A stretch of DNA of 64,000 bases from Gammaproteobacteria bacterium (GTDB taxonomy: Bacteria; Pseudomonadota; Gammaproteobacteria; GCA-001735895): contig JAOTXY010000010.1 of assembly GCA_029862125.1 (NCBI GenBank), positions 41 to 64,040 on the forward strand. The letters run 5' to 3'. Positions 1 through 64,000 of the stretch are shown here, in pieces (position 1 is the stretch's first letter; the number at the start of each line of letters is the position of its first letter). The notes below the pieces were generated by a model, which saw only the letters and a program-made list of their open reading frames with translations, was not told where the DNA came from and made no database searches. A program made the position numbers and the translations under genes.

Positions 1-172
1 CAGCCGCCGACGTCAGTCGACAGCTTGAGACGCAGGTCGAAACCAGTATCGCGCGCAGGATCATCAGTGAAATCCTGCAGCAGGCTATCATCCGGGATGT
101 TTACCACGGTGGCCTGTGGCTTGAAATGACCGCGCAGCTCCAGCGCATGTGCCTGCTCAAAGTGCAGAGCCA
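1..172 (-). CDS. Partial hypothetical protein; N-terminal 57 codons, remainder lies beyond the window start
   Basis: Open frame on minus strand from ATG (complement of 170-172) to the window edge, translating MALHFEQAHALELRGHF... with no stops. Downstream of and co-oriented with the ABC ATPase gene. No recognisable domain. Confidence 0.25.
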
Positions 173-261
173 TGATTAACAGTGCTATTCCCGCGTAAGC
201 GGCGGTCTGAGGTATCGGAATGACAAGGCGAAGGCAGCAGGATTTGCTCCTAGTGTTCGAA

Positions 262-945
262 TTATTGCGCTTCATCGCCGATAATCTTGCCATCGCGCAT
301 CTTGATCAGGCGCTTCGCATAACTCATGACGCGTTTGTCGTGGGTGGAGATGATGAAGGTGATGCGGTGGTTTTCGTTCAATTCCTGAAACAAACCCATC
401 AGGTGCGCGGCGGAAACACTGTCGAGATTGGCGGTCGGTTCGTCGGCGAGCACCAGGTCGGGATGCGAGACAATCGCTCGCGCTACCGCTACGCGCTGCT
501 GCTGGCCGCCCGACAGTTGCGCCGGTCGCCGGTCTTCCATACCCTCGAGGCCGACCTCCTTGAGAATATCGAGTGCTTTTCGCGCTCGTTCTGCCACCGG
601 CACACCCTGAACCTCCATGACAAATTCTACGTTTTCCTGCGCCGACAACACCGGGATCAGGTTATAGGCCTGGAATACGAACCCGATGTGGTGCAGGCGC
701 ATGTCGGCTAACGGCCCGCGTTCGAGTTTATCGACCCGTATATCGCCCATGTGAATCTCGCCGCTGTCGGGCGTATCGAGCCCGCCAATCGCGTTCAGCA
801 GCGTGGTTTTGCCCGATCCCGAGGGCCCGGACAGGCAGACGAATTCACCCGTCTCGATGTCGAGGTCGATGTGATCTAGACCGGTAATGATCTCATCGCC
901 CTGTTTAAAGGTTTTACACAGTTGGCGGCAGCGGATGGCACTCAT
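262..945 (-). CDS. ABC transporter ATP-binding protein (LolD/MacB-type ATPase)
   Basis: Walker A motif [12 protein letters not shown] and ABC signature [14 protein letters not shown] in the translation. The ORF track extends to 999. The internal start MSAIRCRQL at 945 avoids a 44-nt overlap with the upstream permease, whose stop is at 956. Confidence 0.85.
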
Positions 946-955
946 GGAATTCGAC

Positions 956-2218
956 TCAGTGGGTGTTGAGCGCGCGTACCGGATCGAGCTGGGACGCACG
1001 CCAGGCGGGAAGAATGCTGGTCAGGATGCCGAGCAGGACGACGACAACGTTGGCCAGCAACACATCGTAAAGGGTCAGGCTGGGATAGATAACGCTGCCG
1101 ACACCCATCATCGCCATTCCCTCGGCGACGGCGGATAGGTCGAGTCCGCTCTCCAGCGGTTTGATCGTGACCAGCGCCAGCAGGTTGCCAAGCGCCAGGC
1201 CGATCAGCAGCAATAGCAGCGATTCGAGCAGGATCTGGTACAGGATCAGGCCCGGACGCATGCCAAGCGCCTGGATTAGACCGATTTCACGTACCCGCTC
1301 GAAGATGGCCATAACCAGCGTGTTAACCAGCCCGAAGGACAACGCGAGAAATATGATAATCACCCATACCAGGACAAAGCCGTCCATCAGGTTGAACATA
1401 GCCGCAAGATAGGTATCGATTTCGTACCAGGGTTTTACCTCGAGCCCGTCAGGTGTGGCTGCCTCGACTCTCCGATAGAGGGACTCGACGTCGCGATAGT
1501 CGTGGTCGACGAGCACGATCTGTGAAACCAGGCCTTCTATTTTCAACAGCTTTTGCAAAGTAGCACGCGCGGCAAAAACGTTAAATTCCTCCTGCGCGGC
1601 CAGCTCCGCCTGGTAGATGCCGACGATGCGGAATCCCCGTTCGGCGATATTATTGTCCGGATCCTGGCTCATAATGACAACACGTTTACCAAGCCGGGTT
1701 TCGAGTCGCTCGGCGAGTTTGGCGCCGATGATTACGCCCTTGTCCTGGTTCGATTCGAGGAATCGGCCAGCGGAAATCTGCGCCGGCAGTCCGGTGATAT
1801 CGGCTTCAGCCGCCGGCTCGATACCGATCAGATTGATGCCCCGGCTTTCGCGTTCGCTGGCGATGACCGCAGGCACCCGGATTCGGTTGGCCCAGCTACG
1901 GGTGCCGTTTTGCGTCAGTGCCGTTAGCAGTTCGCCTCCGGGTTCGCCGATACTGTTGACCACGCTCGGGTCGTCGAGAAAATCGGGATGCTGAATCTGG
2001 ATATGCCCGGGCAGGTTGCGAATGCCCTGGTTGAGCATGTCGTCGACCATGCCGCGCATCAGCGAGGTCATGAAAATCATCGCCCAGACCCCGACCGAGA
2101 TCGCGCCCAGCATGATCGCGGTGCGACGGTGATTGCGCCACAGGTTACGCCATGACAGCGTCAGGATGATTTTGAAATGACTACCGAGACCCGTCAACTC
2201 AGACCGCCCGCATCGCAT
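956..2218 (-). CDS. ABC transporter permease, FtsX/LolC/LolE family
   Basis: About 420 aa with an N-terminal TM helix, a large periplasmic domain and C-terminal TM helices. The N-terminal motif SWRNLWRNHRRT parallels the neighbouring paralog. The start is uncertain: ATG at 2218 overlaps the upstream gene, and an alternative TTG lies just after the upstream stop. Confidence 0.8.
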   Translation of the reverse strand: MRCGRSELTGLGSHFKIILTLSWRNLWRNHRRTAIMLGAISVGVWAMIFMTSLMRGMVDDMLNQGIRNLPGHIQIQHPDFLDDPSVVNSIGEPGGELLTALTQNGTRSWANRIRVPAVIASERESRGINLIGIEPAAEADITGLPAQISAGRFLESNQDKGVIIGAKLAERLETRLGKRVVIMSQDPDNNIAERGFRIVGIYQAELAAQEEFNVFAARATLQKLLKIEGLVSQIVLVDHDYRDVESLYRRVEAATPDGLEVKPWYEIDTYLAAMFNLMDGFVLVWVIIIFLALSFGLVNTLVMAIFERVREIGLIQALGMRPGLILYQILLESLLLLLIGLALGNLLALVTIKPLESGLDLSAVAEGMAMMGVGSVIYPSLTLYDVLLANVVVVLLGILTSILPAWRASQLDPVRALNTH

Positions 2219-3431
2219 CGATCGGCGTCAGCAGATATAGGCGCAGAGCCGGGTAGAGGGCTGCCAGCAGGCTGCCGATGGCGACCGCGGCAGGACCCAG
2301 CGTCATCGACAGGATGGTAAACGACGGATAGATACGCTCTGGCAGGTTAAATTTGAGCGCGACTTCGTCCATGCCAGGGTAGGAGAAACCGACACGGGCC
2401 ATGTAGAGATTAATCACCAGGCCGACGCCGATACCGAGTACCAGTCCCAGCGCGGTCATCAACCCGGTTTCTAGCATGACCAGTCGCGACAGCCGCGCCG
2501 GTTGCAGCCCCAGCGCCATCATGGTGCCGAACTCGCGGGTGCGTTCGAGCACCGACATCAGCTGCGTATTGAGCACGCTGAAGGCCACTAGCACGATCAA
2601 CACGATGTACATGAACGAATTACTGGCCATATCCGCCTGGATCGATTGGCGCAGGCCCGGCTGCAATTCATCCCAGTGACGCAGGCTCAGACTTTTGTCG
2701 GTATCCAGCAATTCACCGATTTGCCACTGCAGCGATTCGACGTCGTCGACATGCTGTGCGCGCACGGTCAGGCTGTGCCCGCGACCCTGCATTGCAAACA
2801 CGTCCTGGAAATAAGCGAGATCGACCTGCGCCAGCGCACGATCCAGGTCGGCGATGCCTGATTCGAATATGCCGACCACCGTGACGATGCCGGCGGCAAA
2901 AGAATCGTCGAAACCGCTGCCGATAAAAGTCAGTTCATCGCCTAGCCCAACCTTGAGATTGCGCGCCAGCACCGCACCGATGACAATTTCCCCGGGCATA
3001 CCGGGTTCGAGGTACCGGCCCTGCTTTACCAGCCCCGGCAACGTCGACACTAATGGCTCGTGCGCGGGATCGACGCCGATAATCTGCAGCCCGTAGGAAC
3101 GCTCGTTGCTCGACGCCAGGGCGAATCCGTCGGCGCGGGCGCTGATGCTGTCCAGGTCGAGTTCGCGCCGCAGGCGTTCGGCCAGTTCGGTGACATCGTC
3201 CAATGCGTAGCGCATTTTCGGTTCGTCGAGATAGCGGGGATGTTGCAGCTGCAGGTGCCCAGAATAAGCCTGCAGCGAATTGTCGATCATCATGTCGTAA
3301 CTGCCGAACTGCAACGACATCGCGAATATCAGCAGACCATTGGAAAAAATCATCGCGCCAACAGTAAGCCATGTGCGGCGCCAGTGGCGCCACAGGTTGC
3401 GCCACGCCATCCTTAGCGTCACATCCTTCAT
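2199..3431 (-). CDS. ABC transporter permease, FtsX/LolC/LolE family (paralog)
   Basis: N-terminus MKDVTLRMAWRNLWRHWRRT is typical of FtsX-family permeases. Membrane topology matches the family. A 4-nt overlap with the upstream gene suggests operon coupling. Confidence 0.85.
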   Translation of the reverse strand: MKDVTLRMAWRNLWRHWRRTWLTVGAMIFSNGLLIFAMSLQFGSYDMMIDNSLQAYSGHLQLQHPRYLDEPKMRYALDDVTELAERLRRELDLDSISARADGFALASSNERSYGLQIIGVDPAHEPLVSTLPGLVKQGRYLEPGMPGEIVIGAVLARNLKVGLGDELTFIGSGFDDSFAAGIVTVVGIFESGIADLDRALAQVDLAYFQDVFAMQGRGHSLTVRAQHVDDVESLQWQIGELLDTDKSLSLRHWDELQPGLRQSIQADMASNSFMYIVLIVLVAFSVLNTQLMSVLERTREFGTMMALGLQPARLSRLVMLETGLMTALGLVLGIGVGLVINLYMARVGFSYPGMDEVALKFNLPERIYPSFTILSMTLGPAAVAIGSLLAALYPALRLYLLTPIDAMRAV

Positions 3432-4222
3432 TGCCGTGGATTCCGCAAGTTGGACAGGGTAAATAAATTGGCGTCCAACTCGATGTCGAAATCGATGTCA
3501 TCGACAATCATCTCGGTCCATTCGTCTGGTGTTTCGAGTTTGTACATGCGCATGCGTGATGCAATGGTACGGTCGTCCATGATTGTGATCTCGGTCGCCT
3601 CCATTTCCTTGACCAGGATGTCATCCTGGTCCCAGAATTCCTGGCGCAACAAGATGAAGTCGTCGCGGATGGAGACGATTTCCTTACCCCAGACTACCGC
3701 GGCCTCCTCGTGCGGGATCGATTCGATGGTATAGACAACATGATCGCCCAGGTCTTCGCTTTTGAGCAGGCGATGGTCGTATTGATCGATGATATCGGTC
3801 GATTTGCTGATGTCCTTGTTGGAAAAATCGCTGCCCATCCAGCTCTGGTTCATCATCGAGGACGGTACCTTGAGGATGCGATTAATTTTCGGTGAAAAAG
3901 TCCACATACTCTGATCCTTGACCAGGGTACCGTTGCCAGCGTCGCGCTTTGGTTCGGTAACCCGCACCAGCGACAGCTTGTCGCCCTCGGTCCAGGCCTG
4001 CATCGAAAAGCTGCGTTCCCAGTCACTGCGGTGGATCGTCATCGTCATCTCGGAATAGGAAGTCACGCCGCGCCAGTGTTCCATCGCCGCACGAATCAGT
4101 TCACGCGGGCCCGGGGCCGGCACTTCGGTTGCCAATGTGGAAGACGAGACGGCCAGTAAACCGAGCAATAGCAGGCTGCAAAAAAGAACTTTAGTGTTCT
4201 GTTTAAATATTTTTGTTGCCAT
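3428..4222 (-). CDS. Outer-membrane lipoprotein-sorting protein (LolA-like family) with signal peptide
   Basis: Signal peptide LLLLGLLAVSSSTLA. It is the first gene of an operon with two FtsX permeases and an ABC ATPase, a conserved four-gene arrangement. Size (264 aa) fits the LolA-like family. Confidence 0.6.
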   Translation of the reverse strand: MATKIFKQNTKVLFCSLLLLGLLAVSSSTLATEVPAPGPRELIRAAMEHWRGVTSYSEMTMTIHRSDWERSFSMQAWTEGDKLSLVRVTEPKRDAGNGTLVKDQSMWTFSPKINRILKVPSSMMNQSWMGSDFSNKDISKSTDIIDQYDHRLLKSEDLGDHVVYTIESIPHEEAAVVWGKEIVSIRDDFILLRQEFWDQDDILVKEMEATEITIMDDRTIASRMRMYKLETPDEWTEMIVDDIDFDIELDANLFTLSNLRNPRQ

Positions 4223-4458
4223 TCCGGGCGACCTCTCCTTTACCCAGGTTACAATTGTTGGGTGTTATATCGCGCAATACTATCAGCCTAACAGGCTTAT
4301 ATTTACCGTTCCTTAACAGGGCCATAGCTGCGTCTAGTACTATGCGTGGTTTTAGCGCACTGTCCTTGAGCCAGATCAATCCATTTTCGCTAAGCTTTGC
4401 TAGATTTTCGGGCCGACGGGAGTATATTGGTGCCAAAATAGCCGAGGATCACACCACC

Positions 4459-4782
4459 ATGAACAATGAAGTCAAAGATAACCTGAAAAGCCAGTCCACC
4501 TGGAAACGCGGTTTATACATGCTGCTGTACATCATCTTTTCCAGGCTCGCCGAGATCGTACTGGGCTTCGTCGTCCTGTTTCAGTTTTTACTCAAACTGT
4601 TCACCGGCGAGACCAACGAGCGACTGCTTAAACTTGGACAGGGGCTGAGCACATATGTCTATCAAACCTTCCAGTTCCTGACTTTTAATTCTGAATACCA
4701 TCCCTACCCGTTTGGCGCCTGGCCGAAAGGTGAACCCAAGCCAGCAAAAATATCCGATCAAAGCGAAGCCGCGGATGGTTAA
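4459..4782 (+). CDS. Small membrane protein, DUF4389-like
   Basis: ATG at 4459 (MNNEVKDNLKS) followed by two hydrophobic helices (LYMLLYIIFSRLAEIVLGFVVLFQFLL). The upstream part of the listed ORF looks like non-coding promoter region, AT-richer and divergent from the lol-like operon. Confidence 0.5.
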   Translation: MNNEVKDNLKSQSTWKRGLYMLLYIIFSRLAEIVLGFVVLFQFLLKLFTGETNERLLKLGQGLSTYVYQTFQFLTFNSEYHPYPFGAWPKGEPKPAKISDQSEAADG

Positions 4783-4788
4783 CCGTTC

Positions 4789-5910
4789 ATGAAGGGTCTG
4801 AGAAATTTTGCCAGAATCCTTATTTTGTTCCCGGCCCTCGCTGTATCCTGTGCCTCATTTGCTGACTCAGATGCTGGGGAAACGGTAACCAAGCGCGGCA
4901 ACATCGACGACGATTATTACTCGGCTGGCGGCGTTGTCGATATCGATGCCGTGGTCGCGGGTGACGTCATCGTTGCGGGCGGCGAACTTTATATCGGCCA
5001 TCTGATCGAAGGCGATGTCATCGCCGCCGGCGGTACCCTCAAAATTCGAGGCGAGATAAAGGACGATATTCGTGCTAGCGGCGGGGATCTCAACATCGAT
5101 GCCATTATCGGCGACGATCTCGCTGCGGCCGGCGGTTCGATAACCCTGTCACCGGGAGTAACTGTCGGCGGTGATGCCTGGCTGGCCGGTGGTGAAGTCC
5201 ACATCGCTGGCACAATTCTCGGCAACCTGAAAGTAACCGGCGGCGATATTCGTCTATCCGGGACGGTTCATGGTGACGTCGAGCTAGAAGGTGGGGAAAT
5301 TCAAATCCTCGATAGTGCACGGATCGACGGGGAGCTGACCTACAAAAGCCCGCGCCAGGCGACGACCGGTGCGGATGCGGTAATTTCCGGGGGAATCACC
5401 CACCAACCGGTGGACTGGGATTACGCCGACCGTGGCTATGGACTGGTTTTCTCGATCACCCTGATGGTAGCCGCTGTCCTGTTCTACCTGTTTTTCCCGC
5501 ACTACACGCTAGTGTCGGTTAAGCGTATAGGTTCCGATCCGTGGAGCAGCCTGGGACTGGGATTCATTTTCGTCGTGGCTACGCCATTGGTTGCCTTTAT
5601 CCTGATGCTGATTGTGCTCGGTTTGTGGGTTGGTCTGAGTATGCTGGCGCTTTACTGTGTGGCCCTGTTATCGGGATTCCTGATCGCCTGTTTCTTTGTC
5701 GCTGAACGGGGCGCGAGGCTTATCAAGCAGGATATCTCCTCGCGGGGACGCCGCCTGATTTCGGTCATCGTGGTAATTTTTGTACTCGGGTTAATCCAGA
5801 TGATTCCGTTCCTCGGTGGCCTGATCCTGTTTCTGTTGCTGCTGCTTGGTCTTGGTGCCGGATTGATACAGTTGCGTTACGTTTACCGGCCAGCTGAATC
5901 GGGATCATAA
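4789..5910 (+). CDS. Secreted beta-helix (bactofilin/DUF4097-like) repeat protein with C-terminal polytopic membrane domain
   Basis: Signal peptide LILFPALAVSCASFA. About 180 aa of repeated G-D-V/I-x-x-AGG beta-helical motifs (GDVIVAGGELYIG, GDVIAAGGTLKIRG, GDLNIDAIIGDDLAAAGG...). These are followed by four or five hydrophobic TM helices. It lies 7 nt downstream of the DUF4389 gene. Confidence 0.5.
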   Translation: MKGLRNFARILILFPALAVSCASFADSDAGETVTKRGNIDDDYYSAGGVVDIDAVVAGDVIVAGGELYIGHLIEGDVIAAGGTLKIRGEIKDDIRASGGDLNIDAIIGDDLAAAGGSITLSPGVTVGGDAWLAGGEVHIAGTILGNLKVTGGDIRLSGTVHGDVELEGGEIQILDSARIDGELTYKSPRQATTGADAVISGGITHQPVDWDYADRGYGLVFSITLMVAAVLFYLFFPHYTLVSVKRIGSDPWSSLGLGFIFVVATPLVAFILMLIVLGLWVGLSMLALYCVALLSGFLIACFFVAERGARLIKQDISSRGRRLISVIVVIFVLGLIQMIPFLGGLILFLLLLLGLGAGLIQLRYVYRPAESGS

Positions 5911-6830
5911 ATTTGCAGGCACTCGGGCTCGCGTCCGCGGACGACCCGTTTTCCTTTTAATTTGCCGTGCGTCTCGGTGACTACCGTATGTTGCCCTTCA
6001 CGGTGATGGTCGTCGTAAAAGTATATCACTACCCAATCGTGGACCCGGTTAAGATTGTGCGCCCGCGCCGTATTTGAATATAGCGCGGTGAAGTGCCAGT
6101 GATCGTAAGTGGTATGCAGGATCGGCAGCCAGGCCTTGTTTCGAGGATTGAAACGTCTCGGCGTAATCGCCGGCAAACTGCCAACCCTGGCCTTGGCACG
6201 GTACTCTTCGTCGACCTTTAGTATCAGTGTGACGTCAGGCATAACATCGTCTTGCCGCATTGGTTCGGGCCTGCGGCGCTGCTGATCGAGATGTTGCTGG
6301 AGCCAGCTCTCGATCGCTTCGCGACGCTTGGTGCCGAGGCCCTCGACCCTGGCGAGCTGACCACCGCGCACCGCGTTCTCAAGTGCTTCGAGACTTTCAA
6401 CATGCAAGGTGTCATGGATGCGTTCCGCCAGTGCCCTGCCAACCGTTGGAATCGAACGAAACAGGGCTACCGGATCGGCTGCACCCTTGAGATTCTCGAG
6501 GCGAGACATGCGACCGGTGGCAATGTACTCGTAGATTGAGCGCGCGATCCCCTCACCGATGCCGGGTAGAGCGATAAGGCCCTGTATGCCTTCTGCCTGC
6601 ATCAGTTCGGCAATGTTTTGCGGCATATTGTCCAGCGTATCGGCGGCGTGCAGGTAAGCGTTGCAGCGAAACGGGTTGGCATGCTGCGTATTAAGTAGTG
6701 CTGCTATTTCACGAAGTTTATTGGCCACTTCGTGGTTGAAGGCGTGCATCGTGCATTCCGCTCTATGTGCCTTGTTAAGGCAAAAATTATAATGCGATGA
6801 CTCAAAAAAGGTTTGATCTGAATCATCCAC
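5883..6830 (-). CDS. Helix-hairpin-helix DNA-binding domain protein (Pol X N-terminal-like)
   Basis: GIQGLIALPGIGEGIARSI and EGLGTKRREAI HhH-type motifs. The C-terminal approximately 120 aa (HDWVVIYFYDDHHREGQHTV...) has no recognised domain. The start is ambiguous (ATG 6830 or MHAFNH at 6749). The 3' end overlaps the convergent gene by 28 bp. Confidence 0.45.
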   Translation of the reverse strand: MDDSDQTFFESSHYNFCLNKAHRAECTMHAFNHEVANKLREIAALLNTQHANPFRCNAYLHAADTLDNMPQNIAELMQAEGIQGLIALPGIGEGIARSIYEYIATGRMSRLENLKGAADPVALFRSIPTVGRALAERIHDTLHVESLEALENAVRGGQLARVEGLGTKRREAIESWLQQHLDQQRRRPEPMRQDDVMPDVTLILKVDEEYRAKARVGSLPAITPRRFNPRNKAWLPILHTTYDHWHFTALYSNTARAHNLNRVHDWVVIYFYDDHHREGQHTVVTETHGKLKGKRVVRGREPECLQIYDPDSAGR

Positions 6831-6970
6831 ATAGGCGATAACAGGCGCGTTGAATCAACCTGGTAATGCGATGAAATTATATTAATGTATGGAATTGTTC
6901 GTTTGCCGGCAGATGTGCCCGGTAAAAAGTGTGAAGCAGATGCGTTTGATTCAGATTTGATTCAGGTAAA

Positions 6971-8620
6971 ATGGCCTATGATTATCAATCCTCAGCTTTT
7001 GGGCTATGCGCGCTGATGGCAAACGACACGTCATTTGATCTCCATGGAATCCTCGGTAGATTGCAGAATCGTCGTGAGTTTCTGCAATTGTTCGGCAAGG
7101 GCCTGGGATATAGCGCCCTGGCTACGGTATTGCCGGCCTGTGGCGGGAGTAGCTCGGGTTCTTCCGACGAGCCGTTACCACCGCAAACAATTGTCATTCC
7201 GAAAGCCAGTCCCGAATACACCGCGCTTAAACGCACAAGCTTCGGTCCCCACCGGGACGAGTTGGCGTCGATAAAAACTCTCGGTATCACCAACTATCTA
7301 GAGCAACAACTCAATCCGGTCGATGAGCCAGCCCTTGAAGCCGAGATAGCAAGTAGTTTTCCGCTGACGTTGAAATCCCCGGCGGAATTGATCCAGGATT
7401 TTCCGGACAATATTTTCGACGTGGCAACTCAGATGATTGCGGCGACCCAGTATCGCCAGATGTTCAGCCAGCGCCAGCTATTTGAAATCATGGTCGAATT
7501 CTGGAGCGATCATTTCAACATCCACCTGGTCAACGGTCTCGGCCCGACACTGAAACCCGACGATGACCAGCAGGTAATTCGAGAGCATGCGTTGGGAAAC
7601 TTTCGCGACTTGCTGCATGCTTCGGCGAAGAGCTCGGCGATGTTGTTCTATCTGGATAACTTTATAAATCAGGCGGGTCCGGACGGTGCTAATGAAAACT
7701 ACGCGCGCGAATTGATGGAGTTGCATACGCTCGGCGTTGATGGCGGTTATACCGAGTTTGATGTTAAAGAGGTTGCACGTTGCTTTACTGGCTGGACATT
7801 GCGCTTTCCGGGAGATCCGGGCGGTAACTACGGTGAGTTCGTGTACGTCGATGCGATTCATGACAACCAGGCCAAGCTGGTGCTTGGCAATACGATTGCC
7901 ATGGGTGGCGGGCAAGCGGATGGAGAACAGGTACTCGATATTCTGTTTTCGCATCCTTCCACGGCGAACTTCATCGCCACCAAGCTTTGCCGCCGCTTTA
8001 TAAGTGATACCCCATCTCAGGCAGCAGTTGACGCGGTAGCCGCTGCGTTCACGAATTCAAATGGGGAAATCAAGGATACCTTGCGCGCACTATTTGCGAC
8101 TGCAGACTTCCTCGGTGATGCTGATCAGAAATTTACCCGTCCGAGTGAATACCTGGCAACCCTGGTAAGGTCACTGGCTCCTGATACCGGTTACCCACCT
8201 GATAAGGGCACGACCTGGTTTTATGCACAGAATACCCTCGGGCAGATACCGTTTTACTGGCCGACCCCCGATGGCTACCCGGACCAACAAAGTTACTGGG
8301 CGAGTACCGGTGGCTTGCTGAATCGCTGGCGCCTGTCTTTCCTCAGCTTTGCCGGCATTATTCCGGGTGTCGACGTAATCGACGTCGATTACACGACGAT
8401 GCTAAATGGGGCTAACACGCTTGAGACGGTGGTTGATACGATCACCGATGCCGTATTGATGCGTCCGCTATCGAGCGACGATCGCAGCACCATCGTGGAA
8501 TGGCTCAAAGGGGAACTAGGGGTAACAGAGCAAGAGCTGTTGCCAGCCACTGTACCTGAACAGGCATCTGCGCTGGTTGCGGCGGTGCTGGTCAGCTCGG
8601 TTTATTTTCACCTGCGCTAG
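6971..8620 (+). CDS. DUF1800 family protein (Tat/lipoprotein-type signal)
   Basis: RREFLQLFGKGLGYSALATVLPACGG Tat-like signal with a lipobox Cys. Length of about 550 aa and immediate pairing with a DUF1501 gene are characteristic of the conserved DUF1800-DUF1501 pair. Confidence 0.6.
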   Translation: MAYDYQSSAFGLCALMANDTSFDLHGILGRLQNRREFLQLFGKGLGYSALATVLPACGGSSSGSSDEPLPPQTIVIPKASPEYTALKRTSFGPHRDELASIKTLGITNYLEQQLNPVDEPALEAEIASSFPLTLKSPAELIQDFPDNIFDVATQMIAATQYRQMFSQRQLFEIMVEFWSDHFNIHLVNGLGPTLKPDDDQQVIREHALGNFRDLLHASAKSSAMLFYLDNFINQAGPDGANENYARELMELHTLGVDGGYTEFDVKEVARCFTGWTLRFPGDPGGNYGEFVYVDAIHDNQAKLVLGNTIAMGGGQADGEQVLDILFSHPSTANFIATKLCRRFISDTPSQAAVDAVAAAFTNSNGEIKDTLRALFATADFLGDADQKFTRPSEYLATLVRSLAPDTGYPPDKGTTWFYAQNTLGQIPFYWPTPDGYPDQQSYWASTGGLLNRWRLSFLSFAGIIPGVDVIDVDYTTMLNGANTLETVVDTITDAVLMRPLSSDDRSTIVEWLKGELGVTEQELLPATVPEQASALVAAVLVSSVYFHLR

Positions 8621-8629
8621 GAGTGCCCG

Positions 8630-9823
8630 TTGTTGACTGAAAACACGATAGCCGCCCATCCAGATATACCCGATGATAGGGATATCCTGGTTTGTATTTT
8701 TCAGCGCGGCGCGGCCGATGGCTTAAATGCGTTGGTGCCCTATTTTGATTCAGACTACTACGCTCATCGTACGTCGATCGCGGTGCCGGCACCGGACCCA
8801 TTGGACCCGCTTAATCTCAATAATGGTATACCGCTTACCAATTACTTTGACACGGTTCCGAATGGCTATGCGCTGCACCCGGCACTGCAGCTTATGGAAC
8901 AGGTTTACCTTGATGGTAATCTCGCGCTGGTGCACGCGACGGGGGTGCCGCACCAGATTCGTTCACATTTTTCTGCACAAAACCTGATCGAACGCGGGGT
9001 GATTGAAAAAACCGGTCCCAGTACCGGCTGGCTTGGTAGGCACCTGGCGTTTAGTTCACCGGCGACCGGTTCGGCGTTTCGCGCGATTTCGATCAGCGGT
9101 AACGTGCCAGTCGCGCTTGGCGGCGCGATAGAACCACTGGCGATCGATAACTTGAACGATTTCGGTTTTGATCAGGGTATCCTCGATTCGGGTTATCCGC
9201 AGGTGCTCACCGATTTGTTTCGCAACCCGATTCCCTTCTCCGGGCCTGCCGAGGCGGCACTCGCTGCAATGGATGAATTGCAGGCTGCAAACATTCCACC
9301 CGTCAATCAACCCTCCGACGCGGGTTATCCGAATACCGTGCTGGGCGGCAAACTGTTGCAGGCCGCACAACTGATTAAATCAAATATACCGGTTGAGGTT
9401 GTCTGCATTGATTCAGACGGTTGGGATCATCACCAGAATCTGCCGACCTATATCGGCCCGTCACTCACGGAACTAGCCGGTGCATTGCGTGCATTTTATG
9501 ACGACATGGGTCCTACCACCGGCATGCAACGCATCACGGTGCTGGTCTATACCGAGTTCGGGCGTCGAATCAAGCAAAACGGATCGCAAGGGACTGACCA
9601 TGGTACTGCAAGCTTGGCCTATTTGATGGGTGGTGGAGTCAATGGCGGCCAGGTCATTAGCGACTGGCCCGGGCTCGATATTGGTCAAAACGAGGATCTT
9701 CAAATTACCACCGATCTGCGGACGGTGATTACAGAAATGCTGGATAAGCGTCTCGGCGGCACCGATGTAGGAATCGTTTTTCCGGGATTTACAGTTCCCA
9801 CTTACGTAAACGCGTTTATATAA
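8630..9823 (+). CDS. DUF1501 family protein (sulfatase/alkaline-phosphatase-like fold)
   Basis: About 397 aa, 9 nt downstream of the DUF1800 gene. Motifs GAADGLN and DHHQN, and the SQGTDHGTAS metal-ligand-like motif, are typical of DUF1501. Confidence 0.6.
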   Translation: MLTENTIAAHPDIPDDRDILVCIFQRGAADGLNALVPYFDSDYYAHRTSIAVPAPDPLDPLNLNNGIPLTNYFDTVPNGYALHPALQLMEQVYLDGNLALVHATGVPHQIRSHFSAQNLIERGVIEKTGPSTGWLGRHLAFSSPATGSAFRAISISGNVPVALGGAIEPLAIDNLNDFGFDQGILDSGYPQVLTDLFRNPIPFSGPAEAALAAMDELQAANIPPVNQPSDAGYPNTVLGGKLLQAAQLIKSNIPVEVVCIDSDGWDHHQNLPTYIGPSLTELAGALRAFYDDMGPTTGMQRITVLVYTEFGRRIKQNGSQGTDHGTASLAYLMGGGVNGGQVISDWPGLDIGQNEDLQITTDLRTVITEMLDKRLGGTDVGIVFPGFTVPTYVNAFI

Positions 9824-9947
9824 GCCTGTTTTTAAGCTGGCCAATAGTCTTTATTAAACCTTGATTGCAGGCGGGTGTTTGCCTTGTGAATCACTACCGG
9901 CATGGCTATGATGCCTGGTCTAAGAAATTGAAAATACGAGGTTTGTC

Positions 9948-10883
9948 ATGAAAGTGTGTGTTCTCGGCGCCGCCGGTGGAATCGGCCAGCCGCTCTCCCT
10001 GTTACTCAAGTTACAACTGCCCGCGGGTAGCGAGCTGTCGCTTTACGACGTGGCACCTTTTACGCCCGGGGTTGCGGTCGATTTAAGTCATATCCCGACG
10101 GACGTCTGCGTTACCGGTTACGTCGGTGATGACGCCGAGGCTGCGATGAAGGATGCGGATATTGTCGTCATCCCGGCCGGCGTGCCGCGCAAGCCGGGAA
10201 TGACGCGTGACGACCTGTTTAACGTGAATGCCGGGATCGTCAAGAAGCTGATCGGTACGGGCGCGAAAGTCTGTCCCAATGCCTGTTTCGCAATCGTTAC
10301 AAACCCGGTCAACTCGACCGTACCCATCGCCGCCGAAGTGCTCAACGCTGCCGGGGTCTATGACAAGCGCAAATTGTTTGGAGTCACCACGCTCGACGTT
10401 ATCCGTTCCATCACCTTTGTCGCGCAAACTGCCGGCAAGAGCGTTGATGAAGTCAAGGTTGACGTGATTGGCGGCCACAGTGGCGTTACCATTCTGCCAT
10501 TGCTTTCGAGCGTTGACGGCGTGAAGCTGAGCCAATCGGAGATTGAAGCCCTGACACCCCGTATCCAGGAAGCCGGTACCGAAGTGGTCGAAGCCAAGGC
10601 AGGCGCCGGTTCGGCAACCCTTTCAATGGCGCAGGCCGCGGCTCGTTTCACCATGTCACTGGTTTCGGCAATGAATGGCGACTCTGTAACCGAGTGCTGC
10701 TACGTACAGGTTGGCGATGATACCCGCGCTTTCCATGCGCAACCAGTGGTGCTGGGCAAGGACGGAGTCGAATCGATCCCGCCGTTGCCTGCACTGAGCG
10801 ACTACGAAAAGAAATTACTGGATGAAATGCGGGGAACGCTGGAAGGCAATATCAACAAGGGTATCGAGTTCGCTAACGACTAG
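9948..10883 (+). CDS. mdh: Malate dehydrogenase (NAD-dependent, E. coli type)
   Basis: N-terminus [21 protein letters not shown]. Motifs [17 protein letters not shown] and [13 protein letters not shown] are the canonical gammaproteobacterial Mdh. Length is 311 aa. Confidence 0.95.
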
Positions 10884-10894
10884 AGGCACCGAAA

Positions 10895-11314
10895 ATGCGT
10901 TACGCAATACTATTGTTATCCGTACTACTCGTAGTTGGTTGTAGTTCCAAGAATGCGCGTGAAGATAGCGCCGAAATCATTACCAAAATAGGCGTCATTA
11001 CTGCCAGGGAAGACGCCAGCATGAACGATATCGAAAAAGACAAAAATACTAGTACCAGCGTTTATGGATCCGTTTCGTCCGGGAGCAGGGGCAGCAGCGT
11101 ATCGATTGGAATAGGTGTTTTGCTCTCGTCCTTTTTCTCCGGTGATTCCGATCAGGACCTGGTGCGTTACGAAGTTGACCTGAAAGACGGCGGTCAATTT
11201 ACGATTTATCACGACAGCCTCGATTTTGAAGTCGACGACTGTGTCGAGATTACCGTGCACCCGGACGAAGACAAGTATCCGCCGACCATGAAACGCAAAA
11301 AAGGGGCTTGCTAG
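10895..11314 (+). CDS. Hypothetical lipoprotein
   Basis: Lipoprotein signal MRYAILLLSVLLVVGCSS. A Ser/Gly-rich central segment follows. No recognised domain. Confidence 0.5.
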   Translation: MRYAILLLSVLLVVGCSSKNAREDSAEIITKIGVITAREDASMNDIEKDKNTSTSVYGSVSSGSRGSSVSIGIGVLLSSFFSGDSDQDLVRYEVDLKDGGQFTIYHDSLDFEVDDCVEITVHPDEDKYPPTMKRKKGAC

Positions 11315-11479
11315 ACCGCTTGCATGTTTGCTCATTCCAGCTTTGCAAGCTGTAACGGGACTGTGGTAGGTTTAATATCCTCGCCGCGCTGCGCAGGCTA
11401 GCGCGGCGGTCCGACGTATCGACATCATGATGCCATCAGGGAATGGATTCCGGAATGACCTAAGTGGTATGCTTTTACC

Positions 11480-12121
11480 ATGTCCGACGAGAAAATATCC
11501 AGCAATGAAGCCATCGATGCCGCGCTGCACCTCGATGGTAACCCGGAGCACGTTAAACAGTTCTACGAAGACTGGGCCAAAAATTACAATATTGATACCA
11601 CCGGTTCGGACTATACCGGGCCCACGATTGCGGCGAAACTGTTACATCAGCATTTAACGGTTAAAGACAGCGAACTGCTCGATGCTGGATGCGGCACCGG
11701 GCTGGTTGGTATCGAGTTACAGTCCCTCGGTTATATCAACGTCGATGGCTTTGATCTCTCAGACTCGATGGTTGAACTGGCCGCGGCAACCGGTGCCTAT
11801 CGACAGGTGCTGGGTAGTATCGACATGATGCGAGCCAGCGAAAGTTACCCGGCCGCAAGCTATGACGCGATTTTATCGGTCGGCGTTTTTACCCTTGGAC
11901 ATGTGCCACCCGAGGCGTTGCATGTATTGCTTGGGCTTACCAGGGCAGGTGGACTGTTGGTGATATCGACGCGCACGCATTACTACGACCAGACCAACTT
12001 CCAGCAGGTAGTCGACGAACTCACCGCGAGCCAGCAGGCCGAATTGATCCAGCTAATCAAGGATGCACCCTATAACAATGATGGTGATGGCCATTACTGG
12101 GTTTTCCGAAAATCAGGCTGA
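11480..12121 (+). CDS. Class I SAM-dependent methyltransferase
   Basis: Motif I LDAGCGTGLVGIEL. Length is 213 aa. Confidence 0.75.
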   Translation: MSDEKISSNEAIDAALHLDGNPEHVKQFYEDWAKNYNIDTTGSDYTGPTIAAKLLHQHLTVKDSELLDAGCGTGLVGIELQSLGYINVDGFDLSDSMVELAAATGAYRQVLGSIDMMRASESYPAASYDAILSVGVFTLGHVPPEALHVLLGLTRAGGLLVISTRTHYYDQTNFQQVVDELTASQQAELIQLIKDAPYNNDGDGHYWVFRKSG

Positions 12122-12231
12122 TCGGGTTCTGACAAAAGAATCTTTTACGATTGAATCCGAAGCCGAGTTTGAGTTAAATACGTCAGTCCTCCGGATTCCC
12201 GTCGACACAACGATTACTGGAGTAACTTTTC

Positions 12232-13380
12232 ATGCCGTCCAAGCGTTTGAATGTCATCAGTCACTGCGCCAAGTCACCATGGTTTTCCCGAACCTGGAGT
12301 GAAGGCGCTTTTTACGGCGAGTATGCCGGCCGCCTGGTACTGTTGTCGCTGGGAAACGATACGATCGAGGAATACTGGAAGCTGCGTAAAGCGGTTGGAC
12401 TGTTTGACGTGCCCGAGCGCCCGGTTGAAATCAAGGGCCGGGATGCCGTTAAATTCCTGAATCGCGTGCTTACGCGCCCAGTCGATAAACTTCGCGTTGG
12501 CCGCGGTAGCTACGGACTATTGTGCCACCAGGGTGGTGGCATGGTGTGCGATGGGATTTTATTCAAACTGGCCGAAGATCATTTCTGGTACGTGCACGCC
12601 GACGCCGATGTCTACCTGTGGCTGGTTGCGCATGCAGTCGATTACGCGGTTGAAATTCGCGACCCGCGGTCCTGGGTACTGCAGGTTCAGGGGCCGAAAT
12701 CGATGGCAGTGCTGGCCAATGCCTGCGATGACGGTGCACCTGAAGAATTTCGTTATTTCGACGTCTTCCAGGGGCACATGGGTGGACAGAAAGTGTTGGT
12801 CAGCCGTACTGGCTGGTCGGCGGAACTGGGCTTTGAAGTATATAATATGGATCCCGATGTCGATGGCCCGGCGCTTTGGGATCACCTGATGGCCGCAGGT
12901 GCCGACAGCGGCATCGCCGGTTGCGGGCAGATGTCGATGAATATACGGCGCATCGAAGGCGGCATCCTCAACTATCGCAGCGACATGGACTGGGATACGA
13001 CGCCTTACGATATGGGGCTTGGCATGTTTGTTGATCTTGAGGGCCACGATTTTATCGGCCGGGATGCCCTGTGCAATGCCAGCAGGGAGCCTCGCTTTTG
13101 CGGCTTTAAATGTGAGGATCGGCAAATCAGGTTTGGTTCCGCGGTCCAGTCGAATGGTCAGTCGGTGGGTCGCGTAACGGCCTACGAGATTTCGCCTTAC
13201 CTGGAATGCGGCGTTGGTTTCGTGTTGCTCGACTCGCCCGAGTATATGGGTGCGACTGGACTCAGTATTATCGATCGGGATGGCGACGTATGTCCGGTGG
13301 AGTTGGTAGAGCTGCCTTTTTACGATGCTGAGAAGAACATTCCGCGCGGCCTCGAACCGACCGATGGCGGAATCGATTAA
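12232..13380 (+). CDS. GcvT-family aminomethyltransferase (folate-dependent demethylase; DmdA-like)
   Basis: GcvT-family hallmarks: VGLFDV, RTGWSAELGFEVY and IGRDAL. Size of about 380 aa and the blocks SR[TS]GWS...GFE[VI]Y / RIE.G.L.Y..DM...TP.. / GLG.F...E.IGRDAL resemble DMSP demethylase DmdA and other single-domain GcvT homologs. Substrate cannot be assigned from sequence. Confidence 0.65.
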   Translation: MPSKRLNVISHCAKSPWFSRTWSEGAFYGEYAGRLVLLSLGNDTIEEYWKLRKAVGLFDVPERPVEIKGRDAVKFLNRVLTRPVDKLRVGRGSYGLLCHQGGGMVCDGILFKLAEDHFWYVHADADVYLWLVAHAVDYAVEIRDPRSWVLQVQGPKSMAVLANACDDGAPEEFRYFDVFQGHMGGQKVLVSRTGWSAELGFEVYNMDPDVDGPALWDHLMAAGADSGIAGCGQMSMNIRRIEGGILNYRSDMDWDTTPYDMGLGMFVDLEGHDFIGRDALCNASREPRFCGFKCEDRQIRFGSAVQSNGQSVGRVTAYEISPYLECGVGFVLLDSPEYMGATGLSIIDRDGDVCPVELVELPFYDAEKNIPRGLEPTDGGID

Positions 13381-13397
13381 CAGGAGGAATCGGGAAC

Positions 13398-14150
13398 ATG
13401 TCGAACTTTGCAGGAAAAGTTGCCTTTGTCACCGGCGCCGGTGGCGGCATGGGATTTCAGATTGCCAGTGACCTGATTAACGCTGGCGCCAGCGTGTTGA
13501 TGTTCGATATCAAACCCGAACCCGGGGATATTCCGGGTAGCCCGGATCAATCACTTTACCTGCAGGCCGATTTAACCGATGAGCCTGTCGTAGCCGCCGC
13601 GGTTGAAAAGGCGGTTGAATTATTTGGTGGTATCGATTTGCTTGCAAACGTGGCGGGCGCACTGTGGTTTGACCGAGATAAAACCGCGCTCGAAATCGAC
13701 CTGGATGTGTGGGACCAGGTGATGGCAATCAACCTGAAAAGCATGGTGCACACCACGCGGCATGTCGTGCCGCAGATGCGCAAACGCGGTGGGGGTGCCA
13801 TGGTGCATTTTTCGTCGACGCAATGCATGCGCGGTGATTCCGCACCCCAGGACGCCTACCAGGCCGCCAAGGCTGGCGTGGTGGCGTTTTCCAAGTCGCT
13901 GGCTATTCAGTTGGCAGCTGAAAACATTCGCTCCAACGTGATTTATCCGGGGCCCAGTGAGTCGCCGATGCAGGATCGCTGGAAACAGAATCCCGGTGCC
14001 CAGGCCGCCACGGCCAGTGCGATACCTTTGGGACGCGTTGGCACGGTCGAAGATATGTCGAATGCCTGTCTGTTTTTACTTTCTGAAAAGGCTTCCTTTA
14101 TTACCGGCACCGAGTTACTGGTCGATGGTGGTTTGCAGGCAAAACCGTGA
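13398..14150 (+). CDS. SDR family NAD(P)-dependent oxidoreductase
   Basis: TGAGGGMG glycine-rich motif and YQAAK catalytic motif. Length is 250 aa. Confidence 0.85.
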   Translation: MSNFAGKVAFVTGAGGGMGFQIASDLINAGASVLMFDIKPEPGDIPGSPDQSLYLQADLTDEPVVAAAVEKAVELFGGIDLLANVAGALWFDRDKTALEIDLDVWDQVMAINLKSMVHTTRHVVPQMRKRGGGAMVHFSSTQCMRGDSAPQDAYQAAKAGVVAFSKSLAIQLAAENIRSNVIYPGPSESPMQDRWKQNPGAQAATASAIPLGRVGTVEDMSNACLFLLSEKASFITGTELLVDGGLQAKP

Positions 14151-14211
14151 TTTTACCCCGCAGTTAAAAATTCTGGCATAGTAGGCTTTCGTTTCAGTTT
14201 GAGATGAAGCA

Positions 14212-14967
14212 ATGACTTCCAGAATTTCAATATTGATTACCGGTGCGTCGGGTGGGATAGGCCGCGCGGCCGCTATCGAATGCGCGCAGCGTGGTGCCAG
14301 GATAGGTGTTCACTATAACGGTAATCGCGAACGTGCCGAGTCAACGCTCGCCGCGCTGGCGGGAGATGGTCACCAGTTGTTTCAATGCGACATTACCGAT
14401 CCGGTCGCAGCGCAACAACTGATCGAAGATGCGAACCAGGTCCTCGATGGCCTCGATGTGCTGGTGAACAATGCCGGCATCTCGCAGCGCCATCAGTTCG
14501 ACGAGATCGACTATGCCACCTGGCAGCAAACCTGGCAGCGTATTGTCAACACCAACCTGACTGCAGCGAGTAACCTGTGCTTTTTAGCAGGCAAAAAAAT
14601 GATTGCTGCCGGTGGCGGACGAATTGTCAATGTATCGTCGCGCGGGGCATTTCGCGGTGAACCGCTGATGCCCTGGTACGGCGCGTCCAAGGCCGGTATG
14701 AATGCAATGGGCCAATCGCTGGCGCAGGCACTGGGCCCGAAAGGAGTGTTTGTTTATACCGTCGCACCCGGCTTTGTCGAGACTGAAATGGCCGCGGCAG
14801 TGCTGGCCTCACCTGAAGGTGACAATATCAGGAACCAAAGCAGTATCGGTCGGGTGGCGCAACCCGGGGAACTCGGTAAAACGATTGGATTTCTCGCTTT
14901 TGAAGCGCCCGAATTCATGACCGGTTGCATCGTCGATGTCAACGGCGCGTCCTACCTGCGATCCTGA
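14212..14967 (+). CDS. SDR family oxidoreductase (3-oxoacyl-ACP reductase-like)
   Basis: TGASGGIGRAAA and NNAG motifs. YGASKAG catalytic Tyr/Lys. The stop overlaps the next start (TGATG at 14965-14969). Confidence 0.85.
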   Translation: MTSRISILITGASGGIGRAAAIECAQRGARIGVHYNGNRERAESTLAALAGDGHQLFQCDITDPVAAQQLIEDANQVLDGLDVLVNNAGISQRHQFDEIDYATWQQTWQRIVNTNLTAASNLCFLAGKKMIAAGGGRIVNVSSRGAFRGEPLMPWYGASKAGMNAMGQSLAQALGPKGVFVYTVAPGFVETEMAAAVLASPEGDNIRNQSSIGRVAQPGELGKTIGFLAFEAPEFMTGCIVDVNGASYLRS

Positions 14968-16073
14968 TGGAATACGACTTTATCGTTGCCGGTGGCGGCC
15001 TGGTTGGATCATCGATTGCCTACGGGCTCGCCCGGCAGAAATACAAGGTGGCGGTGCTTGACGGTGGTGATCGCTCGTTTCGCGCCTCGCGCGGTAACTT
15101 CGGCCTGGTATGGGTGCAGGGCAAGGGCTGGGATTATGCACCCTACGCGCAATGGACCGGGCAGGCCGCCGACCTGTGGCCACAATTTGTGGCAGAACTT
15201 GTCAATGAAACCGGGGTAGAGATCGATTACCAGCGCTCAGGCGGCATGCATTTTTGCCTGAACGAGGCAGAGTGGAGAGAACGTGAGCGCGAAATGGAAA
15301 TGGTTCGTCAACACACGGGCGGAGCATTCGAATATGAAATGCTGGACCATGATCGACTGCAACAGCAAATTCCACAAGTTTCGAATACGGTTCTGGGTGC
15401 GAGCTATTCACCGCAGGATGGTCACGTCAATCCGCTCTACTTACTGCAGGCGTTGCAGCAAGGTATGGACGCTCACCAGGTGCATTATTACCCCAATCAG
15501 TCGATCGATCGAATCGAGGCGAAGCAGGGTGGTTTTTATACTCACTCCACCGAGGGTACGTTGTCTGCCGAGAAAGTCGTGCTCTGTGCCGGGCTCGACA
15601 ATCGGCGCCTCGGTGAAATGCTGGGCATGGATATTCCCGTCGTCGTCGATCGCGGCCAGATCATGATTACCGAACGGCTGCAACCGTTTCTGAACCTGCC
15701 GACGCTGCATGTGCGTCAGACTGCGGAAGGTACCGTGCAAATCGGGTATTCCCACGAGGATGTGGGCCTCGACGACGGTACCAGCCCGTCGGTATTGAAA
15801 AAGATAGCCCGGCGCGCGGTGTTAATGTTTCCGTTCCTGGCGCGTGTGCAACTGGTGCGCGCCTGGGGCGCACTGCGAATCATGACGCCGGACCATAACC
15901 CGATATACCAGCAATCTACCGACTGTCCGGGTGCGTTTACCGTCACCTGTCATAGTGGCGTCACCCTTGCTGCAATGCACTCCGGACCGGTTGCTGAATG
16001 GATAGGCGGTAGCAGTCGGCCTGATCTTATCAACCAGTTCAGTACAGACCGGTTCAATGTTTCGCCTGGTTGA
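14967..16073 (+). CDS. FAD-dependent oxidoreductase, DAO family (beta subunit of HcnC/OoxB/LhpB-type heteromeric dehydrogenase)
   Basis: MEYDFIVAGGGLVGSSIAYGLA dinucleotide-binding motif at the chosen ATG. About 368 aa. Immediately followed, with overlaps, by a 2Fe-2S small subunit and an HcnB-like subunit. Confidence 0.75.
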   Translation: MEYDFIVAGGGLVGSSIAYGLARQKYKVAVLDGGDRSFRASRGNFGLVWVQGKGWDYAPYAQWTGQAADLWPQFVAELVNETGVEIDYQRSGGMHFCLNEAEWREREREMEMVRQHTGGAFEYEMLDHDRLQQQIPQVSNTVLGASYSPQDGHVNPLYLLQALQQGMDAHQVHYYPNQSIDRIEAKQGGFYTHSTEGTLSAEKVVLCAGLDNRRLGEMLGMDIPVVVDRGQIMITERLQPFLNLPTLHVRQTAEGTVQIGYSHEDVGLDDGTSPSVLKKIARRAVLMFPFLARVQLVRAWGALRIMTPDHNPIYQQSTDCPGAFTVTCHSGVTLAAMHSGPVAEWIGGSSRPDLINQFSTDRFNVSPG

Positions 16074-16359
16074 TGAAACAAGTGTCGATACGCTGAAGCT
16101 GAGTATCGAGGGTCGTGAATACGATGTTCCGGTCGGTATTTCGGTTGCCGCGGCGGTTTTGCTGTGTGGCATCACCAGGCTGCGCAATACCCCCGTGTCC
16201 GGTTCTCCGCGATTGCCCTATTGCATGATGGGCATTTGTTTCGATTGCCTGATGACCATCGACGGGTTTCCCAACCAGCAGGCCTGCCAGCTCGAGGTTC
16301 GTGAAAACATGACAATCGAGATTCAGCAGGGTGCGGCAGAACTGCTGCAGCAAAGATGA
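16057..16359 (+). CDS. (2Fe-2S)-binding small subunit (HcnA/LhpE-like gamma subunit)
   Basis: 100 aa with Cys cluster CMMGICFDC. Overlaps the upstream gene by 17 nt and the downstream gene by 4 nt (ATGA), implying translational coupling of a three-subunit enzyme. Confidence 0.7.
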   Translation: MFRLVDETSVDTLKLSIEGREYDVPVGISVAAAVLLCGITRLRNTPVSGSPRLPYCMMGICFDCLMTIDGFPNQQACQLEVRENMTIEIQQGAAELLQQR

Positions 16360-17747
16360 AGGACCATTACCAGTTACTCGTGATCGGTGCCGGGCCGGCG
16401 GGCCTCGCCGCGGCCGCGGAGGCTGCCCGCCTTGGCCTGGATGTCGCCCTGGTGGATGAGCAAAAGGCGCCGGGTGGACAAATCTACCGTAATGTTGGAT
16501 CGATTCAGGAACCTGTCAGTACTTACCTGGGAAAAGACTACCTGCGGGGCAAGCCATTGGTTGAAGAGTTTCTGCAAAGTGGCGCGACCTACATCAACAG
16601 TGCCTCGGTATGGTATCTCGATGAGCGCCTCGAGACCGGATTGTTGATCGATGGCGCCAGCCATTTCATCACCGCGGAGCGATTGATTCTGGCCACTGGC
16701 GCCCAGGAAAGGCCTATGCCATTGCCCGGTTGGCAGCTGCCTGGTGTTATGACAGCAGGCGCGGGACAGATTCTACTCAAATCCGCGGCGATGATTCCCA
16801 GTAGACGGGTAGTGCTGGCGGGGAGCGGTCCATTACTGCTACTAATAGCCTGGCAGTACCTGCAGGTCGGGGTAAAAATTGGCGCAATTATTGATACCAC
16901 GCCGGGTTCAGGTTTTTCCAAGTTACTACCTTACCTACCCCGTGCGCTACCGGCTTTTGACTACCTGCTCAAGGGTCTGTCATTCATACTCGCCATCAAA
17001 AAGGCGGGGATACCCGTTTATAAAGCGGTGGCTGATCTGCGCGCCGAAGGCCATGAGTCGCTGGAGTCGGTGAGTTTTACTACAGGCCTGGGAGATGGTA
17101 ACAAAAGAACAGAAATCGACATGGAAGCCGAGACCTTGTTATTGCACCAGGGTGTGATCCCAAATTTACGCCTGCCGCTGGCCGCCGGCTGTGAGCTTGA
17201 ATGGGATGCGCTGCAGCAAAGTTGGAAAATAGTCAAAGATATATGGGGTCAGAGTAGTGTTGACCAGGTGCTGGTGGCTGGGGATTGCGCGGGTATCGTC
17301 GGTGCCCGTGCAGGCGAGTTGCAGGGCAGGTTATGCGCCTTACAGGCCGCCCATCAATTAAAGAAGATCGATCTGCAACCGCGTGATAGAGCGGCGACGC
17401 GGATAAAACGTTCGCTACAAAGACATCTTTCGATCCGACCTTTTCTGGACACACTTTATCCGCCGGCAAAGGCCTACCAACTGCCCGATGATGAAACACT
17501 GGTGTGTCGCTGCGAGGAAGTTAATGCCGGACAAATACGCGAGGCCGCACGCATGGGTTGCGTCGGACCCAACCAGGTGAAAGCCTTTACCCGCTGTGGT
17601 ATGGGCCCTTGCCAGGGGTGTCTATGCGGCAGCACGGTATCGGCATTGATCGCGGACGAAACGGGTGCTTCGATGGAACAGGTTGGATATTTCCGGGTGC
17701 GGCCACCCTTCAAGCCGATCACTCTCGGTGAACTTGCGAATACCTAG
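16356..17747 (+). CDS. NAD(P)/FAD-dependent oxidoreductase alpha subunit (HcnB/OoxA/LhpF-like) with BFD-like [2Fe-2S] domain
   Basis: IGAGPAGLAAAAEAARLG FAD motif. A second nucleotide-binding motif VLAGSGPLLL. C-terminal CRCEEV...C..GPCQGCLC Cys-rich BFD-like motif. Length is 463 aa. Confidence 0.75.
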   Translation: MKDHYQLLVIGAGPAGLAAAAEAARLGLDVALVDEQKAPGGQIYRNVGSIQEPVSTYLGKDYLRGKPLVEEFLQSGATYINSASVWYLDERLETGLLIDGASHFITAERLILATGAQERPMPLPGWQLPGVMTAGAGQILLKSAAMIPSRRVVLAGSGPLLLLIAWQYLQVGVKIGAIIDTTPGSGFSKLLPYLPRALPAFDYLLKGLSFILAIKKAGIPVYKAVADLRAEGHESLESVSFTTGLGDGNKRTEIDMEAETLLLHQGVIPNLRLPLAAGCELEWDALQQSWKIVKDIWGQSSVDQVLVAGDCAGIVGARAGELQGRLCALQAAHQLKKIDLQPRDRAATRIKRSLQRHLSIRPFLDTLYPPAKAYQLPDDETLVCRCEEVNAGQIREAARMGCVGPNQVKAFTRCGMGPCQGCLCGSTVSALIADETGASMEQVGYFRVRPPFKPITLGELANT

Positions 17748-17878
17748 CCGTATTTATCCGGACCGAATGTCAAAGTAACAGATGGGCCAGGCTACAACAG
17801 CAATCTGTAACAGCAGGATATTCAGAAACAGGAAAATTGTTTGGTGATCAAACCCTGAACATGCCACACTAAATCACT

Positions 17879-19300
17879 ATGGAAGGCACCGTATCATTAC
17901 CGATCTGGTTGTTTATCCTGTTACTGGTTACCGCCTTGTTGCTGGTGCTGGATCGGATCCTGTTACCGGGATTTCGCTGGTATTTGCGGCGTCGCGTCAA
18001 TCGCGTCATCGAGGAAGTTAATACCCGGCTAGATATCGAGATCAGGCCTTTTCAGCTGACGCGCAAGCAGGCGTTGATTGACCAGCTGGTGTTTGATGAC
18101 AAGGTGGTAGCGGCGATGAAGGAATACGCGGCCGAACACAATATGCCGAAGGAAGTGGTGCAGGCGAAAGTTTTTCGCTATGCGAACGAAATTGCGCCTT
18201 CGTTCAATGCCTACATTTATTTCCGCTTCGGTTACTGGCTTGCGAAAACACTGGGACGCATGCTTTACCGGGTGCGGGTCGGGTTTCATGACGAGGGCGA
18301 ACTGTCACAAGTTGACCCGAACGCGAGCGTCGTATTTGTCATGAATCATCGCAGCAACATGGATTATGTACTGGTGTCATTCCTGGTTGCTGAAAAAACC
18401 GCGCTGTCCTACGCGGTCGGTGAATGGGCCAGGATCTGGCCGTTGCAGTCGTTGATAAAATCGATGGGTGCTTTTTTTGTGCGCCGTAACTCGCGTAACC
18501 CGCTCTATCGACGAGTGCTGGAGCGCTATGTGAATCTCGCCACGCGCGCCGGTGTATGCCAGGCCGTGTTCCTCGAGGGAGGGCTGACGCGCGATGGAGC
18601 ACTACGCGAGCCCAAGCAGGGTTTTCTGGACTACATGCTGCGTGACTATCGTGCTGGCAGTGATCGCGACGTCGTTTTCGTGCCGGTGGGCATTAATTAC
18701 GACCGCGTGCTGGAAGACATGAGCCTGGTACGAAAACTCGATCCGGAGGCTGAAACCAGAAGCCCCTGGTTTGTTGTAAAAACGAGTTTTAAATTTGGTT
18801 TGAAAACGCTTTTAATGAGTCGCAAAAAACGCTGGCTAAGGTTCGGCTATGCCAGTGTCAATTTTGGTAAGCCGGTATCGGTTTTTGAGTATTGCCAACA
18901 GCACAACGTCAACCTGTCTGAACTGGACCAGGCCAGGCGTTTTCAGCACATTGAAGAGCTCAGTCACCAGTTGATGGATGAAATTGCCGACGTGGTGCCG
19001 GTGTTACCGATCGCGTTAATGAGCGAAGTGGTACTTGCCAATCAGTCTGACTGGCTCAGCGAACTGGGAGCCAAGACAGTGGCCGTCGCGCGCATCGAGG
19101 ACCTGCATGCGCGGGGGGCGCCGATAAGAATATCGGCTAACGCTTGCGAAGATGTATTGACGGCGGCGCTTTCAATGCTCGAAGGACGTGGATTTATCGA
19201 ACGCAGGGAAGGTCTCATTCGAGCCAGGTCGGAGGCACTGGATATATTGAATTATTACGCCAATTCAATAAAACAATGGCAAACAGGAGCATCGTCTTGA
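17879..19300 (+). CDS. Glycerol-3-phosphate/lysophospholipid acyltransferase family protein (PlsB-like, HX4D motif)
   Basis: N-terminal TM helix. Acyltransferase catalytic motif VMNHRSNMDY (H-x4-D). FLEGGLTRDG block III-like motif. 473 aa, shorter than E. coli PlsB. Confidence 0.55.
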   Translation: MEGTVSLPIWLFILLLVTALLLVLDRILLPGFRWYLRRRVNRVIEEVNTRLDIEIRPFQLTRKQALIDQLVFDDKVVAAMKEYAAEHNMPKEVVQAKVFRYANEIAPSFNAYIYFRFGYWLAKTLGRMLYRVRVGFHDEGELSQVDPNASVVFVMNHRSNMDYVLVSFLVAEKTALSYAVGEWARIWPLQSLIKSMGAFFVRRNSRNPLYRRVLERYVNLATRAGVCQAVFLEGGLTRDGALREPKQGFLDYMLRDYRAGSDRDVVFVPVGINYDRVLEDMSLVRKLDPEAETRSPWFVVKTSFKFGLKTLLMSRKKRWLRFGYASVNFGKPVSVFEYCQQHNVNLSELDQARRFQHIEELSHQLMDEIADVVPVLPIALMSEVVLANQSDWLSELGAKTVAVARIEDLHARGAPIRISANACEDVLTAALSMLEGRGFIERREGLIRARSEALDILNYYANSIKQWQTGASS

Positions 19301-19411
19301 GTAGGATCCTGATTTCGAGATCGACCGCCGGGATCGCGTTGTACCGGGTTGATAGATTGCCCAAACCTTCATTGCCCGGTGTGAGAGCCCTGAATGGGTC
19401 CCCGGCAGCCG

Positions 19412-20296
19412 TTAGCGGCTGATGCGGTTCTCGATCGGCGGCAGGGCAAGAAGGTAGTCGATCAGCGCGTCGCGGTCTGCCGGGGTCAGGTGTCGGATGC
19501 CTTCAATCACCGGGTCCATCGACCCGACGGCATACTCGCCATTTGGTAGCTCGCCGAATTGTAAAAACTCCCGTAGGCTCGCCCGACTCCAGTCACCGAT
19601 GCCGGTACCCTTGTGGGACGTAATGTTGGGTACCAGCTCGTCTTCCGGGCCGTGTGAATTGCCGGCGTAGGCCAGTTCCGTTTGCATGGCACCAAACAGG
19701 TTGCGCGGCGTATGACATTCACCGCAATGCGCCAGGGCTTCGGCAATATAAGCGCCCCGATTCCATTGCGCGCTCTGTGCGGGCTGTGGTGGTAGTTCCC
19801 CGGGGCTGAAGAACAGCCATTTCCAGGCCCAGGCGGCAGTCCGCCAGTCTACAAACCATGCCAGCTCATGGTCGCGGTTCGGTTGTTCCGATGCGGGCAG
19901 CGATAGAATGTAAGCCTGCAATGCGCGAACATCTGCTTCGAGCATGCGGGTATAAGAGGTGTAAGGAAATGCCGGATAGTAGTCGTTGCCATTCGGTGAC
20001 ACGCCATGGTGTAGCGCACGCTGGAAGTCGTCAGCACTCCACGCACCGATACCCGCGCTCTTGTGGGAGGTTATGTTGGGGGTATAAAAGGTTCCAAAAG
20101 GTGTCACGAGCGCCCGCCCTCCTGCCAGCTGCACGCCGTTTTCGGCAGTATGACAATGGCTGCAACCACTGATCTTTAAAATGTATTCCCCACGCGCAAG
20201 CAATTTTTTGTCGGCCTGCGTTTGCGCGCTAGCACACCATGATGATGCCGCGATGAGCACGCCCACCGCAGCGAGTAAACGCGGTGCCAGGATCAT
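19412..20296 (-). CDS. Diheme c-type cytochrome (dehydrogenase cytochrome-subunit-like), signal peptide
   Basis: Two CxxCH motifs (CSHCH, CGECH). N-terminal signal peptide LLAAVGVLIAASSWCASA. Confidence 0.75.
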   Translation of the reverse strand: MILAPRLLAAVGVLIAASSWCASAQTQADKKLLARGEYILKISGCSHCHTAENGVQLAGGRALVTPFGTFYTPNITSHKSAGIGAWSADDFQRALHHGVSPNGNDYYPAFPYTSYTRMLEADVRALQAYILSLPASEQPNRDHELAWFVDWRTAAWAWKWLFFSPGELPPQPAQSAQWNRGAYIAEALAHCGECHTPRNLFGAMQTELAYAGNSHGPEDELVPNITSHKGTGIGDWSRASLREFLQFGELPNGEYAVGSMDPVIEGIRHLTPADRDALIDYLLALPPIENRISR

Positions 20297-20496
20297 GATT
20301 GCATCATATGCAGCAGCCTATCGAAGCGTCAACGAGCGAGTATCCGATATAGACATTTCACAGGATCGTATCGCAGAACTCGAACCTGCGGGAATTCCGG
20401 CAAATGCCGAAGGCAAGTACGAAACCCAGTGCCATATGGGGCTACCGGGTCCCGGGTTTTGCTCGAGTTGAAATCCTTCCGGACAAGTCTTAGTCG

Positions 20497-20964
20497 CTAT
20501 TGCTTCTCGCGGAATTCGTCGTGGCATCCCTTGCAGGATTTGCCAACTGCTCCCATCTTGGATTTGAGCGCCTCGCGGCCATCACCGGCTACCGCTGCAA
20601 GCTCGTTAACCGCCTCGACGTATTTCTTGCCGTATTTACTAATTTCCGGATAGGTCGTCCAGATCTTTGGCAACGCCGTCGTATCGCCCATGTAATTATC
20701 GATGTCGGATCCCTTTGCCCAGGCGCGGCCATTGTCGAGGTCGAGCATTAGTTTCAGATTTCCGGCAAGTTTTTTAGCCAGGTCAGCGTCGTAATCGATC
20801 TTGCCCTTGGCCATGCCGAACAGCGGTCCCACGTTAAAGGCGCGCAGCTGCATTTCGCCCTGGCGTGCCTTGATGGCATTTTTCAGCGGGTCCTTGCCAG
20901 CAAAGCCGGGTGCGCTAAGTGCCAAACCTGCGATTACAAGCAAAAGTCTAGATGTGGTTTTCAT
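20497..20964 (-). CDS. Cytochrome c' (class II cytochrome c)
   Basis: Signal peptide. About 130 aa mature helical protein with a single C-terminal heme motif CKGCHDEFR, characteristic of cytochrome c'. Confidence 0.8.
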   Translation of the reverse strand: MKTTSRLLLVIAGLALSAPGFAGKDPLKNAIKARQGEMQLRAFNVGPLFGMAKGKIDYDADLAKKLAGNLKLMLDLDNGRAWAKGSDIDNYMGDTTALPKIWTTYPEISKYGKKYVEAVNELAAVAGDGREALKSKMGAVGKSCKGCHDEFREKQ

Positions 20965-21115
20965 GTTTGATCTCCTCGAATTGTTTTTACAAAAATGCTA
21001 AATGGTTGATTTACAATTTTTAACATGCTCGATACTTCAAGCCATGCGCCCGGGTTGCGGCGAAACAACCGGTCCAGCCAGGATCACACAAGTCAAGGCT
21101 GGACCGTTGCAAAAC

Positions 21116-21724
21116 TCAGTTCCTGGATGCTTCGAGCTCAATTTGCAGGTCTAGTACTTCTCCAATACCCGGCAATCCGTAATTGACGCCGAACTCACTG
21201 CGCTTGATCGATGCGGTTGCATCGAATCCGCATACCTGTTTCTTGCTGAAAGGATGCTCACCGCAGTTGATCGAATCGACTTGCAAAGTCACAGGCTTGC
21301 TTACCCCCAGTATCGTCAAATTACCGGTTACTGACGCAAGTTTATTACCATTCCAGCCAGCCTTTGTGGACTTGAAGGTAATGGTCGGGTGTTCGACTGC
21401 GTTCAGGAAATCAGGCGAGGTCAGGTGCTGATCGCGTTTAACGTGACCCGTATCGATCGACGCAGCATCGATCTCGATAGTAACCGAAGCTTTTTTACTG
21501 CTGTGGTCATATTCGAGTGAACCCGACTGCTGGTTGAACTTTCCGCGCATGGTCGAGAAGCCCAGGTGGTTTATCGCAAAGCTGACATAAGTATGCGCGG
21601 GGTCAACGGTGTAGCTGGCGGCCAGCAAGCTGTTGACGGGTAGAATAACCAGGCTTGTTATGAGTAATACTTTCTTCATTTGTTTCTCCTTTGTTTTATA
21701 CATTTCATTTGTAATTGGCCTCAA
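21116..21724 (-). CDS. YceI family polyisoprenoid-binding periplasmic protein
   Basis: Signal peptide. 202 aa with YceI-like blocks (YTVDPAHTYVSF, GNLTILGVSKPVTL). Confidence 0.7.
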   Translation of the reverse strand: MRPITNEMYKTKEKQMKKVLLITSLVILPVNSLLAASYTVDPAHTYVSFAINHLGFSTMRGKFNQQSGSLEYDHSSKKASVTIEIDAASIDTGHVKRDQHLTSPDFLNAVEHPTITFKSTKAGWNGNKLASVTGNLTILGVSKPVTLQVDSINCGEHPFSKKQVCGFDATASIKRSEFGVNYGLPGIGEVLDLQIELEASRN

Positions 21725-21740
21725 ACGAGGTTAAATCGGA

Positions 21741-22586
21741 CTAGTAGCCCGACGAATTCGAACTTCCGGTCTGCCATACCCAGACAGATACGACCAACGC
21801 AATAATTAGTCCGGGCAGGCTGTTAACCAAAGCATTAAAAAAGCGCGAATCAGACTTGACCGGCACCAGGTTGGTAACGAGCGGTATCGTCGCCAGTGGA
21901 ATCAGGGCATACCAGGGCAGGCGCGCAAATATAACAGCGGCCAGTCCAATCAGGGCGGTCGACAAAACATAGGGCAGGGTCGAGATCGAAGCGCTCACTC
22001 TCCCGGGACCGGTAGCTTTGCCACGCAATACCCAGGCCAGCAATACACCGCCGGACGCAGCCGCGAGGCTCAGGGCGAGTTGTCCCAGCAGGGCGGAGGC
22101 GGCGGCCGTTGCGGACAGACCGGTACCGAGCAGCAGACTTAGGCCTGCGCCGTGAAACCGGGCATCGTCATTGGCAATACGCTCGAATGTCCACAGTAGC
22201 CACAAAACCAGTCCGACGCCTCCGGCCAGGAACAGAACGATAGCGGTGATTTCCATGCGCGCCACGACTTTGCCGAAAACCCATAACAGCGCCAGAATGG
22301 TCAAAACAGGTGCTGCGGCCCGCTGTAGCTTTACCTGTCGAATCAGGTATGGAGCCAGCCCCGCCAGGATGAGCGCGCCCAGCACCAGCAGGATGATTTT
22401 ACGGGTGCCGGTCAGCGGCGTGACGGTGACGCCGTTTATCAGTCCGGCAGATACCAGGAAGGCGGCAAACAGGGCCCATATCCAGGCGCCTGCGGTAACT
22501 TTTTTCAATCCACTGTAAACCAGCATCGCCAAGAAGAACGGGATGAGTGCGCTTTGAAATTCTGGCCGATCGAGCAGCTGTTCCAT
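21741..22586 (-). CDS. Hypothetical polytopic inner-membrane protein
   Basis: 281 aa, almost entirely hydrophobic helices (about 8 TM). Divergent from the LysR gene. Confidence 0.5.
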   Translation of the reverse strand: MEQLLDRPEFQSALIPFFLAMLVYSGLKKVTAGAWIWALFAAFLVSAGLINGVTVTPLTGTRKIILLVLGALILAGLAPYLIRQVKLQRAAAPVLTILALLWVFGKVVARMEITAIVLFLAGGVGLVLWLLWTFERIANDDARFHGAGLSLLLGTGLSATAAASALLGQLALSLAAASGGVLLAWVLRGKATGPGRVSASISTLPYVLSTALIGLAAVIFARLPWYALIPLATIPLVTNLVPVKSDSRFFNALVNSLPGLIIALVVSVWVWQTGSSNSSGY

Positions 22587-22755
22587 CAGTGATAATCTAG
22601 TTTCCGGCTAACGGGGTAATCGTTGTGCCAGCGTTGCATGTGCTTATTGACTGGCATCCATAACACCACTATTGGGTAATAGAATAAGTGGGATCATGCT
22701 AACATGTAATATTTTTACATCAAATTACCTATTTTTGCGCTATAGTGCTGCAATT

Positions 22756-23622
22756 ATGCAGCATATTAACTGGGACAATCTGCGTTACGTCCTGATGGTC
22801 GCGAACAAGGGATCCGTGGCCGCGGCGGCGCGTGAACTTGAGGTTAACCGCACTACGGTATTGCGTCGTATCGATAAATTCCAGGAAAACCTGAATTGCC
22901 GCATCTTTGATCGGGGCAGGGCGGGCTATGTTTTGACTCCGGAGGCGGAGAAAATGATCAATGCCGCGCGCGAGGTAGAGGACACGCTGTTCACCATGCA
23001 GCGCCAGATCGCCGGGCATGAGTTGAAACTTGAAGGTGAATTGCGGGTAACGACGACCGATTCCTTCATGTTATCGGTGCTGGGCCCGCATCTTGCCAGC
23101 TTCAGAGAAAAACACCCGCACATCGTCGTCGATTTACTGGTCACCAATAGCCTCCTTGATCTTAACCGACGCGATGCGGACGTTGCGATACGGCCAACCG
23201 GGCATCCAGATTCCAGCCTGGTCTCGAAACGGCTATGCGATGTTGAGTTTGGGGTATATGCGTCTGTTGAGTATCTTGAGTCAACCACGCCGGGTAATAT
23301 TATCGATGGCCGCTGGATAGGTCTTGTCGATAGCCTGGGTACAACACCCATTGGTAGCTGGTTCGATGAGGCCATCGATAAGTCCAGAATTTGCATGCGC
23401 TGTGATTCCTTTGTCGCAATCCGAATTGCCGCGGAAGCAGGCATCGGACTCGCGCTATTACCCCGCTTCCTGGGCGATGCCTCCCAGGTCTTGAACCGGG
23501 TGGAATTTCCGACCGCGAAGCTGACCACGGGTTTATGGATTTTGACGCATCCTGACCTGGTACGTTCTGCCCGGGTCCACGCGTTCATCGATCACTTCAG
23601 CGAAGCGCTCGGTTCACCCTGA
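22756..23622 (+). CDS. LysR family transcriptional regulator
   Basis: N-terminal HTH LRYVLMVANKGSVAAAARELEVNRTTVLRRI starting at ATG 22756. LysR substrate-binding-domain length. The listed ORF start at 22672 adds a non-homologous leader. Confidence 0.85.
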   Translation: MQHINWDNLRYVLMVANKGSVAAAARELEVNRTTVLRRIDKFQENLNCRIFDRGRAGYVLTPEAEKMINAAREVEDTLFTMQRQIAGHELKLEGELRVTTTDSFMLSVLGPHLASFREKHPHIVVDLLVTNSLLDLNRRDADVAIRPTGHPDSSLVSKRLCDVEFGVYASVEYLESTTPGNIIDGRWIGLVDSLGTTPIGSWFDEAIDKSRICMRCDSFVAIRIAAEAGIGLALLPRFLGDASQVLNRVEFPTAKLTTGLWILTHPDLVRSARVHAFIDHFSEALGSP

Positions 23623-24484
23623 TACGGGTTATGCCAATGCCACCCAGTATGGTGGCCAGGGCGACGAAATGTTGCCAGGATACCGGTTCTGATAATAGCC
23701 AGGCGCCGCATAAAAAAGCCACCACCGGGATCAGGTAGTTGATAGTCGACAGAAAGGTCGGCCCGGCGCGGTCAATGACAGCAAACAGGATGATGGTCGC
23801 AATGCCGGTGGGACCAATACCCAGCCAGATCACGGACATCATCGAATCCTGGCTGATGGCGTTGTTGTCGGGTGCCAGAACCAGCCAGATGGGCAGCATG
23901 ACCAGGCTTGCCATGATGACTACACCACAGGCACCCACCATCGGGCTGAAGCGCGGCAGGCGTTTGATCAGGATCGAATTGACGGCATAACAGGTGGCCG
24001 CGGTAAAAATTGCCAGGCCACTCCAGAATTCGCGGCCACCGCCTTCGAACACCGGGCCAAGCAGCAGGGTGACCCCGGTAATGCCAAGCGCGAAGCCAAT
24101 CAGCTTGTAACGATTGAGCTTTTCGTCGACGACAAAATAATGTGCAAACACCATGGTCAACAGCGGCATGATTGCCATGATCATGCCGGCGACGCCCGAG
24201 TCTACCTCTTGTTGCCCCCAGGAGATCAGAAAGAAAGGTAAAGCATTACCGACGATAGCCATTACCAGGAAACCCGCCCAGGTGCGCCAATCCCGGGGAA
24301 TTGAATGACCGCGCGCGTAGACCACCAGTGACAGCACCAATGCACCCAGCGCCAGGCGGTAAAAAACAACCGAGATCGGATCGACGGTGCTGACCGATAT
24401 CGCGGTAAACATGAAGGAAGTCCCCCACAGTGCGACCAGGCCCAGCAACAGCGTCCAGTTGATCAGGATTGTTCTTGAATTCAA
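23597..24484 (-). CDS. DMT superfamily transporter (EamA family)
   Basis: 295 aa, 10 TM helices, duplicated EamA-like halves. The convergent 26-bp 3' overlap with the LysR gene. Confidence 0.8.
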   Translation of the reverse strand: MNSRTILINWTLLLGLVALWGTSFMFTAISVSTVDPISVVFYRLALGALVLSLVVYARGHSIPRDWRTWAGFLVMAIVGNALPFFLISWGQQEVDSGVAGMIMAIMPLLTMVFAHYFVVDEKLNRYKLIGFALGITGVTLLLGPVFEGGGREFWSGLAIFTAATCYAVNSILIKRLPRFSPMVGACGVVIMASLVMLPIWLVLAPDNNAISQDSMMSVIWLGIGPTGIATIILFAVIDRAGPTFLSTINYLIPVVAFLCGAWLLSEPVSWQHFVALATILGGIGITRIRVNRALR

Positions 24485-24487
24485 AGC

Positions 24488-26440
24488 TTAGTCTTTCAGC
24501 TGGGGCAGGTTGCGATAGAGTTCTAACGCTTCTGGATTGGCAAGTGAGTGCACATTCTTGACCGCCCGGTCATGGACCACTTCGCGCACCGCGAGTTCGA
24601 CTATCTTGCCCGACTTGGTGCGCGGTATTTCGGATACCTGCACAATCCTGGCGGGCACATGACGGGGTGTGCATTTCGCTCGTACGGTCCCGCGGATCCT
24701 GTCTTGCAGCGCATCGTCGAGATCAATGCCAGGCTGTAAAACAACAAACAGTACAACGCGTACATCGTCCTCCCATTGCTGCCCGATGACGATGCTTTCG
24801 ACAATTTCATCCAGTTGTTCAACATGTCGGTAAATCTCGGCGGTGCCGATACGCACGCCCCCAGGATTCAGGGTTGCGTCGGAACGACCGAAAATAATGA
24901 TGCCATCGTGATCGGTCAGCATGACGTAGTCGCCATGATGCCAAACGTTATCAAAACGCGCGAAGTAGGCGTTGTGGTATTTTTCGCCGCTGTTATCGCC
25001 CCAGAAATAAACCGGTTGGCAGGGAAAAGTCTGGGTGCAGACCAGCTCGCCTTTCTTGTTGCGGACCGGATTACCATCGTCATCAAACACGTCAACAGCC
25101 ATGCCGAGCCCGCGGCACTGGACTTCACCCCGGTATATAGGCCTTAGTGGACAGCTGATGACAAAACAGGAAACGATGTCAGTGCCGCCTGATACCGAGG
25201 CGAGACAGAGATCCTGCTTGATGTTTTCGTAAACATAGTCAAAACTTTCCGGCGCGAGCACCGACCCGGTCGACGCAATTGTGCGCAAGCCCGACAGCTT
25301 AAACTTATTTAGTGGACGCAGCCCGGCCTTTTTCATCGCGTCGATGTATTTGGCCGAGGTACCAAAAATAGTCAGATCGATATCCTCGGCATAACGCCAC
25401 AGCACTTCACCATCCGGATAGAAAGGCGACCCGTCGTAAAGCACCAGCGCTGCTTTACTCGCGAGTGCGCTTACCAGCCAGTTCCACATCATCCAGCCCA
25501 GCGTGGTGAAATAAAATACGCGGTCCCCGGGATGGATATCGCAATGTAGCATCTGCTCCTTTAAATGCTGGATCAACGTACCGCCCACCCCGTGGGTGAT
25601 GCACTTGGGCTTACCGGTCGTACCCGAGGAATAGAGTACGTATAACGGGTCATTAAAATTGCGCGCCACGAATTCTATTTCGGTGACGGGGTTGGCGATG
25701 ATGTCGCTCCAGGCAACAGCCCCATGCTGGTTGCCGAACCCGGCAAAGTTGATCTGGACAACCTGTTCAAGGGTCGGTAACTGCGCACAGATGCTTTTAA
25801 CCTTGTTATTGATATCGTGGCGTTTACCGTTATAAAAGTATCCGTCCACGGTGAACAGAAACCTCGGTTCGGTCTGGCCGAAGCGGTCGACGACGCTGTC
25901 CTCGCCGAAGTCGGGTGAAGTTGATGTCCACACCGCACCGAGGCTGGTAGCCGCAAGCATCGCGACCACGGCTTCGGGCATATTGGGCAGGTAGGCAGCG
26001 ACGCGATCGCCGGGTTTAAGTCCATTCATTTTAAGCCAGTCGGAAACGCTTGCGACCTGGTCGTAAAGTTCACGGTAAGTCAGCGAGTAGTCGACCTGGT
26101 CCTCGGCGCGAAAGTAAATCGCGATTTCGTCATTCTTTTTGCGCAACAGGTTTTCGGCAAAATTGAGTGTTGCATCGGGAAACCATTGCGCTTTTTCGAT
26201 ATCTTCGCCATCGATCAGGATGCGTTCACCCTTGTCTCCGATAATTTCGAAAAAATCCCAGGCCTCCGACCAGAAGGTTTCCTTTTGATCAGTCGACCAT
26301 TGGTAGAGTGCGTCGTAGTCGTTGATCGAAAGGTCGTGGCGCTGATTCACCTGCGCAATAAAGCGCGTCATGTTGGCCGCGTCAATGCTGGCCTGGCTGG
26401 GCGTCCACAGGGGTTGTTGTTCTGTCATTTTTAGCGTCAT
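24488..26440 (-). CDS. Acetoacetate--CoA ligase (acetoacetyl-CoA synthetase)
   Basis: 650 aa AMP-forming ligase. N-terminus QPLWTPSQASI and YSSGTTGKPK AMP-binding motif. Overall layout typical of acetoacetyl-CoA synthetase. Confidence 0.85.
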   Translation of the reverse strand: MTLKMTEQQPLWTPSQASIDAANMTRFIAQVNQRHDLSINDYDALYQWSTDQKETFWSEAWDFFEIIGDKGERILIDGEDIEKAQWFPDATLNFAENLLRKKNDEIAIYFRAEDQVDYSLTYRELYDQVASVSDWLKMNGLKPGDRVAAYLPNMPEAVVAMLAATSLGAVWTSTSPDFGEDSVVDRFGQTEPRFLFTVDGYFYNGKRHDINNKVKSICAQLPTLEQVVQINFAGFGNQHGAVAWSDIIANPVTEIEFVARNFNDPLYVLYSSGTTGKPKCITHGVGGTLIQHLKEQMLHCDIHPGDRVFYFTTLGWMMWNWLVSALASKAALVLYDGSPFYPDGEVLWRYAEDIDLTIFGTSAKYIDAMKKAGLRPLNKFKLSGLRTIASTGSVLAPESFDYVYENIKQDLCLASVSGGTDIVSCFVISCPLRPIYRGEVQCRGLGMAVDVFDDDGNPVRNKKGELVCTQTFPCQPVYFWGDNSGEKYHNAYFARFDNVWHHGDYVMLTDHDGIIIFGRSDATLNPGGVRIGTAEIYRHVEQLDEIVESIVIGQQWEDDVRVVLFVVLQPGIDLDDALQDRIRGTVRAKCTPRHVPARIVQVSEIPRTKSGKIVELAVREVVHDRAVKNVHSLANPEALELYRNLPQLKD

Positions 26441-26670
26441 CCCGCACTATATTGCGTCATCCCCGCGAAAGCGGGGATCTCGTAACCTTGTCGCAATCTT
26501 AACAAGATTCCCCCCGGGCCGCGTAGGCTTACGCGGGAATGTCTGGTTAAGGGGTCGTACCCGCGTGAGCGAGGCCTCTTAGCGGACCACCGATTACAAG
26601 ATCCCGGATATGCGCTGTGCGCATTCCGGGATGACCCCCAGTCACCCGCCTACGGGCTGGTGACTGGAGG
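26441..26670. repeat. Structured, repeat-rich 230-bp intergenic element inside an operon (multiple hairpins, direct and inverted GCGTCATCCCGC repeats)
   Basis: Direct repeats agcgtcatcccgc (26437) and gcgtcatccccgc (26455) with an inverted copy ccgggatgacc (26626). Hairpins ccccgcgaaagcgggg (26461-26476), ccgcgtaggcttacgcgg (26518-26535), atcccggatatgcgctgtgcgcattccgggat (26601-26632) and gtcacccgcctacgggctggtgac (26641-26664). Confidence 0.5.
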
Positions 26671-27453
26671 TCACTTTCCTTTCCACACCGGATCGCGTTT
26701 TTCGGCGAACGCCTTGAAGCCTTCCATGCCGTCTTCACTGCCATAGAGGGTATCGACAGTCTCAAGCTGGCGCTTGGTAATCCGGTTCATCGTATCCTGG
26801 AACTTCATCGCCTCGGCTTCACGCGCGACTTCCTTGATCGATGCAAACACCAGCGGTGGTCCGGCGGCCAGTTCGAACGCAACCTCCCAGACTCGGTCCA
26901 TTAACTCGTCCGTCGGCAGAACCTCGTTTACCAGGCCCCAACGCAAGGCTTCGGCGCTATCCATCCAGCGGCCGCGATAGAGCATTTCCATCGCCACGTG
27001 GTAGGGAATGCGCTTCGGTAGTTTAATCGTTGCGGCGTCAGCCAGTGTGCCGGCCTTGATCTCGGGTAGCGCGAAACTCGAATGTTCGGAGGCGTAAATC
27101 AGGTCCGCTGACAACATGAGTTCAAAGCCCCCACCGACCGCCATACCGTTGACCGCGGCAATGACGGGTTTATTAAGACCGCGCAATTCCTGCAGCCCAG
27201 CAAATCCGCCAACGCCGTAGTCGCCATCAACCGCGTCGCCATCCGCGGCGGCCTTTAAATCCCAACCGGCAGAAAAGAATTTATCGCCCGCGGTCTGGAC
27301 AATGGCAACGCGCAACTCGGGGTCGTCACGGAATTCCCTGAACGTCTCGCCCATCAGTCGGCTGGTATGGAGATCGATAGCATTGGCCTTGGGTCGATCT
27401 AGCGTGACTTCGAGAACCCCGCCTTCTCTGCGGGTAGTGATTACATCAGTCAT
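26671..27453 (-). CDS. Enoyl-CoA hydratase/isomerase (crotonase) family protein
   Basis: 260 aa. Crotonase-fold motifs FSAGWDLK and AAVNGMAVGGGFELMLSADLIYA. Confidence 0.85.
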   Translation of the reverse strand: MTDVITTRREGGVLEVTLDRPKANAIDLHTSRLMGETFREFRDDPELRVAIVQTAGDKFFSAGWDLKAAADGDAVDGDYGVGGFAGLQELRGLNKPVIAAVNGMAVGGGFELMLSADLIYASEHSSFALPEIKAGTLADAATIKLPKRIPYHVAMEMLYRGRWMDSAEALRWGLVNEVLPTDELMDRVWEVAFELAAGPPLVFASIKEVAREAEAMKFQDTMNRITKRQLETVDTLYGSEDGMEGFKAFAEKRDPVWKGK

Positions 27454-29508
27454 TTATTTCTGCTCCTCTAGTACGATAAGTGCATCGGCCGCGAAAACAC
27501 CTTCTCCCTGCGCGCCGATCATTAATGGATTAACGTCAAGTTCGATCAGTGAACCCGAATTCGAGATCGCGAATTGCTGGATAGCAACAATGGCATCGAC
27601 GGTAGCTTCGATGTCAGCGGCGGGCTTGCCACGATAGCCATCTAGCAACGATGCGGATTTAAGGCCCGCGACTGTAGCTTCGATTTCATCGCGCCGTGCC
27701 GGGATGATAAGAGTTTTACTATCCTTCAGGATTTCGACCAGGATGCCGCCGCTGCCGATGGTCAAAATCAGGCCATACTGGGGATCGCGAGTTACCCCGA
27801 CAATCAATTCGGCCACGGCCGGTTTCATGGTTTCCAGGTAAAGCTGGTCGCTGAGTTTGAATAATTCGTTGGCCGATCGACTGACGTCTGCCTCGTTAAC
27901 CAGGTTCAATCGTACCGCGTTATGCTCGGTTTTATGGGCGATGCCGAGCGCTTTCATTACCAGCGGATAACCCAGGCTCGGTGCAAGCTCCAGTGCGGCT
28001 TCATTCGAATCGACGCATTGACCTTCCGGTATCGGTACGCCCACCGCGTTTAAACGCTGCTTGGCGCTTGCTTCATCGAGGGTTATCCCGGTGCTGCAAG
28101 TCGGGGCAAGCTGTAATACCGGTTCAGGTCGTTCCTGATTCCAGGCGGCGCCGATGTCGGCGGCGATTCCGGTTGCCTGCAGCGCCTCGTCTATGCCGTA
28201 GAAACTGACGATGCCACGCCGACTGAAATTCTCTGTATATTCCTCGGGGATATTCTCCGGCATACCGACGACGAACGCGCCCTTGGCCCGGTTATGCTTG
28301 AGTGCGGCTTCGAAGGCGTCGACCGCAATGTGCCATTCCCAGTCTTCGCAGCGCGCATGATGCGGGAAATCGAGGATCAGGTAATTCATATCGAAGTCCA
28401 GGGCCGTCATCCCGCGATAGGTGGCTTCCATCACTTCCCGGTTACCCCAACTGTAGGTCTGGTAGTCGAGAGGGTTGGCAACCGTGACCAGGGGGCCCAG
28501 CGCGGCTTCGATCGGTGCCTTTTGCGAGTCTTCGAGATCGGGGAAGTAAACCTTGTGCCGTGCGGCGGTGTCGGCAATGATGCTGGCTTCACCGCCGGAG
28601 CAGCTCATCGACGATACCCGGTAGCCCTCGAGCGGTCCGTGCTGATGCAGTAGTTTCAGCGTCTCCAGGAACACCGGGATCGATTCGGCCTGGCCGAATC
28701 CGTTACGGCGTAAAAATTCGCTCGTCACCTCGTGCGAACCCACCAGCGATGCAGTGTGCGACATTGCGGCAGCTTGTGACTGTTCGCTCTTGCCGACCTT
28801 GAACACGACGATCGGTTTGTTTAAAGCGCGCGATTTTTGCGCCAGTTTTTCCATCGCTACAATTGAATCGAAACCTTCGACGTACATGCCGAGCGCGGTA
28901 ACGCGAGGATCATCGAGCAACGACAGTGCCAGCTCTGATATGCCGACCACCGCCTGGTTGCCAACCGTAACAACGTAGGTCAGTGGCAGCCCACGCTTTT
29001 GCATGGTGAAGTTAATCGCGATGTTGGATGACTGGGCGATGATCGCAACCCCGGTGCTGTCGGCTTTTAGACGCTTGCCGCCCTGCTGATCGGGCCACAG
29101 CAGCGCGCCGTCGGCGTAATTGATAAAGCCGTAACAGTTCGGGCCGAGAATCGGCATGTCGCCCGCTGCCTCGATCAATGCGGCCTGCAACTCACCCCCG
29201 GTCTTATCGGCTTCGCGAAAGCCCGAGGCATAGCATACCGCGCCTCCGCAGCCGCGTTCCCGCAACGCCCTGACCACATCGACGCTAGCGTGCCGATTAA
29301 CTCCGACAAAGGCGGCATCGGGCACACCGGGCAGGTCCTCGACGCGCTTGAACGCGGGGATTCCGCGCACCTCGGTTTTCTCGGGATGTACCGGCCAGAT
29401 CTCGCCCTGGTAGCCCATCAGTTGGCATTGTTCGACCACGCGGCTCGCTTGCAGGCCGCCGATCGCGGTGATCGACCCGGGTCGCAGCAGTCGTTCCAGG
29501 CCGGACAT
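27454..29508 (-). CDS. Acyl-CoA synthetase, NDP(ADP)-forming (acetate--CoA ligase family; CoA-binding + succinyl-CoA-synthetase-like + ATP-grasp domains)
   Basis: 684 aa. N-terminal CoA-binding motif SITAIGG. Central flavodoxin-like domain. C-terminal ATP-grasp domain. No intergenic gap to the flanking ECH and ACAD genes. Confidence 0.75.
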   Translation of the reverse strand: MSGLERLLRPGSITAIGGLQASRVVEQCQLMGYQGEIWPVHPEKTEVRGIPAFKRVEDLPGVPDAAFVGVNRHASVDVVRALRERGCGGAVCYASGFREADKTGGELQAALIEAAGDMPILGPNCYGFINYADGALLWPDQQGGKRLKADSTGVAIIAQSSNIAINFTMQKRGLPLTYVVTVGNQAVVGISELALSLLDDPRVTALGMYVEGFDSIVAMEKLAQKSRALNKPIVVFKVGKSEQSQAAAMSHTASLVGSHEVTSEFLRRNGFGQAESIPVFLETLKLLHQHGPLEGYRVSSMSCSGGEASIIADTAARHKVYFPDLEDSQKAPIEAALGPLVTVANPLDYQTYSWGNREVMEATYRGMTALDFDMNYLILDFPHHARCEDWEWHIAVDAFEAALKHNRAKGAFVVGMPENIPEEYTENFSRRGIVSFYGIDEALQATGIAADIGAAWNQERPEPVLQLAPTCSTGITLDEASAKQRLNAVGVPIPEGQCVDSNEAALELAPSLGYPLVMKALGIAHKTEHNAVRLNLVNEADVSRSANELFKLSDQLYLETMKPAVAELIVGVTRDPQYGLILTIGSGGILVEILKDSKTLIIPARRDEIEATVAGLKSASLLDGYRGKPAADIEATVDAIVAIQQFAISNSGSLIELDVNPLMIGAQGEGVFAADALIVLEEQK

Positions 29509-30680
29509 CAGCCACCCAGCGGGCGCAGCAATTCGCGCGATATGATATGGCGCTGGATTTCAGAGGTGCCATCCCAGATGCGTTCGACCCGCGCATCGCG
29601 CCAGAACCGTTCCAGCGGTAGTTCATCCATCAGGCCCATGCCGCCGAAGATCTGGATCGCTTCATCGGTTACGCGCGCCAGCATCTCGGTGGCGAACACC
29701 TTGGCGCTTGCAATTTCGCGATTGGCATCGAGTCCCTGGTCGAGACGCCAGGCCGCAGACAGCGTGAGCCAGTCGGCGGCGTCGATGTCGGTGATCATGT
29801 CGGCGAGTTTGAAAGACACGCCCTGGAATTTGCCGATCTGCTGACCGAACTGTTTACGCTCGACCGCGTAGGGCAGGGCATATTCGAAGGCACGTCGAGC
29901 GCGCCCGACACTGGTTGCGGCGACGGTTAAACGGGTCGCGTACAACCATTCGTTCATGACTTCGAAGCCGCCGTGTAATTCACCCAGAATCTGACCTTCG
30001 GGCAAACGGCAATTATCGAAGTTCAGGATACAGTTTTTGTAACCGCGATGGCTGACCGAGTTATATCCCGGCCTGATTTCGAATCCCGGCGTGCCGCGGT
30101 CTACCAGGAAGCAGGTGATTTTCTTCTTGATGCCGCGAGGTGTTTCTTCTTCCCCGGTGGCGATAAAGACGATGACGAAGTCAGCAATATCGGCGTGACT
30201 GATAAAATGCTTGCTGCCATTCACAACCCAGTCACTGCCATCCTGCCGGGCACTGCATTTCATGCCACGAACATCGGAACCGGCTCCCGGTTCGGTCATG
30301 GCTAGCGCATCAAATTTCTCACCTTTAACCGCGGGGACCAGGTATTTTTCGCGCTGCTCTTCGGTGCAGGCCTGCAGTATGCCGGAAGGACGCCCGAAGA
30401 ATACCGCGAGTGCGTTCGAGGCACGACCGAGTTCACGTTCGAGCAGGGTGAAGTCAAGGTGGCTTAAGCCACCGCCACCAAATTCCTCGGAGATATTGGC
30501 GGCGAAGTAGCCCGCCTCGATACATTTGTCCCGAATTTCGTGGCCGATTTCGATTGGCACTTCGCCGCTGCGCTCGACTTCGGCTTCATGCGGGTAAATT
30601 TCGTTTTCGACGAAGCTTCTGACCGTGTCGACGATCATTTCCTGTTCAAAACTGAGTCCGAAATGCATGTTATTCTCCAA
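29508..30680 (-). CDS. Acyl-CoA dehydrogenase
   Basis: 390 aa ACAD with conserved blocks (ALAMTEPGAGSD, QIFGGMGLMDELPLERFWRDARV). Confidence 0.85.
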   Translation of the reverse strand: MENNMHFGLSFEQEMIVDTVRSFVENEIYPHEAEVERSGEVPIEIGHEIRDKCIEAGYFAANISEEFGGGGLSHLDFTLLERELGRASNALAVFFGRPSGILQACTEEQREKYLVPAVKGEKFDALAMTEPGAGSDVRGMKCSARQDGSDWVVNGSKHFISHADIADFVIVFIATGEEETPRGIKKKITCFLVDRGTPGFEIRPGYNSVSHRGYKNCILNFDNCRLPEGQILGELHGGFEVMNEWLYATRLTVAATSVGRARRAFEYALPYAVERKQFGQQIGKFQGVSFKLADMITDIDAADWLTLSAAWRLDQGLDANREIASAKVFATEMLARVTDEAIQIFGGMGLMDELPLERFWRDARVERIWDGTSEIQRHIISRELLRPLGG

Positions 30681-30682
30681 AT

Positions 30683-31678
30683 TTATTCGTCATTAGCGGC
30701 TCCCAGCAGTTGCTGCTCGTAGCGTGCCAGTGTTTTGCCCGCACCCCAGTTATTGCCCTTTAGCGCCTGCAGGATCGCGATCAGGTTGCTGTCGCGTACG
30801 CGCTCAAGATCGCGCGGGGTCAGGCCAGCGGCCTGCTGATCGCACTGATCGCCGACCTCATTGACAAACTCATCGGTCAGTTCGGGTACGTCCATGAGTT
30901 TGGTCCAGGGCCACTTCAGGCACGGACCGAACATCGCCAGCATCGCACGCATGCCGCCTTCGCCACCAGCCAGGTGGAAAGTCTGCATGGTACCCATCTG
31001 CGCCCAGCGCAGGCCGGGGCCGTAAGCGATCGCGGCGTCGATTTCCTCGGCGGTCGCGACCTTGTCGTGCAGTAGCCAAAGCGCTTCGCGCCACAAGGCT
31101 TCCTGCAGGCGATCCGACAGAAAACCCTCGATTTCGACGCGACAGTGCAGCGGATGCATGCCGATGGCGGCGAAGAAATGCTTGCCCCATTCGATATATT
31201 TCGAATTAGTTTTCTCACCGGATACCAGTTCAACCAGTGGTAGCAGGTAGACCGGGTTGAACGGATGGGCAACCATCAGGCGCTCGGGATGTGTCATTTC
31301 GGACTGTAGTTCGGTCGGCATGATGCCCGAGGTCGACGATGTGATGACCGCGTCACTCGCCGCCGTGGTTTCGATTTCAGCGTAAACCGCGCGCTTGATG
31401 TCCGGGCGTTCAGGCACCGACTCGATGATCAGTTGCGCGCCTTTGGCCGCCTCTGCCGCGGTGGCGTGCCAGCTGATAGTACCCTTGTTCGTGGAACGAA
31501 CGCTGGTCAGGTTGGCAAATGCCTGTTCAGCATTGGCGAGCACTGTATTTAGCTTGTTTTCGGCGTCGGGCGCCGGATCAAAGACGCGCACGTCGATTCC
31601 GTTTTCGACCAGGCGCGCGCTCCAGCCACCACCGATAACGCCACCGCCGATGATGGCGGCTGTCTTTACCTCAATCAT
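30683..31678 (-). CDS. 3-hydroxyacyl-CoA dehydrogenase family protein, L-carnitine dehydrogenase-like
   Basis: NAD-binding AIIGGGVIGGGWSARL. 331 aa. Position between a BKACE gene and an ACAD and opposite a GlxA/CdhR-like regulator matches carnitine dehydrogenase operons. Confidence 0.65.
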   Translation of the reverse strand: MIEVKTAAIIGGGVIGGGWSARLVENGIDVRVFDPAPDAENKLNTVLANAEQAFANLTSVRSTNKGTISWHATAAEAAKGAQLIIESVPERPDIKRAVYAEIETTAASDAVITSSTSGIMPTELQSEMTHPERLMVAHPFNPVYLLPLVELVSGEKTNSKYIEWGKHFFAAIGMHPLHCRVEIEGFLSDRLQEALWREALWLLHDKVATAEEIDAAIAYGPGLRWAQMGTMQTFHLAGGEGGMRAMLAMFGPCLKWPWTKLMDVPELTDEFVNEVGDQCDQQAAGLTPRDLERVRDSNLIAILQALKGNNWGAGKTLARYEQQLLGAANDE

Positions 31679-31690
31679 GTTTTTACTCCC

Positions 31691-32608
31691 TTATTTTGAG
31701 ACCGGCGGACGTTTTTGCAGTTGCATTTTTTCGCGCACCTCGGTCGGAGTCATCAGGGTTGCACCCATGTTGGTAACAATGGTTGCCGCCATTTCCACGA
31801 GTTGTGCGTTAGTCGCAAGCTCGCCTTTTCTGAGCCAAAGGTTGTCCTCGAGGCCGACACGCACATTGCCACCGGCAAGTACCGCGGCGGCGGCGTAGGG
31901 CATTTCGTGGCGGCCGATCGAAAACGCCGAAAAGGTCCAGTTGTCCGGGGTATTGTTGACCATCGACATGAAGGTGTTCAAGTCATCCGGAGCACCCCAC
32001 GGAATACCCATACACATCTGGATCATGACCGGGTCCTGGATGATGCCTTCTTCGACCAGCTGCTTGGCAAACCACAGGTGGCCGGTTTCGAAGACTTCGA
32101 TTTCGGGACGCACGCCGAGATCGGTCATCATTTGACCCATCGCGCGCAGCATACCGGGGGTATTGGTCATGACGTAGTCAGCCTCGGCGAAATTCATTGT
32201 GCCGCAGTCGAGGGTGCAGATTTCAGGCAGGCATTCGGCGACATGCGCAACACGTTCAGTAGCGCCCGCCATATCGGTTCCAGCCTCGTTCAGGGGGAGC
32301 GGATTCTCCGGGTCGCCAAACACCAGGTCACCGCCCATGCCGGCAGTGAAGTTGACCACGACATCGGTTTCAGAATCACGGATACGATCGATAACCTCAC
32401 GGTAGAGTTCTACCCGACGACTGGGTTTGCCGGTTTCAGGTTCGCGCACGTGGCAATGGACAACGGCGGCGCCTGCCTTGGCGGCATCGATCGCGCTGCT
32501 GGCGATTTGTTCGGGCGAGCGCGGCACGTGGGGAGAACGATCCTGTGAGCTGCCGGAACCGGTAACAGCACAGGTAATGAAAGGATTCAGATTGGCGCTT
32601 AAAGGCAT
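31691..32608 (-). CDS. 3-keto-5-aminohexanoate cleavage enzyme family (BKACE/DUF849) beta-keto acid cleavage enzyme, dehydrocarnitine-cleavage-like
   Basis: N-terminal ITCAVTGSG. HCHVREPETGKPS and the FTAGMGG Zn/substrate motifs are typical of BKACE. Length is 305 aa. Confidence 0.75.
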   Translation of the reverse strand: MPLSANLNPFITCAVTGSGSSQDRSPHVPRSPEQIASSAIDAAKAGAAVVHCHVREPETGKPSRRVELYREVIDRIRDSETDVVVNFTAGMGGDLVFGDPENPLPLNEAGTDMAGATERVAHVAECLPEICTLDCGTMNFAEADYVMTNTPGMLRAMGQMMTDLGVRPEIEVFETGHLWFAKQLVEEGIIQDPVMIQMCMGIPWGAPDDLNTFMSMVNNTPDNWTFSAFSIGRHEMPYAAAAVLAGGNVRVGLEDNLWLRKGELATNAQLVEMAATIVTNMGATLMTPTEVREKMQLQKRPPVSK

Positions 32609-32698
32609 GGCACACCTCCATTAATAGAACGCGCCATCATGCCATGGATTGCGGGATTGTGATTGCATTAATGCGCAAAATATTTAACAATTTACGCA

Positions 32699-33676
32699 AT
32701 GAGTATCTTCAAACCGAGCGATCAAAAACTCCGGGTAACGCTGCTGGTATTGCCCGATTCGTCGATGATGTCGCTGGCATCGGCGCTCGACACCATGCGT
32801 GCCGCAAACCGTATCGCAAGCAGTGAACTATTTGAATGGAAAATCATAACCCTGAACGGAAAACCGGCGCGCCTGACCTGCGATATATCGATCGAACCCG
32901 ACGCCACGCTTGATGAACATTCGCACGGGGATGTGCTGATCGTCATTGCCAGTTTCCATCAGCAGCAACATGCGGGACCTGCCCATTTAAAGTTGATCAA
33001 GCGGGTGGCTCGAAATTTCTCGATGGTTGGTGGCATAGAGGCCGGCAGCTGGATCCTGGCACGCAGCGGCTTACTGGAACGTAAATCGGCAACTACTCAC
33101 TGGGAAGACCTGGAGGAATTTGGCACTCGCTTTCCCGCGGTCAACTTGAAAGCGGATCGTTTCGTTATCGATGGCCCGGTATTTACCACCGGTGGTGCGT
33201 CACCAACCTTCGACTTCATGCTGTACCTGATCCGCAAGCGCTACGGTTATCCGCTCGCGATCGAAGTTTCCAGCGCCTTCATTTATGACGGCGTGCACAG
33301 CGCTACGGATACCCAGCCACTGGTGTCACTCGGCATGCTGGAAAATAACGAGCCCCGGGTCGCCGCGGCGATACACCTGATGGAACAGCATATCGATGAC
33401 ACCCTGACGATAGCCCAGGTGGCACGGCAGATCGATTTATCGGTGCGTATGCTCGAATACCTTTTCAGGCAGACACTGAATCTTTCCCCGGCTGCTTACT
33501 ATCGTCGTCTGAGGTTGCAAACCGCGCGCCGCATGGTGGTCGATACACGGCTCAAGTTGCAGGAAATCGCCATTCGCACCGGCTTTAACTCGTTGTCTTC
33601 ATTTTCGCGCCTGTTTAGCCAGTACTACCAGCAATCCCCCGGGGAATGTCGCCGCCTGGCGCAAAGTACAATTTGA
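32699..33676 (+). CDS. GlxA-family (DJ-1/PfpI + AraC HTH) transcriptional regulator, CdhR-like
   Basis: 325 aa. N-terminal class-I glutamine-amidotransferase-like domain. C-terminal AraC-type HTH (AQVARQIDLSVRMLEYLFRQ...IAIRTGFNSLSSFSRLF). Divergently transcribed from the BKACE and carnitine-dehydrogenase-like genes. Confidence 0.75.
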   Translation: MSIFKPSDQKLRVTLLVLPDSSMMSLASALDTMRAANRIASSELFEWKIITLNGKPARLTCDISIEPDATLDEHSHGDVLIVIASFHQQQHAGPAHLKLIKRVARNFSMVGGIEAGSWILARSGLLERKSATTHWEDLEEFGTRFPAVNLKADRFVIDGPVFTTGGASPTFDFMLYLIRKRYGYPLAIEVSSAFIYDGVHSATDTQPLVSLGMLENNEPRVAAAIHLMEQHIDDTLTIAQVARQIDLSVRMLEYLFRQTLNLSPAAYYRRLRLQTARRMVVDTRLKLQEIAIRTGFNSLSSFSRLFSQYYQQSPGECRRLAQSTI

Positions 33677-33827
33677 ATCTGTTGTCCTGCTGGATTGGCG
33701 CAAATAGATAATCTTCAGTCGCGCATAAATCTTACACCGGGCATTGCTGTGATAGTATTCGTCGCTGTAAATCGACTGTGATCGAGGAATTCCCCTGCGA
33801 TCACCAGAATGGAAAGTTGCGAGCGTA

Positions 33828-34577
33828 ATGAAAATACTGGTATGTGTGAAACGCGTGCTAGACCCCCAGGTCAAGGCACGTGTCAAGGCGGATGAATCGG
33901 GTGTCGATCTGGCGAACGCCAAGATGACCATGAATCCCTTTTGTGAAAATGCCCTCGAAGAGGCGCTGCGCCTGCGCGAGGCCGGCATTGGCGAGGAAAT
34001 TATCGTGGCCTCGGTCGGCGGTGGTAAAACCGAGGAAACCCTGCGCCATGGACTCGCCATGGGCGCCGATCGCGCGATCCAGGTGGTAACCGAGGAAACG
34101 CTGGAGCCGCTCGCCATCGCCAAGGTGCTGAAGCAGGTCGCCGAGCAGGAAAGCGTTGGCCTTGTGCTCGCCGGCAAACAGGCCATCGACGACGACTCCA
34201 ACCAGACCGCACAAATGCTGTCGGCGCTGCTGGGCTGGTCGCAGGCGACCTATTGCTCGGAAATCAAGATCGAGGGTGATAAGGCGACCGTAACCCGTGA
34301 GGTCGACGCCGGTCTCGAGACTATCGAGGTGAAGATGCCGGCCGTTATGAGTGCCGACCTGCGCCTCAACGAGCCGCGTTACGTCAAGCTACCCGACGTT
34401 ATGAAAGCCAAGCGCAAGCCGATGGATAAAATCGAGCTCGATAGCCTGGGGCTCGATACCGCCAATCGCCTGACGACCTTGAAAGTCGAAGAACCGGAAG
34501 GCCGCGCCGCCGGCGTGATTGTAAACAGCGTCAGTGAACTGGTCGAAAAACTGCGCAACGAAGCGAAGGTGATTTAG
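33828..34577 (+). CDS. etfB: Electron transfer flavoprotein subunit beta
   Basis: [13 protein letters not shown]-terminus. 249 aa. Followed 3 nt later by etfA. Confidence 0.9.
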
Positions 34578-34579
34578 TC

Positions 34580-35509
34580 ATGGCAAATCTGGTAATCGTC
34601 GAACACGATAACAACGAAGTCGCCGCGGCAACCCTGCATGCGGTGACTGCTGCGCAGCAAATTGGTGGTGACATCGACCTGCTGGTCGCAGGCGAAAATT
34701 GCGGTGCGGTTGCTGAAGAGGCCGCCAAAATTGCTGGCGTTAGCAGCGTCAAGGTGGCTGATGATGCGAAGTTCGGTCATCACCTCGCGGAAAACCTGGC
34801 GACCCTGATCGTCGAAGTTGCCGCGGGTTACAGTCACGTACTGGCCTCGGCCACCACCTTCGGCAAGAACGTCATGCCGCACGCTGCGGCCTTACTCGAC
34901 AAGGCGCAGATTTCCGAAATTGTCGAAGTCAAGTCAGCCGATACCTTCGTGCGCCCGATCTACGCAGGTAACGCGCTGGCGACGGTACAGTCTTCGGATT
35001 CGATCAAGATAATTACCGTGCGCACCATCAAATTCGAAGCCGCGGCAGCCGAAGGGGGTTCCGCGAACGTCGAAGCGATCAGCGGCGGTACCGATACTGG
35101 CCTGTCGAGCTGGGTGTCGCAGGCGGTTTCCAGCAACGACCAGGTCGATCTGACTTCGGCCAAGATCGTCATTTCCGGCGGTCGCGGCATGCAGTCCGGC
35201 GATAACTTTAGCATGTTGCACTCGGTCGCCGACAAGCTCGGCGCAGCGGTTGGCGCATCGCGCGCCGCGGTCGATTCCGGCTTTGTACCGAACGAATTCC
35301 AGGTTGGCCAGACCGGCAAGGTCATCGCGCCGGATTTGTACATCGCGGTCGGTATCTCCGGTGCGATCCAGCACCTCGCTGGGATGAAGGAGAGCAAGGT
35401 TATCGTCGCCATCAACAACGACAGCGAAGCGCCGATCTTCCAGGTCGCGGATTATGGCCTGGTCGCGGATCTTTTCGAAGCGGTACCCGAGCTCGACGCC
35501 GCGCTGTAA
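34580..35509 (+). CDS. etfA: Electron transfer flavoprotein subunit alpha
   Basis: 309 aa. C-terminal FAD-binding block IAVGISGAIQHLAGMKESKVIVAINND. Confidence 0.9.
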   Translation: MANLVIVEHDNNEVAAATLHAVTAAQQIGGDIDLLVAGENCGAVAEEAAKIAGVSSVKVADDAKFGHHLAENLATLIVEVAAGYSHVLASATTFGKNVMPHAAALLDKAQISEIVEVKSADTFVRPIYAGNALATVQSSDSIKIITVRTIKFEAAAAEGGSANVEAISGGTDTGLSSWVSQAVSSNDQVDLTSAKIVISGGRGMQSGDNFSMLHSVADKLGAAVGASRAAVDSGFVPNEFQVGQTGKVIAPDLYIAVGISGAIQHLAGMKESKVIVAINNDSEAPIFQVADYGLVADLFEAVPELDAAL

Positions 35510-35520
35510 ACGGCACACGT

Positions 35521-35589
35521 CATGCCCGCGAAAGCGGGCATCTAGTAGAAACACAAAACCCGCCGGATTCAATCCGGCGGGTTTTTTTG
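35521..35589 (+). terminator. Rho-independent terminator after etfA (tandem hairpins, second followed by T7 run)
   Basis: atgcccgc-gaaa-gcgggcat hairpin (35522-35541). Then cccgccgga-ttcaa-tccggcggg followed by ttttttt (35559-35588). Confidence 0.75.
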
Positions 35590-35629
35590 CGCTTCACAAC
35601 GGAATTGGTGCCAGTGAGCCCGATTTTGC

Positions 35630-37237
35630 TCAGGCGAACCACCACCGTTCGGCATTCTTCATGCCGTCCAGTTCCCAGTTGTTGCCGATCTGCTCGGGAA
35701 GGCCGAGTTTGTCGTTCACCGCCATCACGTCACTGAGAAACAGCGGTATTACAGCGCCCCCGTCGTTGTGCACGATTTGCTGCATTTCGACATAGATTTC
35801 GCGCCGTTTCTCCGCATTCAGTTCGGCACGGCCCTGGATCAGCAACTTGTTGAATTGCTCGTTCTTCCAGTAAGTTTCGTTCCATTTGGCATCTGCGGAG
35901 TAAACCTGGGAAAACATCCAGTTTTCGGTGGGCCGGCCGCTCCAGTAGGAGCCACACCAGGGCTTTTTCAACCACACGTCGGCCCAGTAGCCGTCATTGG
36001 CTTCGCGTTTAATGTCGATATTGATCCCGGCGGGCTTGGCCGATTCGCGCATTAGCTGCCCGGCGTCCACCGCACCGGCGAAGGCCGTATCCGCGGCATG
36101 GAATTCCACCGACAGGTTCTCCATTTTGGCCTGCTTCAAGTGCCACTTCGCCTTGTCGGGATCGTATCCCCGCTGCGGCAGCTCTTCGGTGGTCGCGCGA
36201 TACACGTTGGCCGGGCCGATCGGATTGTCGTTGCCGAGTTCACCGTAGCCAAATGCGATCTTGTCGAGCCACTCTTTGCGCTGGATTATCAACTTGAGCG
36301 CCATGCGAACGTGATTATTGTCATAGGGCGCCAGATCCGTGCGCATCGGCAGCGTGATCTGCTTGTTACCCGTGGTGGCGATAACTTTCACGCCTGGCAG
36401 CTTGGCAAACCGACTGGCAGTTTTCAAATCCACTTTCTGGATGCAATCCACCGTATCCGTTCGCAGGGCAGTGGTGCGCGCCCCCGGGTCTTCGAGCTGC
36501 AGTGACTCGATTTCATCGAAATGCGCTTTACCTTCTTTCCAGTAGTTGGGATTGCGCTTGGTAAAAGTTCGAATACCGGGTTCATGGTCCACCAGGCTGT
36601 AGCCGCCCGTGCCGATGCCGGATTGCCAGTCGATGCTACCGTCGCCGTTGGAGGGGCAGATCAGGATGTGATAGTCGCTGAGGATGAACGGAAAGTCGGC
36701 ATCGCCGCCACTGAGTCCTACTACCACTGTATTCGCCCCATCCGCCTTGACCGAGTCAACGCCGGTGAGGATGCCGGCCGCGCCCGATGTCGAACCTTCA
36801 CCGAGGTGATGCTGCAACGAATCTACCACGTCCTGCGAATTCAGGGTCTTACCATTGTGGAATTCCACACCCTTGCGAATTTTGAAAACCCACTGGGTGG
36901 CATCGGCGTTGGCCTCCCAGCTTTCGGCCAGTTCTCCGACCAGTTCACCGCTGGCAGAGACTTCGGTAAGGTTGTTACGCAACTGGCCGAATTGCACGTT
37001 GATCATGTAGGAGTCCAGGATCTGGCCCGGGTCCAGTACGTCACTGGTCGCGCCACCGGTGAGCCCCTGCCTGAGCTTGCCACCTTTCTTTGGAGCGGCC
37101 AGTGCCGCTTCGCTGTATAGCATGGGTGCCATCGCTCCCGCGCCCAGTGCCATCGCCGCGGTCAGGAATTTACGGCGGCTCAGGCCGTTTTCCGTAACCA
37201 GTCGTTGCAGAAATTTGATTTCGTCGTCTTGTTTCAT
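35630..37237 (-). CDS. ABC transporter substrate-binding protein, family 5 (peptide/opine/nickel type), Tat signal
   Basis: Start at MKQDDEIKF with RBS GGAGAGGA 6 nt upstream. Tat motif SRRKFLTAAMALGAGAMA. Mature domain of about 500 aa typical of SBP_bac_5. No cognate permease in the window. Confidence 0.8.
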   Translation of the reverse strand: MKQDDEIKFLQRLVTENGLSRRKFLTAAMALGAGAMAPMLYSEAALAAPKKGGKLRQGLTGGATSDVLDPGQILDSYMINVQFGQLRNNLTEVSASGELVGELAESWEANADATQWVFKIRKGVEFHNGKTLNSQDVVDSLQHHLGEGSTSGAAGILTGVDSVKADGANTVVVGLSGGDADFPFILSDYHILICPSNGDGSIDWQSGIGTGGYSLVDHEPGIRTFTKRNPNYWKEGKAHFDEIESLQLEDPGARTTALRTDTVDCIQKVDLKTASRFAKLPGVKVIATTGNKQITLPMRTDLAPYDNNHVRMALKLIIQRKEWLDKIAFGYGELGNDNPIGPANVYRATTEELPQRGYDPDKAKWHLKQAKMENLSVEFHAADTAFAGAVDAGQLMRESAKPAGINIDIKREANDGYWADVWLKKPWCGSYWSGRPTENWMFSQVYSADAKWNETYWKNEQFNKLLIQGRAELNAEKRREIYVEMQQIVHNDGGAVIPLFLSDVMAVNDKLGLPEQIGNNWELDGMKNAERWWFA

Positions 37238-37453
37238 ATGTCCTCTCCGGTTGGGGTCTTTTTTTGCGAAACAGGCCGTTAACGGCAATCTGATTCGCTT
37301 TGTCCCGCGATTATAACCCCGAAACCATCGCAGATCGAAACATTATATCTTTCAATAACGACGAGATTGCGCAATGGCAACAGAAATTAAGGTTCAAAAA
37401 AGTGACACAGGGATTGTATTTCAATCCTCCCGTCTTTCGTTCCAGGACAGGAG

Positions 37454-37492
37454 TCGGTGACAAATGATTCTAATTCTCATTTGTCACCGACC
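37454..37492. promoter_or_regulatory. Perfect 15-bp inverted repeat, candidate operator in a divergent promoter region
   Basis: GTCGGTGACAAATGA - 9 nt - TCATTTGTCACCGAC. Located between the divergently transcribed SBP gene (start 37237) and a small ORF (start 37586). Confidence 0.45.
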
Positions 37493-37585
37493 CCTGTCAT
37501 TGATAAGGTGACAGTTCACTTGATTCCGAGATAACTAAACGCTTAGCAGAATTTTTCGAATAGCGTGACATTACAGGAGAGGAAC

Positions 37586-37870
37586 GTGGCAAGTACTCCA
37601 CTATTGGCCGATCTGGAAAGAGCCCTTGATCTGTTGAAGCAGGTTGATGAAAGCAGGTTGGACTTCGCCCCTGACCCGAATGTCTCTCCCGACATTCGCG
37701 AACTAACCGGTATCGAGAAGTATCCGGTAGATTCTCACCTGGCGAATCTACGGGCCAGGATCAAGGCCGTCGTGAAAGCGGGGGATAAGCTGGACCCGCG
37801 CGAACCATCCGATTACGTGTCGCAGCTCATCGTCGCATGCGTAAGGCTCGCCCCGCCGAGCGACGATTGA
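37586..37870 (+). CDS. Hypothetical small protein (94 aa)
   Basis: GTG start preceded by AGGAGAGG RBS. No recognised domain. Acidic, helical composition. Confidence 0.4.
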   Translation: MASTPLLADLERALDLLKQVDESRLDFAPDPNVSPDIRELTGIEKYPVDSHLANLRARIKAVVKAGDKLDPREPSDYVSQLIVACVRLAPPSDD

Positions 37871-37916
37871 ACCTGGCATCAAGGAATTTAAGAAACTAAG
37901 TCGACAGTCTAAGTTT

Positions 37917-39500
37917 TCAATCGAACCGTTTCCGCACCCAGAAAACGATTGCGCCAAGCAGGAGCAATGCCAAAATGCCAGAGATCAATGGTTTGCTGTC
38001 GGACTTGTCGCTCTCAATCGTTTTATTTTCGGATTGACTTTCGAGGGCTTTCTCGCGTGCCTGGCGAGATTTATCGAGACCCTGGTAGGTGACGTAATAC
38101 TTATAGATATTGCGCACATAGGAAGCCGGTTCGCCGCTTACCGCCCGGTACATGCCAATCTCGACATTGCCGAACCAGCGGTTGGGATCGAAACCCAGCT
38201 GCCTGGCGTGTTTGCGCGCGCGCTGCATGTTGCCCGGGCCGGCGTTGTAGGCCGCGAAGGAGAACAGCACCCGGTCGAGCGGTGAAATCGTCGGCTCCGA
38301 GAAGTAGGTCTCGCGCAGCCAGTGCAGGTATTTAACCCCGGCATGAACATTGTTCTCGACCGTTGAAATATCGGGGATGTCGACCGCCTTGTCCGCAGCT
38401 GTCGTGGGCAGTAACTGCATCACGCCCACCGCGCCGGCCGAGCTGCGCTTGTTCTGGTCGAAGCGCGATTCCTGGTAGGCCTGGGCCGCAATAATTATCC
38501 AGTCAAATTCATACTGGCCCGCATATCGCTTGATGATTTCGATGGTTTCCCCGTACCGTTTTCGGTTCTCACCGGAGAGCACATTTTCCAGCCATCCGGT
38601 GTTGCCGAGGTAGCGCTTGCGGAGAATGTTGCCGAGCAGGCTGCCTTTTTTGACAGTCTCGCTGAATGCAGAGATCGATTTCATCAGTGCCGGGCTGTCC
38701 TTGCGAATGGCCCAGGCGATCCGGTTGCCGGAGTGCACCGATATATCACGGTGTACCTCGATATTTTCAAAAACCTGTTCCCAGAAGGCCGCCTTGTGGC
38801 TGTCGACAACGACAGCCTTTAACACCCCGGCATTGACCATATCGAGCAGGTCGTAGTCCTCGAGATTTTCATCCGCCTCGGTGATCGGGATCGGTTCCTT
38901 GCCCTGTGTCTCGCGCGCGGCATTCAACGTCTGCAGGTGTTCGAAGTAGCTGCTGGATCGACGCACGTAAAGCCCGGGATCAACGAGGTCGTCGAGCGAG
39001 GTGATATTTTTTACTGCGGGACCGGTTATGACCAGTTCGTCGACGTTCGGGTATATCGGGGGACCGAAGTCGACCAGCTTTTGCCGTTCGGGCGTGATCG
39101 TGAGATTTCCCATCACCAGGTCGCCGCGACCTTCGATAAGGCCCGGTATCAGTTCGTCGCGACCTACCGGAATCAGTACGATGGTGGGCGAGCGCACGCG
39201 CCCGATTTCCTCAGCGAGGTGATCGTCGAACAGCTTGCCCAGCTCGGCCACCATGCCTTTCTGCTTTGCACCGTCGAAGCTGAAGAACAGGGGGTTGTGG
39301 ACGGTGAGGATACGCAGGAAACCACGTTCAGTCATGCCGTCGAGATCGCCGTGCCAGGGCTGGTTGGCATGCTCCAGAATTTCGTCTGGCTCGTCGGTGG
39401 TGGCCAGCACGACTCCACCGCTGAACAGTATCGGCAGCAGCACTAGTAAAGCGAAAGCAGGTCTTGGCAAGCGCATGGCAATACAGCATCGCAAGTGCAT
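37917..39500 (-). CDS. Membrane-bound lytic murein transglycosylase F-like protein (SBP_bac_3 domain + SLT domain) with C-terminal TM anchor
   Basis: N-terminal signal peptide and periplasmic solute-binding-family-3 fold. SLT catalytic region AQAYQESRFDQNKRSSAGAVGVMQLLPTTA. Unusual extra C-terminal segment ending in the hydrophobic helix LISGILALLLLGAIVFWV. Confidence 0.7.
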   Translation of the reverse strand: MHLRCCIAMRLPRPAFALLVLLPILFSGGVVLATTDEPDEILEHANQPWHGDLDGMTERGFLRILTVHNPLFFSFDGAKQKGMVAELGKLFDDHLAEEIGRVRSPTIVLIPVGRDELIPGLIEGRGDLVMGNLTITPERQKLVDFGPPIYPNVDELVITGPAVKNITSLDDLVDPGLYVRRSSSYFEHLQTLNAARETQGKEPIPITEADENLEDYDLLDMVNAGVLKAVVVDSHKAAFWEQVFENIEVHRDISVHSGNRIAWAIRKDSPALMKSISAFSETVKKGSLLGNILRKRYLGNTGWLENVLSGENRKRYGETIEIIKRYAGQYEFDWIIIAAQAYQESRFDQNKRSSAGAVGVMQLLPTTAADKAVDIPDISTVENNVHAGVKYLHWLRETYFSEPTISPLDRVLFSFAAYNAGPGNMQRARKHARQLGFDPNRWFGNVEIGMYRAVSGEPASYVRNIYKYYVTYQGLDKSRQAREKALESQSENKTIESDKSDSKPLISGILALLLLGAIVFWVRKRFD

Positions 39501-39917
39501 TCGGGCCCGTCAAGCGCGGCTCGCCCACGGAATTACCAACCGATTCGAAAATCCAGTCAGGTAATAGCGTAGGAATTACGGTGACAGTTAACCGAATTCG
39601 ATAAGAAAGGATAATTTAACTGTAATCATTAGTGCCGCACCGGCAATGGCCGGCTACACGATGCCTCAACGGCATTGAAGCATCCGCTTGATCCCCTGTC
39701 TGCCTTCTCCATTGAGGTCGAATAATCCCCGGCGCATTTTGATCGTTGGTGTCGAGGCAAGCCCCGTGCTTACGCAAAACTGTCGTGAAAACATAAGCTT
39801 ATCGATATCCCCCCCGATTTGGATAGATCGACAAGGGATGTCTCACCGCGGATTGAAAACGATTGGCACAGTTAATGCCTGGTTTTCCCTAAACACGAGT
39901 TCAGGGGTGGAGTTAAC

Positions 39918-40325
39918 ATGAATAAATGTTCGATAACGGCCGCAATCTTGGCGATCCATTTTTTTATCTGGGTATTACCTGCCGTAACTAACGAGAGCAT
40001 TGCCGGAGGTCACTACCGGATCGGCACGCTTAATGAATCCCACCATTATCGCGACGACGAAGACTTTAATAGCAGCCACAATGGTTTCTATATCGCGCAT
40101 AACAACAATTTGTTTGGCACCTACTACAACTCGGATTTTGCGCAGAGTTTCTTCTACGCGCGCAACCGCCGAATCAACGACATATTCAGTTTCTCGTATG
40201 GCGTCGCCACTGGATACAACGTAGGCATGATTCCAATGGTTGGATTATCCGCACAAATGAGTATCTTCAAACTAACATTGACGCAGGAAGCAGCTGTGAT
40301 TGGCCTTGAGTTTTCGTTGTTATGA
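39918..40325 (+). CDS. Hypothetical secreted/outer-membrane-like protein (135 aa), compositionally AT-richer than surroundings
   Basis: N-terminal hydrophobic segment. Tyr/Asn/Phe-rich with alternating beta-strand-like pattern and terminal F-x-L-L. No recognised domain. Abuts the dmgdh remnant. Confidence 0.35.
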   Translation: MNKCSITAAILAIHFFIWVLPAVTNESIAGGHYRIGTLNESHHYRDDEDFNSSHNGFYIAHNNNLFGTYYNSDFAQSFFYARNRRINDIFSFSYGVATGYNVGMIPMVGLSAQMSIFKLTLTQEAAVIGLEFSLL

Positions 40326-40556
40326 CGCCGCAGTTCGGGATCGTGGCAGCTTGTTTTCCGGGTCGTAGAGCGGCTTGTAACCGACTGACTCTACCTTCAT
40401 CAGAAATTGCTCGCCGAGATATTCCATGATCATCGCACGGCCTTCCTTGCAGTATTCGCGGGGCAGGTAGCCAAGCCCGATATTTTTATCGAGGCTTGGA
40501 CCGTAAGCGATACAAGTGATGTAAGAGCGGCACCCTTTCGCCTCGATCGGAAATCC
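40320..40556 (-). pseudogene. Remnant of the 3' end (last about 78 codons) of a dimethylglycine-dehydrogenase-like gene
   Basis: Gap-free nucleotide alignment, about 80% identical by eye, to 52381-52617, the 3' end of the intact 854-aa gene. The remnant encodes ...GFPIEAKGCRSYITCIAYGPSLDKNIGLGYLPREYCKEGRAMIMEYLGEQFLMKVESVGYKPLYDPENKLPRSRTAAS*, compared with ...IDSKGRRSYLSSIAYGPSIGKNIGLGYLPYEYCEEGRELVTEYLGEQFTMKVAAVGYKPLYDPENKLPRS* in the intact gene. Upstream of the homology are in-frame stops and no start. Confidence 0.8.
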
Positions 40557-40706
40557 CCATGTACTTGACCCTCATCAAGGTTGCCCGCTGATTTTGAAGA
40601 TTTAATAGTAGATTAATCTAACAGAAGATTAGTCGCTACAAGTTTGTCATCTGAAACAGACGAATTTAAACCAAATAACATCAGAAAATTTAAGAGGAGC
40701 ATCATC

Positions 40707-41024
40707 ATGAGCCGTTCACCTAGAATCGCAATAAGCGGGATTGTCGCCCTGTTAAGCGGGGGCCTCGGTCTCAGCCAGAGTTATGCCGCCGATGCGGTGC
40801 CGCGAGCCGAGTTACTGGCGTCCATGTGTATCACCTGTCACGGCGCTAATGGTAAAGGCGCCAAGCCTATGCCTGGGATTAACGGCGAGGAACCCGCCGA
40901 TTTTATCGACCTGATGCAGGCCTTCGCCAACGGTGAAGAGTCCACCAGTATCATGGATCGCCATGCCCAGGGTTATACCGAGGCCGAGCTCAAGCTGCTC
41001 GCCGAATATTTCAGCAAACAATAA
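40707..41024 (+). CDS. Monoheme c-type cytochrome, flavocytochrome c sulfide dehydrogenase cytochrome subunit-like
   Basis: ATG 40707 with AGGAG RBS. Signal peptide. Single CITCH heme motif. 105 aa. Stop 16 nt before the FccB gene. Confidence 0.7.
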   Translation: MSRSPRIAISGIVALLSGGLGLSQSYAADAVPRAELLASMCITCHGANGKGAKPMPGINGEEPADFIDLMQAFANGEESTSIMDRHAQGYTEAELKLLAEYFSKQ

Positions 41025-41039
41025 TAGAGGAGAAAGACA

Positions 41040-42323
41040 ATGAAAGCATATGATCGCAGAGACTTTCTCAAGGTAATCGGAGCCGCGGGCGCAGTAACCG
41101 GGTTGGGTAGCCTGGTGTGGCCAATGGAAGCCCTGGCCGCAGCCAGCGGAAAAGTGGTTGTCGTTGGTGGCGGTTTCGGTGGCGCGACCTGCGCCCGGTA
41201 TCTGAAACGCTGGGGACCCCAACTCGATGTCACCCTGGTTGAGCGCGATACCAGCTATATCACCTGCCCGTTTTCCAACGAGGTGCTCTCGGGTAATCTT
41301 GACATCAGCAAGATTACCCACGACTACGGCAATATCCACGCTCAGGGTATCAATGTGGTGCACGACGAGGTCACCGCTATCGATGCCGGTGGAAAATCGA
41401 TCAACCTCAAGTATGGCGGTTCGATGAAATTCGATAAATTGGTTGTATCACCGGGTATCGCGTTCAAGTGGGGTGCGATTGAAAATGACCAGGCGGCGGT
41501 GCAACGGGCAATGCCGCACTCATGGAAAGCCGGCGAACAGACGCTATTGCTGAGAAAACAGTTGCAGGCTATGCGCGACGGCGGCACCGTCATCATCGTG
41601 CCACCGAAGAAACCGTTTCGCTGTCCACCCGGACCTTATGAACGCGCCAGCCTGATTGCACATTATCTCAAGTGGAACAAGCCGAAGTCCAAAATCCTGA
41701 TTGTCGATGCCAACCCGACCCATTCCAAGCAGGCTGCGTTTCACGAAGCCTGGAACAAGGAATACGGTAACATGATCGAATGGATCAAGGATACCGACGG
41801 TGGCGTCATTACCAGAGCGGATCCGGGCAACATGACCCTGCGCAATGATTTTGGCGACGAATACAAGGGTGATGTAATCAACCTGATCCCCTATCAAAAA
41901 GCGGGCGAACTGGTTGAAACCGCCGGCCTGACCAACAAGGATGGCTGGTGTACCGTCGATATGGGCACTTTTGAATCGGCAAAGGCCAGGGATGTACATA
42001 TCATCGGTGACGCCTGCGTCGCCGGTGCCATGCCAAAATCTGGCCACTCGGCGGCTTCGCAGGCGAAGAATTGTGCTGCTGCGATCGTTTCCATGCTCGC
42101 CGGAGATACACCACCCGAACCGACCTATGCCAACACCTGTTACAGCCTGATCGGACCCAAGTACGGTATTTCGGTGGCCGCAGTTTACCGCCTTAAAGAC
42201 GGGGTCATCGTCAAGGTTTCCGGTGGAGTCAGTAAAGTAGGCAACAAGGATCGGGTACATGAGAACGAAGCCAAGTATGCCCGCGGCTGGTACAAGTCAA
42301 TCACCTCCGACGTGTTCGGTTGA
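41040..42323 (+). CDS. fccB: Flavocytochrome c sulfide dehydrogenase flavoprotein subunit
   Basis: Tat signal RRDFLKVIGAAGAVTGLGS. FAD motif VVVVGGGFGGATCARYL. FCSD-type motifs RCPPGPYERASLIAHYLK and CVAGAMPKSGHSAASQAKNCA. Length is 427 aa. Confidence 0.85.
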   Translation: MKAYDRRDFLKVIGAAGAVTGLGSLVWPMEALAAASGKVVVVGGGFGGATCARYLKRWGPQLDVTLVERDTSYITCPFSNEVLSGNLDISKITHDYGNIHAQGINVVHDEVTAIDAGGKSINLKYGGSMKFDKLVVSPGIAFKWGAIENDQAAVQRAMPHSWKAGEQTLLLRKQLQAMRDGGTVIIVPPKKPFRCPPGPYERASLIAHYLKWNKPKSKILIVDANPTHSKQAAFHEAWNKEYGNMIEWIKDTDGGVITRADPGNMTLRNDFGDEYKGDVINLIPYQKAGELVETAGLTNKDGWCTVDMGTFESAKARDVHIIGDACVAGAMPKSGHSAASQAKNCAAAIVSMLAGDTPPEPTYANTCYSLIGPKYGISVAAVYRLKDGVIVKVSGGVSKVGNKDRVHENEAKYARGWYKSITSDVFG

Positions 42324-42348
42324 GCCGATCGATATCTGGTAATGAGAT

Positions 42349-42378
42349 GGGTGGCGTTCGCGCCACCCCGTTTGATTA
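42349..42378 (+). terminator. Candidate intrinsic terminator after fccB
   Basis: gggtggcg-ttcg-cgccaccc hairpin followed by a U-rich tract (cgtttgatt). Confidence 0.4.
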
Positions 42379-42394
42379 GGAAGTTAATGGACCG

Positions 42395-42862
42395 ATGAGA
42401 AGACGAACTTTATTGCAAAACCTGTCTGCGGTTGCAGCTACCTGGGTGGCCGGCGGTAGCGGTATATTTTATTCAATGCTGGCGAACGCAGCGTCGAGAC
42501 CAGATGCGGCGTTTCTGGCCAAGGATGCCGACACGGCGATGATGGAGGTACTGGGTACCCGGGAAGCCACCGCCAGCGACCAAATCAAGCTCGATGCCCC
42601 GCTGCAGGCGGAAAACGGCGCGGTGGTTCCAATCGAGGTATCGACCACCCTGCCGTCTCCCGAATCTGTCGTCGTGGTGGTGCCTAATAACCCGACACCG
42701 TTGTTGAGCGTCATAGAGACCACGCCCCGTACCGGCAACTACTTCAGAATGCGTATCAAAATGGCGGGCACCGATAACGTCATGGTATATGTCAAATCAG
42801 AAGGCCAGTGGTACGTCACCTCGCAGGAAGTGCGAGTTGCGATCGGCGGCTGCGGTGGTTGA
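42395..42862 (+). CDS. soxY: Thiosulfate-oxidation carrier protein SoxY
   Basis: Tat signal MRRRTLLQNLSAVAATWVAGGS. 155 aa. Ends with the invariant SoxY C-terminal motif VAIGGCGG*. Confidence 0.9.
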   Translation: MRRRTLLQNLSAVAATWVAGGSGIFYSMLANAASRPDAAFLAKDADTAMMEVLGTREATASDQIKLDAPLQAENGAVVPIEVSTTLPSPESVVVVVPNNPTPLLSVIETTPRTGNYFRMRIKMAGTDNVMVYVKSEGQWYVTSQEVRVAIGGCGG

Positions 42863-42891
42863 TATATCGATTTTGCTGAGGAATTTGCACT

Positions 42892-43206
42892 ATGGCGAAA
42901 AGACGTACAAGGCTCAAAGCGGAAATAATGGGCAGTGGTATCCGCGCGACCTGTTTAATCAAACATCCGATGGAAACGGGCAATCGGCTCGATTCTGACG
43001 GCAACAAGATCCCGATTCACTACATCAAGTACGTGAAGTTTTCGGTCAACGGCGAGCATGTCGGCACGCTCAACCTCGGTCCCGGGGTGTCGGCAGATCC
43101 TTATCTATCGTTTGATATTGCCGACGTCAAGGTAGGTGATACGCTCGCCTTGCAGTGGGAAGACAACAAGAGCGAATCGGACACCGTGGAACGCGTCGTC
43201 AAGTAG
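42892..43206 (+). CDS. soxZ: Sulfur-compound chelating protein SoxZ
   Basis: 104 aa. Immediately downstream of soxY. Conserved IKHPMETG and PIHYI blocks of SoxZ. Confidence 0.85.
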   Translation: MAKRRTRLKAEIMGSGIRATCLIKHPMETGNRLDSDGNKIPIHYIKYVKFSVNGEHVGTLNLGPGVSADPYLSFDIADVKVGDTLALQWEDNKSESDTVERVVK

Positions 43207-43241
43207 GCGTTTCAGTGTTTACTGAAGGGGGGCATAGAGTT

Positions 43242-43967
43242 ATGCGTGAATCGGGACTTTTGGTTATGTTGCTGGCGGTTATTATCCACCCCGGAAACGG
43301 GTTAGCTCAGCAAGGCTCGGACACGGAGTTGCCGCCCAGCGTGTCGGCGGAACTCGCGCCTAATTATGAGTCCGGCCCACGTCTGATCCAGGATTTGTCC
43401 GATGAGGCGCAAAAAATTCGCCGCCAGCAATTGATGCGGCAATCGAATCGCGTCATGCCACCGGTACCGCGGGCGCAAAAAAAGGCGCTTTTTGACATGA
43501 TGACCCCCATGAGCAGTATGTCGATGCGCGATCTGTTCAATTTCATGACCGATAAAATCAAGGCCGATCCCGAATTGACATTCGACGACGTCGTCGAGGC
43601 GATGGAACTCAAGGCCAATGAAGTAAATTTCAAAAAAGTGGGGCATAACGAATTCTGGCGGGACGTCAGCGCTTTCTCCGGTTTGCCGACTCTGCGGCTC
43701 GAGATACTCCAGTTCTGCGACGCCTCGGTCGGCCGGCGCATGCTCGATTACAGTCCCGAATTTTCGATTTTCATTCCCTGCCGGATTACGGTCATGGAGG
43801 ACGCCACCGGCGAAATCTGGTTGATGACGCTGGACTGGGACGTCAGCTGGCTGGCGCGAGCCTGGCAGCCTGGATCCCGGCTGGATCCGGAGCTGGTCAA
43901 GGATGCAATCCGTATCCGCGATGCGATGACCGAAATCATGCAGGCCGGCGCCTCCGGAGACTGGTGA
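43242..43967 (+). CDS. Hypothetical periplasmic protein, possibly DUF302-like C-terminal domain
   Basis: ATG 43242 with purine-rich RBS. Signal peptide LLVMLLAVIIHPGNGLA. C-terminal block FSIFIPCRITVMEDATGEIWLMTLDWD resembles the DUF302 core. The assignment is tentative. Confidence 0.35.
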   Translation: MRESGLLVMLLAVIIHPGNGLAQQGSDTELPPSVSAELAPNYESGPRLIQDLSDEAQKIRRQQLMRQSNRVMPPVPRAQKKALFDMMTPMSSMSMRDLFNFMTDKIKADPELTFDDVVEAMELKANEVNFKKVGHNEFWRDVSAFSGLPTLRLEILQFCDASVGRRMLDYSPEFSIFIPCRITVMEDATGEIWLMTLDWDVSWLARAWQPGSRLDPELVKDAIRIRDAMTEIMQAGASGDW

Positions 43968-44030
43968 AGCGGGCATGATCGCAGCCTGAGTTACGGCCTC
44001 GAGGTAATGCCATTATAATTTTTAAATTAT

Positions 44031-44819
44031 TTGAAAGGTGACAGCTTGCAGACACTGGCTTTTCATCGCTCGCTAGCATATTGCGTGAGTGTCCTGTTAC
44101 TCGCCACATTGGTTTTTGCGGCCCGTGCCGAAATCCATTCGACCCTTGAAATCAACGACGAAATCGAAATTGATATTGTCACATTCGGCGAACCGGCGAA
44201 GACCGGCATTATCTGGTTTGCCTGCAGACAGGGGGAGGATGCGATCGAGTTTGAAACCGCAAGAAAGCTGGTAAGCAGGGGGTATCAGATTTATTTCCCC
44301 GATATGTTGAGTGCGCATTTCCTGTCGTCCCTGCCGTCGAATATCGCGCGGATTCCGGCTGCCGAGGTTGTCACTGTGATCAGGCATATCATCGATACCT
44401 CGACTGCCGAGCGATTGTTTCTGCTGGCCGGCGCACGCGCCGCGGTACCGATAATCCGCGGCCTGGCCGATAAAAATTTGCAACAGATGGACTCGAAATT
44501 GAAAGGTGCATTATTGATCACTCCCCGAATTTACAAAACAATGCCCGATCCCGGCTCCGAACCGGTTTATATCGATGAAACTGGATTGTCAATCCACCCA
44601 ATCCTGGTACTGGAAGGCGAACGTACCCCTAACCGTTGGGGATTGCCGCATTTGGTAGCAGCGCTAACAAAATCAGGCAGCCGGGTGCAAACCGATTTGA
44701 TTGACGGAGTGCGCGGCTACTTTTATTTACGCGACAACCAGACCCCGGCCGAGATGGAATTAACCCGCCAACTCGATTCATTGATTCATGATAATTTGCA
44801 GAAACTCGGAGCAATTTGA
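44031..44819 (+). CDS. Hypothetical secreted protein (262 aa)
   Basis: Signal peptide SLAYCVSVLLLATLVFAARA. No recognised domain. 4-nt overlap with the downstream TlpA gene suggests co-translation within the sulfur cluster. Confidence 0.4.
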   Translation: MKGDSLQTLAFHRSLAYCVSVLLLATLVFAARAEIHSTLEINDEIEIDIVTFGEPAKTGIIWFACRQGEDAIEFETARKLVSRGYQIYFPDMLSAHFLSSLPSNIARIPAAEVVTVIRHIIDTSTAERLFLLAGARAAVPIIRGLADKNLQQMDSKLKGALLITPRIYKTMPDPGSEPVYIDETGLSIHPILVLEGERTPNRWGLPHLVAALTKSGSRVQTDLIDGVRGYFYLRDNQTPAEMELTRQLDSLIHDNLQKLGAI

Positions 44820-45337
44820 GAATGGGTTTTTACCGGCACCTGATATTTTGTCTGTCGCTGGCTTTACTGGGTCAGCAGGCGCAGGCTGTCGCGGGTCAGT
44901 TAAAAGAATATTGGGGTGATATGACGTCACCCGAGATTGAATTACCCGATTTGCAGGGGCGGCAACATTCGCTGGCCGACTATCACGGCAACGTCGTGCT
45001 GGTACAGTTCTGGGCTACCTATTGCACGCCCTGTCGTACCGAAATGCCGACCATGAATCGGCTGATTAAAAAGATGCGAGGTAAGCCGTTCAAAATCGTC
45101 ACCGTCAACATGGCCGAATCACCCGGGCAGGTGCGGCAGTTTTTACAGGAAGTGCCGGTCGACTTTCCGGTGCTAATGGATAGCGATGGCAGCACCCTGA
45201 GTCGATGGAAGGTTTTTGCCGCTCCAGCAAATTTTATTCTCGACAAGCAGGGTAAAATCACCTTTACGCTGTACGGTGCAATTGAATGGGATTCGGATGA
45301 AATGGTCAGTCGGTTAAACGCGCTGAGCGAAGAATAA
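44816..45337 (+). CDS. TlpA/ResA-family periplasmic thiol-disulfide oxidoreductase (SoxW-like thioredoxin)
   Basis: Signal peptide. Thioredoxin CxxC active site WATYCTPCRTEMP. Length is 173 aa. Confidence 0.8.
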   Translation: MRMGFYRHLIFCLSLALLGQQAQAVAGQLKEYWGDMTSPEIELPDLQGRQHSLADYHGNVVLVQFWATYCTPCRTEMPTMNRLIKKMRGKPFKIVTVNMAESPGQVRQFLQEVPVDFPVLMDSDGSTLSRWKVFAAPANFILDKQGKITFTLYGAIEWDSDEMVSRLNALSEE

Positions 45338-45352
45338 GTTCATCCGGCAGAC

Positions 45353-45970
45353 TCAGTTAACCGAGGCATAGAAATTCAGCAGCGCCTCGATGTCCTCCTG
45401 ATTCAGCTTCTTCAGCCGGTTTGACATGCGCCGTGACACGAGGCGTTTGCCGCTGAGAATATTTTTGAACTGCAGCCTCAGGTATGGCGTCCATTGCCCG
45501 GCGAGGATGTTCTTGTCATCTGTGGGTTCGGTACCGTTTTTCAGGTGACATCGTTCGCAATGCTTCTCGTGTAGAATTGCGCCGCGACTGGCAAGTTCCG
45601 GATTAAACGCCTGACTTCTTGGGATATACTTCCGCTTGGAAAAATAATTCGCCAGCCCCTTGAGATCCGCGTCGCTCAATTGCTTCGCAATGTTGATCAT
45701 AACGGTTTCGGGCTCGTTGGGCTGCTGAAATTCAATTGCGATACGCCTGTTTTCCCGATACTCGTCCATGGTGTAGAGAAATCCCGCGTAGGAAAAACCG
45801 GAGATGCTCGGGAAAATAGGTAATACGCTGTTACCATCCTGTCCATGACAGATCTCGCAACGTATTACCAGGTCGTCAGTATCTTCGGCAGGCCCGGGAG
45901 CGGTAAATAGCGCAAGGCCTACCGTTAACAGGTAAGCGGGAACACGGTGCATGAGCCGGATCACAATCAT
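45353..45970 (-). CDS. Diheme c-type cytochrome
   Basis: Signal peptide. Two heme motifs, CEICH and CERCH. Length is 205 aa. Confidence 0.7.
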   Translation of the reverse strand: MIVIRLMHRVPAYLLTVGLALFTAPGPAEDTDDLVIRCEICHGQDGNSVLPIFPSISGFSYAGFLYTMDEYRENRRIAIEFQQPNEPETVMINIAKQLSDADLKGLANYFSKRKYIPRSQAFNPELASRGAILHEKHCERCHLKNGTEPTDDKNILAGQWTPYLRLQFKNILSGKRLVSRRMSNRLKKLNQEDIEALLNFYASVN

Positions 45971-46151
45971 CTGTTACCACACTTGGCATGTTTAAGCCCG
46001 ATATTAATCAAAACTTGCCGAAATGGATTGATATATCTCAATCCGTGTCTTTTTTACTTTGGAGCTGGTTCCGAAAACCAGGAATGAAACTTGCGCCTAT
46101 CAGGCGATCGCGAATGTTGCTGCCCCTAGGCCGAGGCGAACAGGTGATACT

Positions 46152-46691
46152 TTATTGTGCGGGCATCGGCAGCGGCATCTGGGTGCCAGGCACCATGCCC
46201 CATGGCCAGCTGTGCATGCCCGGTAGCGGATCACCCGGATTTAGGCCGTACTTCTCTTCGACCGCGCGCTGCCAATATTCGGCGGCTTTCGGGTCCGATA
46301 TCGACGCCATCATGTCGTTGTAGGCTTCAGGATTAGCCATCGTCATCGGATTCATCATCGCCGAGACGTAGGGGCCGAAGAATTGCTGATAGCGGCCCAC
46401 GTCTTCGTTGTCATGACAGGCCGCGCAGCTGCTGATCGGATTGGCCCAGATGCGCGGATCCATCGACATCGTCATCATCATGGCCCAGCTGTTGGGATCC
46501 ATTGTTTTTGCTATGGTTTTAGCGGCCCGGTTAACTTCGCTGGAACCAGACGCTGCCTGTTGGTCCTGCGCCTGCAACGGATTGCTGGCCAATACCGTCA
46601 CCAACAATACTAAAAATAAAATACCGGCTAAACCCTTACTCTGCGTCGCATGAAACCATTGGTTAAGCTTGATCATAGCGAAATCCATCAC
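46152..46691 (-). CDS. Met-rich monoheme c-type cytochrome-like secreted protein sharing the MNP-x-x-Y motif with the downstream repeat protein
   Basis: Signal peptide. Single CAACH motif. Met-rich segments AMMMTMSMDPRIWANP and AMMNPMTMANPEAYNDMM. C-terminal MHSWPWGMVPGTQMPLPMP. Overlaps the cytochrome c5 gene by 4 nt. Confidence 0.55.
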   Translation of the reverse strand: MMDFAMIKLNQWFHATQSKGLAGILFLVLLVTVLASNPLQAQDQQAASGSSEVNRAAKTIAKTMDPNSWAMMMTMSMDPRIWANPISSCAACHDNEDVGRYQQFFGPYVSAMMNPMTMANPEAYNDMMASISDPKAAEYWQRAVEEKYGLNPGDPLPGMHSWPWGMVPGTQMPLPMPAQ

Positions 46692-47044
46692 TGTGAATTG
46701 TGGATGATGTAGTCGACCGCGGCCCTAACCTGATCGTCGGTGAGGTTCCAGTTGCCGCCGCGCGCCGGCATGCGTTTGCCGGAACTGCCGGTCCAGCCAT
46801 TAATTGCGTGCCGATACAAAACTGTCCTGCCGCTATCGATACGCGCCTTCCAGGCATTTTTATCACCGATTCGCGGCGCGCCACCAACGCCCGGCCAGTG
46901 GCAAACCGTACAGGTACGATTAAATACGCCCCAGCCTTCTTTCAAACGTTCGGTCGAGGGTTGCTCCTCGGCAAACGCAGGCCCTGTTAACGACGCCAGG
47001 CCAACGCCGAGTCCAAGAATCATTGCTTGTAAATGATGGTTCAT
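46688..47044 (-). CDS. Cytochrome c5 family monoheme cytochrome
   Basis: Signal peptide. CTVCHWPGVGGAPRIGD followed by a conserved R..GGNW.LTDD.V..AV.YI region. Length is 118 aa. Confidence 0.8.
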   Translation of the reverse strand: MNHHLQAMILGLGVGLASLTGPAFAEEQPSTERLKEGWGVFNRTCTVCHWPGVGGAPRIGDKNAWKARIDSGRTVLYRHAINGWTGSSGKRMPARGGNWNLTDDQVRAAVDYIIHNSQ

Positions 47045-47104
47045 GCGTCTTCTCGCTGCCTTATCTCCGTCGTTGCAATGGCCCGCCTCGATATACCAGT
47101 TTGA

Positions 47105-47830
47105 TCACTGGCCGGATTCCGGCTGGGTCGGCGGTCGCGGCATGTAGGTCGATGGATTGAATGGGTTAAAAAATGACTGCCCCTGGGTTGCCTGACCGGG
47201 TACCTGTCCCGGTTGCATCATCTGGGTCCAGGCGTTGGGGTCAAACCAGTTGAGCGCCGGCGCCTGTGCCGTTGTCGGGAACGTGTAAGCCGCTGGATTC
47301 ATCCATTGCATGTAAGTCGCGGGATTCATGTACATCGCGTAATTCCCGGGATTCATCCATTGCATGTAGGTCGAGGGATTCATGAAGGTCATGTACTCCA
47401 TCGGATTCATCATCGCCATATAGTTCGAGGGATTCATGAAGTTCATGTAAGACGCTGGATTCATCCAGCTCATCCAGTTGTTGGGATTGGCGAATTGCAT
47501 GTAGAACTGCGGCGTCATGAATTGACCGTAAGTCGCCGGGTTCATGAAGGCACCATAGGTGCTGGGCCGCATGAAAGCCGACCAGCCTCCTGGCGTCGCC
47601 AAATTCAGATGCGACGGGGCACCGGGCATGGCAGGCATTCCTGTCATACCTGGCATCGTCGTCGCACCTGGCATCGCCATCCAGGATGACGAATCGAACC
47701 AGTTGGGGACAACGGGTTGAGCCTGAGCCGCAGCTGTACCCGTCGGTAACTTAAGGTACAAAGATGTTATCGGTGGTGCCGCCCACAGCACGCTAATCAA
47801 TGCGAGGGCTGCAAATGTTTTCCTGATCAT
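47105..47830 (-). CDS. Secreted Met/Asn/Pro/Tyr-rich protein with 11 tandem nonapeptide repeats ([F/W]MNPxxYMx), function unknown
   Basis: Signal peptide AALALISVLWAAP. MPG-rich linker (MPGATTMPGMTGMPAMPGAP). Then FMRPSTYGA FMNPATYGQ FMTPQFYMQ FANPNNWMS WMNPASYMN FMNPSNYMA MMNPMEYMT FMNPSTYMQ WMNPGNYAM YMNPATYMQ WMNPAAYTF, then a Gln/Pro-rich tail. Uninterrupted ORF with consistent codon usage. Confidence 0.6.
   Translation of the reverse strand: MIRKTFAALALISVLWAAPPITSLYLKLPTGTAAAQAQPVVPNWFDSSSWMAMPGATTMPGMTGMPAMPGAPSHLNLATPGGWSAFMRPSTYGAFMNPATYGQFMTPQFYMQFANPNNWMSWMNPASYMNFMNPSNYMAMMNPMEYMTFMNPSTYMQWMNPGNYAMYMNPATYMQWMNPAAYTFPTTAQAPALNWFDPNAWTQMMQPGQVPGQATQGQSFFNPFNPSTYMPRPPTQPESGQ
47279..47575 (-). 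repeat. 27-bp tandem repeat array (11 units) inside the CDS, encoding the MNPxxYMx nonapeptides
   Basis: Visible in DNA as a reiterated gggattcatgaaNgtcatgtaNNNNNN-like unit. Units diverge at wobble and variable-residue positions. Confidence 0.7.
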
Positions 47831-48158
47831 GGGAACCTCCAGCTAAGCCTCAATTGACGTAATCGATAACGCCACTACGGTTATTCCAATAATTTAAACC
47901 GTATTGGTTGCCAGATATATACCCCACAAGATATATGGTCTTCTATCGAAGGAGTTTTGATCGAATATCGCGCGCATAATTGCTGGTGGAACGCCGGTAG
48001 GTCGAAAATCAAGTTCGGTCAATAGCCACAATTTGTGCGATTTTTTTGATCTGCGTCAACTAGGAAGGGATAAGTATCCGTTTAATAAAATTGAAATTGG
48101 CGTGGATGTAATTACGTCAATCAATCAAAACAATTAATCTCAATCTTGGGGAGCTTTA

Positions 48159-48866
48159 ATGGATATCAAACAAATTGCAAGTTGGCTTCTTGCTTTGACA
48201 TTTATAGCCTGTTCACAGCTTAGCTATGCTGATGAAGTCTCGGCGATTGCACGCGGCGGAAAATTATACGATAAATGGTACGCGGTTATCGGTGCCGCCA
48301 AGCCTGATGGCACCCATCCGGCCTGGCCTGCATCCAATACCAAAAAGAAGGGCGCCACGACCCATCGCTGCAAATCCTGTCACGGTTGGGATTTAATGGG
48401 TAAGGACGGCGCCTATGCATCGGGTTCGTATAAAACCGGCATCGGTGGACTCACGCAACTGCAGGGTGCCGCAAACGCCAAAGTGATTGCGGCGTTGGAA
48501 GACTCGACTCACGGCTATGCCGGCAAGTTGAGTCAGCAGGATCTCACCGATCTGGCCAATTTCCTGACCAAGGGGCAATTCGATATCGACGCGGTAATCG
48601 ACCGTAAATCGAGAAAGGCCAAAAATGGTGACCGCTCCAAGGGTGAGTCTATTTACAAGACTGTCTGCGCTAACTGCCATGCAGAATCCGGCACGGAACC
48701 GGAGGGAATGCCCCCGCTCGGCGCACTTTCAAACAAAAACCCCTGGGAGACGATCCAGAAGATCATGAATGGCCAGCCCGATTCCGAGATGCCGGCGATA
48801 CGTGCTTTTGGCCTTCAGGTTGCGGTCGACATTCTGTCTTACGTGCAAACCCTGCCGAAGGAGTAG
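48159..48866 (+). CDS. Diheme c-type cytochrome
   Basis: Signal peptide. Heme motifs CKSCHGWD and CANCHAES. Length is 235 aa. Confidence 0.7.
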   Translation: MDIKQIASWLLALTFIACSQLSYADEVSAIARGGKLYDKWYAVIGAAKPDGTHPAWPASNTKKKGATTHRCKSCHGWDLMGKDGAYASGSYKTGIGGLTQLQGAANAKVIAALEDSTHGYAGKLSQQDLTDLANFLTKGQFDIDAVIDRKSRKAKNGDRSKGESIYKTVCANCHAESGTEPEGMPPLGALSNKNPWETIQKIMNGQPDSEMPAIRAFGLQVAVDILSYVQTLPKE

Positions 48867-48915
48867 CGGTCAATCTCTGCTTAAGGCGTAACCCCTTTTT
48901 CGCCGACCTGCAACA

Positions 48916-49833
48916 TTAGTCGGCGAGGCGGGTGGTCATCGGGTTGGTTTCGTATTGCGTCCACTGGTGCAGCGAACCATCGTACAATTTGACGTCCTGT
49001 TTGCCGAGTATTTCGCGCAATACGAACCAGGCCGATGAGGCTTCATAGCCGCTGTTGCAGTACAGGATCAGGCTATCGCCAGTATTGATGCGCAGCGAAT
49101 CGAGCAGGCTCAGGTAAGATTCACGGTCGAAGTAGCGATTGCCACCCTTCATCGGATTCAGAAATTTATATGGCATATTACGTGAGCCTGGAATATGCCC
49201 GTTGGCGTAAACGTAATCCTTCTTTTCGAGACCGACATGATAGCGTAGCTCACGCGTATCGATCAGCGTCACCGCATCATCCTGCATCGCTGCCCGAACC
49301 TGCTCCATGGTTGCCACCATATCCGGCTTTTCATCGCCAACCACGTAATTACCGGGCGTTACCGTGTCCACCTCGGTAACCAGGTCTTCGAGCGAGGCGA
49401 CCCAGCTCGGATTGCCGCCATCGAGTAATGTTACCCGGTCGAAGCCAAAATATTTCATGTGCCAATACAGCCGCGCGGCGCCGGTGACCTGCCCGGAGGT
49501 TTTGCCGCGATGCGTCAAAACCACGATGCTGTCACTATTAATCCCGTGCGCACGCATGAATTTTTCGAAGCTGGCGGGATCCGGTCGCATTCGCGTGATG
49601 TTCTTGTCATTGATGTCGCGCTCGATCCGTATCTCTTTCACATCGACCAGTATCGCGCCCGGAATATGTCCGTCAGTGAAACTCTTGATATTTTTGCGCA
49701 CGTCGAGGACCACAACCTCGTCGATATTGTTGGCCAGCCATTCGCCTTTGACCAGCGGCCCGGGGAATTCCACCGCGGCCAATTGTGACCCGTAAAAAAG
49801 TCCAAGCATTACCATCAGTAATAATTTCTTCAT
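48916..49833 (-). CDS. Periplasmic tandem-rhodanese thiosulfate/3-mercaptopyruvate sulfurtransferase
   Basis: Signal peptide. Two rhodanese domains. Catalytic loop LILYCNSGYEASS with active-site Cys. Confidence 0.8.
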   Translation of the reverse strand: MKKLLLMVMLGLFYGSQLAAVEFPGPLVKGEWLANNIDEVVVLDVRKNIKSFTDGHIPGAILVDVKEIRIERDINDKNITRMRPDPASFEKFMRAHGINSDSIVVLTHRGKTSGQVTGAARLYWHMKYFGFDRVTLLDGGNPSWVASLEDLVTEVDTVTPGNYVVGDEKPDMVATMEQVRAAMQDDAVTLIDTRELRYHVGLEKKDYVYANGHIPGSRNMPYKFLNPMKGGNRYFDRESYLSLLDSLRINTGDSLILYCNSGYEASSAWFVLREILGKQDVKLYDGSLHQWTQYETNPMTTRLAD

Positions 49834-49941
49834 AACAACACCTCATACCATTAATCTAATGATGCTGAGTCTGAATGCCGCGATCATGACCTTAGTCAAC
49901 TAAAACCATCAGGATCAGGCACGGTCTAACTTCAGGCTGGC

Positions 49942-51312
49942 TTAACTGTAAAACATGTCGCGGTACATGCCCTCGGCCCAGGCCAGGCTGGCCTGGCCAC
50001 CCTGTGTATCCCAGCGCTCGATTAAATGCGTACGGTCGAACGCGAACTCGCCGGTTTTGTCGCTGAACTTGTAGTAGGTAATGATGCTCATCGCGCGCAG
50101 CGGATCTATGTCGACCGCGGAAAAACACATGGTTTGCGGGCTGCGCCAGCGCACCTCCTTGTCGAGTGCGTGCGCGGCGACCACCTCGGCGACATACTGC
50201 GCTTCCGAGTGTGCGGTATGGCCGCCCTTGGAAAAGGGTTGCGAACGCGAATCGCCGGTCACGTAAACGCGTTCGTCGTCGAGCAGGTGATAACGAAACG
50301 GGTCGGTATTGGCCGCCTTTTGCGGGCTGATCGGACTGGCGATGCCGTTATCCTCGATCAGGCGCGACGCGCGCACCGGCGGGTAAATAATCGCGTCGTC
50401 GAAATCGTACTCGTCAAACTCGGTTTCGACGCGGCGGCCTTCAATGTCGATGTTGGTGATCTCGGAACTCGACAGGTACTCGATGTAATCGCCGTAGAGC
50501 TCGGCAAAGGCGCGCGCGAAACCGGCCTTCTTGATGCGAATTTCGGCATTCATGTCGAGCAGCAGAATTTTTGCGCGCACGCGCTGGCGCTTGAACAGAG
50601 CCGCCACCATGCAGGCGCGCTCATAGGGCGCTGCCGTACAGCGAAAATCGCCGTTAGGCACGTTGAGCAGGAAGGTGCCGCCGCTGAAGCGATGAATCTT
50701 GCGTTTAATTGTCAACAGTTCCGAGCTCGAGACGAAACCGCCGGGATATCGGTGAAACAGCAGGTTTTGCGCCTCGGTATCCTCGATCCCGATGCGCCCG
50801 TAGTCGTATTCGATGCCGGGCGCGAGCACCAGATAATCGTAGTCGACGAAACCTTTTTCGGTGTAGACGCGGCGGGTCTCGCGATCGAAACCGAGCACGG
50901 TCGCCTGCATGAAGTGATAATCGTGGTTATTCGCAGCATCGAAAAAACTGTGACTCAGAAAATCGAGATCGACCTGGTCGGCGAGCCATGAATTGCTAAT
51001 TGGAAAGGACACGAATGCCGACTGTCGATCGATCAATATTACGTCAAAGCCGGGATTGAAAAGGCGCAGGTACTTTGCCATCGTCAGCCCCGACCAGCCG
51101 CCACCGACGATCACGACGCGTGCCCCCCGGGGCCTTGGCAAGGTGGCCTTGCGCAACAGGCTGTTGAGCGCGGGCGCCTGGCACATTTCGTTATTATCCG
51201 CGCCCGTAGCGACGTTGGCGCTAACCGTAGTCGCCGCGAGCGCGACGCCGGAAGCCTGCAGAAATCTGCGTCGCTCGAGATCGGTGTTTTCTTTCATCTT
51301 TGGAGCCTTCAT
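49942..51312 (-). CDS. FccB/SoxF-family flavoprotein sulfide dehydrogenase (second copy), Tat signal
   Basis: Tat signal RRRFLQASGVALAATTVSA. FAD motif VVIVGGGWSGLTMAKYL. FCSD-like RCTAAPYERACMVAALFK, parallel to FccB RCPPGPYERASLIAHYLK. Length is 456 aa. Confidence 0.75.
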   Translation of the reverse strand: MKAPKMKENTDLERRRFLQASGVALAATTVSANVATGADNNEMCQAPALNSLLRKATLPRPRGARVVIVGGGWSGLTMAKYLRLFNPGFDVILIDRQSAFVSFPISNSWLADQVDLDFLSHSFFDAANNHDYHFMQATVLGFDRETRRVYTEKGFVDYDYLVLAPGIEYDYGRIGIEDTEAQNLLFHRYPGGFVSSSELLTIKRKIHRFSGGTFLLNVPNGDFRCTAAPYERACMVAALFKRQRVRAKILLLDMNAEIRIKKAGFARAFAELYGDYIEYLSSSEITNIDIEGRRVETEFDEYDFDDAIIYPPVRASRLIEDNGIASPISPQKAANTDPFRYHLLDDERVYVTGDSRSQPFSKGGHTAHSEAQYVAEVVAAHALDKEVRWRSPQTMCFSAVDIDPLRAMSIITYYKFSDKTGEFAFDRTHLIERWDTQGGQASLAWAEGMYRDMFYS

Positions 51313-52010
51313 TTGAAATCGGGATTACGCCAGGCCGTATCAGGCGCGAGATCGGATGCTGGCACCGGCAGATGCGATACGTAGTTCAACACCTGGTCGA
51401 AATCCTGTTCCGACAGCGTCGTGAACAGGTTGGCCATCACCGGTGCGACCCGGCGCAGGCGGTCGCGCGCCAGGCGCGCCTGGCGTTTCATGTAGGTATA
51501 GTGCTGTCCTTGCAGGCGCGGATAGGACAGCTCGTTTTTGCCTTCGCCGTACTGCCCGTGGCAGCTAATGCAGTATTGCCGGTAGAGTCTTTTACCGGAT
51601 TCGTATTCTTCGCTGTCGACGGGCCATGGTCCGCGGTTGTGCATAGGGTTCATCGGCAATGTCGAAATGTAGGCAACCACGTCGCTCAGATTCTGGTAAC
51701 CGCCGATGGTGCGTTCCTGCACGAACGGCTGCATCGTTGGGTTGGCGCGCTGCCCGCTGCGTATATCGAGTAATTGTTTCATCAGCACGTTGACATGCTG
51801 CCCGGCGATCTGCGGATAGGTACCGTCGTCGTTGCCCCAGGCCTCGGGCAGGTGGCAGCGCGCGCAGATTTCGAAACTGCGACGACCGTTGTCGAGGTCG
51901 GGTGTGAATTCGAGCACCACGCGAATCGGCTCGACGGCAGCCAGTTTCGACGAAAATACCAAAACCAGTATGCAAAGGCTGTAGCAAAGCGTTATATGTA
52001 TCCTGTTCAT
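51309..52010 (-). CDS. Diheme c-type cytochrome, flavocytochrome c cytochrome subunit-like (FccA/SoxE-like)
   Basis: Signal peptide. CARCH and CISCH motifs. Lies directly upstream of, and overlaps by 4 nt, the FccB/SoxF-like gene. Confidence 0.7.
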   Translation of the reverse strand: MNRIHITLCYSLCILVLVFSSKLAAVEPIRVVLEFTPDLDNGRRSFEICARCHLPEAWGNDDGTYPQIAGQHVNVLMKQLLDIRSGQRANPTMQPFVQERTIGGYQNLSDVVAYISTLPMNPMHNRGPWPVDSEEYESGKRLYRQYCISCHGQYGEGKNELSYPRLQGQHYTYMKRQARLARDRLRRVAPVMANLFTTLSEQDFDQVLNYVSHLPVPASDLAPDTAWRNPDFK

Positions 52011-52380
52011 CAGCGGTGGCCGGATTTCCCCAGTTTAAGCGAATACTCACGATAAATTTTAGGGAAGTTGCTTATGCATCGATTGATCAGCGTCAGGGAT
52101 TGGGCGATTGGTCGACATACGCCTTAAGCCGTAATTAGCCCGCAATTCGGATCGAATCCTTTATTTCATATATCCAGGTGCGAATCCGGAAAGGTGGCGG
52201 TGGCCATCGTCAATTTCGACAGGAACCATCAGCACAATCCCGAGGCACACGAAGAAAGCGAGGTCTTGGAGGGATCCAACCAGGCATTACTATAGAATAC
52301 GGCAGATCTGGCATTGCGCGACAGAGAAAAAGATGTCGAAGCAAATGATGCTCACCCCGCCATCGTTGCATTCATGTCTG

Positions 52381-54945
52381 TCAGGATCGCGGCAGCTTGT
52401 TTTCCGGGTCGTAAAGTGGCTTATAGCCGACCGCGGCAACCTTCATCGTAAATTGCTCGCCCAGGTATTCGGTGACCAGCTCACGGCCTTCCTCGCAATA
52501 TTCGTAGGGCAGGTAGCCCAAACCGATATTCTTGCCGATGCTAGGACCGTAGGCGATACTGCTGAGATACGAGCGACGGCCTTTTGAGTCGATCGGCACC
52601 TCGCCCGTTTCGGAATCCATCAGTGGGCACTGACCGACCGGGTAACGCGCGATGCCATTCGAGTCAACGTTGTCGTCCATCACTAACGTACACAGGTAGG
52701 CGGCCTGGTGTTCGAGCTCGCGTTGCTCGAGATAGGGCGCCTTGCCGTGGAAGTCCGCTGCCTTGACTACGGGGCGCGCCAGGCCGGCCTCGTACAGGTT
52801 GTACTCGGTCAGCAGGTCGGCGTTTTGCAGGCGCAGGCTCTTTTCCATGCGTCGGGTGTTGGCATAGGTTTCGACACCGACCGGGGTCGCGCCCTGGGCG
52901 TAGACCAGGTCCCATAGGGACAGGCCGTAGCTAAACGCCACGTGCAGTTCCCAACCCTGTTCGCCCACGTACGAAATGCGAAAGGCCTCGACCGGGATGC
53001 CCTTCAACGTAAGTTGCCGGGTTGCGGCGAACGGGAAGTTTTCATCCTCCCAGGCGGCAGGGTCGTCAGCGATTGCCTGAATCGTCTGGCGCGCATTCGG
53101 GCCCCAGACACCCAGGCAGGCCATGTGATCCGAGCGATCATCGATGTAAACGTTCCAGCCCTTGTCTTCGGCCATGCGCTTGAGCCAGATGTAGTCGCGG
53201 TGTCCCGCGTCAGCGCCGTCGATTACCCGGAAGCGGTCCTTAGCATGGCGGATCACCGTTAAGTCCGCGCGCACGCCGCCGCGTTTGTCGAGGAAGTGCG
53301 TGTAAACACCTTTGCCGATAGGCGTGTCGCCACCGACCTTGGCGACGCAGGTGAATTCCATCAGGGCCTCGGCGTCGGGCCCGATGACGTCATAGACGGC
53401 GAAATGCGACAGGTTGATCATGCCGACGTTCTCCGACATCGCGAGTTGTTCGGCATTGGATACACGCCAGAAGTGACGGTTGTCCCACTCGTGTTCACGT
53501 ACCGGTACTCGATCGCCGTATTTCTCCAGCAGCGGTTCGTTGGCGGCGTAACCGTGAGCGCGCTCCCATCCCGACAGTTCCATGAAATAACCACCCAGTT
53601 CCTGTTCGCGTGCCCAGAACGGACTGCGGCGCAGGTTGCGCCCCTTGGTATAGGGCTCGCGATTATGAACCGCGGGGTTGTAAATCTTGAACGCGGATTC
53701 GAAGCAACGATCGTAAATATAGGAAGGCGTTTTCTGAATCGGGTAGTGGCGCGCGGTGTCGATACCGAAGAAGTCCATCTCTGCGACGCCGTCGGTCATC
53801 CAGTCCACCAGCACCTTGGCGATGCCGGGGGCGTCCTTGACCCAGACCGCGATCGCGTACCAGAGGCCGCGGGTTTGTGAGGATTCGCCGATCGACGGTC
53901 CGCCGTCGGTGGTCACCTGCAGCAGACCGTTAAACGAGTGTTTCTCGTTGTAACCGATTTCGCCGAGAATCGGTGTCAGTTCCATGGCGCGCTCCAGCGG
54001 CTCCATGATCTGTTCGAGTTCGAGATCGCGCTGTGACGGTGACCAGTGGGTCTCGCCTTTTTCGGGAAGGTCACGCGGGTGTACCAGTCGAGGCTCCTTT
54101 TCTTCGTAGTAGCCCCACTCGATCTGGCCACCTTCCGGCGTTTTCGGATCGCCGGTATCGCGCATGTAGGCGGAGTTGCCCTGGTCGCGCAGCAGCGGGA
54201 AACCGATGTCCTTGCCGGTGGCTTCGAATTCAGTGTACGGTGCGAAGAAGGAGAGCGGGTGATCGACTGGCATGACCGGCAGATCCTCACCGGCCATCTC
54301 CGCGATGGTACGCCCCCACAGTCCCGTACACACGATGACGTGGTTGGCGGCAATGTAGCCGCGGCTGGTTTCCACACCGACAATGCGTCCCTCCTGGATG
54401 TCGAGGCCGGTCGCCGTGGTGTTGGCAAAGGATTGCGCCTTGCCGGTCTTGACCGCGTTATCGACCAGTATGCCGGCAACGGTTTGCGAGCGGGGTTTCA
54501 CCAGGCCCGCGTCGGGATCCCACATCGCGCCCTGGATCATGTCTTCTTCGAGCAGCGGGAACAGTTCCTTGGCCTCGGCCGCGCTGATCATTTTCACGTT
54601 GGTGCCGAAAGCCTTGCCGGAAGCAACCTTGCGCTTGAGCTCCATCATGCGGTCGTCATCGCCTTTACGCGCTACCTCGAGGCCACCGATACGCGAGTAA
54701 TGACCCATCTGGTCGAAGAACTCGATGCTGTAGTGCGTGGTGTAGCAGGTAAACTTGCTGTGATCGGTGGCATAGCAGAAATCGGAGGCGTGCGAAGTCG
54801 AGCCGCAATCGGTCGGAACCGAGGTCATGTCGATGCCGACGATATCTTCCCAGCCGCGTTCGACCAGGTGATGCATCACCGAGGCGCCGACAATGCCGCC
54901 GAGGCCGATGATGACGACGTTGGATTTATCTGGAAACTGGGCCAT
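52381..54945 (-). CDS. Dimethylglycine/sarcosine dehydrogenase family protein (FAD DAO domain + GcvT aminomethyltransferase domain)
   Basis: Start MAQFPDKSNVVIIGLGGIVGAS with AGGAGAA RBS. 854 aa. N-terminal FAD oxidase domain and C-terminal folate-binding GcvT domain (…SYVGEQGWELHV…). The ORF track start at 55062 adds 39 non-homologous residues. Confidence 0.8.
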   Translation of the reverse strand: MAQFPDKSNVVIIGLGGIVGASVMHHLVERGWEDIVGIDMTSVPTDCGSTSHASDFCYATDHSKFTCYTTHYSIEFFDQMGHYSRIGGLEVARKGDDDRMMELKRKVASGKAFGTNVKMISAAEAKELFPLLEEDMIQGAMWDPDAGLVKPRSQTVAGILVDNAVKTGKAQSFANTTATGLDIQEGRIVGVETSRGYIAANHVIVCTGLWGRTIAEMAGEDLPVMPVDHPLSFFAPYTEFEATGKDIGFPLLRDQGNSAYMRDTGDPKTPEGGQIEWGYYEEKEPRLVHPRDLPEKGETHWSPSQRDLELEQIMEPLERAMELTPILGEIGYNEKHSFNGLLQVTTDGGPSIGESSQTRGLWYAIAVWVKDAPGIAKVLVDWMTDGVAEMDFFGIDTARHYPIQKTPSYIYDRCFESAFKIYNPAVHNREPYTKGRNLRRSPFWAREQELGGYFMELSGWERAHGYAANEPLLEKYGDRVPVREHEWDNRHFWRVSNAEQLAMSENVGMINLSHFAVYDVIGPDAEALMEFTCVAKVGGDTPIGKGVYTHFLDKRGGVRADLTVIRHAKDRFRVIDGADAGHRDYIWLKRMAEDKGWNVYIDDRSDHMACLGVWGPNARQTIQAIADDPAAWEDENFPFAATRQLTLKGIPVEAFRISYVGEQGWELHVAFSYGLSLWDLVYAQGATPVGVETYANTRRMEKSLRLQNADLLTEYNLYEAGLARPVVKAADFHGKAPYLEQRELEHQAAYLCTLVMDDNVDSNGIARYPVGQCPLMDSETGEVPIDSKGRRSYLSSIAYGPSIGKNIGLGYLPYEYCEEGRELVTEYLGEQFTMKVAAVGYKPLYDPENKLPRS

Positions 54946-55154
54946 GTATATTCTCCTGATGGCGGCCGACTGGCGCGGGCAAAAAGTGTACTCAGTTTCG
55001 AAATGCCGCACAAGCTCGGTACCGCGATCGACTCTGATTAGTACTTCGTTGACAAAGATCACACACCCTGGTCCAAATTAGCTTATCATGTGAGAGTCTG
55101 GTCCGGTTTCCGGACAGGTGTTAACTAAACCATGGCCAATTTGGGGTAAGTTAA

Positions 55155-55583
55155 ATGAAACTAGCTGAATTGATACGTGGCAAAAGCCATGAAATCGTCA
55201 AGATCAGGTCAGATAAAAATATCGCGGAAGCCGCGATCGCACTGACCGAATATAAAATCGGAGCACTATTGGTCGAAGATCAGGACGGTACCATTGCCGG
55301 TATCCTGTCGGAGCGGGACATTGTCGGTGGTATGGCCCCTCACGGTGCTGATTTGCACGACGTCGCGGTATCCGAGTTGATGACCACGAATGTGATTCGA
55401 TGTTCACCGAATGATTCTGTCAACGAGGCGATGGCGATGATGACCGATCGCCGCATCCGCCATCTGCCGGTTTTTGAAGGCGATGAACTGGTCGGATTCA
55501 TCAGCATCGGTGACCTGGTCAAATGCCGAATCATGGAAGTCCAGTCTGAAGCAGAGGCGCTACGTCAGTACATCGCGTCCTGA
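55155..55583 (+). CDS. CBS domain-containing protein
   Basis: 142 aa with two CBS motifs (IGALLVEDQDGTIAGILSERDIV, IRHLPVFEGDELVGFISIGDLV). Confidence 0.8.
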   Translation: MKLAELIRGKSHEIVKIRSDKNIAEAAIALTEYKIGALLVEDQDGTIAGILSERDIVGGMAPHGADLHDVAVSELMTTNVIRCSPNDSVNEAMAMMTDRRIRHLPVFEGDELVGFISIGDLVKCRIMEVQSEAEALRQYIAS

Positions 55584-55622
55584 TCCTGCCGGGACCTGTT
55601 GGCCCCGACAGTATTTTTACGC

Positions 55623-56894
55623 TTACTTCGCAGCATCCAGCGCCTGGTCAATATCGGCAATAATGTCTTTCACATTTTCAATGCCGATCGATAAGCGCAC
55701 CAGGTCCGGAGAAACACCCGAAGCCGCCAACTCTTCATCGGCAAGCTGACGGTGTGTGGTTGAAGCCGGGTGACAGGCCAACGATTTGGCATCACCGATA
55801 TTTACCAGGCGGGTGATCAACTGCAGCGCATCGATAAACCTGGTACCGGCTTCGATTCCGCCGTTGATACCGAATGACAGAATCCCGGAGGCCTTACCGC
55901 CCATGTACTTGTCGGCGAGCGCTTTATGAGGACTGTTTTCCAGGCCCGCGTAGCGCACCCATTCAACCCCGGAATGCCCCTCGAGGTGTTGCGCGACCGT
56001 AAGCGTGTTCTCGCAGATTCGATCCATCCGCAGCGGCAGCGTTTCCAGACCCTGCAGCGCAAGGAAGGTATTCATCGGTGCCAGTGCCGCACCCATGTTA
56101 CGCAATGGTACGACGCGTGCACGCAATATGTAAGGTGGCAAACCGGTTTCGGTAAAGACAACACCATGGTAGGAAACATCGGGCTCGTTCAGGCGCTTGA
56201 AGCGCTCTTTGTTCGCTACCCAGTCGAACTTGTTGGAATCGACAATCATGCCACCAATAATTGTTCCGTGGCCACCGATGTACTTGGTCAGTGAATGCAC
56301 CACGATATCCGCGCCCCATTCGATCGGTCGGCACAAATAAGGAGATGGAACTGTATTGTCGACGATTAACGGTATGCCGTGCGCGTGGGCAATTTCGGCG
56401 ACTTTTTCGATGTCGAGAATATTACCTGCTGGATTACCCAGTGACTCACAGTAAACAGCCTTGGTCCTGCCGTCGATCAGTGCCGCCATCGCATCCAGGT
56501 TTTCAGGGTCGGCAAAACGAACCTCGATCCCCATTTGCGGGAAAGTATGGGCAAACAGGTTGTAGGTGCCGCCGTAAAGCGTGGACATACTGATGAAATT
56601 GTCACCTGCCTCGGCGATGGTTTGAATCGCGTAAGTCGTGGCCGCCTGGCCGGAAGCCAGCGCGAGCCCTGCGACGCCGCCTTCCATGTCAGAGATGCGC
56701 TGTTCCAGCACATCGTTGGTTGGATTCATGATGCGCGTATAAATATTGCCGAGCACCGCGAGATTGAACAGATCCGCGCCATGCTGGGTGTTATCAAATG
56801 CGTAGGCCGTGGTCTGGTAAATCGGAACGGCGACTGCGTTGGTTGTGGGATCGGGGCTATAGCCGGAATGGACTGCCTTGGTTTCGATTTCCAT
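55623..56894 (-). CDS. metY: O-acetylhomoserine aminocarboxypropyltransferase (O-acetylhomoserine sulfhydrylase), PLP-dependent
   Basis: 423 aa Cys/Met-metabolism PLP enzyme. N-terminus ETKAVHSGYSPDPTTNAVAVPIYQTTAYAF. PLP-lysine region SLTKYIGGHG. Confidence 0.8.
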   Translation of the reverse strand: MEIETKAVHSGYSPDPTTNAVAVPIYQTTAYAFDNTQHGADLFNLAVLGNIYTRIMNPTNDVLEQRISDMEGGVAGLALASGQAATTYAIQTIAEAGDNFISMSTLYGGTYNLFAHTFPQMGIEVRFADPENLDAMAALIDGRTKAVYCESLGNPAGNILDIEKVAEIAHAHGIPLIVDNTVPSPYLCRPIEWGADIVVHSLTKYIGGHGTIIGGMIVDSNKFDWVANKERFKRLNEPDVSYHGVVFTETGLPPYILRARVVPLRNMGAALAPMNTFLALQGLETLPLRMDRICENTLTVAQHLEGHSGVEWVRYAGLENSPHKALADKYMGGKASGILSFGINGGIEAGTRFIDALQLITRLVNIGDAKSLACHPASTTHRQLADEELAASGVSPDLVRLSIGIENVKDIIADIDQALDAAK

Positions 56895-57031
56895 TTTGTT
56901 CTCCTGTTTTTTTGATCAGCATTATAATTGTGCGCTTATTCTATTCCTTTATTGCCGTTAACCCAATTCCAGATTTACGCGGGCGCGTCGAGCGTATTCT
57001 CAAGACGCGATAAGTATCCGGATAGAACCCA

Positions 57032-57928
57032 TTATCCCGCAGTCGCCGCCAGTTTCGCTTCGCGGTGAAATACATACATTCCAGAGCCGACTATTATCGC
57101 TACCCCCAGCCAGGTCACGGTATCCGGGAATTCGTCAAAGATGACCAGCCCCAGGATCGTCGCGCCGATGATTTCGACATACTGAAACGGGGCGAGGATG
57201 CCAATCGATGCCAGTCGGTAAGCGTAGACGACGAGCAGATGGCACACCGTTGCGATCAGTCCCAGTGCGCCGAGCAACATCCAGTGATCGGTCGTCGGCC
57301 AGGCGGCGGTCAGTATTAAAACCCCCTGGGCAGTGCCGTAGCTGAGGGCAATACTCATGACCAGGCAGCCGAATATCCCGGCAAAAAACTGGAGTCGGAT
57401 CGGGTCCTCGTGCCTGACCAGCTTGCGTGTCAGCACGATATAAAAAGAGAAACAAAAAGCTGCAGCCACCGGGTACAGGGCCGCGAAGCCCACCTCGCTA
57501 AAAGTCGGGCGAATGATAATCAGGGCGCCGACAAAGCCGAAGCTTATTGCTGATATCCGCCGCCAGTGAATGGCTTCCTTGAAAAATAGTGCCGACAACA
57601 ATGTGACCAGTAATGGTTCGATAAAAAAGATAGCGATCGCATCAGCCAATGGCAAATAGGCCAGCCCGGAGAAGAAAAACAGTGTCGCGAACGCGATCAG
57701 CGAACCACGGGCGGCGTGCAGGGCGAGCGCTGGTGTAAACCAGGGTCCCCGTGTTTTAAGCAGCAGTGGCGACATTAATATGATCTGGAAGAAAAAACGA
57801 CTCCAGGTAACCTGTCCTGAAGATACCGATCCCGATAGCCATTTTGCGATCGCATCGATGCCGGGCAGCATCAGCATTGCAGCGATCATCATCACCATCG
57901 CGCTGGCAGTTGAATTCTTGTGGATCAT
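57032..57928 (-). CDS. DMT superfamily transporter (EamA family)
   Basis: 298 aa, 10 predicted TM helices, duplicated EamA halves. Confidence 0.75.
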   Translation of the reverse strand: MIHKNSTASAMVMMIAAMLMLPGIDAIAKWLSGSVSSGQVTWSRFFFQIILMSPLLLKTRGPWFTPALALHAARGSLIAFATLFFFSGLAYLPLADAIAIFFIEPLLVTLLSALFFKEAIHWRRISAISFGFVGALIIIRPTFSEVGFAALYPVAAAFCFSFYIVLTRKLVRHEDPIRLQFFAGIFGCLVMSIALSYGTAQGVLILTAAWPTTDHWMLLGALGLIATVCHLLVVYAYRLASIGILAPFQYVEIIGATILGLVIFDEFPDTVTWLGVAIIVGSGMYVFHREAKLAATAG

Positions 57929-58119
57929 TGAGTGCAGTCGAAACCTTGAGCGAGGCCCGCAGTCTAGTTGAATAAGCGGTTCTCTGGAACCGCAGATGGC
58001 TGTATCAAATGCGCCATCGATTTAGCTTTAACCGACCACGCCCGCGCTTCGGGCGCTTTTCGCTTTACCCAATGTCAGCAGGCTTGATATGCTACGCGCC
58101 TCGTAAATTCAGGTTCATC

Positions 58120-59370
58120 ATGAGCAAGTACTCCATTTTCTCACTGGTGCGTAACGCGATCAGTTACCACGAAAACTGGGCCGCCGCGTGGCGCAGTCCA
58201 GAGCCGCAGCAGGAGTACGATGCGCTGATTATCGGTGGTGGCGGTCACGGGCTCGCAACCGCTTACTACCTGGCTAAAGAGCACGGCATGACCAACATCG
58301 CGGTGCTAGAAAAAGGCTGGATTGGTGGTGGCAACACGGGACGTAACACCACCATCGTACGTTCCAATTACCTGTGGGATGAGTCGGCGCATCTGTATGA
58401 AAAATCGATGCAGCTGTGGGAAGGCTTGAGCCAGGATCTGAATTACAACGTCATGTTCAGCCAGCGCGGCGTTTATAACCTGGGGCATAACCTGCAGGAC
58501 ATGCGCGATATCCAGCGCCGTGTCAACGCCAATCGTCTGAACGGTATCGACGGGCACGTTGTCAATCCGGAAGAGATCAAGCGCGCGATACCCGAGATCA
58601 ATATCGACCAGGGATGCCGCTATCCAATCCTGGGCGCATCTTTCCAACCCCGCGGCGGGGTCGCGCGCCATGACGCAGTAGCCTGGGGCTTTGCGCGCGG
58701 CGCCGATATGCGCGGCGTTGATATCATTCAAAACTGTGAGGTAACCGCGATCAACCAGAAAAACGGGGCGGTTACCGGTGTCGAGACCACGCGTGGCCGG
58801 ATCAAGGCGAAGAAAATTGGCGTCGTGGTCGCCGGACACTGTTCGGTACTAGCCGAGATGGCCGGTTTTCGCATGCCGATCGAAAGTCATCCGCTGCAGG
58901 CGCTGGTGTCGGAACCGATCAAACCTGTAATCAACACGGTGATCATGTCGAACGCCGTGCATGGCTATATCAGCCAATCCGACAAGGGTGATCTCGTTAT
59001 CGGTGCCGGCATCGACAGTTACAATGGCTATGGTCAGCGCGGTAGCTTCCCGACGATCGAGCATACCGTCGCGGCAATCTGCGAAATGTTCCCCATCTTC
59101 AAACGCGTGCGCATGAACCGCCAGTGGGGCGGTATCGTCGATACCGCGCCCGACGCCTGTCCGATTATCGGCAATACCCCGGTCAAGGGACTTTACTTCA
59201 ACTGCGGCTGGGGCACCGGTGGTTTCAAAGCCACCCCCGGTTCCGGCTGGGTGTTTGCCCACAATGTCGCCACCGGCGAACCACACGAACTTAACCGGCC
59301 ATTTGCGCTGGATCGTTTCGTTAGCGGTTTCCTCATCGACGAGCACGGCGCTGCCGGCGTTGCGCATTAG
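58120..59370 (+). CDS. soxB: Sarcosine oxidase subunit beta
   Basis: Start [12 protein letters not shown] motif [18 protein letters not shown]. 416 aa. First gene of a soxBDAG arrangement. Confidence 0.9.
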
Positions 59371-59382
59371 GAGACATGCAAG

Positions 59383-59667
59383 ATGTTGCTAATTGAATGC
59401 CCCTGGTGTGGCGTACGTGATGAAACTGAATTTACCTGTGCCGGCGAAGCGCATATCGCAAGACCGCTCGAAACCGAGAAGTTAAGCGACGAGGAATGGG
59501 CCGACTACCTGTTCATGCGCAACAACCCGAAGGGTGCTCACCGCGAACAATGGTTGCACGCAGCCGGTTGCCGTCGCTACTTCAATGCCGAGCGCGATAC
59601 TGTGACCTACCAGATCAAGGGCACCTACAAGATTGGTGAAAAGCCTCCCGGAAGAGGCAAGAAGTGA
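59383..59667 (+). CDS. soxD: Sarcosine oxidase subunit delta
   Basis: 94 aa. N-terminal MLLIECPWCGVRDETEF with a Zn-binding Cys cluster. Confidence 0.85.
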   Translation: MLLIECPWCGVRDETEFTCAGEAHIARPLETEKLSDEEWADYLFMRNNPKGAHREQWLHAAGCRRYFNAERDTVTYQIKGTYKIGEKPPGRGKK

Positions 59668-62600
59668 GTCAGCCTTTCCGAACCGCACAGGGTGGGCGCG
59701 TCGATCGTGAGCGGGAGATCAGCTTCACCTTTAATGGCAAGCGCTATACCGGCCTGGCCGGCGATACGCTGTGTTCGGCATTGCTCGCCAACGGCGTACA
59801 CCTGGTCGGACGTAGCTGGAAGTATCATCGTCCCCGTGGCGTTATGAGTGCGGGTTCGGAAGAACCGAACGCGATTTTCCAGGTAGAAAAGGGTAACCGT
59901 ACCATCCCCAATGCCCGTGGCACCCAGGTGGAGCTTTACGATGGCCTCGACGCGAACAGCGTCAATTGCTGGCCCAGCCTGGATTTTGATTTGCTGTCGA
60001 TCAACAGCCAGTTCAGCCGCCTGATGCCTGCCGGTTTTTACTACAAGACCTTCATGTGGCCGAAATCGATGTGGAAGAAATATGAACATTTCATTCGTAA
60101 GGCTTCGGGACTGGGTGAAACCCCGCGCGAGAATGATCCTGATCGATACGAACATGTTCACCAGCATTGTGATGTGCTCATTGTCGGCGGCGGAGTCGCC
60201 GGTCTTAGCGCGGCGCTTGCGGCAGGTCGTGCCGGCGCGCGCACGATCATCGCTGACGAACAATCCGAACCGGGCGGGATGACGCTTGCAGGCACGGCGC
60301 AGATCGATGGCGTTGACGCCAGCCAGTGGATCGAAAACGCGGTGGCCGAGTTAGGCAGCATGCCGGACGTGACACTGTTACCGCGCAGCACCGTGTTTGG
60401 TTATCACGATTACAATTTCCTGACCATAAACCAGCGTCTTAGCGATCACTTGCCGATTGCAGAACGCACCGGCGGACGCGAGAAACTGTGGCAGGTCAGG
60501 GCACACCAGGTCGTGCTCGCAACCGGTGCCGCTGAACGCCCACTGATTTTTGCCAATAACGACCGCCCCGGGATAATGCTGGCTTCCGCGGTATCAACCT
60601 ACGCGACTCGCTATGCGGTAAAACCAGGCAAACAGGCCGTCGTGTTCACCAACAATGATAGCGCTTACCAGGCTGCACTCGATCTAAATGCTGCCGGCGT
60701 CGAAGTCGTTGCCGTGGTCGACGTGCGTACCGATTCGGCCAGTGAAATCGCCAACACGGTGCGCAGTGCCGGCATCCAGGTGATCAATGGCAGCCTTGTT
60801 GTCGATACCACGGGTCGCAAACGGCTGCGCTCGGTGCAGGTCATGCGCCTGTCCGCGGATGGTTCCTCGGTGAGTGGTAATGTCAAATCGCTCGGCAGTG
60901 ATCTCCTCGCCGTCTCAGGTGGCTGGAGCCCGGTGGTGCACCTGAATGCCCAATCCGGGGCCAGGCCGGAATGGGATGACGCCAAGGCGATGTTTCTGCC
61001 CGGTACACCGACACAACCCCAGTTCTCGGTCGGTGCTGCAAACGGCAGGCTCGACCTGGCGGGATGCCTGGAACAGGGCACCGAGGCCGGTAACCATGCT
61101 GCTGCAGCTTGCGGTTTCGATGAAACGATGAAAGCCCCGTCTGCCGATACCGTCGACAGCGAGGCAATATTGCCGCTTTGGACCGCACCTTCACCCTACA
61201 CCCGGGGCCGGGGACCCAAAGCTTTCATCGACATGCAAAACGATGTTGGTGCGGCTGATATCCAGCTTGCAGTACGGGAAGGTTTTCAGTCTGTCGAGCA
61301 CGTCAAGCGTTACACCGCGATGGGCTTCGGTACCGACCAGGGCAAGCTAGGCAATATCAATGGTATGGCCATCCTCGCTGAAACCATGGGGCAGAGTATC
61401 GCCGCGACTGGCACCACGACCTACCGACCGAACTATACGCCAATCAGTTTCGGCGCGTTTGCCGGGCATAACCTGGGTGACAGGCTATTTGATCCGGTAC
61501 GCAAGACGGCGATGCACGCCTGGCACGAAGAAAATGGCGCTAAATTCGAGGATGTCGGGCAGTGGAAGCGCCCCTGGTATTACCCGCAGGCCGACGAAGA
61601 CCTGCACGCCGCGGTTAATCGTGAATGTCTCGCGGTGCGCGCGAGTGTCGGTATTCTCGATGCATCGACGCTCGGCAAGATCGAAATCAAGGGACCCGAT
61701 TCTGCGAAATTTCTTGAAATGATTTATACCAACAACTGGATGAAGCTTGAGAACGGCAAGGGACGCTACGGTTTCATGCTCGGTGAAGACGGTATGGTCA
61801 TGGATGACGGCGTTACCATACGCCTCGCAGAGGAGCATTTCTTTATGCACACGACCACCGGTGGTGCTGCTGGTGTGCTGGCGTGGATGGAACGCTGGCT
61901 GCAGACCGAATGGCCGCAGATGGAAGTTTTTCTGACTTCGGTGACCGATCACTGGGCGACAGCGGCCGTGGTGGGCCCGAAGAGTCGCGATGTCGTGGCA
62001 GCCGTGTGCGAGGGAATCGATTTTTCCGCGTCAGCGTTTCCATTCATGGCCTCGAAAACCGGCACCATCGGTGATATTGAATGTCGCGTGAATCGCATCA
62101 GTTTTTCCGGTGAACTCGCCTACGAAGTCAACATTCCGGCGAATCATGGTCGCTTCATGTGGGAACAGCTGATGCAGGCAGGGGAACAATTCGATATCAC
62201 CCCTTATGGCACCGAAACCATGCACGTGTTGCGTGCTGAAAAAGGCTACGTGATCGTCGGGCAGGATACGGATGGCTCGGTCACGGTTGAAGATCTGGGG
62301 CTAGGCTGGGCATTATCGAAAACCAAGGATGACTTCATCGGCAAACGCTCGTTGAGTCGACCGGACACGGTACGCAAGGACCGCAAGCAACTGGTCGGCC
62401 TGGTCACCGAAGACCCGCAGACGGTGATCCCCGAAGGCGCACAACTGGTGAACGACCCCGGGGCGCCGGTGCCGGTGCCGATGACAGGTCACGTGAGTTC
62501 GAGTTACTTCAGCGCCTGTTGCGGTCATTCGATCGCACTGGCGCTGGTGAAAGGCGGTCACCATCGAATCGGTGAAACCGTGTACGCGCCACTCTCCAAT

Positions 62601-62672
62601 GGTCGTGTGATCAAGGCCGAGATCACCGATCCCGTGTTTTACGACAAGGAAGGAGCGCAGCAGAATGTCTGA
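59664..62672 (+). CDS. soxA: Sarcosine oxidase subunit alpha
   Basis: About 1000 aa. GTG start overlapping the soxD stop. N-terminal 2Fe-2S-like region, NAD/FAD motif VLIVGGGVAGLSAA and C-terminal GcvT-like folate domain. Confidence 0.9.
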   Translation: MSQPFRTAQGGRVDREREISFTFNGKRYTGLAGDTLCSALLANGVHLVGRSWKYHRPRGVMSAGSEEPNAIFQVEKGNRTIPNARGTQVELYDGLDANSVNCWPSLDFDLLSINSQFSRLMPAGFYYKTFMWPKSMWKKYEHFIRKASGLGETPRENDPDRYEHVHQHCDVLIVGGGVAGLSAALAAGRAGARTIIADEQSEPGGMTLAGTAQIDGVDASQWIENAVAELGSMPDVTLLPRSTVFGYHDYNFLTINQRLSDHLPIAERTGGREKLWQVRAHQVVLATGAAERPLIFANNDRPGIMLASAVSTYATRYAVKPGKQAVVFTNNDSAYQAALDLNAAGVEVVAVVDVRTDSASEIANTVRSAGIQVINGSLVVDTTGRKRLRSVQVMRLSADGSSVSGNVKSLGSDLLAVSGGWSPVVHLNAQSGARPEWDDAKAMFLPGTPTQPQFSVGAANGRLDLAGCLEQGTEAGNHAAAACGFDETMKAPSADTVDSEAILPLWTAPSPYTRGRGPKAFIDMQNDVGAADIQLAVREGFQSVEHVKRYTAMGFGTDQGKLGNINGMAILAETMGQSIAATGTTTYRPNYTPISFGAFAGHNLGDRLFDPVRKTAMHAWHEENGAKFEDVGQWKRPWYYPQADEDLHAAVNRECLAVRASVGILDASTLGKIEIKGPDSAKFLEMIYTNNWMKLENGKGRYGFMLGEDGMVMDDGVTIRLAEEHFFMHTTTGGAAGVLAWMERWLQTEWPQMEVFLTSVTDHWATAAVVGPKSRDVVAAVCEGIDFSASAFPFMASKTGTIGDIECRVNRISFSGELAYEVNIPANHGRFMWEQLMQAGEQFDITPYGTETMHVLRAEKGYVIVGQDTDGSVTVEDLGLGWALSKTKDDFIGKRSLSRPDTVRKDRKQLVGLVTEDPQTVIPEGAQLVNDPGAPVPVPMTGHVSSSYFSACCGHSIALALVKGGHHRIGETVYAPLSNGRVIKAEITDPVFYDKEGAQQNV

Positions 62673-63243
62673 CCTTTTCCAACAGGAGAGCCCGCTGGTC
62701 CAGATTGAACTGGGCGAGACGGTTGGGAACGCCCCATTGATCGAAGAAAAACCTTTCCTGGGTTACGTTAACCTGCGCGGTCGCTCCGACAATACCAAGT
62801 TCCTGGCTGGAGCTTTGAAAGTGCTTGGCTGCGAGCCGCCGACAACCGCCAACACCGTGATTGAATCGGGCGACTATCGAATTTACTGGCTGGGTCCGGA
62901 CGAATGGTTGGTGGTGACACCGGCCGGCGGGCAAGGCCAGTTAAAGACTAAATTACTGTCTGCTATGAAAGGTGCATTTTGTTCCGTTGTCGATAATTCA
63001 AGCGGCCTGACCATGATTCATGTCAGCGGTGAGAATGCGGCTGCATTGCTTGCGACCGACTGTCCGCTCGATTTACATCCACGCGAATTCAAGCATGGAC
63101 AGTGTGCGCAGACGCGGCTCGCCAAGGCCGGCATGACGCTGTCGCCGCTGCCCGATAATTCCGGTTTCGAGGTCATTATCCGTCGCAGCTTTGCGGATTA
63201 CCTGCTGCTCTGGTTACAGGAAGCCGCGATCGCTTTCGAGTAG
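62665..63243 (+). CDS. soxG: Sarcosine oxidase subunit gamma
   Basis: 192 aa. 8-nt overlap with the soxA stop. Position and size typical of SoxG. Confidence 0.8.
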   Translation: MSDLFQQESPLVQIELGETVGNAPLIEEKPFLGYVNLRGRSDNTKFLAGALKVLGCEPPTTANTVIESGDYRIYWLGPDEWLVVTPAGGQGQLKTKLLSAMKGAFCSVVDNSSGLTMIHVSGENAAALLATDCPLDLHPREFKHGQCAQTRLAKAGMTLSPLPDNSGFEVIIRRSFADYLLLWLQEAAIAFE

Positions 63244-63290
63244 CCGTTGCCTGAAACGGAACTTTTTACTGCCAGATTTTCGGTTTAACC

Positions 63291-63920
63291 ATGTACTACG
63301 GCGAGAAACTCAATAGTATCAGCCACCTGGTCGGTGCCGTACTGGCACTGGTTGGATTGGGTGCATTACTCACCATTGGAATACAGTCAGGCGATCCGTG
63401 GATCATTTCGAGCTTTAGCGTTTTCGGCGTTACCCTGGTATTGCTCTATACCATGTCGACGCTGTATCACAGTTTTCATCCACCGAAGCTCAAGGACCTG
63501 TTCCAGCTGCTCGACCACGTTGCAATTTACCTTTTGATCGCTGGCACCTACACACCCTATATGCTGGTTAGCCTGCGCGACGGTAATGGTTTCCTGATTC
63601 TCGGCATCATCTGGGCACTCGCCATGGCGGGTATCTTGAGCGAGGTATTTTTATCCGGATGGGTGGTTAAAGTGGGGCAAATGCTGATCTACCTCGGTAT
63701 GGGATGGGCATGCGCATTTGATTTCGCCAGCCTTCAAACCGTGCTTCCCGGAGCAGGCCTGTGGTGGCTGACGGCCGGCGGTCTTGCTTACACCGGGGGC
63801 GTGGTGTTCTATATTCTCGACATGATGGATCGGTTGGTCCATGCCCACGGCATCTGGCATTTTTTTGTACTGGCCGGTTCCACCTGCCACTTTGTTTCGG
63901 TGATTGGTTACGTCAGGTAG
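63291..63920 (+). CDS. Hemolysin III/PAQR family membrane protein
   Basis: 209 aa, 7 TM helices. Conserved His-containing ends (EKLNSISHLVGA ... HAHGIWHFFVLAGSTCHF). Confidence 0.8.
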   Translation: MYYGEKLNSISHLVGAVLALVGLGALLTIGIQSGDPWIISSFSVFGVTLVLLYTMSTLYHSFHPPKLKDLFQLLDHVAIYLLIAGTYTPYMLVSLRDGNGFLILGIIWALAMAGILSEVFLSGWVVKVGQMLIYLGMGWACAFDFASLQTVLPGAGLWWLTAGGLAYTGGVVFYILDMMDRLVHAHGIWHFFVLAGSTCHFVSVIGYVR

Positions 63921-64000
63921 AGGTTTCCACCCGCAGTATCATCGTTATGCCGATATTTCGGAACACCACGAAAGCAGGAAGTGTAGACTGCCTCCAGGAA

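Follow-up and report, generated by a model that had tools for sequence, protein, structure and literature searches.

A conserved fccAB–soxYZ–DUF302 operon in a gammaproteobacterial gene island: a candidate module for periplasmic sulfide and sulfane-sulfur oxidation

Can the sulfur carrier SoxYZ be encoded as a partner of flavocytochrome c, apart from SoxAX and SoxB? The question is raised by an island of 15 genes (11.8 kb; Table 1), with periplasmic products, at 40.7–52.0 kb of the window, the 64-kb stretch that we analysed of one 68.8-kb contig of a MAG from an uncultured marine/sediment gammaproteobacterium. Besides fccA-fccB, soxY-soxZ, and a long DUF302 gene, the island encodes TlpA next to a protein of hydrolase fold, four additional haem proteins, a Met/Asn/Pro repeat protein, a rhodanese with tandem domains, and a second flavocytochrome pair that is divergent; every product except SoxZ has a signal peptide as read from its sequence. 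We propose that it is a periplasmic sulfide and sulfane-sulfur oxidation module with fccA-fccB-soxY-soxZ-DUF302 as its core and without SoxAX/SoxB, a reading to which we give about even chances.

Table 1. Features of the island and its boundaries (window positions)
Feature	Position	Strand	Description
Left boundary repeat	40335–40568	-	Degenerate copy of the 3′-terminal 77 codons of the dimethylglycine-dehydrogenase-like gene; stop codon lost
fccA	40707–41024	+	Monohaem cytochrome c subunit, 105 aa, CITCH, Sec signal peptide
fccB/soxF	41040–42323	+	Flavocytochrome c sulfide dehydrogenase flavoprotein, Tat signal
GC-rich hairpin (predicted)	42349–42368	+	fccB-soxY intergenic; 8-bp stem, 7 GC pairs
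soxY	42395–42862	+	Sulfur-carrier subunit; Tat-type signal; variant arm VRVAIGGCGG
soxZ	42892–43206	+	SoxY partner subunit; no signal peptide of its own
DUF302, long form	43242–43967	+	Periplasmic, 241 aa, two invariant cysteines
u262	44031–44819	+	Membrane-anchored, alpha/beta-hydrolase fold (predicted structure)
tlpA	44816–45337	+	TlpA/ResA-like periplasmic thiol:disulfide oxidoreductase; WATYCTPC (CTPC)
c4_205	45353–45970	-	Dihaem cytochrome c4-type; CEICH, CERCH
hM179	46152–46691	-	Monohaem (CAACH), Met-rich, periplasmic
c118	46688–47044	-	Monohaem cytochrome c; Cytochrome_CBB3 4e-11
MNP241	47105–47830	-	Secreted repeat protein, 11 exact 9-residue repeats, no Cys
c235	48159–48866	+	Dihaem cytochrome c; CKSCH, CANCH; Pfam matches
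Rhodanese	48916–49833	-	Periplasmic, tandem-domain, signal peptide, single catalytic Cys (LYCNSGYEA)
FccB2	49942–51312	-	Divergent FCSD-like flavoprotein, Tat signal
c233	51309–52010	-	Dihaem c4-type cytochrome, FccB2 partner (4-bp overlap); CARCH, CISCH
Right boundary repeat	52381–52611	-	3′ end of the intact dimethylglycine-dehydrogenase-like gene (52381–55062)

The best PDB matches of FccA are FccA haem subunits (3vrd_A, E = 2e-14; 1fcd_C; 5n1t_B), and its gene ends 15 bp upstream of fccB. FccB matches FCSD_central (3e-48) and FCSD-flav_bind (3e-27) in Pfam and the solved FCSD flavoproteins 5n1t_A (E = 5e-143) and 1fcd_A (3e-127), and keeps the covalent-FAD cysteine and both redox cysteines. 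SoxY ends in GGCGG, matches PDB 2nnc_A (7e-20), and reaches 131.7 bits with the TIGR04488 model "SoxY_true_GGCGG" (cut-off 125); SoxZ scores 95.7 bits against TIGR04490 (cut-off 76). The first-pass annotation had named SoxY and SoxZ, FccA/FccB, a second FccB-like flavoprotein with its dihaem partner, a tandem rhodanese, and TlpA, and all of them were recovered where it had placed them. The DUF302 protein (Pfam DUF302, 2e-10) has two cysteines, C159 and C180, that are invariant in the family alignment. The core operon genes are under purifying selection (dN/dS 0.06–0.19 across fccB, soxY, soxZ, and the DUF302 gene; soxZ 0.06–0.15).

SoxAX, SoxB, and SoxCD, which the first-pass annotation had also reported missing, were not found by family scans of the window ORFs of at least 180 aa (those nested in a longer opposite-strand ORF being set aside). 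A window-wide CxxCH scan agreed, returning only two haem ORFs outside the island (a dehydrogenase cytochrome subunit and a cytochrome c′), as did tblastn of the window with SoxX, SoxA, and SoxB from three related lineages (nothing at E ≤ 0.01). The candidate c118 was rejected as SoxX (TIGR04485: 16.7 bits, cut-off 61; nothing in the SoxX tblastn). Six island proteins carry CxxCH, with nine haem motifs in total; the "six further c-type cytochromes" of the earlier annotation come down to four cytochrome-type proteins once the two Fcc partners are set aside, six being the number of their haem motifs.

An ordinary truncated and dispersed Sox system is one alternative, which we consider possible but doubtful: soxAX and soxB would lie elsewhere, the island SoxYZ would be the sole copy and carry thiosulfate-derived intermediates as in Allochromatium vinosum, and fccAB would be no more than a neighbour under common regulation, as soxEF is within the sox cluster of Paracoccus. 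The earlier label "partial Sox system" describes a genome, and the window belongs to a single contig. Absence of soxAXB from 64 kb proves little, because Gammaproteobacteria normally carry their sox genes at split loci (PMC11237559; PMC3368242). In A. vinosum, Thiodiazotropha, and Thiohalomonadales these genes occupy two or three separate loci, and SoxAX and SoxB elsewhere in the genome may use the island SoxYZ. The dispersed arrangement is also favoured by SoxY itself, which lies above the equivalog cut-off of TIGR04488 with GGCGG retained, and by the SoxY and DUF302 trees, which suggest descent from a soxXYZAB-linked copy.

The tightly spaced fccA-fccB-soxY-soxZ-DUF302 order is conserved in 11 loci (the window among them) that span several species-level lineages and metagenomes: L004 and L019 share the whole island in colinear order, as does L003 up to the contig end (through c235), and the core operon also occurs in L021, L025, L027, L029, L031, L032, and L034, plus nine partial loci. 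Gene order is kept even between lineages whose DUF302 identity is as low as about 57%, and a comparable hairpin is predicted to fold between fccB and soxY in 9/9 loci of the window type. Against a dispersed Sox system, soxX, soxA, and soxB adjoin soxYZ and DUF302 in sister lineages (soxXYZAB, then Met-rich proteins, then the same long DUF302), whereas fccAB takes the place upstream of soxY in all eight metagenome loci that extend far enough upstream, and no soxX, soxA, or soxB occurs within 10 kb at any window-type locus examined. The long DUF302 gene adjoins sox genes in three different cluster arrangements. A further point against dispersal is that fccAB-linked SoxYZ in green sulfur bacteria is found in strains lacking soxAX and soxB (PMC10158934).

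SoxY and SoxZ have also diverged much more than the neighbouring DUF302, which speaks against the dispersed system as well. They are 39–46% identical to soxXYZAB-linked copies (SoxY 41–46%), which are 57–63% identical among themselves, while DUF302 is 61–67% identical in every comparison; the SoxY tree is congruent with the DUF302 tree, with a longer stem branch to the window-type SoxY. The carrier-arm threonine, near-universal elsewhere, is replaced by alanine: the arm reads VRVA-GGCGG in 11/11 SoxY of the fccAB-soxYZ-DUF302 type and VKVT-GGCGG in 20/20 soxXA-linked SoxY, and only 3 of 150 cluster representatives have alanine there, GGCGG being invariant across the SoxY compared. Only one 50% cluster lies close to the window SoxY. 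On sequence criteria, the fccAB-linked SoxY is thus a distinct, narrow subfamily with a rare carrier-arm substitution, and the comparisons support a functional tie of SoxYZ to flavocytochrome c.

The same divergence (SoxY just 41–46% identical to cluster-embedded SoxY) could instead mark a specialised second copy, with canonical soxXYZAB also in the genome and the island paralogue serving another sulfur substrate or flavocytochrome c, which we consider unlikely. Sedimenticola has extra soxYZ at separate sites, plus a wider SoxY family expansion (PMC11237559), and of the 11 VRVA-arm SoxY, 10 lie immediately upstream of DUF302 and one (L060) downstream, so the arrangement varies. Congruence between the SoxY and DUF302 trees, together with retention of DUF302 and the Met-rich proteins as neighbours, nevertheless argues for descent of the ancestral copy in place, and no further soxYZ was found in about 170 kb around six window-type loci.

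The remaining island genes are linked to the core to different degrees. Rhodanese (Pfam Rhodanese 1e-28, two domains; PDB 1uar_A, 5e-28) is linked to the core operon in two different arrangements, and in L021 the order soxYZ-DUF302-c235-rhodanese runs on one strand; c235 lies directly 3′ of DUF302 on the same strand in L021 and L026. No family was found for hM179 in Pfam/NCBIfam scans, and its homologues adjoin DUF302 both in the L016 sox cluster and in those with the third type of arrangement. MNP241, with the repeat unit [FWYM]-M-N-P-x-x-Y-M-x, has homologues of 223 aa in L016 and 166 aa in L018, each placed between soxB and DUF302; the fccA of L016 is 50% identical to that of the window. 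The dihaem c4_205 (NCBIfam PdsA 3e-29, below cut-off) is convergent to tlpA in the window and in L027, L031, and L032.

Two gene pairs stand apart. The u262 product has no match in Pfam or NCBIfam scans, and its AlphaFold model (pLDDT 91.8) matches esterases and dienelactone hydrolases in Foldseek (TM about 0.6). The tlpA gene (AhpC-TSA 6e-24, Redoxin 9e-21; ResA and TlpA models below cut-off) follows u262 directly in every case, with a 4-bp overlap in the window, and the two-gene module is seen elsewhere without any sox or fcc genes. FccB2 (FCSD_central 4e-23; 5n1t_A 3e-38) has phenylalanine for the covalent-FAD cysteine but keeps the redox pair, both features holding in 119/119 members of its family. 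Its pairing with c233 (PDB cytochrome c4 8uf3_A, 3e-14) is kept in L005–L012, and in other genomes the pair is a stand-alone module without sox genes. Both pairs are independent modules, which under the proposed reading were added to the island in this narrow clade alone. The earlier suggestion of a sulfide/persulfide module is thus supported for the SoxYZ–FccAB link (an operon in 11 loci, under purifying selection) and for the linkage of the rhodanese; TlpA belongs with u262, and the second flavocytochrome has no evident part in a SoxYZ pathway.

Imperfect direct repeats, both corresponding to the 3′ end of a dimethylglycine-dehydrogenase-like gene, enclose exactly the 15 genes of the island. 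The left repeat matches residues 817–893 of the encoded protein (tblastn, 72.7%) and positions 52381–52596 (blastn, 79% over 216 nt), and in L003 and L004, too, this fragment is found upstream of fccA. Because these repeats bracket it, the block looks like an insertion at the 3′ end of that gene. The surroundings within the window include betaine, carnitine, and sarcosine catabolism genes. This setting, with no carbon-fixation or cytoplasmic sulfur-oxidation genes within the 64-kb window, would suit a heterotroph whose FccAB removes toxic sulfide or buffers redox, with SoxYZ, DUF302, and rhodanese as leftovers of a decayed sox cluster, but this is very improbable given the clear purifying selection on soxY, soxZ, and DUF302 (omega 0.06–0.19), their order kept to about 57% DUF302 identity, and the invariant GGCGG.

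Under the proposed reading of a sulfide and sulfane-sulfur oxidation module, FccAB would oxidise HS- to the sulfane level and pass electrons through the island c-type cytochromes to a terminal oxidase or nitrate reductase. SoxYZ, presumably co-transcribed with FccAB and having the VRVA-GGCGG arm in place of VKVT-GGCGG, would hold sulfane or polysulfane as SoxY-Cys-S(n), and the periplasmic rhodanese would move sulfane sulfur on or off SoxY, much as proposed for SoxL. The two-Cys DUF302 and the Met-rich proteins would be accessory factors that stem from an ancestral soxXYZAB-DUF302 cluster, and SoxAX and SoxB would have no part in the module. Loading of SoxY independently of SoxAX, by FccB or rhodanese, is a plausible conjecture. 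In favour of the module as a whole, SoxY(S)nZ in its polysulfurated form is competent as a carrier (PMC5336275), SoxF stimulates Sox activity in vitro (ref. 18 as cited in PMC5336275), and SoxL has been proposed to unload SoxY (PMC3368242). Several observations count against the module. A. vinosum fccAB knock-outs have no sulfide-oxidation phenotype (PMC3368242), and FccAB may therefore be dispensable; SoxY exceeds the curated cut-off for "true" thiosulfate-pathway SoxY; split sox loci are normal in Gammaproteobacteria; and no sulfane-sulfur acceptor (SoxCD, Dsr, sHdr, YeeE, or TusA) occurs within the 64-kb window. Under the proposed reading, the host would be a mixotrophic or heterotrophic sediment gammaproteobacterium.

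Known systems share parts of this arrangement. FccB aligns end to end with the FCSD of Thioalkalivibrio paradoxus (PDB 5N1T) with all catalytic cysteines, and also resembles that of A. vinosum (1FCD); FccA is monohaem like 5n1t_B, so that, judged from sequence, the enzymes appear not to differ and what differs is the operon partners. In Paracoccus pantotrophus, soxEF encodes an FCSD-type flavoprotein and its cytochrome partner together with soxYZ. Such a flavoprotein is encoded with soxYZ there, in Chlorobaculum tepidum (SoxF), and in the island, but SoxAX and SoxB (and SoxCD in Paracoccus) share the cluster in the former two and are absent from the locus in every island relative examined. The soxXYZAB-(Met-rich)-DUF302 clusters of Arenicellales and related Gammaproteobacteria (L016–L018, L042–L046) have the same long DUF302, Met-rich and haem-Met-rich proteins, and a nearby fccAB at 66% identity; unlike the island, they have soxX, soxA, and soxB, the VKVT arm, and flanking TusA, DsrE, and Dsr genes. 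Like the island, A. vinosum has soxYZ apart from soxXA and soxB, no SoxCD (for the island, at the locus and in the window), and a periplasmic rhodanese, SoxL, proposed to take sulfane sulfur off SoxY (PMC3368242); however, SoxL is encoded with soxXAK rather than with soxYZ, the A. vinosum SoxY arm is the canonical VTIGGC (PMC11237559), and its fccAB is not beside soxYZ.

The closest parallel is the soxYZ-fccAB cluster described for green sulfur bacteria by Gregersen, Bryant & Frigaard (2011; cited in PMC10158934, which confirms it for Prosthecochloris), where soxYZ also lies directly beside fccAB and SoxYZ is strongly divergent from thiosulfate-cluster SoxYZ (about 30% identity, and 39–46% in the island). 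In those strains soxAX and soxB are missing strain-wide, and in the island at the level of the locus. The green sulfur bacteria are Chlorobiota, and their gene order is the reverse of the island's fccAB-soxYZ; the island, in addition, has a long two-Cys DUF302, Met-rich proteins, a rhodanese, and an apparent origin from soxXYZAB. The earlier claim of a non-canonical variant is partly supported, the SoxY subfamily being distinct, but the arrangement has a precedent: soxYZ-fccAB in the absence of soxAX/soxB was already known from green sulfur bacteria (PMC10158934), and what is new here is a conserved gammaproteobacterial operon with added partner genes.

Fifteen closely spaced genes occupy 40.7-52.0 kb of the window, and we identified them by Pfam and NCBIfam profiles and by comparison with solved structures (see table). 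SoxYZ, two Fcc pairs, a rhodanese and a TlpA redoxin were all found at this island, as the first-pass annotation had described. That annotation also counted six further c-type cytochromes; additional haem proteins do exist, but beyond the Fcc partners there are only four such proteins, carrying six motifs (the island total is six CxxCH proteins with nine haem motifs). A Sec or Tat signal is present on every island product except SoxZ, which places the entire set in the periplasm. The module is real, is conserved and is maintained by selection, and the earlier interpretation of it as a whole is partly supported.

Features of the window referred to in the text (position, strand and remarks)
Feature	Position	Strand	Remarks
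Quaternary-amine/methylamine catabolism genes	12232-17747, 30683-35509, 52381-63243
Redox cluster	19412-21724	-	dihaem dehydrogenase-type cytochrome c subunit, cytochrome c', YceI-family protein
135-aa secreted Tyr/Asn/Phe-rich protein	39918-40325	+	no family
Left direct repeat	40335-40568	-
fccA, monohaem cytochrome	40707-41024	+	FccA subunits are the best PDB matches
fccB/soxF	41040-42323	+	Pfam/NCBIfam and solved structures
fccB-soxY intergenic hairpin	42349-42368
soxY	42395-42862	+	above curated NCBI equivalog cut-off
soxZ	42892-43206	+	above curated NCBI equivalog cut-off
DUF302 protein, 241 aa	43242-43967	+	long form
u262, 262 aa	44031-44819	+	no family
TlpA-like redoxin	44816-45337	+	4-bp overlap with u262 gene; pair spans 44031-45337
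Four-gene run	47830 to 45353	-	Met/Asn/Pro-rich repeat protein, monohaem cytochrome, haem-bearing Met-rich protein, dihaem c4-type cytochrome
Haem-Met-rich protein	46152-46691	-	periplasmic, single CxxCH, no family
Met-rich repeat protein	47105-47830	-	secreted
c235, dihaem cytochrome	48159-48866	+
Three-gene unit	52010 to 48916	-	dihaem c4-type cytochrome (c233), divergent FCSD-like flavoprotein (FccB2, 4-bp overlap), tandem rhodanese
FccB2	49942-51312	-	c233-FccB2 pair spans 49942-52010
Right direct repeat	52381-52611	-
Dimethylglycine-dehydrogenase-like gene	52381-55062	-

The first flavocytochrome pair shows the features of flavocytochrome c sulfide dehydrogenase. FccB1 carries the FCSD central and flavin-binding domains, the covalent-FAD Cys, the redox-active Cys pair and a Tat signal; it matches the T. 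paradoxus enzyme (5e-143) with all three key cysteines kept. FccA1, encoded 15 bp from fccB, has 3vrd_A, 1fcd_C and 5n1t_B as its best structural matches. SoxY scores 131.7 bits against TIGR04488 (cut-off 125) and 3e-29 against Pfam SoxY (PF13501 family), and SoxZ, 29 bp further on, scores 95.7 bits against TIGR04490 (cut-off 76; PF08770 family). A strong GC-rich hairpin, GGGTGGCG-TTCG-CGCCACCC, lies between fccB and soxY, and each of the nine loci with this operon type folds a comparable one. Its possible roles are in intercistronic processing, stability or partial termination; RNAalifold predicted no base pairs for it, the intergenic regions having misaligned, and a promoter/terminator scan gave sites no more numerous than in shuffled sequence.

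The absence of SoxAX, SoxB and SoxCD from the window, claimed earlier from inspection, was borne out by family scans, a CxxCH scan and tblastn, all of which were negative. With queries from three related lineages, tblastn gave no match to SoxA or SoxX (three references each) in the window or in its four closest genomic relatives (L001-L004), and none to SoxB in the window or related loci; no window ORF belongs to a SoxB family. The window holds no molybdoenzyme and no additional haem ORF that would fit SoxCD, no SoxAX among its haem ORFs, and no Dsr, TusA, DsrE or YeeE gene. Family scans of its substantial ORFs returned betaine, carnitine, dimethylglycine and sarcosine catabolism, ABC transporters, Lol proteins and malate dehydrogenase, and the "soxA/soxB/soxG" labels in the family tables denote sarcosine oxidase families, not Sox sulfur genes. 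Only two haem ORFs lie outside the island; these two (19.4-21.0 kb), of SoxA/SoxX-like sizes, prove to be a cytochrome c' and a dehydrogenase cytochrome subunit (8hdd_B, 1e-58), the latter with no dehydrogenase catalytic subunit beside it. Within the island, the monohaem cytochrome c118 is rejected as SoxX (NCBIfam match weak and far under the cut-off, tblastn negative), and c235 is rejected as TsdA because its sequence lacks an additional Cys ligand. In Gammaproteobacteria, sox genes are normally spread over separate loci (PMC11237559, PMC3368242), so the absence of soxAXB from one contig cannot establish the "partial Sox system" originally proposed.

The window DUF302 is identical (100%) to MDH3630237.1, encoded on a MAG contig of 68,795 bp, and the locus is present in four GTDB species representatives, all uncultured Gammaproteobacteria, at 88-97% protein identity. 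With the long DUF302 family as seed, a metagenome scan yielded 80 loci, which on annotation by tblastn fell into three arrangements. The first (17 loci, DUF302 identity about 57-97%) has soxY/Z immediately upstream of DUF302: wherever the sequence extends beyond soxY/Z on that side (eight loci), the order is fccA-fccB-soxY-soxZ-DUF302, the remaining nine being partial but consistent, and u262-tlpA and a convergent c4 cytochrome usually follow. In these metagenome loci of the window's type, soxX, soxA and soxB never occurred within 10 kb. The second (61-65%), in an Arenicellales MAG and a 5.18 Mb genome, consists of soxX-Y-Z-A-B, Met-rich proteins and DUF302, with TusA, DsrE, Dsr or YeeE genes close by and fccAB 7 kb away. 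In the third (47-51%), soxXYZA is divergent from DUF302 and a haem-Met-rich gene. The genes that separate soxB from DUF302 in the second arrangement are homologues of two in the window, those for the Met-rich repeat protein and for the haem-Met-rich protein. The window locus therefore retains the accessory genes of a sox cluster, with fccAB at the place of its relatives' soxX, and nothing at the place of their soxA and soxB.

Two partial contigs depart from these orders: L060 encodes a SoxY of the window's arm type (591-1052, 55% identical) downstream of a DUF302, and L059 has an fccAB pair (4597-6243, 66% identical) about 4 kb downstream of one. These variant orders imply repeated rearrangement of the module. 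Periplasmic nitrate reductase genes, for NapA and for NapG/H-like and NapC-like proteins, lie immediately upstream of fccA in three metagenome loci (L027, 1480-7443; L029, 1433-7474; L032, about 1372-7332), and NapD-NapA directly downstream of fccAB in L016, a locus of the soxXYZAB-DUF302 type (19132-20768). Such neighbours, found in relatives and not in the window, hint at sulfide oxidation coupled to nitrate reduction.

The window SoxY ends in VRVAIGGCGG, and GGCGG with the sulfur-binding Cys is invariant in all 31 complete SoxY compared. A VT(I/V)GGC arm is a hallmark of thiosulfate-oxidising SoxY (PMC11237559), from which the window SoxY departs by a Thr to Ala substitution (VAIGGC). The arm is VRVA(I/V/L)GGCGG in 11 of 11 SoxY of the fccAB-soxYZ-DUF302 type (10 encoded immediately upstream of DUF302, and the L060 copy downstream of it), whereas it is VKVT(V/I)GGCGG in 20 of 20 soxXA-linked copies. 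Ala occupies the arm position in 3 of the 150 best representatives, and Thr in about 80. In a search of 1.8 billion cluster representatives, one 50% cluster only was close to the window SoxY (68%), the next being at 48%. Identity between the window's SoxY and SoxZ and the soxXYZAB-linked copies is 39-46%, and those copies share 57-63% with one another, as against the neighbouring DUF302, which is about equidistant among all three lineages (61-67%). Neighbor-joining trees built for SoxY and for DUF302 on one set of loci gave an identical three-clade topology, consistent with inheritance in place and a faster rate of change along the fccAB-linked SoxY branch. The dN/dS ratios for fccB, soxY, soxZ and DUF302 are 0.06-0.19, so these genes are not decaying.

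The long-form DUF302 protein is extended at its N-terminus by about 110 aa and has two invariant Cys, in QFCDA and IPCRI (alignment A1); sox genes accompany it in three distinct arrangements, and our literature search found no paper tying DUF302 to sox clusters. Its AlphaFold model is of low confidence (pLDDT 55). The Met-rich repeat protein consists in part of eleven exact 9-residue repeats, [FWYM]-M-N-P-x-x-Y-M-x, with 12% Met and no Cys; homologues in two loci of the soxXYZAB-DUF302 type (L016, 8758-9429; L018, 9311-9811) keep the NPxxY 9-mer core, have as much as 21% Met, and are placed between soxB and DUF302. That it is a structural or sulfur-binding envelope protein is speculation. In sox clusters of two further arrangement types, homologues of the haem-Met-rich protein (L016, 9496-9942; L077-L097) are encoded beside the long DUF302.

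The rhodanese carries MKKLLLMVMLGLFYGSQLAAV as its signal peptide, and its single Cys, within LYCNSGYEA, aligns with the 1uar_A active site; its best NCBIfam match is ExtH, below the ExtH cut-off. It resembles SoxL in periplasmic location and catalytic Cys; the SoxL type is encoded with soxXA(K), whereas the window rhodanese has no soxXA nearby. A metagenome core-operon locus (L021) has soxYZ-DUF302-c235-rhodanese, all on one strand, a second and independent arrangement in which rhodanese and c235 are linked to the core, and this supports a functional tie.

Two other parts of the island behave as modules of their own. The TlpA-like redoxin has a periplasmic CxxC in WATYCTPC and AhpC-TSA and Redoxin domains, and is always preceded by u262, a membrane-anchored protein with a predicted alpha/beta-hydrolase fold lacking the usual nucleophile (elbow AGARA, no Ser) and with the motifs WFAC.QGE, whose Cys is invariant, and EGERTPNRW. 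The u262-tlpA pair occurs in three distant genomes (L013, L014, L015) with no sox or fcc gene within 10 kb; a dihaem c4 cytochrome often lies close to the module, which is found where there are no sulfur genes at all. A dedicated SoxW/SoxS role for TlpA is rejected, since its conserved partner is u262 and the pair is found without sox genes. FccB2 belongs to a family of >880 clusters in which Phe replaces the covalent-FAD Cys in the window protein and 119 of 119 members, the redox Cys pair being invariant in the 119 members examined; it matches FCSD_central at 4e-23, and FCSD-flav_bind at 19.1 bits, below the cut-off of 26. Its c4-like partner c233 matches 1fcd_C weakly (0.0046). Family members (L005-L012) always accompany a c4-type dihaem cytochrome, often in heterotrophic gene contexts; standard pipelines call them generic oxidoreductases or fccB, and the gene is truncated in CP070646.1. 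The c4-FccB2 pair stands self-contained among unrelated genes in four other genomes, and FccB2 plus rhodanese is rejected as a conserved unit on that ground. Both modules, u262-TlpA and c233-FccB2, occur elsewhere without sox; they entered the island in this narrow clade alone and, being independent, are not evidence for a SoxYZ pathway.

The borders of the island are marked by direct repeats. The last 77 codons of the dimethylglycine-dehydrogenase-like gene are repeated to the left in degenerate form, on the same strand, at 79% nucleotide and 73% protein identity and with the stop codon lost; the two copies enclose exactly the 15 genes, about 11.8 kb. They look like an old insertion scar, and no integrase is present. 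The left fragment is also found in two genomic relatives (L003, L004), and in L019 the intact gene directly follows the final island gene, so the insertion is older than the split of these lineages. The 135-aa secreted protein lies just left of the boundary and is 80% identical in L004. Genes of amine catabolism surround the island (among them GcvT/DmdA-like proteins, ThiO-like oxidase, sarcosine oxidase alpha and gamma, dimethylglycine-dehydrogenase-like protein, BKACE, 3-hydroxyacyl-CoA dehydrogenase, ETF alpha/beta and a GbdR-like AraC regulator) and point to a heterotrophic or mixotrophic lifestyle.

The enzyme identities and their conserved co-location stand as results; beyond them, we infer a mechanism in which FccAB would oxidise sulfide, reducing c-type cytochromes of the island, and the co-transcribed variant SoxYZ would carry the sulfane or polysulfane product on the SoxY Cys. 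The rhodanese would transfer sulfane sulfur to or from SoxY, and DUF302, with its two invariant Cys, and the Met-rich proteins might assist in some way. Sulfide readily gives rise to polysulfurated SoxY(S)nZ, which is competent as a carrier (PMC5336275), Sox activity in vitro is stimulated by SoxF (as stated in PMC5336275 with its ref. 18), and SoxL has been proposed to unload SoxY in A. vinosum (PMC3368242); together these support the plausibility of the proposal. Its widest form is that a SoxAX/SoxB-independent SoxYZ pathway exists in a widespread sediment gammaproteobacterial clade and, convergently, in green sulfur bacteria, with FccAB oxidising sulfide directly onto the variant SoxY Cys and with rhodanese, two-Cys DUF302 and NPxxY-repeat Met-rich proteins as new accessory factors passing sulfane on, e.g., to extracellular or periplasmic sulfur; we put this forward tentatively, as a possibility that we consider rather unlikely.

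SoxYZ working with flavocytochrome c without SoxAX/SoxB is not a new idea, given the green-sulfur precedent. According to the statement in PMC10158934 citing Gregersen et al. 2011, a soxYZ-fccAB cluster is conserved in green sulfur bacteria without soxAX and soxB, and its SoxYZ is about 30% identical to the sox-cluster SoxYZ. As far as that account goes, the two systems are alike in that soxYZ adjoins fccAB and SoxYZ diverges from that of the sox cluster, whereas the window version is gammaproteobacterial and has the opposite gene order. The locus is best filed as a form of the known soxYZ-fccAB association. What is new is the gammaproteobacterial version with its opposite gene order and diagnostic arm substitution, an apparent origin from a soxXYZAB-DUF302 cluster, and the accessory set of DUF302, NPxxY-repeat protein, haem-Met-rich protein and rhodanese.

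The locus bears on what flavocytochrome c sulfide dehydrogenase does in vivo and on the purpose of the green-sulfur soxYZ-fccAB clusters; A. vinosum fccAB mutants oxidise sulfide normally (PMC3368242). Here a second, independent lineage has fccAB joined to SoxYZ with a diagnostic arm change and soxXAB dropped from the locus, which makes the hypothesis that SoxY is the FccAB sulfur acceptor concrete and testable with four recombinant proteins, and provides a clean handle on the role of flavocytochrome c. The sox-linked DUF302 and Met-rich proteins are candidate new Sox accessory factors. The presence of soxYZ with soxAXB absent in sediment Gammaproteobacteria may be a true functional state and not MAG incompleteness, and the VRVA arm could act as a metagenome marker of that state. 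If the pathway is true, FccAB would gain its long-sought physiological role.

What the first reader, a model, noticed from the sequence alone, without database searches (positions are those of the whole stretch)
46152..47830. Secreted protein built of 11 tandem [F/W]-M-N-P-x-x-Y-M-x nonapeptides, paired with a Met-rich monoheme cytochrome carrying the same motif
The gene at 47105-47830 encodes a signal peptide and an MPG-rich linker. Eleven consecutive 27-bp repeats then give FMNPxxYMx units, followed by a Q/P-rich tail. Two genes away, co-oriented, is a monoheme CAACH protein (46152-46691) containing AMMNPMTMANPEAYNDMM and similar MPG/Met-rich tails, with a cytochrome c5 gene between them. 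So this is a small family of Met/Asn/Pro/Tyr-motif proteins inside a periplasmic sulfur/cytochrome cluster. I recognise no characterised domain with this repeat. Regularly spaced Met pairs (MxxM) with aromatic residues are reminiscent of Cu(I)/Ag(I)-binding Mets motifs (Ctr1, CusF, PcoC/CopB). Equally, periodic Met/Tyr could act as a periplasmic redox buffer, a heme/cytochrome docking scaffold or an Msr substrate sink. All of these are hypotheses.
Basis: partly seen in the sequence, partly recalled or inferred. Interest (0 to 1): 0.8.

Follow-up and report, generated by a model that had tools for sequence, protein, structure and literature searches.

The report
Secreted Met-rich nine-residue helical repeat protein
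This is a real, conserved gene for a secreted protein made of twelve 9-residue methionine-rich mini-helices. It belongs to a rare, unannotated family that sits beside c-type cytochromes and sulfur-oxidation genes in uncultured marine bacteria, and its function is unknown but most likely concerns sulfur handling in the periplasm.

Summary
ORF 47105-47830(-) has a Shine-Dalgarno site and a signal peptide, and it carries 12 prolines spaced exactly 9 residues apart. Eleven of these units are canonical [F/W]-M-N-P-x-x-Y-M-x units and one is degenerate. The reading frame is under purifying selection.

About 145 homologs exist, falling into 224 clusters among 1.84 billion representative proteins. All are unnamed and come from marine Gammaproteobacteria MAGs. 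No Pfam, NCBIfam or PDB relative was found. AlphaFold2 predicts one short helix per unit with pLDDT about 90, and this fold matches nothing in the PDB.

The neighbouring CAACH protein belongs to a second unannotated family that carries the same M-[D/N]-P-x-x-[W/Y] units around its heme site.

The new result is contextual. In distant lineages the repeat protein recurs with soxYZ, a long DUF302 protein, the Met-rich monoheme cytochrome, further Met-rich repeat proteins, Spy/CpxP-like proteins and periplasmic thioredoxins. No cop, cus or msrPQ genes were seen. Met-poor relatives keep the fold and still sit beside a cytochrome c, a short apparently cytoplasmic DUF302, rhodanese, DsrE and TusA.

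My best guess is a periplasmic solenoid that binds or coats zero-valent sulfur downstream of SoxYZ, at about 0.35. A Cu(I) sponge, a methionine oxidant sink and a cytochrome scaffold remain possible.

The parts
47105..47830 (-). Repeat-protein gene ('rep', 241 aa), including the stop codon.
   Evidence: ORF. 145 homologs. Third-codon-position bias against orthologs.
47836..47840 (-). Shine-Dalgarno GGAGG, 5 nt upstream of the ATG.
   Evidence: Read directly from the sequence.
47717..47830 (-). Signal-peptide region (about residues 1-38: MIRK + hydrophobic core + AQA). It contains no Cys, so this is not a lipoprotein.
   Evidence: Sequence. The same N-terminal architecture occurs in all homologs. 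The cleavage site is inferred; no predictor was run.
47681..47704 (-). N-terminal NWFDSSSW motif, a degenerate capping unit.
   Evidence: N-x-F-D-P-x-x-W is conserved in the family.
47612..47680 (-). Met/Pro/Gly linker (MAMPGATTMPGMTGMPAMPGAPS). Its length varies between orthologs.
   Evidence: TRF 9-bp period at 47634-47656. L003 has extra MPGMTG units and L002 has fewer. pLDDT is below 50 here.
47279..47602 (-). Repeat core: 12 nonapeptide units with Pro every 9 residues. AlphaFold2 predicts one short helix per unit.
47228..47251 (-). C-terminal NWFDPNAW motif.
   Evidence: Conserved in the family.
47108..47227 (-). Q/P-rich tail predicted to be disordered, ending in Gln.
   Evidence: Low pLDDT. 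The C-terminal residue is Q in 72 of 120 homologs.
46688..47044 (-). Monoheme class I cytochrome c (118 aa), the second gene of the co-oriented run.
   Evidence: PF13442 at 3.8e-11 and PF00034 at 7.7e-9. Synteny is conserved in L001-L004.
46152..46691 (-). Met-rich monoheme cytochrome ('cytM', 179 aa, 10.6% Met). Its start overlaps the stop of the upstream gene by 4 nt.
   Evidence: ORF. 59 homologs with no Pfam match. CxxCH and the flanking M[DN]Pxx[WY] units are invariant.
46413..46427 (-). Heme-attachment motif CAACH in cytM.
   Evidence: C89, C92 and H93 are invariant in 59 sequences. Coordinates.
45353..45970 (-). Diheme c4-type cytochrome (205 aa), the last gene of the co-oriented run, after a 181-nt gap.
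   Evidence: Two cytochrome c domains. Weak PdsA-like hit. Synteny in L001-L004.
42395..43206 (+). soxY and soxZ, the sulfur carrier pair.
   Evidence: SoxZ matches PF08770 and TIGR04490 above the cut-off. soxY was assigned by tblastn cross-matches to SoxY-annotated genes.
43155..43967 (+). Long, secreted DUF302 protein with a Met-rich N-terminal extension. The true start is probably near 43242.
   Evidence: PF03625 at 1.7e-10. The gene recurs within a few kb of rep in 14-15 loci.
44031..45337 (+). A 262-aa hypothetical protein followed by a TlpA/ResA-like periplasmic thioredoxin. The two genes overlap by 4 nt.
   Evidence: AhpC-TSA, Redoxin and ResA hits. TlpA-like genes lie near rep in 19 loci.

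Best explanation
**Shown**
- The gene encodes a Sec-exported, almost uncharged periplasmic protein.
- The repeat core is 109 residues: 18% Met, 13% Asn, 12% Pro and 10% Tyr, with only 2 charged residues.
- The core is built of 12 nonapeptides of the form [F/W]-M-N-P-x-x-Y-(M/A)-x.
- It belongs to a rare, unannotated family confined to marine sulfur-oxidiser-type Gammaproteobacteria.

**Predicted**
- Each unit forms one two-turn amphipathic helix. Asn acts as the N-cap and Pro is the first helical residue.
- Tyr, Met, Phe/Trp and Met lie on one face of the helix. Small polar residues (Ala, Thr, Ser, Asn, Gln) lie on the other.
- The units stack, probably in pairs given the 18-residue super-period, into a miniature alpha-solenoid not seen in the PDB.

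**Inferred function**
- The solenoid is an accessory of periplasmic sulfur oxidation.
- It is made together with three c-type cytochromes. It acts alongside SoxYZ, the long DUF302 protein and periplasmic thioredoxins.
- It uses its regular, uncharged, thioether- and aromatic-rich surface or groove to bind, solubilise or coat zero-valent sulfur (sulfane chains or S8) formed in Sox systems whose loci here show no SoxCD.
- In that sense it would work like a sulfur-globule or phasin-type coat protein rather than an enzyme.
- The Met-rich monoheme cytochrome would be the redox-active member of the same motif class.
For: **The gene and the fold**
- Gene reality and periodicity.
- Helices are predicted with pLDDT about 90 over residues 80-180.

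**Genomic context**
- In the window, rep is followed by cyt c, cytM and a diheme cyt c. These lie opposite soxY-soxZ-DUF302-x-tlpA and between two FCC loci and a rhodanese.
- The same partners recur in lineages only 41-52% identical:
  - L074 and L077: soxYZAB-trx-[Met-rich repeat protein]-[cytM-like]-DUF302-rep-[MDPxxY protein]-DsbC, with DsrE and TusA upstream; ATP-sulfurylase and Sulf_transp are also seen upstream in L074, whose flank reaches further.
  - L076: soxYZ-x-DUF302-[cytM-like, CANCH, 19% Met], opposite rep.
  - L079: [repeat protein]-cytM-DUF302-rep beside DsrE and a Trx-TolC-HlyD unit.
  - L078: DUF302, DsrE and rhodanese-PDO about 4-6 kb away.
- A long DUF302 lies within a few kb of rep in 14-15 of about 80 loci. 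A cytM-like gene does so in about 10.
- DUF302 is already noted as a marker of sox clusters that lack soxCD (PMC5037610).
- A Met-poor member (P0185) is still followed by a diheme cyt c and a short, apparently cytoplasmic DUF302, with rhodanese, DsrE_2 and TusA nearby. The link to sulfur and cytochrome genes therefore does not depend on Met content.

**Features shared with sulfur globule proteins (PMC10386293)**
- A Sec signal peptide.
- A hydrophobic, low-charge composition.
- A repetitive sequence with regularly spaced prolines.
- Several paralogs per genome.
- An efflux-type exporter next to the gene.
Against: - No experiment, transcript or proteome supports the proposed function.
- No sequence similarity to SgpA-D was tested.
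- Known Sgps are smaller (11-13 kDa), are not encoded in sox clusters and are poorly conserved. This family is positionally conserved and is predicted to be well folded.
- About 25 loci carry rep with TlpA plus a Spy/CpxP-like gene, or with Trx-TolC-HlyD, and show no sulfur gene in the fetched flank. About 26 loci show no conserved context at all.
- Whether these organisms deposit S0 at all is inferred from their gene content.
- I could not read the model coordinates, so which residues are exposed is inferred from helical periodicity alone.
- No precedent exists for thioether-mediated binding of S0.
Confidence: 0.35

Rival explanations
1. Periplasmic Cu(I)/Ag(I) sponge or chaperone. The M-x-x-M pairs formed by Met(+4) and Met(-2 of the next unit), together with nearby Trp/Tyr, would form thioether sites with cation-pi contacts like those of CusF or Ctr1. 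The Met/Pro/Gly linker would add further sites.
For: - Met at position -2 is 83-96% conserved in most units, and 6-7 MxxM pairs are present.
- Aromatic residues lie next to the Mets.
- The linker is Met-rich.
- In other loci the neighbours include TlpA-like thioredoxins (19 loci), Spy/CpxP-like 'Metal_resist' proteins with their own Met-rich N-termini (7 loci) and TolC/HlyD/RND genes.
Against: - No copA, cusABCF, pcoABCD, copCD, sco or pcuAC genes and no multicopper oxidase appear in any locus examined.
- The RND pump scores best as multidrug type and is far below the CusA/CzcA cut-off.
- There are no His ligands.
- Full-length relatives with Leu, Val or Phe in place of Met exist; one of them (P0185) keeps a sulfur and cytochrome context. 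Met therefore behaves as a replaceable core residue.
Confidence: 0.15
2. Sacrificial methionine redox buffer, working like MrpX. Exposed Met residues would scavenge periplasmic oxidants generated during sulfide and oxygen chemistry, and would then be re-reduced by a periplasmic Msr or thioredoxin system.
For: - The protein has 12% Met overall and 18% in the core.
- It is periplasmic.
- Thioredoxin-fold neighbours are frequent.
- MrpX sets a precedent for this mechanism (PMC4436054).
Against: - MrpX is 20% Met plus 44% charged residues and is encoded in a yedYZ (msrPQ) operon.
- Rep has about 3% charged residues and positionally conserved units, and it is predicted to fold.
- No Oxidored_molyb (MsrP) or MsrA/B family appears in the seven Pfam-annotated neighbourhoods.
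- Met-poor relatives exist.
Confidence: 0.08
3. Scaffold or electron-relay partner for periplasmic c-type cytochromes. The solenoid would dock the co-encoded cytochromes or SoxYZ/DUF302. More radically, its regularly spaced Tyr, Trp and Met residues would support hole hopping between hemes.
For: - Rep is the first gene of a co-oriented run with three c-type cytochromes. This arrangement is conserved in L001-L004.
- Other paralogs are followed by a diheme cytochrome c, with or without a cytochrome b (L016, L025/L075, L080).
- CytM places a heme inside the same motif class.
Against: - The cytochrome partners differ between lineages, and many loci have none.
- There is no cofactor-binding motif in rep.
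- No structural or co-evolutionary evidence for an interface was obtained.
Confidence: 0.15
4. Not a functional protein: non-coding satellite DNA or a spurious low-complexity ORF.
For: - The region contains tandem 27/54-bp repeats.
- A long antisense ORF (47213-47689, + strand) exists.
Against: - A Shine-Dalgarno site and a signal peptide are present.
- Differences from orthologs are concentrated at third codon positions of the minus-strand frame. These are first positions of the antisense ORF.
- There are 145 homologs of constant architecture with units that align one-to-one.
- The DNA repeat copies are only 66-79% identical while the peptide motif is kept.
- The AF2 model is confident.
Confidence: 0.01

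Closest known systems
Sulfur globule proteins SgpA-D of Allochromatium vinosum (PMC10386293)
   Same: - Sec-exported and periplasmic.
- Hydrophobic or low-charge composition.
- Repetitive sequence with regularly spaced prolines.
- Several paralogs per genome.
- Lineage-restricted.
- One member (sgpD) lies next to a hydrophobe/amphiphile exporter, much as the group-E paralogs lie next to Trx-TolC-HlyD.
- Found in sulfur oxidisers whose gene content suggests a zero-valent sulfur intermediate.
   Different: - Sequence relationship was not compared directly.
- The mature protein is about 20 kDa, against 11-13 kDa.
- The period is a strict P-x8-P nonapeptide with Met, Asn and Tyr, rather than the irregular P-x2-P, P-x4-P and P-x5-P proline spacings reported for SgpD.
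- The sequence is strongly positionally conserved and is predicted to fold.
- The gene lies inside sox/DUF302/cytochrome clusters.
- Localisation is unknown.
MrpX, the periplasmic methionine-rich peptide of Azospira suillum (PMC4436054)
   Same: A small secreted Met-rich protein, which sets the precedent for Met residues as the functional group.
   Different: - MrpX is 20% Met plus 44% charged residues and is encoded in a yedYZ operon under SigF control.
- Rep is nearly uncharged, aromatic- and Asn/Pro-rich and periodic.
- No msrPQ gene was seen nearby.
Cu(I)-binding 'Mets-motif' proteins (CusF, PcoE/SilE, CopC/PcoC, the Ctr1 N-terminus); recalled from general knowledge, not retrieved here
   Same: Repeated MxxM spacing with adjacent aromatic residues, in the periplasm.
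   Different: - No His residues.
- No copper-gene context.
- Met can be replaced by Leu, Val or Phe in relatives.
- The protein is a long regular solenoid rather than a small beta-barrel or a disordered peptide.
Short-period solenoid repeats (RTX GGxGxDxUx nonapeptide beta-roll; TPR-like alpha-hairpin solenoids); general knowledge
   Same: - A nine-residue period with an 18-residue super-period, as in RTX.
- Stacked helix pairs, as in TPR.
   Different: - The fold is predicted to be all-alpha with no Gly/Asp Ca2+ motif, so it is not RTX.
- The helices are only about 7 residues long, against about 14 in TPR.
- No structural match was found.
DUF302 genes of soxCD-less sox clusters (PMC5037610)
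   Same: The window and its distant relatives place a DUF302 gene beside soxYZ or soxAB, as noted for Acidithiobacillia and other chemolithoautotrophs.
   Different: - Here the DUF302 protein carries a long secreted Met-rich N-terminal extension.
- It is accompanied by the repeat protein and the Met-rich cytochrome. I found no description of that combination.

Membership tests
Any curated protein family (Pfam-A, NCBIfam) | A score above the family's curated cut-off. | tested here: not met
   For rep, the only hit is JmjN at 19.1 bits against a cut-off of 26, which is spurious, and there is no NCBIfam hit. CytM has no hit in either library.
Any solved structure (PDB) | Sequence or fold similarity. 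| tested here: not met
Sulfur globule proteins (Sgp) | Sec signal peptide and periplasmic location. | tested here: met
   All homologs share an N-terminal n-region, h-region and AxA-type segment. No predictor was run.
Sulfur globule proteins (Sgp) | Repetitive sequence with regularly spaced prolines and very hydrophobic or low-charge composition. | tested here: met
   Twelve prolines lie at 9-residue spacing and only 2 of 109 core residues are charged. The Sgp description is from PMC10386293.
Sulfur globule proteins (Sgp) | Size of 11-13 kDa (SgpA-C) and sequence similarity to SgpA-D. | not tested
   I did not have the Sgp sequences, so no direct comparison was made. Mature rep is about 200 aa, which is larger.
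Sulfur globule proteins (Sgp) | Physical association with sulfur globules and induction by sulfide or thiosulfate. | not testable with these tools
   This needs proteomics of purified globules, fusion-protein microscopy or transcriptomics.
MrpX-type methionine-rich oxidant sink | About 20% Met with about 44% charged residues, in a small unstructured peptide. | tested here: not met
   Rep has 12.4% Met, 6 charged residues among 203 mature residues, and a confident helical model.
MrpX-type methionine-rich oxidant sink | Operon with msrPQ (yedYZ). | tested here: not met
   No Oxidored_molyb or Msr family appears in the Pfam tables of seven neighbourhoods or among the recurrent neighbour clusters.
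Cu(I) Mets-motif proteins | MxxM/MxM motifs with aromatic or His co-ligands. | tested here: inconclusive
   MxxM pairs next to Trp/Tyr are present, but there is no His.
Cu(I) Mets-motif proteins | Genomic linkage to cop, cus, pco or sco genes. | tested here: not met
   None was found in about 80 loci. The RND pump is multidrug-like (and the Pfam tables listed above).
Cu(I) Mets-motif proteins | Ligand Met residues conserved across the family. | tested here: not met
   The median is 77% Met at position -2. Full-length relatives nevertheless exist with 0-25% Met there, replaced by Leu, Ile, Val or Phe.
RTX nonapeptide repeats | GGxGxDxUx consensus forming a Ca2+-binding beta-roll. | tested here: not met
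   The consensus is [FW]MNPxxY[MA]x, and AF2 predicts helices only.
Class I c-type cytochromes (for the 46152-46691 gene) | A CxxCH heme-attachment motif. | tested here: met
   C89, C92 and H93 are invariant in 59 homologs.
Class I c-type cytochromes (for the 46152-46691 gene) | A recognisable cytochrome c domain or fold. | tested here: not met
   There is no Pfam, NCBIfam or PDB hit. The AF2 model is all-helical but low confidence (pLDDT 62), so no fold search was run.

The most novel reading that the evidence does not exclude
The repeat protein would be one component of a previously unrecognised, multi-family 'thioether-rich' periplasmic module. The other components would be:
- its MMNP-repeat cousins;
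- the MDPxxY proteins;
- the Met-rich monoheme cytochrome;
- the long DUF302 protein;
- the Met-rich Spy/CpxP-like proteins.

This module would form a proteinaceous matrix or solvent around SoxYZ. In it, sulfane sulfur released by SoxCD-less Sox systems would be received, kept soluble or templated as zero-valent sulfur, and electronically connected to cytochromes. That would make it the missing acceptor step between SoxY and sulfur globules, built on a new 9-residue alpha-solenoid fold.
Probability: 0.12. Interest if true: 0.9.

Novelty: new variant of a known kind. Interest (0 to 1): 0.62.

Why it matters
- **An open question in sulfur oxidation.** It is not known how Sox systems that lack SoxCD pass SoxY-bound sulfane sulfur on to zero-valent sulfur deposits. 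The role of the sox-linked DUF302 protein is also unknown. This finding names a conserved, testable set of candidate partners in widespread uncultured marine sulfur oxidisers, including a gutless-worm symbiont.
- **A possible new fold.** The family offers a confidently predicted alpha-solenoid with a 9-residue period and no PDB counterpart.
- **A natural comparison.** The family contains both Met-rich and Met-poor versions of the same scaffold. This allows a direct test of whether the thioethers are functional (metal, sulfur or redox) or only structural.

Tried and rejected
- **Pfam JmjN hit for rep.** It is below the cut-off and arises from the periodic motif, so I rejected it.
- **hhalign of rep against cytM.** Only the signal peptide and the N-terminal FDPxxW segment aligned. 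Homology of the two families beyond the shared motif is therefore not demonstrated.
- **AFDB50 fold search.** The library was not available.
- **Fold search for cytM.** I did not run it because the model is low confidence (pLDDT 62).
- **Long hits in the representative search** (P0194, P0269, P0278 and others). These are eukaryote-like 9-mer low-complexity proteins such as VCNPCTCVQ, not relatives.
- **Exact look-up of the window's protein.** It is not on record, so the source sample remains unknown.
- **Sequence-motif literature search.** No paper prints these peptides.
- **CusA identity of the nearby RND pump.** Rejected.
- **Sigma-70 promoter and terminator scan.** Nothing exceeded the shuffled expectation in the rep-cyt235 intergenic region.
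- **Antisense ORF 47213-47689(+) and its 'cluster 1' homologs.** This is a mirror image of the conserved repeat, and the codon-position pattern argues against it.
Full report
**1. The observation**

The ORF at 47105-47830 on the minus strand encodes 241 aa. A GGAGG Shine-Dalgarno site lies 5 nt upstream of its ATG.

From N to C the protein has these parts (coordinates):
- a signal-peptide-like N-terminus;
- an NWFDSSSW motif;
- a Met/Pro/Gly linker;
- a repeat core, residues 77-184;
- a second NWFDPNAW motif;
- a Q/P-rich tail.

The core holds 12 prolines exactly nine residues apart, P80 to P179. These mark one degenerate unit followed by 11 canonical [F/W]-M-N-P-x-x-Y-(M/A)-x units. In 20,000 shuffles of the mature sequence the longest such proline chain was 7. 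TRF reports 27-bp periods with 66-74% matches and a better 54-bp period with 79% matches. The 54-bp period fits an 18-residue super-repeat in which W-type and F-type units alternate.

The DNA copies have diverged while the peptide motif is kept. Against the four closest orthologs, differences concentrate at third codon positions, for example 17/10/41 at positions 1/2/3. Those third positions are the first positions of the long antisense ORF, which is therefore an artefact. The window's background Met content is about 2.5%. Rep has 12.4% and the neighbouring cytochrome 10.6%.

**2. The family**

The word-indexed search found 145 homologs, all unnamed or labelled 'hypothetical'. The exhaustive profile search found only 224 clusters at 50% identity among 1.84 billion representatives. 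Its long hits are unrelated eukaryote-like 9-mer repeats.

In GTDB species representatives, 73 loci encode a relative. Nearly all are marine or sediment Gammaproteobacteria MAGs, including Arenicellales, Chromatiales and the Olavius algarvensis Gamma 3 symbiont. A genome often has two or three paralogs.

Units align one-to-one across 116 sequences. Averaged over units, Pro is 98% conserved, Asn(-1) 70%, Tyr/Trp(+3) 87% and Met(-2) 73%. Met(-2) reaches 83-96% in most units.

No Pfam, NCBIfam or PDB sequence relative exists. No paper in the library prints the motif.

**3. The structure**

From helical periodicity I infer, but have not measured, that Pro0, Tyr+3, Met+4, Phe/Trp+6 and Met+7 share one face. 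The small polar x residues (Ala, Thr, Ser, Asn, Gln, Gly) would form the other face. The core has only 2 charged residues in 109.

**4. The paired cytochrome**

The gene at 46152-46691 overlaps the stop of the upstream class I cytochrome c gene (46688-47044) by 4 nt. It has 59 homologs and no Pfam hit. CxxCH is invariant, as are the flanking M-D-P-x-x-W, M-D-P-R-I-W, M-N-P and N-P-x-x-Y units. Its AF2 model is all-helical but of low confidence.

Distant versions carry still more of the motif. L076 encodes a 219-aa CANCH protein with 19% Met and runs of MMNP. L074 and L077 encode 142- and 146-aa versions.

hhalign did not demonstrate homology between rep and cytM beyond the N-terminus. I therefore call this a shared motif class, not a proven common origin. 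The MMNP-repeat proteins of L074 and L077, by contrast, do cross-hit rep family members.

**5. The genomic context**

The exact order rep - cyt c - cytM - diheme cyt c holds only in the closest relatives, L001-L004. The partners, however, recur in lineages 41-52% identical:

| Locus | Arrangement |
|---|---|
| L074, L077 | soxY-soxZ-soxA-soxB-Trx-[MMNP repeat protein]-[cytM-like]-DUF302-rep-[MDPxxY protein], then DsbC and a further rep paralog; DsrE and TusA upstream (in L074 also Sulf_transp and ATP-sulfurylase) |
| L076 | soxY-soxZ-x-DUF302-[cytM-like] opposite rep, plus a second rep paralog and an LTXXQ protein |
| L079 | [repeat]-cytM-DUF302-rep next to DsrE and a Trx-TolC-HlyD unit |
| L078 | DUF302, DsrE and rhodanese-PDO nearby |

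The window shows the same set: fccAB, soxY, soxZ, DUF302, a 262-aa protein and TlpA, opposite the cytochrome-rep run. A further cytochrome, a rhodanese and a second fccAB follow.

A long DUF302 lies within a few kb of rep in 14-15 of about 80 loci. DUF302 has been noted before as typical of sox clusters that lack soxCD (PMC5037610). No SoxC-type family appears in the Pfam tables of these loci.

Two other recurrent contexts exist:
- **TlpA group, about 13 loci.** TlpA is followed by a small divergent Cys protein and then rep. Some loci continue with a Spy/CpxP-like gene, a second rep, a diheme cyt c and a cyt b.
- **Efflux group, 12 loci.** Rep is followed by a thioredoxin-like gene, TolC and HlyD.

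About 26 loci have no conserved neighbours.

**6.

*Copper.* No copper gene was seen anywhere. The RND pump near some paralogs is multidrug-like. Full-length Met-poor relatives exist, such as P0185 with Leu, Val or Phe at position -2. P0185 is still followed by a diheme cytochrome c and a DUF302, though there a short, apparently cytoplasmic 128-aa form, with rhodanese, DsrE_2 and TusA nearby. Met therefore behaves as a preferred but replaceable core residue, and the link to sulfur and cytochrome genes does not depend on it.

*Msr sink.* MrpX is 20% Met plus 44% charged residues and is encoded in a yedYZ operon (PMC4436054). Rep is nearly uncharged and periodic, and no msrPQ neighbour was seen.

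*Scaffold or redox relay.* This is compatible with the cytochrome neighbours but remains untested.

**7. The best explanation and its limits**

Context ties the family to periplasmic sulfur oxidation more firmly than to anything else. The physical features are those reported for sulfur globule proteins (PMC10386293):
- Sec export;
- almost no charge;
- regular proline spacing;
- several paralogs per genome;
- an adjacent exporter in some loci.

I therefore favour a role in binding, solubilising or coating zero-valent sulfur downstream of SoxYZ and DUF302. CytM would be the redox-active member of the motif class. My confidence in this mechanism is about 0.35.

The existence of the gene, the family and the predicted fold, and the association with sox, DUF302 and cytochrome genes, are well supported. 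The ligand is inferred. The rivals are Cu(I) binding (0.15), a cytochrome scaffold or relay (0.15) and a Met oxidant sink (0.08). Some probability remains for functions I have not thought of.

**8. Novelty**

The family, its predicted fold and the multi-family Met-rich module around SoxYZ and DUF302 are not described in any library or paper I could search. The general kind is known: a secreted, repetitive accessory protein of sulfur oxidisers, or a Met-rich periplasmic protein. I therefore rate it a new variant of a known kind, with a more radical reading not excluded.

Noticed in passing
rep and cytM homologs (P0001-P0179); L074-L079 module proteins: The C-terminal residue is Gln in 72 of 120 rep homologs and 56 of 59 cytM homologs. 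It is also Gln in most other Met-rich proteins of the same loci, which end in NQQ, ETQ, PQQ, AKQ, DKQ or SQQ. This could be a shared sorting or processing signal, or simply a consequence of the Q-rich tails.
   Followed up: partly
window 47612-47680 (-): The Met/Pro/Gly linker is a length-variable 9-bp microrepeat. Ortholog L003 carries extra MPGMTG units and L002 carries fewer.
   Followed up: partly
L074:10674-11393, L075:6318-7010, L076:601-1257, L077:8657-9415: A further unannotated secreted family of about 230-250 aa, with a KCSTEPVMWDTWM segment followed by MDPxxY/MNPxxY units. It lies next to rep in 13 loci and has no Pfam or NCBIfam hit.
   Followed up: partly
L074:7863-8606, L077:5777-6460, L078:11798-12586, L079:80-436: Extremely Met-rich (14-21%) secreted proteins with MMNPMTMMNP runs followed by FMNPxxY units. 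They lie between the sox thioredoxin and the cytM-like gene, and they cross-hit the rep family.
   Followed up: partly
L075:9396-9935, L076:6464-6823, L032, L007, L016, L018, L045: Spy/CpxP-like (LTXXQ / Metal_resist) periplasmic proteins lie adjacent to rep paralogs in at least 8 loci (7 by tblastn, plus L076 by Pfam). Those whose N-termini were read (L032, L075) are Met-rich (MPQQMMPQQMM).
   Followed up: partly
L075:7210-7551 (-) and 12 other loci: A small secreted Cys-containing protein (...CLEQVKGIMCPIFGQMPFFRD...FSCP...) is conserved and divergently placed between tlpA and rep. It has no family hit.
   Followed up: no
window 43155-43967 (+): The DUF302 protein has a long secreted N-terminal extension containing a conserved Met-rich segment (MMTPMSSMSMRDLFNFM) and two conserved Cys residues (QFCD, IPCR). 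The listed ORF start overlaps soxZ, and the real start is probably near 43242.
   Followed up: partly
window 40644-42323 (+) and 49942-52010 (-): Two separate flavocytochrome c sulfide dehydrogenase-like pairs, each a cytochrome subunit plus a flavoprotein, flank the cluster. The two flavoproteins are only about 26% identical.
   Followed up: no
window 44031-45337 (+); L078:1-1355: The 262-aa hypothetical protein overlaps the TlpA-like gene by 4 nt. In L078 a DUF3530/abhydrolase-like protein lies close to, but divergent from, a redoxin gene, which may be the same pairing. The window protein itself gave no Pfam hit.
   Followed up: no
L029 (CAVYIO010000007.1): One rep locus is labelled 'Rhodothermales bacterium' but comes from the same sample as a Gammaproteobacteria MAG (MFD03551) and has the typical group-E gene order. 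This is probably a binning error.
   Followed up: no
L011, L017, L020-L024, L026, L029, L031, L033, L034, L042: In about a dozen loci rep heads a conserved run with a thioredoxin-like (CPFC) gene, TolC and a short HlyD. A MotA/ExbB-like gene and two unannotated membrane proteins lie divergently upstream. In L079 the same Trx-TolC-HlyD unit lies beside the DUF302-rep-DsrE genes.
   Followed up: partly
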